DNA of 64,000 nt. Origin: Amphiscolops sp. MND2022. Lineage: Eukaryota. The stretch is taken from contig OZ076409.1 in assembly GCA_964187785.1 (NCBI GenBank), positions 68,760,001 through 68,824,000 of the forward strand, in the 5' to 3' direction. A program made the translations under genes and the position numbers. Positions 1 through 64,000 of the stretch are shown here, in pieces. The notes beneath the pieces were generated by a model. It ran no database searches. It was not told where the DNA came from and saw only the letters and a list, made by a program, of their open reading frames with translations. How positions within the stretch are numbered: position 1 is the first letter of the stretch; every line of letters starts with the position of its first letter.

Positions 1-836
1 TCCGGCGCCTCCGACAAAAAGGAGAAGAAACAGGTTAACTTTACAAATAGTGTCCCGCAAAAAACCTTAAAAGGACATCTGGAAGTGTCTACTGTTGAAA
101 CCAGCAGAACCTGATGATTTCCAAAATGCAGATAATTCGGAACTGGAAAGCTGAGACAAAATGTGTAGTTTTAATATGCCATCAAAGAAATAGGGTCTAA
201 TCTAACGCAATGTTTTTGTCCTTCAGCAAAACAAGGAGCTGGCCATCGCCAAAGTAGGACTGACGTGTGTAGTGTTCTTCGCAATTGCATGGACTCCTTA
301 CGCCATTGTCGGTCTCGTCGGCCAATTCAAGGGCCCCGAAAACATCACCCCCAGATGGTCCACCCTGCCAGCCCTGTTCGCCAAGTCCGCTTGTGTCTAC
401 AACGCCTACATCTACGGGTTCATGCACCCCAAATACCAGTAAGAGCACCTCTCCTATTCATTTTTTGGGGCGAAAACTGTCGAATCGTGCCAGATTGATA
501 GCTAATATTGTAATTAATGGCTCTGCTATGCTTCAACAAGTTGCTGTCATGCTTGACAAGGCACAAACTTCAACAAACAATTCATACAGCCACGATGCCT
601 ATGTACCACGAAATCGATAACAGTTTCATTGAAACATTAAAGCCCAGCTACTTAACTGATGAAGTTGGTTGTATCACAAAGAAAAAACTTGAAACTAGGA
701 CAGTTCTCGAGGACCTCACGAAGTAAATTTTTGTTTTTTTTTCAGATACCAGATCAAGAAGCGATTCCCCTGCTTCGCCACCCCAACCGAAGCATCGACG
801 ACTGCCGGTTCTGCGTCCCAGTCTCAAGGCAACTAA
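1..836 (+). CDS. Rhabdomeric-type (Gq/r-) opsin, 3' part (ICL3, TM6, TM7, C-tail); exons <1-33, 227-438, 746-836
   Basis: Manual spliced translation: SGASDKKEKKQ|QNKELAIAKVGLTCVVFFAIAWTPYAIVGLVGQFKGPENITPRWSTLPALFAKSACVYNAYIYGFMHPKY(Q)|YQIKKRFPCFATPTEASTTAGSASQSQGN*. Shows the TM6 WTPY motif, the TM7 retinal-binding Lys (AAG 383-385, in PALFAKS) and the HPK motif typical of r-opsins. GT-AG introns 34-226 and 439-745 keep the frame. Confidence 0.93.
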
Positions 837-1300
837 ACTCTCTCATCCACATCTCTCGCTAACCCTTAACTCTATCTGCAATTCTCAATGTAGCAATACA
901 TGTAATCTGATTCCGAATACAACCGACCAGCATGCCTGTCTGTCTACCTGCCAGTATCTCTCAAATCATATCAGAAACTAGAAGTTCCTCTAAAACTTGA
1001 ACATACAGAGTCTATAGTACGCTCGTCATAATTGCACACCGCTATTACATAAATTTGAAAAAAAAACAAGTATAAAAATGAAAAAAAATGAAAAATACGG
1101 AAAACAAAGAAATGACTAAACAGTGAATGAAAAAATACCGAGTGTGCAAATATGCGCAGCCTATTCTTATTCCTAATCTAAACTCTAGGGATTTTATTAT
1201 TCCTGATCCAAATATACGCAAATTGTAAAGGTGTCTTGCATGCTCAGTTCTTCTAAATGCTTGCTGATATTTTCATTGAATGCCGTGATTATATCCCATG

Positions 1301-1306
1301 AATAAA
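1301..1306 (+). promoter_or_regulatory. Candidate polyadenylation signal of the opsin
   Basis: First AATAAA seen downstream of the opsin stop codon (836). Confidence 0.45.
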
Positions 1307-1315
1307 AGCTGTAAC

Positions 1316-4300
1316 CTGAAGGTTGAGATGTTGAACTAGTTTGTCGCTGGTGTGAAGTTTGGCATCAGCGGCTATGGATTCGTGAGGTCTTCCTGTTTCT
1401 AGAAGCCGAGATAACCTGTCTATTTCTTCGTCGCGCACTTCAACCTAAAAATGAATAATTCATAAACTAGGTGAAAAATAATTGGAGGTTAAAATGAAAA
1501 TTGTCATAAATCGCTAATTAGGAAACCTCTACAGCGAAACACAACACTATGTAAATTATCAGCTTTGAAGCGTCTCAAAAATGCTGTTTCAAACTGTCAC
1601 GGCGTACTTTGCTGGTTATTATTCAAAATTTTGAACATGTAAATCGTGTAGACATTTTTATTAGTCTTCATATTATCCCATATTACACAATTTCATTCCG
1701 CTCGAAATAATTAAAACAAGACAGGCACGTCTCAAGTCGGCGCCCAGCTTGAGGCTCAAGATGAGCTTTTTAAAATTTGCTCAATATCTCAAATAAAAGC
1801 GTACCAAAAATACCCAAAGGAGTACCTTTCGCGCTCGGAAAATTTTCTGTAAATGAAAACCTCAAAGAAACATCAAATAGATCAAAGACCTTTTTCGAAA
1901 GTCATAGAGTAATAATAATCAAAGAATTTATCAGGGTGCACTGTATTTAATTTTTCATAATTTGAGTACAATATATGCTATATAAAATCGTAGAGAAATA
2001 TCAACATAGAGCACAAACTAAAAATTAAGATAGCCCCTGAGAAGGCTTCCTATAAGAACAGAGGCTTTTTGAGAGAAAACCTTTTGAGACAGTTTTTTTC
2101 TTTTCTTAGTTTTCTAGTGTGGTAGAGATTTGACTTTTATTCAACAGTTTCTATCTATCCAGCCAAGAAATTCTAATTTCTGAATAAGATCAATTAATTC
2201 ACCATTGCCAAAAATGTAAAGATCTGCAATTTAATGGTAGAAATTTGGGGAAAAAATCGTCCATTTCGCATATCAGTTCGTCAGTAGGTAAAACACACCA
2301 CTTGCACGGGGCATTGATGAGTATTATTGCACGAGAATCTAGCCTATCATTTTCTGTAGGGAGGTTCCAAATGTTTAGACTTCCATTTCTTGTTTGTCTG
2401 TTTTGAGTTCCAATGCTAAGAGGTTTGAAACCATTTCGTATCTGGTTAAGGGAAAACTTGAGGATCTCGTAGACATGATTCTCAAATACTGTTCCGATTT
2501 TTAGATCTTTGAATTTTTCGGTAACGCTGGTCCTGGTAGGAAGCCTGAAGGCTATCCTTATAACTTTTTAGGAAAATTTTGTGGAATTTGGTTTTCGGGC
2601 CCAGCCATACAGAAGAACGCCATACTGTACAAGAGGTGATACGAATGATCGAATATATTGTATTAATTGTTTTTCGTTCAACGTTGCCCTTAATTTGTAA
2701 TGGATTCCGCTATGCTGCGCTAGTTTGGCAGTACCATGAATGTGAGTGCCAAAAACCTTGAAGGGGGACCTTAGGTGAAAAAGAAAATATTCGGAAAAAA
2801 TCCCTAAGGGTTTTGGTCTCTAGTAGTTACGAAGATACGGTATAAACTATCAAAAACTGAAAGGTGAACACTATAAAAAACTGGGACCCTGTAGTTTTTG
2901 GGTTCCCTTCAGAACTAAGGCTTGAAGTCTGTAAAAAGTGTCACTTTTTGTTACAAAATCGCCGACTAAAAATGAGATGAGCTCCACGAATCATTTTGAT
3001 AAGCATGCAAAGATAAACATAATGTATAAATATCAAAGAATTCATTGCTACAATATTGAACCAGATGTTCGTCGAATGCATGGATATTTTGCGTCAAATA
3101 TTCCTCAGATAATTTAATTGTCAGTAAATAGATTTTTGTATCAGCTTTCTTGAATCGGCAGAGGCCTAAACAAATTCAAAAGTGGTTTCTTTCTAAATCT
3201 CAGAGAACATCTCAAATTCCCACGCCATGTAATAGAAATATGATTGAAACATCTTGTTTAACTAGGAAATTCCATTTAACTATTACAGTAAACAAGCAGG
3301 GACAGGCCCAAGTCGGCGCCATATCTAAGGCTCAAAAATAGCAAAAGGACTTCAAAGTGTCAAGTATTCTTTGACAAAACCCGAAAAACCCATAAGTTCA
3401 ACCGAATTGGCGCACCGGGGGACCCTTTCGGACTTTTAACATTCATTGTTGCAAAACATCAAAAAATTGAAGGGGGACCCTTTGGTGAAATTTTTTTGGA
3501 AAAAGTCTCACAATGCCGAAAAAAACTGACAGGGGGGCCCTTTGGGATTTTTCACCGTCCATTCTGTCGCAAAACATCAAAAAATTGAAGGGGGAACCTT
3601 TGGGGCAATTTTTTCTAAAGCCTCACAATGCCGAAAAAAACTGAAAAGGGGACCTTTTAGTCTCTCCCGGTATTGTATGTTACGCGAAAAAAGAGGATAG
3701 ACATTTTTGGTTCAGTTCGCTAGGCCAAATGATTCAATTTGGGACCATAACATTTCGTAGAACTTTTAAGAACTACTTTGGTCAGTTCGTGTGTATTGAA
3801 AAAAGTCACTATAATAGTCGCGTTTCACTTCATGAAGCGCCGACTAAAAAAACTCATTTACACGAACTGCGCAAAAACGCACAGATCAGTCGATGTGGCA
3901 GTTCAAGAGTTAAAGCGTTGATTTCCGAAGGAGGACTGGGTTCGATTCCTGCTAGGTTCAAATTTTGCAACAATTTATTTAAATTACAAAGCAGAAGGAA
4001 TCGAGTTCTACAAAAATCGATTTTTATCTTCTCAAGATATAACCCTGTAATGTGAAAAAAAAGCTTTTCAAAATTTATTACAATTGACTTGAGAAGTTTT
4101 CTCAGTATCATGGTCCAAATCCCCAATGTTCCGGGGAAGTTTCTGGGCTCATAAAATTTATCAAGAAACCCATACGTTCTGCTTTATTGGCAAAACATTA
4201 AAGAAAATTGGACGGCATGTTTCGAGATTTGAGTTATTTTCGCATTCATTGTTGTTGGATGTCTCGTAGCTCCCGTCCGTTTGGGTTTTACTTTTTTCAT

Positions 4301-7300
4301 GCATAGCTCCTGTCCGTTTGGGTTTTACTTTTTCCATGCATTTTCATGCATAGCTCCCATCCTTACCTTCAAATTTCTGAGAAATGGTGCGTCAGTGCTG
4401 CTCCGTAGGTAGTACAAAAGCTTTTTTCCAATATTAGAGTACTTCGCATCTTTCTAGGAAAGCAATTTAATTCTTTTTTCAGCCAATTGCGTTCTCTTGC
4501 GAGAAAGTGACAAGTTAGATTGATCAATGCAGTAAATATAGAATCACGATGCTTTCAAAGCATGCTTAACTATACTTGATTTCGCAAAATGTTTCCATGA
4601 AGTCTGATTACATTGCGTTTAATGGAAAGTTATTTCTGAATTGTAAAAAGCGTTTTTCAAGAAATTACGGTGTCGTTTTTTTGTCGATACGAACAAAACA
4701 ACAATGGCAATTCAGTTCTTGTTTTTATGAAACTGACAACACTGAATGCTCAATAGTCTCGTACTTAGGGCGTAAAAACTGTTTGATCGAACTTATGTAT
4801 AGGTTAGGGAATTGTAGTGAGATATCTAGGGTGATAGTGATAGACAGCCCCCATGGTTTGACTCATTCTTACTTAAGGGCTTCGAAAAGTTTTTTTCTAA
4901 CATTATAGAGCTCATAAAATGCAATGAAATGCGTAACAAAAAATTTGAGGCTTCATCCCCTCTTCATCAGATAAAAATTCAACATCCTTCCAGTAGATGA
5001 CAGATATTTTGCAAGTATCTTCCCGTGGTGAATGCAGATTGGCCACACCCTTTGAAACGTTTCCGCTTCTCATACTTGCATTCAAAGCATTTTTGCAGAA
5101 GTCGTCAAAATTGCGACATTCATTTCTAAGATCGCCGTCACTTGAAACGCTGACACTTTTCAGCCTGTCTTTTGAAAATGCGCGTTATTGCGTCAAATTG
5201 GAAAACACTTAAAATTGCCATTAAAAAAATTGCGATCCCACCTTTTTCCCATCCCTGTCGATAAACCACTTTGTTTCTAGTAGATACATCTACTACAATT
5301 GCTTATGGACGTTTCATTAATGTTCCTCACAAAATTGGTCTATAATTTTATCTCTCAACTAAATACAAAGTACCAAATGGGACCGTAGAATTACAGAAAT
5401 ACCTCTGCTTTGCGGAACCCTTGTGGAAATTGAGAAACTTATCCCAAAATACGATATAAAAAGATGGAATGAAATAGAAAAAGAACCCACATGCGATGAA
5501 AATAGATTTTCATTTCAAATTACCAAATGTACAACAATCTATCAGTTCAGGGAACTATATATAGTTCGGGCCGCTGGGACTTTGGCATGCAGTTACTCTT
5601 ACACTCACCTTCTTCTTGGTTCTGGTCCCGCGAGGCAAGGACTTTGAGTTGGTGCTAGAGTAAGTGGCGGACCCTCCGTACCTGCTAGAGGTGGGGGTTC
5701 CCAGGGATCGACCCGCTGTTCTACGACTACTCATCGTAATATAACCAGACTCCACTAACAATAATCCGAGAGAAGATCCACGGTAAGTGTGTGATACACT
5801 ACGTATAGCAGCTTTAAACCAAACGATAGAATTTAGTTTCGTAAAGAACGTGCAATAATAAATAGTCGAAAATTAATTTAAACATTAGATGGTTAAATTG
5901 TTTCATTTTAAAAGACCACATGCAAAGTAGTAGAACGCATAGAACACGCTCTGTTATCAATCGACTGAAAATACATCAGAAACGGAGCTGTTTTTGAATG
6001 AAGATTTAATTGGCAGCAAAATGAAAGCATCAGAAACGAAATCAGCGAGACAACTGAAAAATTGTTTTACCAACAGTTCGCTCTCGATGCATTGTTGTAT
6101 TATTGAACTGGTATGTGCAGAAGATTTAGATGCCATTATTTAATAACAACGATTAAAGAAAGAGTTAGAATAGAAGCTGATTTGAAAGAAGTGATAGAAA
6201 AATGCTTACTTGGTGTTTCAAACTCTCCACTTTTTGCAAGGCCAGATCTCGCTCGTTTTTGACAGACTCAAGTTCCTGTTGGACCGCTCCGATTCGTTCG
6301 TCTGCCACTACTAGCATATCGGCCATATACGCCTCGTCCGCTTTCGTAGCTACCTTGTCCCCTTCGCCGCGCTCCGACTTACCATGGGCCGGCCCCACTG
6401 CTACTGAACTTCCTAGATAAAGCGCAACTTTTGTAACAAAATACTTTAAAACATTTTCCTTGGAGATACTTCAAGCCAAAAAGGAGTTTTTATTCAGATC
6501 TTGCATTTCAGCTCAACAAAATATTGCAAGATCTCACAAAAAATGCGTCAAGCCCTAACTACGGTTAAACATCCCATGAGAAAAAGCTGAAACAAGGTTG
6601 TATTAATGATTGTGTCCACGACTATTTGAATTCACTATTTTGAATATCAGGTTTGAATATATGAGGTTCAAAACTGACAGTGGTTCAAGAATTGACAGTG
6701 AGTAACTCGAAACACAAGCTCAAAAGTTCTTCAATTTGAAGACTTCATACAAAAGTAATAGTGCTCAGCTCAGTATAATCAATCATACATGCACTAACCC
6801 TGAGTCATTTCGGATCTGGTGGTTTTCGTAGTCCCGGGTTCGGGGACAACGAAGCTGTCGATGTCCATTCTCTGTCTCCTCATTCCACCGCCGCCACTCT
6901 TCTTTTTCATTCCTGAAGAATTATACGTATTGATGAGATGCGTCTCACTGAAGATTATTGACATCTTGGGGGGAGTCCGAAATTTATTTCAGGCTGAGAG
7001 GTTTCAAATTTAGAACAAGATGTACAGTTTGATTCTGAAATTTCAGTTTCAGTTGATATTCTTAAACGACTCCCGATTTGGCCGAGTTGCACGAAATTGA
7101 ATGATCTGGTTTTAAAATCTAGTCAGAATCAAACTAGTTCAAAAATTGGGCCAATCTTTTCAGACAAATGATGACAGACACGTCTGGGAAAAAGGATATC
7201 CCACGATTGATACTTCAGCTGAAGGAAGAATACGTGAAACAATACTTCAATAGGTTTAATATTTCAACACTTGGATGGTTTGAAGATTTCAGATTCTATT

Positions 7301-9954
7301 TCCGAGCAAATACTTCGGAAATAAACAAGAACTAAATCACACAATATATCAACGGAAGCAAGTTACAAAAAGTACAATGTTGAATATAAAGGTTTCCTAA
7401 GTAGCAAAGAACAAAAGTTCAACAAGTTAACCTTGAAAAAGACTATCAACTTACATTACTCGAACGAATTGTCAATCAAAATATTTTGACTTTAATTCCA
7501 AACGAAAAACCGAACTCTCAGACATCGATTTCAAAATATTTATCGACCAGGCACGTTAAAATTTCTTCACTTTCGAAATCTGATAAATAGAGGTTTTCAA
7601 CGACTTCGGTATCACCAAAAATTGTGATTTGATATGGCCAGAAAACTGGTTTCACCTCAGAACTAAAGAAAATGTATCATCACTGCTTTAACCTTCCAAA
7701 AAATCAGATCAACTTATATTCACCGTTTGAGGTGTTGGCATGCACAATGGCAGTTGCAGTATTTGACCCACTGCACTTTTCTTGCAACTCCTTGATTTTG
7801 TCGTCTCTGGCTTTCACGTCTTTCTCTAATTGTTTAACCTTCAATGGAAATACACTATGCCAATTATTTCTCCAAATTGAACCTAATAAGCAACACAAAC
7901 TAGTCACTAACTTTTGCTAAATATTGGCTGTTGAGGAACTTCATGTCTGCATTTTCATGCTCCAGTTTTCTCAGCTGAAACAATTAAAAATTCATGATTT
8001 TTTCCAAGCTGACAACACTAACATCGTGCTGTGCTAAAGAAAGATTTCATGCCAATCAGATTGGACACTAATTTCAATTGGTACTAATTTTGGTTATAAC
8101 GAATCAAACCGTGCCTGATTTTTAGTTTCGTGGAACCAAAAATCATTATAGGCAACTTTTCAGTTCTAATGTTTGAATCAAGTTCGGTAACCGCTGTCCG
8201 TTATAAATGACAGCTGACTCAGCTGGTATTTCGGTATAGATCCGTTATATTGGTTATTCGTTATAAACGATGTTATCTGTGCCACGAGTTTTTAGGTAGA
8301 ATAGACGATAGATATGACCCACAGATTAGATTACTTTCATGTTGAATTCTTCTATCTAATCACATGAAAGCTATAATATGATCAATATTTTCAACAAGCA
8401 ATACAAGTAAAGCAGTAAGATTCACCTGGTCTTTGTTTTCCCTCACAGTTACGTCCATCTCATCGTTTTTAAGTAATAACTTTTTGTGTAATTCATTCTG
8501 TTCTCTAAGTAGGCGAGCATTCTCCAATGCATAGGGTTCCACAACATTTTCCACTTCTTTTGAGTCGTGAACAACCTAAATTACAACAGCAATTAAAGAA
8601 TAGCTCTGGTCCAACACTGTCTCCAGTCTCGAATTATTTTTTTGACCCCCCTATACTTAAAAACGTTAAATATACGAACTTCAAGCTTTTCAAGCTGTAG
8701 TTATTAAGTGAAATTTCTCCAAGTACAGTAAGTTCAACCTCAATTGAAAGGCATGCTAGAGTAAAAACAAGCCATGAAGGGCATAAATCGGCGCCCCGCT
8801 TTTTTCTTTTATAGTATTTTCTTTTATAGTACCCAAAAAACCCAAAGGGGGCCGAACTGCCGCGCCAGGCGCCCGCTAGCGCAGGCTCCTGGCGCGTTAA
8901 AAGGGGGGACGCTTTGGGATCCATTCTGTTGCAAAATATCAAAAAAATTGAAGGGATACCACCCCTTGGAGACATTTAAAAATTTTCGAAAAGTTACGTG
9001 AAGCGCCGACTAAAAATTCACATGTTTTGATCATCATTTCGATTCAAGTGCTTTTTAAGGTGAGGGGAAATGGAAACGAATATCGACTTGCAATAGAAGA
9101 GGAGTTATATCACGATGACAAAAGGAATGAAGCCAAGTAGTGAAGACAATTATTCAACATATACCGTACTCATTCGAAAAATAATCGCGTTCTTTTAACA
9201 AACCTCATTTGCTATAGCGGTAAATGTGTGTCGGATATTTTTTCGAATAAATATGGCACGTCTTTTCTGACCATTGATGAATTACAAACTGAATAATGAT
9301 TTCAAGTGAATATAAACAAAAAATGCACTTCGTACCGAAACGACGATTGGGGACCTGAAAAGTTTCGATATTACGCATCAATGTAACTAACGCTTATACC
9401 AGATCTAAGCAGGTACTTTTGCACCTAACAAAAGTGCCCAGTATCAATGCGTACTTGCAGTAATTTGGAAAAGTTTCATTTTGAAAAATATATCTCTTAG
9501 GACCATGAAATGGCTCTACTGATAGTTTAACATTGAAAACTTTCAATAAGCTATTTCATGAAATAACTAGCGCTTAACTTCAACGTTTAAAACATATTCA
9601 GCCTCTTTCGAGTAGGGTAAAATAGTATCTTGTATAAAAGGCCATTTCTCATATCCCGGCAGTCCTTAAAGTTCTCGAACCACTTATTTCATGATAAACT
9701 CACATTTGAAACTAACGAAAATGAATAATGCTAACTTTAGTGGCCTGTTGTTTAGATTTCTTTAAACTCTCTGTTGTCTGAACTAGGTCATTGAATAGTT
9801 TCTCAACAAGAGGCAGAGAGTCCACTCCTAAAGACTGCCTGTACCCCAATTGGTCAAGTCGCTTCCTTAGCGTCATGTACTTCTTGCCTTCCAGGCCTCC
9901 TAGGGTGGCCAGACCGCCAGTGGGGTCAGCGGCCGAGGTCACGGCCGGGGTCAT
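1316..9954 (-). CDS. CEP135: Centrosomal protein 135 (CEP135/Bld10), N-terminal part; exons 9736-9954, 8426-8575, 7912-7974, 7724-7838, 6799-6912, 6210-6412, 1316-1444; continues beyond the left edge
   Basis: Motifs match the CEP135 N-terminal coiled coil in order: KKYMTLRKRLDQLGYRQSLGVDSLPLVEKLFNDLVQTTESLK, EPYALENARLLREQNELH, LRKLEHENADMKFLNSQY, RRQRMDID, VADERI, VEVRDEEIDRLSRLLETGR..KLVQHLNLQ. All junctions are GT-AG and in phase; the last visible exon ends in a donor with no stop. Confidence 0.92.
3291..3850 (-). mobile_element. Helentron/DINE-1-like non-autonomous element, family A
   Basis: Element strand reads TTTTT-AGTCGGCGC (sub-TIR) ... internal GGGTCCCCC tandem units ... GCGCCGACT, GC hairpin, CTTGTT. 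No TSD. Confidence 0.8.
5609..5734 (-). CDS. Putative alternative first coding exon inside a CEP135 intron (MSSRRTAG...RTKKK)
   Basis: GC-rich island in an AT-rich intron. ATG at 5734, 42 open codons, strong phase-0 donor AAG|GTGAGT compatible with the phase-0 acceptor of exon 1316-1444. Confidence 0.45.
8766..9016 (-). mobile_element. Family A, internally deleted copy
   Basis: AACAAGCC..TCGGCGCC left end and GCGCCGACTAAAAA right end. Confidence 0.65.
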
Positions 9955-10135
9955 GATGGGGAGGATGGTCTTATAAGGGTTTCCAATTAGTCATGAAACA
10001 CATCTAAAATTCAGAAATAGAAATTCCAGTTCCACTGTAACTAAAATGAAGAGGGAAAACGTTTTTCCAAACGGGTTCTACAGGAACATTGGAGTCATGA
10101 CTAAAAAAGGGTTTTAAGGACGACTTCCGTTGTTT

Positions 10136-10930
10136 AAAATAGGCCCCTCTGGGGCACACTTTGTTTCTGCTTTTAGGCTTTCATCTTCAATAATAGAAGC
10201 ATATCTTAATCATTTATCCTCGACAATGATTTCGTCCTCAAACGAGGACAGCAATTTTTTCACAATCAATAAAAAAGTACGAAACGCAAAAAGCATATAG
10301 GATAACGAAAATTTGTTTTTCTTATCAACAATCTATTGGACTATCTGGAGCGATGTGTTATTTGTGTCAATAGAGTTTGTTTTCCGAACCACCGGCAAAA
10401 AGGTAACTGGGAAAAAGTGAAAATTTGCAAAAAAAATACTTCTGAGAAAATCAACTTTTTCTCAATAACACAGCAACTTTTGCCAAGTTACTGTCACACA
10501 TATACAGCGCAAAATTAATCACTACCAGTTTACACAGCCTTCAATTCGTATCGGACTAGAGTAAATATAACTACTAAGCGTAGACGAAGTTTCGCATTCG
10601 CATTTGAATGCAGGCAAAGCTGTCGGCGAACGAATAATTAACACCCATTCGCTTCATTTCAATAACTCGGCCTACGAAAGCATAATTACCAACATTCGCT
10701 TGCTTCATCTCAATGACGTCAGCATACGAAAGCATAAATACCAAGCGCTCGCTTCATCGCACAGAGAATTGAATTGTCGTCGGCAGCCTGAGAAATTTAA
10801 TTCTCACGCTTATAGTCACTGCCGAACAAAATATCTGAATTTTTCAGTATTGCGATGAGAATTTTACTGAAAAAAAAGTGGACATCTTGAGGTTTCAATA
10901 ATATTCCTACTATCGCAGAAATAGTTAAAA
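10136..10930 (-). mobile_element. Helentron/DINE-1-like element, family C (with ~300-bp internal insert)
   Basis: AAAATAGGCCCC-nnn-GGGGC hairpin end; sub-TIRs TTTCTGC / GCAGAAAT; homologous to the copies at 16770, 27275, 29888 and 38277. Confidence 0.75.
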
Positions 10931-11590
10931 AACAAGCCGGGACCGGCCCAAGTCGGCGCCATATCCAAGGCTCAAAAATAGCAAAAAGACTTCCAGGTGT
11001 CAAGTACTCTTTTACAGTACTCGAAAATCGAAATTTTTTGAAAAAAAAATTTCGAAAAAATTACATACTCAAAAAAATGGACCGAGTGGCGCGCCGGGGC
11101 TGGCGCGCTAAAGTCTCACAATGCCGAAAAACTGAAAGGGGGGACCCTTTGTGGTTTTTCAACATCCATTCTGTCGCAAAACATGAAAAAATTGAAGAAA
11201 ACAAAAATTTTCATTTTCGGGAAAAAATCTCACAATGCCGAAAAAAAACTGAAAGGGGGGACCCTTTGGGATTTTTCAACATCCATTCGGTCGCAAAACA
11301 TCAAAAAAAATGCAGGGGGGACCCTTTGGGGAAAATTTTTCTTTCGAAAAAAAGTCTCGCAGTGCCGAAAAAAAAATGAAAGGGGGGAGTCTTTGGTCTC
11401 GCCCGGTATGGTATGTTACGCGGAAAAACAGGAAAAACCTTTTTGGTTCAGTTCGCTAGACCAAATAGTGCATTTTGATGCAATAATATTTTGTAGAACT
11501 TTTGTAGAACTATTTTGGTCAGTTCGTGTGGATAGAAAAAAAAGTCATTATAATAGTCGCGTTTCACTTCATGAAGCGCCGACTAAAAAA
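10931..11590 (-). mobile_element. Family A, full copy inserted in the A-run at the end of a family-C element
   Basis: Intact ends. The empty site is visible in the paralogous segment at 17290-17300. Confidence 0.85.
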
Positions 11591-11902
11591 CGTTATCTAT
11601 TAAGAATAAACTTTGCACGATGTTATCCAAAAGAAATCAACATTTGCGATTAGATCGCACAATTTCTTGAACTCAACTAAGTTGAGCGATGATAAAATGT
11701 AACATTTAGCATTTCATTTGGAGTGTCAATCTATCATTACGTACATAAAACATTTTCCAATCAGTCATCATATTGGCGTTCATTAAGTAAGAATGGGACA
11801 ATCGCCAAGGCAGAATCACGATGACGTCACTTCGGATTAAAAGCCCCTTAGCGAAATGAAGGCAAAATGACGTCATTGAAACGAAATAAAAGGTTTTCCC
11901 AG

Positions 11903-14900
11903 CTAGCGACATCTTGAGCTCTGTGAATTTTTGCCGCCCGAACTCTTAGAGTCACCCACAGAATTAGAAGTTGCAGCTGACCCAGAAGTCGATGGTTGCG
12001 AACTGGATTGACCCGAAGTCTTTTTGTTTTTGCATTTAGTAGAGGTGCAAGTGCTTCCGCCCCCGGAGCTGCTCGAAGTCGAGGCGGCCATGTTAGATGA
12101 TCCTGAGGATTGAGAAGGCAACAGAGGCATTGATAAATTCTTCATCAGCCGACTCTCGTCGTTCTTGAAGAAACGTTCGGCCAGTGTCACGAAAGGGTTT
12201 CTCTCCACTTTGTCGATTGGACAGATACGGGAGTCGTCTAAAAAGAAAGACATCTTATCAGCTTGCTACCTGCTCGTAGTACTCAACATCATGAACAAAA
12301 CTGAATACAATCGAGGCATCATCAACTTGTTTAATTTCACGTTACAACTTCGGAAATTAGAATCATTATTATCTCGATTAGAATCATGAGGGATTTTTGA
12401 TTTACTTGGAATAAACTGCGAATAGTAGAAAAGTTCAAATTCCTGGAGTAAAACTCACCATAAACTACAGCAGTAAAGAACTGGTCGATGGTGCGTTTGT
12501 CTTTTGTGATCTTCTCGTGCAGGAATTTGTCGATGAATGTTTTTGTAGAGTATGCGAAAACAGAAGGGTAGCCCAGTAAGTTGTTTTTAGCCAACAGCTT
12601 GTACAAGTCCAGAATATACAAAGGCACACACCGGCCGACGAAAAGCCAGTCGATGATTTCCACATTCTTGTCACTCGATGTTGACACCAAGGCCTCGAGG
12701 ACGCGTGATATGAAGTTGTCGACTTGTTTTTGGTTCTCTGACGACAATATGATGTCATTTAGAGACACTGTGACCTGCATCTCCAACTTCACGTACATCT
12801 GAGTGGCTTCGTTTGTGAATAGCGTCAGGTCTTCCATGTGTAGATCGTGGTAGCCCCCTGGGAAAGAAACAACTTTGAAGCAGATGAAGCAAAAATCGCT
12901 TAAATTAAAACGGGTCAAAACATTCGAAGGAATCAGCTTCAATTGCAGATACAGTATTCCAAATCAGAAATCGAAAGACGTTCATAATCGTGGTTCAGTC
13001 AGCTTCGAGGTAACAAAACTTGACAGTAAAAACTAGACACAAAGCAAGCTGGGCTTCTCAACATCATCGCCAACAAACACTCTGGCAAGCGTACAATCAA
13101 ATCGACTTCAAACCCCCCCCCCCCCCCAAAAAAAAACAAGACGGGAACGTCCCAAGTCGGCGCCATATCTTAGGCTCAAAAATATTCAAGGAACAACTAT
13201 TGGAAAAATTTGGAAAAAAAATTTTTTCAAAAAAAAATTTTGACTTTTTTTCGAAAAAAAGTATTTTTTAGGTCGCACAATGCCGAAAAACTCATTAAAA
13301 AATTTATGGTTTAGTGCGGGATTCGAACCCACGCTCTCCGGCTGGGTCGAAGATGAAAGATGAACAAATATGAAAGATGAACAAAAATTGTAAGAAAAGT
13401 GGACCACTCAGAGTGAGATTGTCAACTGAAAAAAAAAAACTACTCACTGTAAGAGTCGGGCTTTTTTCCTTAAGGGAAAAGGCGCCGACTAAAAACTAGA
13501 AAAGCAGTTTACGTTTGAGCAATAATTTTCAACAATAGTTCAACAATTTTCAACACAACTCACATTTTAGTAACCAATCATCTGAATTATAGTTAAACTT
13601 GTAAACTGCAAATGATTGGCCTTGACCACTGATTGGGCACACAGAACTATCCAATTTAGTAGAATTTGACAGTTTTGATCGACTTTTACACTCTGTTAAC
13701 ACTATCTGAACTTCCCACGCAAAAAAATTGATGAATCATGCGAAGTAATAGTTGTATGAGCACAATGGCAAGAACTAACTATTTATATAGTTCTCATTTT
13801 GTTTCTCTCGTTCCATTATGGCTCTCATCTTGCTGAGGATTTTAGCAGACACTCTATCATAGCTTGAGTCATTTTGAGCAAACACGGCGCTATTTTCGTC
13901 CACATGGGGCATATACAAACGCCGGAATAGGAAGACAAATGTTTGGAAGGCCATCGAGGACTTGTCCCAAGGGTCCTCGCCATTTTGAATCATCTCGTGA
14001 TGCAGAATATTCAGACAGAATCTGGTAAGAAGGTAATATATGACCTCTCGCTTGCAATATTGTTTCCTCATGGCGTGATCAAAACAGGCTATTGGCACGA
14101 AGAACTTTTCGTCGTCGAAATTTCTCCAGCACAGATAATAGGCATCAGGCGCGTATGGTTTCTTTTCCTTGAACAGCTTTTTGAGCCAATACGCCACTTC
14201 AAACATCAACACAGTGATTTTCAACTGGCAGATGTATTCTTCACACTTCCCGATAATATTAGTTAGCTTTCGGTGCTCCACTTGAATAAAAATTTCTAAA
14301 GCTTCTCGGAAAGCGTCTTTGGTTGCTAAATGCTGATTGGCCGATTCTGATGAATCTACAGTTGACGAGGAAGTAGAAGCAGCAGCTGTCAACAAAAAGA
14401 TTCGTTGAAAACATTCTGAAGATAAATCTGATTAGCACAGAAAATAGAAGGTATGATTCGAAAACTCAAATAAAAGCCGCGTCTTGTAAACCAGATATTT
14501 GTAACGAACAAAAAAGAACAGCAAGGGTCCACCAACTTTTGCGTAGCAGCTGGTGAAACTAAAATTTACTATTTCGGTGAGTCGTTTTCTTAAGCAAAAC
14601 AGCAAATTCAACAAAAAGCGCAGTGGCACGGTGGTATTTTCCGTTTTTTTTCGGCGCTTTCTGGAAAAAGTATTCCATAATGGCTGTTTTTTCCTCCAGC
14701 TTCCCACAGAACGGTCAACTTTTATCTCTATGAAGCACATGGAGCAAGTCTAAAATCCATCTAATTAGGGTTTTTCGGCACTGTGCCTTAGGTATACCGT
14801 TGATTTTTTGCTTTCAGTTGCGTAAAAGCTTTTATTAGCCTGAGAGGTACCGTAATTGAGATTTCAGGCACTGAGATTCTGCAGAATTTGAAAAAGCTCT

Positions 14901-17900
14901 TCAGCCTTGTGACAATAATTCTTTGCTTTTTCGGGCCTTAAACGGAGCGCCGACTTGATCCGCCTCCGGCTTTTCTCTCGAAAAATACTAAAAACACATA
15001 CGAAAAACTGATCAATGCTATCATGTGAAGTTCTGAAAAACATAAGTGTAGCATGTTGAATAGAGAATAATAACAACCTTGCAAAGAATTGTTGTGATGT
15101 CTGGCCTCGATGGCATCCCAGGCCCGAGCGAGTCTAGGCGAAGGTAGTTGGTGTTTGATGTAGTCGTACAGATAGATATGGTTCTCAACGAACTTAGGGG
15201 TTAGTTTGGGGTTTATGAACCAGTGCAGGAATCTAAAAGGCTGAAGATTTGTTCCAAATCCGAGTGGAATGCGCGGATGCTCGTACTGAAAGATATCGTT
15301 TGATATGTCCAACATGCTCATCTCGCACTCCGGCTTTGGCAAGTTTAAGTAATGCTTAGCTGAAACAACAACCAATCAGTTAATCAGTTAAACAAATTAA
15401 CATTAAAATACAATGATAATGAAGCATTATTCAACTAAATTTCAGCATTACCAAGTGTTTCATGTATAAGAGGATGTGATTTGAGGAACCAGACGAGTAA
15501 CCAGACACATTTGCGCAGACTCTTCCACACTTCTGTGCGGTCTACTGTGAGTAAAAAGTCGTGCAGCATTATCCCGTAGTGACAGCAACACTCCACCAAT
15601 GGTAGCCAAGTACCTGAAAAAATAATATGACATCGTATCGTTATCATGGAGAGTTCATGCTGTAACTTAAGGTCCTCGACTCATACAGCGGCAAGTTTTT
15701 CTGTTTCTTGTCAGACTAAAGACACCACATTGAATGGTCCACTTTGTGAACAGACTTTCGCAAGCATGAGCAAGAGCGTTCGAACCCTGAGCAGGACTAC
15801 TTTTTCATGTTTGCAAGTCCAGATACTCCCGGCTTTGAGATTTTGATGTTTTCGAGTCTTGGGAGCCCTCTTCGGATATTTTTGGCACGGTGAGATTTGA
15901 GAACTTTTCCTAACAACGCCATGAGCATATTTTAAACAAATTGTACTTTTAAGCCTTAAGCAACGCGGCCCTGTAATTTACTCAATTGTTATAAGAGTTT
16001 CTTGCTAATCTGATTCAAAATTGGGAATCCATAAATATATATACAAGGAACTTAACTTTTCCGTCAGTGAAATTAAGTGAAAGAACTCTGTTTAGAGCAT
16101 AAAATTACAGTATAGCGCAAAGAACGTAGAGAAAACGCGACTTAGAGCTTAATTTATGCTTTCTCATAAATGGGATATCAACGGAAATTAAAAATGTCTC
16201 AAGACCAACCTGATCGTTTCTCCGAGTGTGTATCGTAGACGGATTGTACCAAGTTCTGACAGTGCACTTGAATGATGTTAGCGAACTCTGTAAGCATGAC
16301 AACGTTAAACGGCCTCTTTTTAGCGTCCATGGCTGGCATGTTGTAGTCATTGTAGGGATCCAACAGCTTCGAGTGCTCCAATACCTCCTGCGTGTCGAAC
16401 CACCTAACACTGTGGCAAGACAGTTTCGAGGGATCGAAATTGCGGGCAAGCTCACCTAAATGTCTGAGTGTTAAATAATAGAAAAATCTCACGAGAAGCT
16501 CTCAAGAGAATACAAGACCTTTTGGTGAAAACGATACTTTGAATTTTACGAATCCAGCTTTTATGTTTTGCAGCTTCTATATTCATAGTGCATCTGCTTA
16601 AAATAACAACATCGAGGTTAAAATTTTCAAAAAAATCCCAATTCGATCTGTGAGAAAACCTTGAGAAAATGCTTGATTACGTAATGTTTCAAGAAAGAAA
16701 GAGCTTCGAAGCTATCGTTTAACTATAATTTCACAGAAAAGTGGGCTACATGATGTCATGACATCATAGAATAGGCCCCTGCGGGCACAGTATTGTTTCT
16801 GCGTTTAGGCTTTCATGTTCAATAATAGAAACATATCTGGAATAACTAAACACTCCTGTTTAATCATTATTTTAGCGCACAATTATTCAATGTACCAGTT
16901 TACACCGCCTTTAATTCTTCTCGGACTGAAGAAAATATAACTACTAAGCGTAGACGAAGTTTCGCATTCGCATTTGAATGCAGGCGAAGCTCTCGGCGAA
17001 CGAATAATTAACACCCATTCGCTTCATCTCAATAACTCGGCCTACGAAAGCATATTTACCAACATTCGCTCGCTTCATCTCGATGAATTCGGCATACGAA
17101 TGCATAATTACCACTCTCTCGTTCCATCGCACGAGAAACGAATTGTTGAGGGCAGCTTGAGAAATTTGAATCTCACGCTTAAACTCACTGCCGAACAAAA
17201 TATCTGAATTTTTCAGAATCACAAAAATTTTACAGAAAAAAAGTGGACATCTTGAGGTTTCAATAATATTCCTACTATCGTAGAAATAATTAAAAAAACG
17301 TTATCTATCAAGAATAAACTTTGCACGATGTTATCCAAAAGAAATCAACATTTGCGATTAGATCGCACAATTTCTTGAACTCAACTAAGTCGAGCGATGA
17401 TAAAATGTAACATTTAGCATTTCATTTGGAGTGCCAATCTATCATTACGTACATAAAACATTTTCCAATCAGTCATCATATTGGCGTTCATTAAGTAAGA
17501 ATGGGACAATCACCAAGGCAGAATCACGATGACGTCACTTCGGATTAAAAGCCCCTGCGCAAAACGAGAGACCTGAAACCTTTTTAGTCGGCGCTTAATG
17601 ATGTGAAACGCGACTATCTACGAAATTGTCTGGTCCCAAATTGAAGCATTTGGCCTCGAACCAAAAAGGATTTTTCAACTTTTTTTCGCGTAACATACAA
17701 TACCGGGAGAGACTAAAGGGTCCTCCATTTCATTTTTTTTGGCATTGACTTTTTTTCGAAAAAAATTCCTCCAAAGGCGCCCCCTTCAATTTTTTGATGT
17801 TTTGCGACAGAATGGATGTTGAAAAATCCCAAAGGGTCCCCCTTTCAGTTTTTTTCGGCATTGTGAGACTTTTTATAAAAAAATTCACCAAAGTGTCCAT

Positions 17901-20293
17901 CCTTCAATTTTTCGATGTTTTGCAACAATGGATGTTAAAAAATGCGAAAGGGTCCCCGGGTATTAAAAATCATATCGGATATAACGTTTCTTGGATAAAT
18001 TTTCAGTGTTATTTCGGCATTGTGAGACTTTTTAAAGAAAATTTGTTAAAGTCTTCAAGGGGTCCCACTTCAATTTTTCAATATTTTGCAACAGAATGGA
18101 TGTTAAAAAATCCGAAAAGGCGCGCCAATTCGGTCCAGTTTTTGGGTATTGTGAAAGAGAATACTTTGACCCTTTGAAGTCATTTTGCTATTTTTGTGCC
18201 TTAAATATGGCGTCGACAGGGCCGGTCCCGGCTTGTTGTCAATTGCATCTGCTTTCTCCTAGTTTTCAATGTCATGGGGTGGGTTCTCACACAATCGAAC
18301 TTTTAACAAATGATTGCGATTTGGTACCGCGAATTTCCATAGTTCATTATTTATGTAGTCTATGTCACAAAGTTAAGCGAAGGACAATGAATTTTTGTTT
18401 GGTATTCAGTTACCTAAATGGAAACAGAGAGTCTTCTGAAACTGGTCCAGCATGGTGTCGTAGCAGATGTTGGTCATGAAGTCTTCGTCACTGAGATAGT
18501 TCGGGGTATCCTTCGACTCAAGTTGAGGTATCTTCAAAGTTTTCTTCACTTTGTGCACATTGGTCACAAAGCGACGGTTGTCCATAACACTAACGATTAG
18601 TTTCGTCAATACTAAGTTCTCGTAGTTCGCGAAGTTGGCATCATGCAGAGATTTGAAAGGTTGGAATTGAGAAAGCCGTGTTCCGTGTCTCAGGTCATTG
18701 TCTGTAACCGCTGTGTTTTCTTGGAGAGAAACTAAGGCACTAAAAAAACATACCACATCATATTCACATCTGTACATTAGGAGTGACACTAAAATCCGAG
18801 GGCACAAAATATCCATCCAAACAATTGATTCCTGATTTACAACTATTTTTAGCATGCACATTTTGTATTTCGTTTTTTTTTCGTTGTTTTTCTCAAAATC
18901 ACAACGTATGTGAATGGTCCACTTTTCAACAGAGTTTGTTCACGCCGCAAGTAGTTAGGATGGACCCTTCCCAAGGAGACGGCCGTCGGTTCGATGCCTG
19001 CCGAAGATGAAACATCTACTTGCAAACCTTGACGTATCAAAGTGTCCCCTTTGTTTGTGTTTTTCGGCACGGCGCGACTTTTCATAATTTCATTTCACCA
19101 AAGGATCCCGGATTTGGCTTTTCCCGTAACTTTCAAAAAGACGTTTTTCAAGCCTAATGAAAAATTTTTAAATTATTTTGGGTATTTCAGGATGTTTTCA
19201 TTAGAAGAGAAGTGTTCGAGGCCACAGGTCGCCCCTTCGGATATTTTTGCTACTCTGAAAGTTACGAAATTTTCCACACTGAACAATTCTATGGGACTGC
19301 GCTTTTTGACGTTTAAGCGGGCGCCGACTTTAAACGGTCCCGTCTTCTTTCTTTGAACTGTAATTGAAACATCAATATTACTTTACTAATGTATTGTGTA
19401 ATTGATTGTTTTACAACATCCATTACATATTGTTACTTTAGAGCAAAAAATTTCAATATATTAATTGGCTCAGCACAGTAATCGATAACATTCATTAAAA
19501 TAGTTTTGAAACTCCGTGCTCAGCAGTCTGGTAAATCAGGAACATGGTTTATTACCGACGATGACGTTGACACGTAACTTCACTACATAACAGACTTACT
19601 TGTCTAGCATGTCTATGGAAGCCCAATACGCCTTTTCAGATCTATAGACCGATTTCTCAATTTCAGCAGTAGAACCGAGTTCATCTGCATCATCAGTGGG
19701 GGAGCTCGAGCTTTGTGTAGAACTGGAGTTTTCGCGTTCGTAAGGTTCCGACATTAGACACATGAGGCTCTTCAACTCTCCGCTTTTGAGCTTTATCATG
19801 GATTCTTTCAAGCTAGGTTGACTTTTATTGATGTTTTCAAACCACTGAGTGAGAGTCTCCAATCCACTGATTTCGTGACCTTTGCCGTTTTTACCACTAC
19901 AAATCACCTAAATTGCAAAAACTTACATCAAATATGTTGACCTTCAATACTCGGAATTTGCCAAGTTGATTTCCAGACTACCTCTATCCAGTCAAAGTGA
20001 AATACCACATACAGTCTTACCTGAATGGATAACTTGTTGTCTCCGTTGGAATACCCGTTGCTGTTTTCAGAGGACTGAGAGAGATCTTCGATGAGTTTCT
20101 GGATAGTGTCCACGTGCCCAAATTCTATCTTTTCGCTGAACTCTCCATTGGCCATCACACACTGGACTTCGTTGGGCTTGCTGGAATTGGTCGTGACTAC
20201 AAATGGAACCCCAGCCGCAACCACCACCATTTTATCATTCATTACCTTTAAACCCAACATATTCATGCTTGTCTTACCAAAAGAAGCCGACAT
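11903..20293 (-). CDS. Uncharacterised ~978-aa protein; exons 20021-20293, 19600-19907, 18414-18739, 16210-16455, 15452-15613, 15078-15359, 13780-14385, 12459-12857, 11903-12237
   Basis: Nine ORF fragments join through canonical GT-AG sites with matching phases (0,2,1,1,1,1,1,1) into a 2937-nt frame from ATG to TAG. Ser/Gly-rich C-terminal tail. No family recognised. Confidence 0.85.
13135..13496 (-). mobile_element. Family A copy with a tRNA-like B box
   Basis: Both family-A ends present; CGTGGGTTCGAATCCCGC on the element strand at ~13316-13333. Confidence 0.75.
16770..17298 (-). mobile_element. Family C copy
   Basis: Same termini and core as 10136-10930. Confidence 0.75.
17581..18237 (+). 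mobile_element. Family A copy
   Basis: TTTTTAGTCGGCGC ... GCCGGTCCCGGCTTGTT. Confidence 0.8.
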
Positions 20294-20324
20294 GACAAAA
20301 ACGAAAATAAATTAAAAACCGATT

Positions 20325-23300
20325 GAGCAAATATTGATTTCTCAAGGCGGAAAAAATGACAACATAACATGACTTGAATGACGGTAACAATAGTTTTCCG
20401 GTTGATAACATTTAAAATGGGAACAATGTGAAGATTTCAGTTCAAAATTCAGACTCTCCAGGGAACCAACAAAAATGAATTTTACCAACCAGTAAGCATT
20501 TTAGATAGACAGGCGTACTTCCTTTCTGATCAGTGCTGATTACGTTATTTACAAGATAAATTTAAACAAACCACAAACGCGTCGGAAGATTTTTAGTCGG
20601 CGATTTCGTTAGAAAACGCATACTATAGTGGTGACATTTTTCAACCGAAGCGAACTGACAGATTCTGTAAATCTATAACTTTCTCATTCGTTTCCATACA
20701 CCGCCAACTCAATTGCCGCTTTGTCTAAAGGTTAGCCCAAGTGTCTGCAAGGTGACGCCGGTTGGGTAGCAGGAGTTTAGGGTTCGAATACCGAGCTGGT
20801 CCAAATGTTTTTCCTACGTTTGCAAAGATATTTTAGGTTAGAGGGTCCCCTCTTTGGGTTTTCCGACACTGCAATTTTTCTGGAAAGTTTATTTCACAAA
20901 GGAGTCCCCTTAGGTTTTCATTTTTTTCAGCAAGGAAAAGAATTTTCAGACCTTAAACGGTCTCCTCTAGGTTTTTCGGCACAATGTGACGATATAACGA
21001 AAAAAATCGAACTTCGGTTTCCATGTTTTCAGTTGAGAAAAAGCTTTTCTGGTCTCAAAAATTCGCTTTGGATACTTTTGCTATTGTCTCGTGGATGAGA
21101 GGTTTAATAAATGTCCTTGAGTGTTCAAAAGACTGCTCTTTTGAGCCTTAAGCGGGGCGCTTCCGGCTTGTTTGAAGTATGAAATGACTCAATTCCGAAA
21201 AGTAATTCTCTCAATTCTCAAAGTAAATTTCTCAATTCTGAAGTGTTGATTTTTGAACTTTGCAAAAAAGTTTAACCCTAAAGGGAGGAGGAAATTTCCG
21301 AAGCCATCCTAAAATCTGGTGCATAAACTTTAAACCGCAATATCTAAACTATTCATTTCCGACAAAAGATTAATACAGCGTTAGAAAGAAGACAATCACG
21401 GATTTTAAATTGATTTTAGAACTGCTGGGCTGGGCGACAATGGCTCCGGATTTTGAGCCAAAACATTGCACATCTCGTGTCTCTGATCGCATTTCAGCAA
21501 GTCGCAAAACAGGCAAGAGCCGCTTCGACCCAACCTTGATACCAGTGGGACAAAGTGGCCACAAGTTGATACCACCAGTGGTTTTCTATACCATACGGTC
21601 AGCCTCCAGTTTGCAGAAACTAATTAGTACGAAATCGTGCCATCGTCCATTTAGGGTTCAACCCAGTAGGTTTCATTTGAAGAATAATCAAGTTTCACTA
21701 ACAAAAAGAACAATAAACGATGGCATTTCAGACACAATCATGTGAAGCTAGTGGGTAAAAGGAGCACTATCAAGTGTTAGCTAAGAACGGTCCAGCTAAG
21801 AAGTGGTAGCAAACGGTCAAGTCGGCGCCCACTCAAGGAAAAGCAAGCCGAGAACGGCCAAAGTCGGCGCTATATCTAAGGCTCAAAATTGTAAAAGGGG
21901 GACCCTTCGGGCTTTGTGAAACTCCAGCTGGTTGCAAAATATGAAAAAAAAATTGAAGGGGAGCCCTTTGGGGACTTGAAAAAATTTCCCAAAAAAGATT
22001 TTAAAAATGAACAGTGTCACAGTGCCGAAAAATGTAAAAGGGGGACCCTTTGGGATTTTTTGACATCCCGTTCGAAGGAAACTCGGCCCTCGCAGGGAAA
22101 GGACGAGCAAATATTGATTTCTCAAGGCGGAAAAAATGACAACATAACATGACTTGAATGACGGTAACAATAGTTTTCCGGTTGATAACATTTAAAATGG
22201 GAACAATGTGAAGATTTCAGTTCAAAATTCAGACTCTCCAGGGAACCAACAAAAATGAATTTTACCAACCAGTAAGCATTTTAGATAGACAGGCGTACTT
22301 CCTTTCTGATCAGTGCTGATTACGTTATTTACAAGATAAATTTAAACAAACCACAAACGCGTCGGAAGATTTTTAGTCGGCGATTTCGTTAGAAAACGCA
22401 TACTATAGTGGTGACATTTTTCAACCGAAGCGAACTGACAGATTCTGTAAATCTATAACTTTCTCATTCGTTTCCATACACCGCCAACTCAATTGCCGCT
22501 TTGTCTAAAGGTTAGCCCAAGTGTCTGCAAGGTGACGCCGGTTGGGTAGCAGGAGTTTAGGGTTCGAATACCGAGCTGGTCCAAATGTTTTTCCTACGTT
22601 TGCAAAGATATTTTAGGTTAGAGGGTCCCCTCTTTGGGTTTTCCGACACTGCAATTTTTCTGGAAAGTTTATTTCACAAAGGAGTCCCCTTAGGTTTTCA
22701 TTTTTTTCAGCAAGGAAAAGAATTTTCAGACCTTAAACGGTCTCCTCTAGGTTTTTCGGCACAATGTGACGATATAACGAAAAAAATCGAACTTCGGTTT
22801 CCATGTTTTCAGTTGAGAAAAAGCTTTTCTGGTCTCAAAAATTCGCTTTGGATACTTTTGCTATTGTCTCGTGGATGAGAGTTTTAATAAATGTCCTTGA
22901 GTGTTCAAAAGACTGCTCTTTTGAGCCTTAAGCGGGGCGCTTCCGGCTTGTTTGAAGTATGAAATGACTCAATTCCGAAAATAATTCTCTCAATTCTCAA
23001 AGTAAATTTCTCAATTCTGAAGTGTTGATTTTTGAACTTTTTAAAAAAGTTTAACCCTAAAGGGAGGAGGAAATTTCCGAAGCCATACTAAAATCTGGTG
23101 CATAAACTTTAAACCGCAATATCTAAACTATTCATTTCCGACAAAAGATTAATACAGCGTTAGAAAGAAGACAATCACGGATTTTAAATTGATTTTAGAA
23201 CTGCTGGGCTGGGCGACAATGGCTCCGGATTTTGAGCCAAAACATTGCACATCTCGTGTCTCTGATCGCATTTCAGCAAGTCTCAAAACAGGCAAGAGCC

Positions 23301-23847
23301 GCTTCGACCCAACCTTGATACCAGTGGGACAAAGTGGCCACAAGTTGATACCACCAGTGGTTTTCTATACCATACGGTCAGCCTCCAGTTTGCAGAAACT
23401 AATTAGTACGAAATCGTGCCATCGTCCATTTAGGGTTCAACCCAGTAGGTTTCATTTGAAGAATAATCAAGTTTCACTAACAAAAAGAACAATAAACGAT
23501 GGCATTTCAGACACAATCATGTGAAGCTAGTGGGTAAAAGGAGCACTATCAAGTGTTAGCTAAGAACGGTCCAGCTAAGAAATGGTAGCAAACGGTCAAG
23601 TCGGCGCCCACTCAAGGAAAAGCAAGCCGAGAACGGCCAAAGTCGGCGCTATATCTTAGGCTCAAAATTGTAAAAGGGGGACCCTTCGGGCTTTGTGAAA
23701 CTCCAGCTGGTTGCAAAATATGAAAAAAAATTGAAGGGGAGCCCTTTGGGGACTTGAAAAAATTTCCCAAAAAAGATTTTAAAAATGAACAGTGTCACAG
23801 TGCCGAAAAATGTAAAAGGGGGACCCTTTGGGATTTTTTGACATCCA
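20325..23847. repeat. Recent tandem duplication: 20325-22068 and 22105-23847, joined by a 36-bp filler
   Basis: Near-identical 1.74-kb units with about ten differences seen by eye; duplicated ORFs 20805/22585 and 21410/23189. Confidence 0.95.
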
Positions 23848-24141
23848 TTGTGTTGCAAAATGTCGAAACAAATAAGGGGGACCCTTTGGTGCAATCCAAA
23901 ATATTTCAAAAAAAGTCGCACAGTGCCGAAAAAAGTGGGGCTATGGAGTGATACTTAGTGTGATTTTGACGTTCTTGACGTCTGTTTTGTTTCTTCTTTT
24001 CGTTTTGGACGCGCTTTTGAGGTTCGAGTTGTTGAGGTTTGACGTTGTTGAACAAATGAACAAAAAAGTGTACCTTACGCGTCTAAAAAAACTACCCACT
24101 GTAAGAGTCGGGCACATTTTCTACTAAAATGCGCCGACTAA
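23622..24141 (-). mobile_element. Family A copy (its left part is duplicated at 21842-22068)
   Basis: Both ends present; close to the inverse of 36462-36993. Confidence 0.8.
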
Positions 24142-24173
24142 TGAAAACAAAGTTTTCAAAGCATACAAGTCAC

Positions 24174-25282
24174 CAGGGTGACCACTTCGATCAACTCAAA
24201 TTTCTGAGCTACCAAAAATCTACAATTTCTGATCTGAAAAAGAACAATATGAATTCAAAAATTATTGTCCCGCATCGTCCCATCATTCTGAATGAAAACA
24301 TATATGGATAAAAAATGAAATTCAACTGAACATAGAAGAAATTATTTCATCAGATACATTGTCTCGTCGGGCAATTACAGCACTTTTCATCGCTTCCAGT
24401 TCTTGTTTGCGTTTTTTAGCTTGAACAAATGCAATCTCTGCTTCAGCGAGTTCTTTTCCTGCTTCTTGGAGCTCTTTGTCCAACGCTTTATCTGCTTTCC
24501 GCTTAAAAACCAGAACTTCGACATGTTTTTTATTATCACTTTTTTCGACTTCTTGAAGACTGCTCTGTTCATCTTTGTACATTTTTGATGCTGATTTGGC
24601 CAATTTTAGAAGTGATTCCGTCGGCTTGAAATCTTCGAAAGCATCCCGGGAAAAATTATCCGGCACAAGTCGGAAGCTGTTGTACAAACAAGAACCAAGT
24701 GCAAATTTGATAATGTAACCAGCTTTGGTACGACCGCAGTTAATATCCGCGTATTTGGAGTCAGGGAACAACTTTGAATAAAAGTTTCTTGAACGGGAAC
24801 AACAATCGCTAGACCGTAGAGAATGCCCGTCTAGAACAAGTTTGAGGCAATGAAGTAAAACAACTTTGAGTTTTCCATCTTCCACAGAGGTACCTGCCTG
24901 CATTTGGGCCACAATATTTGAACCAGCTACAGAAGTTACCGCTTTCATATGAATACTGCAAGCTTCGTGACGCTTCAGTGCTTGACTGCCACATTTTATG
25001 TCAATTAATTTTCCAGGGCAATACTTGAATTTGGCCTTATGTGCATTTTCAGGAATGGGTAATACCCAGCTAAATAAAGTCTTCCAAATATCTTGGAACT
25101 TACAGATCCCCATGAATCTGAAAAAATTTTTAATTAAACATAACTTTAATGTTAGAAAACTCCTAATAAATATCACAATAAATAGTTAGCTATTCTTCGT
25201 TGGTCAGAAACGTTTTCTGACCTAGGTTCAATTTCTGACCATTTCTGACTGGTCAGAAATTTCTGACCAAATGGTCACCCGG
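24174..25282 (-). mobile_element. hAT-type DNA transposon, internally deleted (1109 bp)
   Basis: TIRs CAGGGTGACCA / TGGTCACCCGG; perfect 8-bp TSD CAAGTCAC (24166-24173, 25283-25290); clustered subterminal TCTGACC/GGTCAGA motifs at 25200-25270. Confidence 0.9.
24322..25113 (-). pseudogene. Truncated transposase ORF (degenerate N-terminal Zn-finger region fused to a coiled-coil tail; no catalytic domain evident)
   Basis: FSWV..HKAKFKYC..CGSQALKRHEACSIH and LFPDSKYADINCGRTKAGYII resemble the N-terminus of hAT-like transposases; the ORF lies inside the TIR/TSD-bounded element. Confidence 0.7.
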
Positions 25283-27274
25283 CAAGTCACACTATTATCA
25301 AAACTTCATCAAACTCACAGTGCCTGAAAATAACCGAACTAACCTGCATAAGGAAATAAAAATGATTTCTCGAAATTTAACTTTTCTCCGAGGAAAAACT
25401 CATAACGCCGCAAAAGGAGCTTCATGCTCGCCAAACGCCTTTTTCATATCGAAACAATTTATAAAAGTGAAGGGCATACCTTTGATATTAATAAAAACAA
25501 TTTCGAAAGCAAGTCGCACATTGCCTAAAAAATCATTGGTGAAGCTCATCAGTTCCACAGGATCAAAAAATAATCGAAGTAACAATCAAAACAATAATAA
25601 GTCGAATCAGTAAGTCGAATAGCGCCAAGAAACCTAAATGGTCCATCTATGCTCGCAAAAGCTTTGTTTCTGCTGAAAATCGAGGGAGGAGGTTTAGGTT
25701 TTTACCAAATTAGACGAAACGTCGCATAGTGCCGAAAAACCCAAAAGGGAAGTTTTGGGCTACCCTCTACTCTGCAAGCACTAAAACACCGAGTTTAGAG
25801 CGAGACTCGGAAATCCGCGTTAACCTCAAGGCCAAGTGGCAGCTAGATATTGTCGAGTTACAGCTATGTAACTGCTTATAGTTATAGAAGTGCTTTCAGA
25901 AATCTACCAGTTCGCTGGCCTCAAAAGGAACTGCTATAGTCAGTTCTTTTCTTCGAAAAATGCCGACTAAAGATAGTTCGCCGATGGCTCGACTCGAGTT
26001 TCAAAAAAAGCAAGGTTCTTAAATAGGCAAAGGACATTTTGTTAAAAGTTTATCAATTACTCAGAGCCAAAAATACACCATACACATAACCCAAAATACC
26101 ATACTCCATACAAGTGCCATAAAATTATCCCAAACAAAAATTACCCGAGATACGCACAAGATTTGGTAACCAATTTTCCCCAACTGCAAACTGAAAATAA
26201 ATTTTATTTGAATTTTTTTCGGAAAAATCTCATGGTGCCGAAAAAACTTGGAACTACCAGCTCGCGAAACTACCTTTTCTCAAGACGAAATCAGCTATGA
26301 AAGCAGGAGGGTACCTTTGACCAAATCAAAGTTGCGGAAAAAACGCAGAGAGCCAAAAATGGTTAAACAAAGTACGATAAAGTACTGAGAATAAAACATC
26401 GGTTCGGTTAAGTTGAAAAAAATAAGGTCTCACAATACCGAAAAAAAATCCAAAGAAAGGTCCCTTTGACTTCAAATGATTTTGTATCAATTCTAAGTAT
26501 CCGAAAAATTAAAAGGGGAGACCATTTTGTATCATTGAAAATTCTCCAAAAACGCTATAACAGGTATACGTTATATCCGGTTTGCGCCAAAAAATCCAAA
26601 GGCGGACACTTGGGCTTCAAATGATTTTGTACCGACTCTATCCTAAAAATCGAAAGGGGGCTCTTTTGAACATTGAAAAAATCTCCAAGAAACGTTATAT
26701 CCGGAATTCGTTATATCCGGTTTGCGTTAAAACCGGTATAGGTTGTTATTGTCGTTATTACTCCTTTAAAGCTCAAATGTAGTATGAAATGGGCCAAAAA
26801 GGACTTTGCCAAAAATGAACGTTTGGTATAACTATTCCGTCAGTCCGTTGGTCTTGAAAGAAGTCACTACAATAGTCTTTTTCACCGAAAGAGCCGACTA
26901 AACATGTAGACCGGGCCCATTCCACAAATCGGCCCCATTCGGGACTCAATATTTCTACAACAGCAAAAAATTCTGAATAAACATTACGATGCACTTGCCG
27001 CAAAAGTGGATTTTATCATCAAGTATAGTGGTTTCCATAAAACGAGAGCGAACCGTATTTCTCATATAGGACAGTGTGCTCATCGCTCATTTTGAAGTAC
27101 AATGTAATTAGAAATTGCGAATTCCCATCTTTGAGCGTAATTAGAGAAGTGTAAACCAGTCAAGAATTTTCAACCTAAAATTGGTTCAATTCCGTAACGA
27201 GTAAAAAGAGGACCAATTGGTCAATCTTTGATTACATTTCAGTTTTTGAGTATTTTGAGAAATTTCATTCAGTA

Positions 27275-27862
27275 AAAATAGGCCTCTCCGGCTTTTCTGC
27301 TTCAATCTTTCATTAATAATAGAATCATATCTGGAATACCAATACACTCCTGTTTAATCATTATTTAGCGCACAATTAAGCACTGTACCAGTTTATACCG
27401 CCTTTAAATCAGTTGTTAAAAAAATCTGTACAAGTAAATATCATCAAGTATTTCGTTCTAGAATCAATTTCGAACTAGAATCAATTCAGTCTTTTAGTAG
27501 TAATAGTAGTAGTAAATCTCGGACTAAGGCAAATATATATTTGAATGCAGGCGAAGCTCTCCGCGAAGGTATAATTAACACTCATACGCTTCGTCGCAAC
27601 TCGGCGCAACGAAAGCACAATTACGAACATTGGCTCGCTTCATCTCAATGACGTCAGCTTACGAATGCATAATTACCACTCGCTCGTTCCATCGCACGAG
27701 AATTGAATTGTCGTCGGCAGCTTGAGAAATTTAATTCTTACGCTTATAGTCATTGTCGAACAAAATATCTGAATTATTCAGTATCGTGCCAAGAATTGTA
27801 TTTTAAAAAAGTAGACATTTTGAGATTTCAATAATATTCCTGCTAAAGCAGAAATAATAAAA
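27275..27862 (-). mobile_element. Family C copy (degraded)
   Basis: AAAATAGGCCTCTCCGG left end, shared core, GCAGAAATAATAAAA right end. Confidence 0.7.
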
Positions 27863-29472
27863 ACGGGGGAAAATAGTCAAAGTTTTATTACTTTACACTA
27901 ATTAAACACAACTCCCTATAGCTTCATTTCATGAAATTGCTTCACATTTTAATTGAAGCCGTTTATTAGTGGGAATTAGTCAAAGTGCATAATCGTAAAA
28001 AGTGTAAAATAGTCCCTTACATCATTTTGATCACTACGCGTAATGCCAAATCACAGTGTAACGCGCAAAACACCTGACGAGTATTTAAAACAATAACTCT
28101 TATTGGCTGGTAATCGAACTAGCAAGAACTTGCTAGTTCGTTGCGGCATATGTATCGTAATGAATTCCAAAAGTTGGACGTTCATGAATTTCATAAATTA
28201 TTGGGGTGAAATTAGATTTGAACTTCTGCAGTGAGGTATCACGAATAAACTTAAAATTCGTGTTTAGTTCAAGTCAAAGTATTCACAGAAAACTGCTAAT
28301 TCTATTTTTTTTTCGCCAGAATTGGCAATTTCTACTGTAAGCGAGTCGATATAAGCAACCCCACGGAAGTCGGTGAAATTGACAAAACTGCATTCGCGCT
28401 TATAGCCACAATACGAAACTTAGGACATCTCTGATGAAGAATCTAAGATACCGCGAATTGAATTGCAGCTCCACAAAAAATCCTGGTGTTCTGACCTGTT
28501 ATGACTCAACCTGCATTTCGGTCGTCGCTTTCTGAAATTGTAGTCCCGAAAAAAGTAGTACAGTCCAGAAAAAATATCAAGGGTATCCATGTAAAATAAC
28601 CGAAAGTACATTTTGTCATCTGACGAAAAAACAAGTCGGCGCCACGCTTAGGGCTCAAAAAGCGCAAAATCTTTTCCATATGCTGAAAGGCTGTTTCACT
28701 GAAAATTCTGAAAAAATCTCAATGCCGAAAATTACCTTTCTGGCTTGAAAACACCTCATCGCAAAATTTTTTAAAGAGGGGGGAACCCTTTGGAGAATAT
28801 TGAAAAGTTTCAAAAAAGTCGCCCGAAGTCGAAAAATGCTAAGGTGGGGGCTTTGCTACTTTCTAGCTTTTTATAGCAATTTAAAATTTTGCGGCCACGT
28901 GGAAGAAACAAGCCAAAGGTTCCGTTTGCCGACTTTAAAAACGATTGAGCTAATTTGAAGGACTTTAGCCGTCAGCGGGTGCCGACGTTGTTACCTTTCG
29001 AGATGCCACTAATTCATATACCAAGAAAGGTAAGACCTAAGCAGCATTTAATGGTTAAGTTAATATCGCTATCTGCAGGCTCGGAAACTTTCCTATGAAA
29101 AGCTACAAATAACTCAAATACTCAAAGATCCATAAGATACAGTATCATATTAGATTCAACTAGAACAACAGCGAAAAGTTGGTTGAGAAAAATATCAATG
29201 AACAGAAAAATGAATCTAATTATTCGAAGTTTGTTCAGTATAGGAAATCAACAAGCACAAAAAGAAAGTTTCCTGGACATATAACCGATACTTCAAATGC
29301 AACATTGAGATGATACAACGCCAAAAGAGATTCAATAATCTCTGAAGTGTCGCGATTGCTCCAAAAGACTTCGAAATACAAGAACGGGTGAGGTGAATAC
29401 ACAGGCATGCATTGATGCTTCAAATCTCATTTTAAGCACCCTCTTTGATTTGGCATTGTCGCCAAGATTGCA

Positions 29473-49816
<20,344 letters not shown>

Positions 49817-51365
49817 TTTCTCTGGAAATATAATGTAATTTGAGTATTGTACAAAAAAGTCGGATCATGTCAAGAATCTGAACTACAAAATACATCTAAG
49901 CCCAAATTGTCTCTATTCGACTAACAAACAGCTAAGTGACATTATTTTCTAATACAGATGATTTAGCTTTTTACTCGAATTACATCCCTCAAAAACCACT
50001 TGTCAAAACGAAAAAGTACACTTGAAAATTTTCCTTATTAGAAGAGTGCGAAAAATGTTCAAAAAGAATTTCAATGTAACGTTGAACTTTTCATGTATGG
50101 CGAACTTCATGAGAACGCTGATAAAATCAAACCGGTTTAGCAGTTATTTTTCAAAGCAAGCGTTTTCAACAAGAGTCTTTGTATATAAGTTGCTCTAGAG
50201 TAGCTGAGTGCAAAATTCCGAATGCGCCAAAAATTAAAATAGAAAATGATGTCAAATCGGTAATTTTGATTCGGTTTCAGTGAAAGTAATTGAAATGAGA
50301 AAGTTTTACTTTTGACAAATGCTCAACTGCTTAGCCAATGTATTAATCCGCTGTGAAACTTTTCTCTTGCGAAATCACCAGTGCTTGTTTTTTAGTACTT
50401 CGTGTTAAGATGAATTGGACCAAATCTAAAATTTAACCATGAATGCAGTGACAATTACTGACGGTTTTGACCATATTCAGAAACACTTTCCCGGTAAATT
50501 ACTGGCTCCGAAAAAAACCCATGTTTGCTAACTTTGACTAGTTCATTCATTAAAATAAGTACCAGGGGTAGCAGGTCAAAATACCCTAAGCTACGGGTAT
50601 TCACACTTTGAATATTAATCTAGGTTAAAATATTCCAAGTTAAAAACCCCACGTTTAAATAACTCTAGTGACCTTAATGCAGGGGCGAAGCGGTGCGACG
50701 TGCCACAACTGGTCAAGTGGTTGATTTCGACGAAGACCGACGCGGAAGGGCGCAAAGCACCCTGGAATGAGGAATACAGATACATAAAACCAATGTTTTG
50801 ATTCCATTATATTCAGGAGATTTCAACATAGATGTTCGTCTAGATTTTAACTTATGACCATGCCAGGACGCGGAGTCCTGCTTCATACTAGACTAAATAT
50901 TAGATAATTTGGCCAGTGAATCAATTTTAATGTTTGCCCGGGCCATGATCACGGCTGAATCATTGTAGATCCTATTTTTACATGTTGAGCAACCGCACAA
51001 ATAAACGAAAGTTTGAGAAGAACTAACATTTTTTAACCTCATTTAACCAAAACCGACATCGTAGAAGGATGAATCTTAGAAGACATGCGTTTGATACGCA
51101 ATAAGAATCGTAGTACGAGGTACATGATTGATACGATCTTGCCACTCGATAGGCGTGATGGTAGTGTGTGGGTCAACCTGGGTATTCAAATACTGACAGC
51201 GTCAATCACTTAATCCCCACATGGTAATGTCCGAAAAAATTCTTCGCCTAACCTCAACGAAAAAAAAACGATTTGGCTATTGAGAACAAGTCGTATGTCC
51301 AAAGTCGAATTCTGAAAATAGAATAGTTAGATTGCCTTCAAGTTATTTAGTCGACTATGAGACTG

Positions 51366-52394
51366 AACAAGCCGGAAACGGCCCAAGTCGGTGACCCGCT
51401 CACGTTACAAAGAACCAAGTTTCTTAAATATGCAAAGGATAATATCGTCAAAATTTTATCAATTTCTGTGCCGAAAAATACCCTCAGGGATACGCATAAG
51501 ACTCGAAAACAACTTCTCCCATCTGGAAACACAAAAAAAACGTTTAAAATTAATTTTTGTTGGGAGAAAGTCACAGTGCCGAGAAAGAAAAAGGAAGCTT
51601 TAAGCTCGCAAAACGTTTTTCTAAAGCCGAGAACATTTATGAAAGTGAAAGGGTACACTTTGACCAAACAAAAAATTTTCGAAGTCGCACTGCCATATTT
51701 AAACAGCGTATTTGTGGTTACTTCCACAATGACTGAGAAAACTCTCATCCGGTCCATTGGACCAAAAATAACTAATGAGGTCACCCTTTGGACTCCGAAA
51801 GTGTTTTCCTCTCAGAAAATATCAAAAAAAAATCAAAAATCGGAAAATTTTGGGGGAAAAACTTTCCATGATTTTTTTTAAAAAAACTTCGATAAATCGC
51901 TTGTGCCGAAAAAACCGAAGGTGGATTTGGAAAACGCTTTGTTCTTGCTAAAAAATCAAAGAGTGCACTTCGATTAAAGTAATTTTCGAAAAGTCGCATA
52001 GTGGAGAAAAATACCCGAAGGTCTCCCTACTTTTGCAAAAACAAAATTTATTTAGTGCGACACTCGAACCCTCGTACCCCTGCTTCTCGAATCTCGCCAC
52101 CACGACAAGAAATCCGCATTAAACACTAGGCCAAGTGGCAGTGAGACGTTACTAAGTTATGAAAATGCTCATAGACATCTCTCAGTTCTCTGGTCGTCAA
52201 AAATTCGGATCTACAAAATTTGGATATAGCGCAATATTTTCGAACCCCCACCTCCTTAGTTAAATGCATTTTTTTCGGATATAACGTCAAAAATTCGAAT
52301 ATGGCGTGCAAACCTCTGGGCCAAGAGGCAGTTAGACATTATTAAAATGTCACTGCTATAGTCGGCTTTGACTTCGTAAGCGCCAACTAAAAAT
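51366..52394 (-). mobile_element. Family A, old diverged copy
   Basis: AACAAGCCGGAAACGGCCCAAGTCGG ... GCGCCAACTAAAAA; B-box relic at ~52055-52075. Confidence 0.6.
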
Positions 52395-52965
52395 CAAATT
52401 CAAAAATTACCACCTCTCCAGGTCGATCCTCGTTAAAATATGGATAGTTTTGCATTCTTGATAATCTTAAACGATTCGACAGCACAGAGCATTTTTGATA
52501 TTTTCGACCCATGGGATTCGTAAATCTTTCATCTTGGTGAGAAAAATTCAACTTTACTAGTTAGCAACCATTTTCCAATCGTTCTTTGGGTTCAGTTAAA
52601 CAAATTACTTTGAAGAAAATATGTAACCAATTATCTAACAAACAGGATCTCCGGTCAAGGATGACAACAAAGGGGCATCGATAACATATACCTTAGAAAG
52701 CCGTTGTCAGCAAGAAAGTGATCATTTTTAAAACTTTACCATCTTTTCCAATACTTTTTGAATGATCAAAACTTTATTTCAGAGGAACCATTGGAGGATG
52801 TAGCGATATTGTAAATCAATTTGATAATTTATGGCGAGGTCGGACATTTATTGAGCAAAAAGAAGTTACCATGCAGCGCTCTCAAAATTCCTAGATGCAG
52901 GAAGAATGTTTGAAACAATAATTCAGGGTAAATTACAAACTATAATTTCAATTAATTGATGCAAC

Positions 52966-54332
52966 TTATTTACTGCCGCCCATTTCAATAACAATTGCCA
53001 AATCATTTAGACACTGAATCTGACAAGTCGGTTGGCGAGATACTGAATCACAATTTCTGTTGTCTGGGTTGTACCACACTGTTTTCAGACCCGCGAAATT
53101 ACCTCCCAAAATGTCAGTGTCCAAAGAGTCGCCTACCATGACCGTCCGATTGGATTTTGTGTTCAACTGCTGACAAACTATCTCAAATATTCTGGGATCC
53201 GGTTTGTGTATTCCGTACTCTCCACTGATAACAACGGAGTCGAAAAGACATCCGGGTAAGCTTTCAACCACAGATTTGACCTAAAAAGAGACCATTGCGA
53301 GATCTTTTACAGCAGACACTACCCTCACTTTTAGAAACTTCGAACATTCGATCGTGGAAATATTTTCAGGCATAATTATAGTGTTTTTCTTCTCTCTCTC
53401 TAATTCGGTCCAAAAAGAGAGAAGCAGCGATATTTTCCCGATGGCAAAAAAGTTCTTGACATTTGGTGACTTTTAGTGAATAAGTAAATGTTTGTGACTC
53501 ATATTTCAATATATTGTCCTTTGAAAGTCAATTAAACGAATCTGAATTATTTACAGCTTTCAGGACTGGAGACAGATGTATCCTTTTGTAGATTAGAATG
53601 GAACTAACTTTAATTTCCTGTATATCTTTGGGTCCATTAGTTAGAATTCCTAACTTGAAGCCCGACTTCTTGATTTTCTCCAGCAGAATGGCAGTAGGAG
53701 GAGATATAAAGAATCCGGCTTCTCTTGTCTTGCTCCAAGTGTTGTTGCAATGGGTCGCTATCTTGTTAATGTCCATGGAATGTCTGGCGATGCTATCTGT
53801 GGGAATGTTCCTCTTGACTGCCTCGCACCACATCTCCAGCCGGATCTCATGAGAACTCTTACCAACGCTGAAGGCGTCAGTGTTCAATTCAGCACCAGAA
53901 CAGAGCAAGCCTCTGCAAGGAAAACGGTAGATAAAATCAAGTTAGCTACTTTTTAAAATTTTTTATAAACATCGTTGAAGCTGACGATTGAAATCTTCTA
54001 CATAAAACGAATTCAAAATAGTAATCACGCTTCCGAACTTAAACGATTCATTTAAACATTTTCTCTGCTGAAATTCATTGATATAGAAATGAAAAAGTCA
54101 GTATGACGAACAGTTGTGTTCTAAAACAAGACGTGGTCACTATTATAGCAAAATTCAAATACAAATAGTAGTTGACTGACTTGAAAGTGTCGATAACTTG
54201 GCGCGGGTTTTCGAAGATGGGGTAGCTTGAGTGCAGCATGTGATGGACTTTGTCGAATGCGAGCTTGTCGGCCCCCGTCGTGTCAATGAGCGTGTTGTCC
54301 AAATCAAACACTATTGCATCAATATTGTCCAT
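52966..54332 (-). CDS. NANP: N-acylneuraminate-9-phosphatase-like HAD hydrolase, ~256 aa; exons 54181-54332, 53609-53912, 52966-53280
   Basis: HAD motif I AIVFDLDNTLIDT, motif II GILTNG, motif III/IV KPDPRIF...VMVGDSLDTDILGG. Length and motifs fit NANP/HDHD4. Confidence 0.85.
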
Positions 54333-55171
54333 AGCACCACAACCAAAACGATACTTCAAGTAGAAGTTCTACTGCTGCTCAGACTAAAACAGAAACCGTT
54401 TCATTGAAATGTATGATAATTTCGTATTTGAAATGAACGATAACTTGATATGGCGTTGGAAAAAACGCCCGAAACGAAAGAACGGTAATAAGAAATTACA
54501 ATAACGTAGTCGGATCCTATACATCTACTAGTTCCCTAAATACAGGAGCAATGCGACGTGCCAGTACTGGTTCAACGGTTAGTTTTGACGAAGACAGATC
54601 TGAAAGGGCGAAGCGGCCCTTAAGGAAGAAAGCCAATTTATACAACAAAAATTAAGGAAATAAATTGTTCAACAAAATCTCCCTATTCCCTTCTCTTGTT
54701 TGGGCGTTCTTTCTCATGCAAAAATACCAATTTACTTCTATTGAAAGAACTCTCAGAACTTCTCAGTTTAACGAAGATTAAAACCAAATATCCAAGTTTA
54801 GAAAAAACTTTTGTTCAGGAACAACGAAATGTCAACCAAATAAAAGTACCATTAATTTATTCTGTTTCAATTCCCATTTGAATTGCTGTTTTTATATGGA
54901 GATAGTGGCAGTGCAAACATAGTAGAGCAAACTAAATATAATTGAGTGAAATTTCATCATAAAAAATCACAGAAAGCGAATTATGATGAGCACAGAAAAC
55001 TAAAATTTACCAATTGCTTTCTATTGAATGACATTCCACAGAAAAATAACATTTTAACAAGAAATCAATTGAAATTTACTGACCTATTAATATAAAAAGT
55101 TGCGCGATGATATGTGTAATGCAATTAAATAACGAAGTCTTGGTGGTTCTAGAGTGACGTCATGGTTATCA

Positions 55172-57845
55172 TCATTGGTAACAAGGGAGTAGTTTGATGT
55201 ACTCTGAGACCTTCTCCCGGAATAAGTTGCTTGTGATTGGCTGCTTCCAGTCGCACAAAGGGTTCTTCACTACGTATTCAACCCAAACCTGGAAATCAAT
55301 AAGGTCGAGTTAGGTTCGCATTTCAAAATCTTACTCAATGAACTATATCGTTCCGATAATTGGAGAGCGGTTTCAGTTCAGGGTAGTTGATAGTTTTCAT
55401 CACTAAATCAGCAGCAGCTAAACTTTTGATAGCCTTATGTGCAAGCTGAAGTACTAAAAACTGAGCAACTTTCATGTTTATTTTCAAATTTTTAGCCTTA
55501 TTGAAATAGCTAATTCCAAATTTTAGGACTTCCGGAGTGATAAAAGGGCCCGCCTTGAGGTTGCTATTTGAAAGAATACTCACAGTTTTGTGTAGTTCTT
55601 GAAGTATGTTTCGGATGTCTCCCACGGAGGGGTCGGTGGTGAGCACGAACACGATGCCCGAAGGAGTCTCGTAATAGTGCACTTTGGTCTTGTTCGTCTT
55701 GTATGACACGAACGGCTCCTTGCCTGTGTCCGTCGGAGACACTCTCTGCATAAAATCCTTCAGAGACTGCACGATGCCAAGCATATTATCCTTCAACAGA
55801 CCAGGAACTACTAAGAATGCAATTACCAAAAGCTCACAGTTGTGGGTAAGTCATCTTCATCAAACGATTGATTGGCAGACAATTGAGTCAACTTACTTTT
55901 GCCGGCGGATTTGAAAATAGGATCTCAATAAGTTGCGAACTTTTGAAGAAAACCAATACTTGCGAACTTTTGAAAACCAAACAAGCAATATCATAAGGAG
56001 AACCAAGGGTAAAAGGACATTGAAATTTCATCAATTTTACAATATACAGCGCCAAAAAATAATCGAAAGAATACGCATAAGTCTCGAAAACAATTCTTTC
56101 CCAACTGAAAACAGCAAAAGAACCATCTTTCTCAACGAAAAACCTTTGAAAAACAGAAAATTGAAGAAAAAAATTTTCGAAATTTTTCGAAAATATTTTT
56201 GATGGTCTCCGGTAAGTCGCATAGTGCCCAAAACCTTGAGGAGTCCTTAACTCTCGCAAAACGCTTCGTTTCTGGCAAAAATTGAGGAGGGGCTTCGGTG
56301 AAACGAATTTTTAAAAAAGTCGCATGGAAAAAACACCGGTCTTTTAAAACAACAAAAATCGGATATAGCGTGCCGGACCTGAGAAACCTAATTTTAACAC
56401 GAAACTTATTCCTTCTCCAAAATGTCACAATGCCGGAAACTGTGAAAGAGGGGACCCTTTGAGATTTTTTAACATCCATTATGTTGCAAAATTTCAAAAA
56501 ATTGAAGGGGGACTCTTTGGAGTCTTCAATAAAAAAAAATTCAAAAACAAAAAATGAGAAATTTTAATGGCAGTCTCATAGTGCCGAAAAATCTGAAAAA
56601 AACCCTTTGGGATTCTCTTTAACATTCGTTCTGTTGCAAGATATCAAACAAAGAGAAGGGTGGACCCTTTGTAGACATTAAAAATTTTTGAAAAAAAAAA
56701 ACAAAAAATGAGAATTTTGAACAGTCTCATAGTGCCGAAAATTCTGAAAAAAGGGACCCTTTGGGATTTTTAACATTCGCTCTGTTGCAAAATATCAAAA
56801 ATTGAAAGGAGGACTCTTTGGGGACATTAAAAAAATTTCGAAAAAAAGTCTCACAAAGCCGAAAAGTCTCATAGTGCCGAAAAGTGAGAACCTTCTGCTT
56901 CGGAATACTTGTAAAAAATAAGCGCATACCCACGGGTTCGAACACGAAACCTCTGGGTTGAAAAGCAAGCATCTTACCACTAGACCACGTGAAATGTGCG
57001 ACTTGCCGCGTGAAATGAGTTGTCGCGCGGAAAAAAAGTATTCGCACTTTCCCATAACACTTGCTTATCGCAAGTGTAATAAAAACAATCAAGTTTCAGG
57101 GAAACAAGACGGGAACGTCTAAAGTCGGCGCTATATCTAAGGCTCAAGAAGCGCAAAGTTTTCTAAATATGCTCAGGACGTATTCATGAAAAGCTTTGAA
57201 AACACTTTCGAGACACCCAAAGTGTGCCTTTCATGCTCGATATGACTGGAAAATCACTGTTTCCCGACTGGGAACAAAATTTGAAATTTTTTTGGAAAAT
57301 TTTTTTTGAAAAAAATTCGAAATTGTCGCATAGTGCCGAAAAATGAAAGGGGGGACCCTTTGGGATTCATTAACATACATTCTGTTGCAAAATATCAAAA
57401 AACTTGAAGGGGGACTCTTTTGAGACCTTAAAAAAGTTTCGAAAAAAATTTCGCACAGTGCCGAAAAAAATTGAAAGGGGGGGGACCCTTTGGTCTCTTC
57501 CGGTTTTGTAGGTTACGTAAAAAAAGGTAAAAAATGAAAGGGGGGACCCTTTGCACTAAGTTTCCATTGGCCTGACTTGGCCTGAGTAGTATTATCGGTT
57601 TCTGTAAAAAGTGGTACATACGCGATGAACTCTGTGGTCTGACGAAAAAAAAAGAAAAAAAAAACTAGCCACTGTAATAGTCGGGCTTTTTCCCTAAAGG
57701 AAAAGGCGCCGACTAAAAATAAAAGCGAAGTTACTTGGTCATCTTTCTCCTTGAAGTCCTGGCCCTTGTGACGACGATTGAACTCACTGTAGTACACACA
57801 CTTCCTGACGTAGAGGTTGAAGATATAAAAATTGAAAATCGGCAT
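55172..57845 (-). CDS. TRAPPC1: TRAPP complex subunit 1 (Bet5), 144 aa; exons 57735-57845, 55584-55790, 55172-55288
   Basis: Spliced translation MPIFNFYIFN..CVYYSEFNR|DNMLGIVQSLKDFMQRVSP..SYKTNKTKVHYYETPSGIVFVLTTD|VWVEYVVKNPLC..SNLFREKV matches the sybindin/Bet5 family. Confidence 0.92.
55930..57080 (-). mobile_element. Family B copy (hairpin end missing) in TRAPPC1 intron 1
   Basis: Colinear with 43018-44166; ends in ACACTTGCTTATCGCAAGTGTAA. Confidence 0.8.
57103..57719 (-). mobile_element. Family A copy in TRAPPC1 intron 1
   Basis: Intact ends; close inverse of 61336-61956. Confidence 0.8.
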
Positions 57846-58283
57846 AAAGGCACACCTTCCCAACGCTCAATTTCTATCTGCTGACCAAATCAATTATTCT
57901 CATTCAAAAAACATCTGAAAAACCAATTCGCGTGAATTGGAACTGCCATGGCGAGACTTCTGGAGAATGATCCTGTAATTTTCTGTGCTTGAAAAAGAAG
58001 ATTCAAAAAAGTTACATAATAGAACTAGAAACTTCGTTACTCAGAAAGAAGACAGTTACAAATTTAGGACAGATCATGGGGACAAGCAATAGAAAATTGG
58101 AAAAAATTTTGAACTAGAAGAAAAAGCAAAATACATATTTACATTTTGAACTTATTGGAAATCTTATAATAAATATTTACAACTTTAGAACTAAATGGGA
58201 CACAGAGAAACAGAGATAGAGGTTTCGAACAGTTCAAAATCCTTTGATCATACGGCAAACAGGGCTGAGATTGAGATGACTAG

Positions 58284-61200
58284 CTAAAGAATTCCGAATT
58301 GAAACAGATCACTTGTGTACAATTTGGGCTTGGCCGTTGTCGGTCGTTCATTGCCGTTATCGGTCGAATCTTCTTCGCTGTCATCGCTTTCTACAGGTTC
58401 ATTTATAAGGTACAGATTTTCAAACGCTTTATCTACAACTGGTATCGGCACGTTCTGTCCCATTTGGATCTCTTGCATGTTAGGGATAGGCAGGTAGACA
58501 GATACCTCTGGGTTGTTTGCTTCAGCTGGGTCTGGGCTAATGATTTTAGGGAAGAGAGCTGATGCTGATTCCGGGTAGTTCTGCTCCCTGAGCATGTTTT
58601 CTGCATGCATGCGAGCAACGTTTGCCAGCTCGAACTCACGGAGGTCCAGCGCCATGTGGCACACATCCTGCAGAAACAATAGAATTCGACTTTCTCAAAT
58701 AAATCTAATTAACGAACATCACAAATTTACTCCAAACCAATAGTTTTGACCGCCTAAAACCCAACCGGATGCTTCGACTGAGAAAAAAAGACATTGGTCA
58801 TTCGGAGCCCATTTCAGCGACCAAGAACTCCTCCAAAAGATACTCGCTTTAGGCTCAAAGTGAGCTGAGAATGGTTCTTTGAAAAGCTAAGAGCTGGTTA
58901 TTTCCGAAACTGGCGAATCTCAACAGCGAAAACCCGAATGCAGGACATCTCACATTGCCGGTCTAATAGTTTCCTAGTTCATGTCCAAATGAACAACCGA
59001 AACGGCCCATGTCAGCGCCCCGCTCAAGGTTAAAAAGAGTAGAGTTCTTTAAATATGCACTATAGTTTAAATGTTATCATTTTTACAGTGCCAAACAAAA
59101 ACACCCGAAGGGATACGCATTAGACTCGGAAACCACTTTTCCCCAACTGGAAACAACAAAAAACCAATTTTTTGTTTAAAAAAATCGGATTTTTTTCTTT
59201 CGGAAAATGTCGCATAGTACCCAAAACCCTACTGAGTCCTCTATGCTCGCGAAACGTTTCATTTCTAGTGTAAGTCGAGGGGACAAAATTCGGATACAGC
59301 GTGCTGGGTCCACTCAGAAAACAAATTCTAAGACAAACAAAACGGGAACGTCTCAAGTCGGCGCCATATCTAAGGCTCAAAAAGCTCAAACTTTTTGAAA
59401 TTGTAAAAGAGGAGACCCTTTGGGTTTTTTTCAAAAAAAACAAAAATCGAGAAATAAGAAATTTGAGCCAGTCTCATAGTGCCGAAAAACTTGAAAGGGG
59501 AGACCCTTTGGGCTTTTTGAAACTTCAATTTGCTGTAAAATATCAAAAAACTTGAAGGGGCCCTTTGGAGACAAAAAAAATCGAAAAAAAGTCGCACAGT
59601 GCCGAAAAAAACTCAAACCCTATAGTCTCGTCCTGTTTTGTATCTTACGATAAAAATGGAGTAACTGAAAGGGGGACCCTGTGCACTATCCTAAATGCGC
59701 TCCCCGTTTGCCTTTGCCGGTCCAGGGTCCAGTAGTTTAGTACTGTATTTAGTAGTTGAACGTTAATTTTAACGTTCGTCGCTTCGAGTCTGTCTTAAAG
59801 TAAACAAGACGGGAACGTCTAAAGTCGGCGCTATATCTAAGGCTCAAAAAGCGCAAAACATTTTTTTGGAGAAAAACTTGAAATTTTTAGAAAAATTTTT
59901 TCTTTCGAAAAATGTCGCACAGTGCCGAAAAAAATCAAAAGGGAAGACCCTTTAGCCTCGGTCGGTTTTGTAGCTTACGTTTAAAAAGTAAAAAACGAAA
60001 GGGGGGACCCTTTGGAGACAAAAAAATTCGAAAAAAAGTCGCACAGTGCCGAAAAAAATCGAAAGGGGGGACCCTTTAGTCCCGTCCAAGTTTGTAGGTA
60101 ACGTTTAAAAAGTAAAAAACGAAAGGGGGGACCCTTTGGAATGCGTTTCCGGGGTATTCGTTTAGTTTCCTTTAGTTGAAGATTTTGAACCTTAATTTTA
60201 ACGTTCGTCGTTTCGAGTCTGTCTTAAAAAAGAAAAAAAACGAGTGACTGTAATAGTCGGGCTCTTTTATTAATAAAAGCGCCGACTAAAAACGAGTGAC
60301 TGTAATAGTCGGGCTCTTTTATTTATAAAAGCACCGACTAAAAAAATTCTGAATCTCAATGCCGAAAAAATAATGCTCCGACTTTAAAAAGTAGTTGAGG
60401 CATCTGCCTGGGAAGGTAAACTTTCTTCAAAAGATCACATTATGAATCAGTAAGGATAAGAAAGCGAAAAAAATTCTGAGTTTTTCTCTAACCCCTCGAG
60501 GAGGGGGCAATTCCTCAGTAACACCCAAACCGAACGAATACTTTTTGGAGGTACCTTTTCCGGACGGGATGCTAGACAGATGTCTTCCACTTTATTTTTA
60601 TTTGATCCCATGGATTTTACCGCGTTTATGTATGTATTTTTAGTCGGTGCTTTTATTAATAAAAGAGCCCGACTATTACAGTCACTCGTTTTTTAGTCGG
60701 CGCTTTTCTAGTGAAAAGTGCCCGACTCTTACAGTGGCTAGTTTTTTTATTTTTTTTTCGTCAGACCACAGACCTCATCGCGTATGTACCACTTTTTACA
60801 GAAACTGATAAAACTACTCAGACTACTCAGGCCAAGTCCGGCCAATGCAAACTTAGTGCAAAGGGTCCCCACTTTCATTTTAACCTTTTTTACGTAGCCT
60901 ACAAAACCAGAAGAGACTAAAGGGTCCCCCTTTCGATTTTTCGAAAAATTTTTAATGTCTCAAAAGAGTCCCCCTTTCGAGTTTTTTGATATTTTGCAAC
61001 AGAATATATGTTAATAAAGCCCAAAGGGTCCCCACTTTTACATTTTTTCGGCACTATGCGACATTTTCTGAAAGAAAAAAAATCAAAAATTTCAAGTTTT
61101 TTTCAAAAAAAGTCCTTTGCGCTTTTTGAACCTTAGATATAGCGCCGACTTCAGACGTTCCCGTCTTGTTTTTTCTTTAAGACAGACTCGAAGCGACGAA

Positions 61201-64000
61201 AATTTTGTTCAGTTTGTTCAACTAAACGAATACCTGGGAAATGCATCTAAAATATTGCAAAGGGTCCCCCTTTCAATTTTTACCTTATGAACATAACATA
61301 CAAAACCGGTCGAGACTAAAGGGTCCCCCTTTCAATTTTTAGTCGGCGCATTTTCCTTTAAGGAAAAAAGCCCGACTATTACAGTGGCTAGTTTTTTTTT
61401 TTTCGTCAGACCACAGAGCTCATCGCGTATGTACCACTTTTTACAGAAACTGATAAGTTCACTCAGGCCAAGTTCCACCAATGCAAACTTACTGCAAAGG
61501 GTCCCCCCTTTCGTTTTTTACCTTTTTTACGTAACCTACAAAACCGGAAGACTCCAAAGGGTCCCCCCTTTCAATTTTTTCGGCACTGTGCGAATTTTTT
61601 TTCGAAAATTTTCAATTTTTCAAAAGAGTCCCCCTTCGGATTTTTTGATATTTTGCAACAGAAAATATGTTAATGAATCCCAAAGGGTCCCCCGTTTTCA
61701 TTTTTCGGCACTATGCGACGTTTTCGAAGTTTTTTTCAAAAATTTTTTCAAAAAAATTTTTCAAAAAAATTTTCAAAAATTTTTTTGTTTCCAGTCGAGA
61801 AAAGTGATTTTCCAGTCATATCGAGCATGAAAGGCACACTTTGGGTGTCTCGAAAGTGTTTTCAAAGCTTTTCATGAATACATCCTGGGCATATTTAGAA
61901 AACTGAGCTTTTTGAGCCTTAGATATAGCGCCGACTTTAGACGTTCCCGTCTTGTTACCTTATGAACATAACATACAAAACCGGACGAGACTGAAGGGTC
62001 CCCCATTCAATTTTTCGTCGCTGTTTTCCGAAATTTTTTTTGTCTTCAAAGGGTCCCCTTTCGATTTTATTTAAGTCCCCCTCGTAATATTCGGAGTTAA
62101 GCGCTATATCGAAACTTTTGACGTTATATCCGAACTATATTGCGTTTTAGTAAAGAGGAGGCGGAGGTCCGAAAACAGTAGTTTTTCTTGAAAACGTACG
62201 CATATTTCAAATTTGCGCTTTTTGAGCCCTAGACATGGCACCGACTTTAGACGTTTTATCTTTAGTCTTGTTATATTTTAACATGTTTTGACTTTAGTCT
62301 TATATTTTAACTATGATAATACCGATCTAATTCAAGCATTTAATTTTAGCTCGGAAGCTTTTCAAAGAGATTCGTTGTGCCCCTTGAGCTTTAATGGGAC
62401 ACCGACTTGGGCCGTTCCTGGGTTACTGCAAGTCATGTTCTTTTGTTCGAAAAGCGCCGACTTTTGCACTTGTGTAAAAATTTCACACTTGTTTGCTTAA
62501 GGCAGCGACAAAAATTAGACACATGGAGGAAAATCAAAGTCTTCGAGATAGAAAGCACTAACCATACAAGAATCCGGACTGGATATGTACAGAGACTTCT
62601 CCAAAGCTTTCTCGAGCTTTCCGGTTCTTAGCAGCATTTGAATGAAACGCAATGAGTAGTTGAACATCCTGGGTTCAAAGATTTCAATCACAGAAGAAGC
62701 AACGCGGCCAAGAGACACTGGGGAATGATACAGATCCAAAAGTTGGTCTATGATATCTTCGCTTTCAAAATCGATTGGCCTACAAAGACGTGAGTCCAGC
62801 ATTTTTGATATAGAGTGGAACAATAGCTCATTATGTTCATTCCAATTCAGCATTTTCATCAGTCTGATGCAGTTTACATGCCACTTCAGTGACCGCATTT
62901 CGGAAGTTAACAAATTTTGCAGGTTAAACTTTGGAGTTATGAAATCCAACATTATGAAAGGTCCTCTTGATACCAGAAGCAAAATTTTGGTATGAGGCCG
63001 CACTGCAGCATTCGCCACTTCTACCAAACTCAAATCAAACTGGTGGCAAACCTCAACATTAGTAACTTCCAAAGATTGACTCAAAACTTGGTTGATGTTG
63101 AAATTTGTGTCAGTGACTGATTCTTTACATAACGAAACTTTGATCGTGTTGCCGCCAATATCTATAACTTGCACTTCTCCCTTGTGACTGAAGAGAAATA
63201 TCACTAGACTGCTGTAATGCCAGCAAATGAAATCGACCGAATATTTGGAAGATGCGATCATTCTATTATGGGCCACTATGTCAACTATTTCCAATTCTTT
63301 TTCGGTCGAAGCTACCACGCAGTATCTGCCGTTCGGTGACCACTTGCAACAATGGATTTCGCCTGAAATAAAAAAAAGTCAATATCAGGAACATTGCCAG
63401 ACAGCTCAAAGCGTTCAACTGATTTTCGAGAGAAGATCAAAAGAAAAGGTCAAGCGAAACAATCTTGGCACATTACATTGAGTAACTCAATGTATTATAC
63501 TCATTGCAAAAACGAACAAAAAACCAACCAACCAAACCTTTCATTGCAATTGTCAGATTCTCTGTACGTTGAAGATCTTCGGCAAAAACTACGAAAGAAG
63601 AAAGAATACAGGTTGAACTAGGATATGACATCTTTTCCGCTAAGTGAAACCCATTCTGAGTGAAATCTATGTGAAGAATTTCTCCTTCCAGAAAATAGGA
63701 TCCGATATCAACAGCTACTCCCTTGGCAGAAACAGTGAACACAACTAAATTGTTCACTGCATTCACTGGGTCTAGCTGCATCTGTTGGCTGTAATCTAGA
63801 TATTGGGTCGAATTCACCCTCACAGGATTCTTCCTTGCATATACGACAAGTTGATTGTTGTCTTCATTGACGGCGATTCGCCACCGCAATTGACGAATGT
63901 CTAAAGACGGCAAATCATAGAAGTTGACTTGAGGATCATAATTTGAAAGCTTGATGACTTTGTTTCCAGAAAAGTAGACCGGAAGAGGCTTTCCGAAAGA
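58284..64000 (-). CDS. WDPCP: WD repeat-containing planar cell polarity effector (Fritz), 3' part; exons 63538->64000, 62563-63362, 58284-58667
   Basis: Segments KLSNYDPQVNFYDLP..RIAVN, FICWHYSSLVIFLFSHKGEVQVIDIG, RGPF, LRFIQMLLRTGKLEKALEKS..CM|DVCHMALDLREFELANVAR resemble Fritz/WDPCP in order. Junctions are in phase. Confidence 0.8.
58990..62255. repeat. Stack of family-A copies in the last WDPCP intron: minus-oriented 58990-60345, plus-oriented 60637-62255
   Basis: Repeated AACAAGACGGGAACGTC..AGTCGGCGC starts and GCGCCGACTAAAA ends, then their reverse complements. Confidence 0.8.

Follow-up and report, generated by a model that had tools for sequence, protein, structure and literature searches.

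An opsin gene of acoels lies opposite the basal-body gene CEP135 and is likely nested in its seventh intron

Does an opsin gene of the acoel Amphiscolops sp. MND2022 lie within an intron of CEP135, a basal-body gene encoded on the opposite strand, and would such an arrangement bind the expression of the two genes together? The question arises from the left edge of a 64,000-nucleotide stretch of contig OZ076409.1 (hereafter the window), for which an original prediction, made from the sequence, placed an opsin antisense in a CEP135 intron and proposed that the pair could be co-regulated or mutually exclusive.

An opsin gene at the edge of the window

Three plus-strand exons, amounting to 111 codons and a stop, encode the end of an opsin (Table 1) and are separated by two GT..AG introns (34-226 and 439-745); approximately 221 earlier codons fall outside the window, to the left of the first exon. 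That these exons encode an opsin with the predicted retinal-binding Lys is confirmed by exon structure, Pfam and sequence identities. TM6, TM7 and the Lys, which the original prediction had distributed over all three exons, are encoded as stated but all lie in the middle exon, flanked by the third cytoplasmic loop on one side and by helix 8 and the tail on the other. A simple open reading frame track would indeed miss the gene: a default listing over 1-1500 contains five open reading frames, none of them in the TM6-TM7 frame.

The window opsin is identical at 108 of 111 residues to a 332-aa protein, P0001 (residues 222-332), at 94 of 106 to a C. macropyga protein named 'rhodopsin-like' and at 89 of 111 to an S. 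roscoffensis protein named 'melanopsin-like', and its nearest named relatives belong to Convolutriloba and Symsagittifera, both convolutid acoels. The middle exon matches positions 196-260 of the Pfam class A seven-helix receptor family 7tm_1 (E 1e-6, slightly below the curated cut-off), and the full protein P0001, which is 97% identical to the window opsin, matches the same family with E 5e-53. The exon also aligns to bovine rhodopsin (1f88_A; query 4-68, chain 247-311) without change in length, and equal-length alignment to solved rhodopsins puts the helix 7 Lys on position 296. The window piece possesses two marks of an animal (type 2) opsin, a seven-helix receptor match and Lys296; as judged from its sequence, the gene is intact, and it is predicted to bind retinal via Lys296.

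Between the stop codon of the opsin and CEP135 exon 7 there is a single canonical poly(A) signal, a candidate AATAAA with no counterpart in the second acoel described below; its use would bring the 3' end of the opsin mRNA to that exon or barely inside it. In a scan of prokaryote genomes with the opsin, none of 45 pattern matches was confirmed, and Rfam gave no matches on window positions 1-12000 or on the contig of the second acoel.

The N-terminal quarter of CEP135 on the opposite strand

Seven minus-strand exons (Table 1) join in frame over 993 nt (331 codons) with no stop, and all introns are GT..AG. The seventh ends in a donor (GT at 1315-1314), in agreement with the approximately 330 codons originally counted. 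The exons align to residues 1-277 of orthologues of 1,139-1,279 aa (1-287 in one sponge protein) with E values of 1e-65 to 1e-79, and exhibit 42-45% identity over approximately 280 residues to the CEP135/Bld10 N-terminal region of five orthologues. A protein search with the first coding exon gave 1,053 matches, and the named ones among the 120 listed are CEP135.

With a profile of 59 full-length CEP135 proteins, the significant matches in the window number seven and coincide with the seven exons; profile positions 279-1165 gave nothing significant there. The window holds approximately a quarter of an orthologue: the CEP135 motif present here, which occurs in 57 of the 59 full-length proteins, ends at a median of residue 276, and the median protein length is 1,139. 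No CEP135 exon was found in 837-1315 or within the opsin introns. Positions 1-1315 contain 49 possible phase-0 acceptors for an exon 8, and none of the 32 with at least eight open codons, which were inspected, is followed by CEP135-like sequence. A 19-bit tblastn piece at 1295-1215 was rejected as a chance match: it lies out of frame, lacks an acceptor and receives no profile score. The score of the exon-7 donor falls inside the range set by eight other opsin and CEP135 donors, among the weaker ones, 3.8% of minus-strand GT sites scoring equally high.

Table 1. Features of the opsin and CEP135 genes in the window.
Feature	Position	Strand	Remarks
Opsin coding exon, 3' part (third cytoplasmic loop)	1-33, open at window edge	+	matches P0001 residues 222-232; donor CAG/GTTAAC
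Opsin exon, TM6-TM7	227-438	+	Lys296 codon 383-385; NAYIY replacing NPxxY 401-415; HPK 425-433
Final opsin coding exon, helix 8 and tail	746-836	+	stop TAA 834-836
AATAAA after the opsin stop, sole canonical poly(A) signal before CEP135 exon 7	1301-1306	+	candidate
CEP135 first coding exon	9954-9736	-	ATG at 9954
CEP135 coding exon 2	8575-8426	-	
CEP135 coding exon 3	7974-7912	-	
CEP135 coding exon 4	7838-7724	-	
CEP135 coding exon 5	6912-6799	-	
CEP135 coding exon 6	6412-6210	-	3' end corresponds to the boundary that human CEP135mini reads through
Candidate alternative first exon of CEP135, in intron 6	5734-5609	-	ATG, 42 open codons, GC 0.57, donor AAG/GTGAGT
CEP135 coding exon 7, 129 nt	1444-1316	-	phase 0 at both ends; orthologue residues 235-277
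Putative CEP135 intron 7, containing the opsin 3' half	1-1315, left end outside window	-	GT conserved in L001
Read-through past unused donor, 8 codons and stop	1315-1289	-	AATAAA next at 1198-1193, ~90 bases on

The same arrangement in a second acoel

A 1,845-base contig from a different acoel, L001, contains an entire opsin gene with its ATG at 298, its stop at 1477, introns of 61-64 bases and a TATA-like box (TATATAA) at 192; positions 1-300 contain no match to a palindromic homeodomain-type promoter motif patterned on those of fly rhodopsin genes. On the other strand, 292 bases past the opsin stop, lies the end of the same CEP135 exon (1844-1770), where 20 of 25 residues are identical to those of the window. 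The original prediction had proposed a comparison of synteny in related species, and L001 agrees with the window in gene order, strands and CEP135 exon. Over 100 codons the two opsins differ by a dN of 0.054 and a dS of approximately 1.9, which is near synonymous saturation, indicating that the two species are far apart. An opsin is therefore present on the opposite strand just beyond the seventh CEP135 exon in two distant acoels, and the distance from opsin stop to CEP135 donor is 292-479 bases across the two. The intron between the last two opsin exons is at the same position in both.

Of the 60 exon bases next to the GT that follows exon 7, 48 are identical between the two species, against 18 of 60 beyond it; the likeness of L001 to the window ends at this GT, which is itself conserved. 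The intergenic stretch aligns no better than shuffled sequence (39 of 300 shuffles reach its score). No CEP135 match was found in L001 1-1769, which includes the entire opsin gene, and so neither there nor in window positions 1-1315 does a host exon interrupt the inner gene.

Probable nesting in CEP135 intron 7

The same layout and a conserved donor in a distant acoel suggest that the opsin lies inside a CEP135 intron. In both species the host exon and its conserved donor are seen on one side of the opsin, and the other flank is an inferred exon. On this evidence it is likely that the opsin is nested in CEP135 intron 7, and we hold with the same confidence that CEP135 splices from 1316 across the entire opsin to a putative exon 8, giving a full-length protein of approximately 1,100-1,300 residues. 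The predicted location of the opsin in a CEP135 intron is well supported as a probable one, in that 837-1315 contains no CEP135 exon and L001 repeats the layout. The conserved GT could instead begin a conserved Val codon, as orthologues have Val or Ile at the next position. Among the papers listed by literature searches, judged in part from titles and the opening of abstracts, none describes an opsin nested in CEP135.

Short forms of CEP135 bear on where the gene ends. A natural short form in humans, CEP135mini, ends at residue 233 and opposes centriole duplication (PMC6724517, in part). Intron 6 here (1445-6209) has a short open read-through and corresponds to the intron that CEP135mini reads through, which follows residue 233; the acoel opsin sits one intron further on. 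Residue 233, the end of exon 6, is the terminus of 32 of 59 short CEP135 entries; one of these 59, P0066, which comes from elsewhere, reads through at the exon-7 boundary, pointing to an old intron position there. Intron 6 also likely holds an alternative first exon, the candidate having a donor in phase with exon 7. It is one of only four such stretches, with an ATG, an open frame and a donor, on both strands of the window, and has no Pfam or Atlas match. An alternative first exon would serve little purpose if a single exon followed, and the candidate thus gives indirect support for CEP135 exons beyond exon 7.

It is quite unlikely that CEP135 is instead truncated or split in convolutids, its N-terminal quarter ending just past exon 7, which would make the two genes plain tail-to-tail neighbours. 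Consistent with such an ending, read-through past exon 7 meets a stop after eight codons with an AATAAA beyond it, and a natural short form exists in humans. Protein searches, moreover, revealed no recognisable full-length acoel CEP135 (120 of 1,053 matches listed, 0 of 27 candidates scored, three short gene calls), which is weak evidence of absence, though opsins of two convolutids are annotated in the same collection. L001, however, keeps the GT but neither the tail nor the AATAAA at 1198-1193, the read-through tails of the two species differing in both length and sequence, and the human short form stops one exon sooner. Acoels move by a multiciliated epidermis (PMC8097308, in part). Such animals would be expected to need the full CEP135 protein.

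Opsin class and unusual residues

The opsin is likely of rhabdomeric type, as suggested by its best matches and motifs. Its best structural-database matches are invertebrate rhabdomeric-type rhodopsins (188 and 165 bits, versus 138 for bovine rhodopsin); an Atlas feature search placed vertebrate visual opsins first and does not discriminate opsin class. An HPK or HPR tripeptide after helix 7 is diagnostic of rhabdomeric (Gq-type) opsins, and the HPK of the window aligns to that of the best-matching solved rhodopsin. Rhabdomeric opsins also possess a Tyr at 113 and an acidic counterion, canonically Glu, at 181. Both sites lie outside the window, and all four full-length relatives have Tyr at the 113-equivalent and Asp at 181, which is acidic but non-canonical. 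NPxxY is replaced by NAYIY in the window and in four of four full-length convolutid relatives; given NAxxY instead of NPxxY, the opsin is filed as r-type by likeness and not as a canonical r-opsin.

Compared with squid rhodopsin (2z73, 2ziy and 4ww3) and with Kumopsin1 of a jumping spider (6i9k), the acoel opsin aligns at Lys296, the 113-equivalent Tyr, DRY and HPK, but has Ala for the Pro of NPxxY, Asp at the Glu180/181 counterion site and a short C-terminal tail. NAxxY in helix 7 is shared with RGR-opsins (Guehmann et al. 2022, PMC9368030), whereas the remaining sequence fits rhabdomeric-type rhodopsins and keeps HPK. The motif is compatible with signalling: a cattle rhodopsin mutant has 141% activity, and NAxxY is native in MT2 (PMC9368030). 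For the RefSeq proteins of C. macropyga (XP_075262378-81) and S. roscoffensis (XP_063724870/71/73), compared here alongside the xenacoelomorph r-opsins (PMC12104807), identity to the window piece is 89% and 80%, respectively, and Lys296, HPK and loop sequence are common to all of them. The main text of Abalde and Jondelius 2025 (PMC12104807) makes no mention of NPxxY, counterion, introns or synteny. The class given here for the window opsin is one of likeness, not of tree position.

Independent or linked expression

The opsin is probably a passenger nested in CEP135 intron 7, and transcription of the two genes would be independent and take place in different cells. The opsin would have its own promoter, would be made in a few photosensory neurons, and would bind retinal through Lys296 and signal by a Gq/TRP route, while CEP135, as in other animals, would be made chiefly where cells divide or assemble basal bodies. 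Opposite orientation would keep the splice and poly(A) signals of the opsin out of the CEP135 pre-mRNA, and expression in different cell types would keep the polymerases from colliding. The layout may persist because neither gene is harmed and it is hard to break up, and not because it is regulatory. Co-expression of opsin and TRPC is reported in neurons of the acoel Isodiametra (PMC8097308, in part).

In Drosophila, nested structures involve approximately 10% of genes, and in 71% of cases the nested gene is encoded on the strand opposite its host; expression is less correlated within nested pairs (median 0.019) than between neighbours (0.174) (Lee and Chang 2013, PMC3814207, in part). Opposite-strand nesting with uncorrelated expression being common there, the co-regulation raised by the original prediction finds no support, and separate expression is the default expectation, requiring no special mechanism. 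The acoel pair resembles Drosophila opposite-strand nested genes (PMC3814207; Assis 2016, PMC5174743; both in part) in having a small multi-exon gene, probably of narrow expression, in an intron of a long conserved gene, but differs in being known from one host flank.

It seems quite unlikely that the nesting acts as a switch, whereby strong opsin transcription in photoreceptor neurons would block polymerase in CEP135 intron 7, lower full-length CEP135, favour short, centriole-repressing forms and help to keep the cells free of cilia. On this reading the pigment itself, given NAxxY and its Asp counterion, would be of r-type but photochemically altered. Mature neurons normally need little new CEP135. 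The layout and its close spacing are kept across distant species, acoel photoreceptors are described as having neither cilia nor rhabdomeres (PMC12104807, in part), the human short form acts against centriole duplication, and nested genes of Drosophila are reported to interfere with one another (PMC5174743, in part). However, no conserved sequence lies between opsin and CEP135, and a nested layout needs no function to be kept.

Co-regulation through enhancers shared in ciliated light-sensing cells is very unlikely, even though the two genes physically overlap. Basal-body genes matter for ciliary photoreceptors generally. The opsin, however, is closest to rhabdomeric-type rhodopsins, core genes of ciliary phototransduction were not found among Xenacoelomorpha (PMC12104807, in part), and the low correlation of Drosophila nested pairs points the same way.

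It is likewise very improbable that the genes are interleaved in the window species, with some CEP135 exons in opsin 5' introns to the left of the window. Its introns are longer and its opsin intron 34-226 is missing from L001, indicating that gene structure has changed, but the entire L001 opsin lies in one stretch free of CEP135 sequence, and an exon rarely moves across the exons of another gene. An assembly join is exceedingly improbable and largely refuted by L001, a separate contig from a different species with the same order, strands and exon.

Implications

The opsin in CEP135 is thus most likely an ordinary opposite-strand nested gene, probably without shared control. For annotators, a short-exon opsin would hide in CEP135, and RNA data that are unstranded or count introns could mix the signals of the two genes. 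Opsin classes in acoels are disputed, and the layout provides a synteny marker by which this opsin can be followed through the group; with NAxxY and Asp181, the pigment also merits spectral and G-protein assays. Were opsin transcription to shut off full-length CEP135, photoreceptor identity would be tied directly to the loss of cilia, which would explain why acoel photoreceptors are without them.

The opsin gene and its type

Three plus-strand opsin exons had been predicted at the left window edge, and their splice sites and joined reading frame bear this out (table). The encoded piece is identical to residues 222-332 of P0001, a 332-residue opsin, at 108 of 111 positions, to a Convolutriloba macropyga 'rhodopsin-like' protein at 94 of 106 and to a Symsagittifera roscoffensis 'melanopsin-like' protein at 89 of 111; about 221 further codons lie left of the window. 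These matches point to a convolutid acoel as the likeliest source of the window. TM6-TM7 is carried by the middle exon, and the Lys codon at 383-385 corresponds to position 296, because the match to bovine rhodopsin has equal length on both sides. A simple ORF track would miss the gene, as the default ORF listing of 1-1500 contains five ORFs, none in the TM6-TM7 frame. The sole AATAAA after the opsin stop (1301-1306, plus strand) lies 10 bases before exon 7 of the basal-body gene CEP135, and the opsin mRNA may therefore end antisense across the CEP135 donor.

The best solved-structure matches of P0001 are the invertebrate rhodopsins 2z73 (188 bits) and Kumopsin1 (165); bovine rhodopsin scores 138, and cone opsins score 91-104. 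An Atlas feature search confirmed opsin identity and placed vertebrate visual opsins first, a ranking that does not settle the class. HPK follows helix 7, and two features are non-canonical: NAYIY replaces NPxxY, both in the window (401-415, plus strand) and in all four full-length relatives (P0001, P0003, P0004 and the opsin of contig L001), and the counterion-181 site, aligned to Glu180 of 2z73, is Asp in all four. NAxxY has been described in RGR-opsins, and alone it does not abolish signalling (PMC9368030). Abalde and Jondelius described xenacoelomorph r-opsins and rhabdomeric-type signalling; the NAxxY and counterion motifs are absent from their main text, and their supplementary trees may include a placement for the window opsin (PMC12104807).

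CEP135 in the window

CEP135 is real and incomplete within the window. The prediction of a donor after roughly 330 codons was confirmed at 1315, and the orthologues aligned to the exons are 1,139-1,279 residues long. A profile of 59 proteins of at least 1,000 residues, among 120 listed of 1,053 matches, recovers all seven exons; its positions 279-1165 have no significant match in any frame of the window, and none of the acceptor-linked continuations inspected within 1-1315 is CEP135-like. Compared with eight further donors from the opsin and CEP135 genes, the exon 7 donor scores within their range, at its weak end, and read-through would add 8 codons, with an AATAAA about 90 bases beyond.

A protein search for acoel CEP135 gave three hits, each a short gene call on a genomic contig; one of these, whose contig is 110,115 bases long, matches window 6168-6398. 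P0130/P0132, gene calls from another acoel, are continuous through exons 5 and 6, suggesting that intron 5 (6798-6413, minus strand) is absent there. A pyrimidine-rich AG some 50 bases before the CEP135 ATG (10004-9955, minus strand) is a candidate acceptor to which either a non-coding first exon or, in trans, a spliced leader would be joined. The GC-rich stretch 5734-5609 in intron 6, one of four of its kind in the window, is likely to be an alternative first exon, giving a product that lacks the N-terminal 288 residues; an acceptor at 5754, if used, would make it a frame-breaking cassette exon instead.

Features of the window and of contig L001
Feature	Position	Strand	Remarks
Opsin exons	1-33, 227-438, 746-836	+	introns GT..AG; 111 codons and stop
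CEP135 coding exons (seven)	9954 to 1316	-	331 codons without stop; orthologue residues 1-277
CEP135 exon 7	1316-1444	-	129 bases; phase 0 both sides
Candidate alternative first exon	5734-5609	-	GC-rich; ATG, 42 open codons; strong donor, phase matching exon 7
Large multi-exon gene	~11900-20300	-	no Pfam match
DZF/zinc-finger gene	~29400-49900	-	Pfam
HAD hydrolase	52969-53941	-	Pfam
Sybindin-family gene	55338-55850	-	Pfam
Fritz/WDPCP gene (second cilium gene)	62518-64000	-	Pfam
L001 opsin gene, complete	TATATAA 192; ATG 298; stop 1477		three introns of 61-64 bases

Only minus-strand frames of the remaining window were submitted to Pfam, and all recognised genes in 11900-64000 are on that strand. 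Interspersed repeats make up about 29% of the window (3283-3851, 10506-11848 and many other places) and have as many as 28 local matches, and the repeat survey detected none in 1-3282; 21373-22149 and 23152-23794 resemble a near-identical duplicate.

The same layout in a second acoel

A metagenome scan with P0001 gave 97 pattern matches, of which one was confirmed: L001, a contig of 1,845 bases. Its opsin shows 77-84% identity with P0001, P0003 and P0004, and dS of about 1.9 from the window opsin (dN 0.054; 100 codons) places it in a distinct, distant species. Intron 34-226, in the third cytoplasmic loop, is missing from L001 (compared with L001 1081-1130), so that a gain or a loss of this intron must have occurred among these acoels; both genes share the position of the last intron.

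The right end of L001 carries, on the strand opposite the opsin, the 3' end of CEP135 exon 7 (20/25 residues identical). The exon ends in CAG followed by GT; its distance from the opsin stop is 292 bases in L001 versus 479 in the window, and around the GT 48/60 bases are identical on the exon side versus 18/60 on the other. This matching order and orientation, for which a related species had been the proposed check, means that the two genes were not brought together by an assembly join and that their adjacency is old among these acoels. The spacer aligns no better than shuffles (39/300 reach the score), and the AATAAA signals of the window, including that at 1301-1306, have no counterpart in L001. 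L001 1-1769 contains no CEP135 sequence by profile; if CEP135 continues, the whole L001 opsin and its promoter would sit inside a single CEP135 intron no shorter than 1,769 bases, versus about 60 for the opsin introns.

Probable nesting of the opsin in CEP135

The opsin is likely to be nested in a CEP135 intron, as judged from one flank in two species. The layout and donor of the original prediction recur in both; the CEP135 exons past the opsin are an extrapolation. There is a slim chance that CEP135 is truncated or split in these acoels, since no exon beyond the opsin was observed in the window or L001, the protein matches listed include no full-length acoel CEP135, and the conserved GT could also be a conserved Val codon. 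However, the read-through tails are unlike (8 codons in the window, 20 in L001), and one of 59 short CEP135 entries, belonging to another organism, shows read-through at the exon 7 boundary, whereas 32 of the 59 end one exon earlier, at the boundary corresponding to the end of human CEP135mini (PMC6724517). The candidate alternative first exon would also require more than one exon downstream.

Expected regulation of the two genes

Most likely, opsin and CEP135 would be two independent, overlapping transcription units. CEP135 activity is expected in dividing and cilia-building cells, where the gene would be transcribed. The opsin would be driven, in a small number of photosensory neurons, by its own promoter, of which the TATA-like box of L001 is the part observed. 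In Isodiametra, opsin and TRPC are expressed together close to the brain (PMC8097308). Opposite strands would prevent mis-splicing, and separate cell types would prevent collisions. This mechanism agrees with surveys of Drosophila, where nearly 10% of genes are part of a nested arrangement, the nested gene is on the opposite strand in 71% of cases, and median expression correlation is 0.019 for nested pairs versus 0.174 for neighbours (PMC3814207); selection against co-expression of nested genes has also been described (PMC5174743). The co-regulation originally proposed, like any regulatory link between the two genes, is thus unsupported. A regulatory switch is conjectural and very unlikely: transcription of the opsin would curb full-length CEP135 in photoreceptors, which in acoels have been described as lacking cilia (PMC12104807). 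A literature search did not find the opsin-CEP135 pair, which would be a further case of the common nesting of genes.
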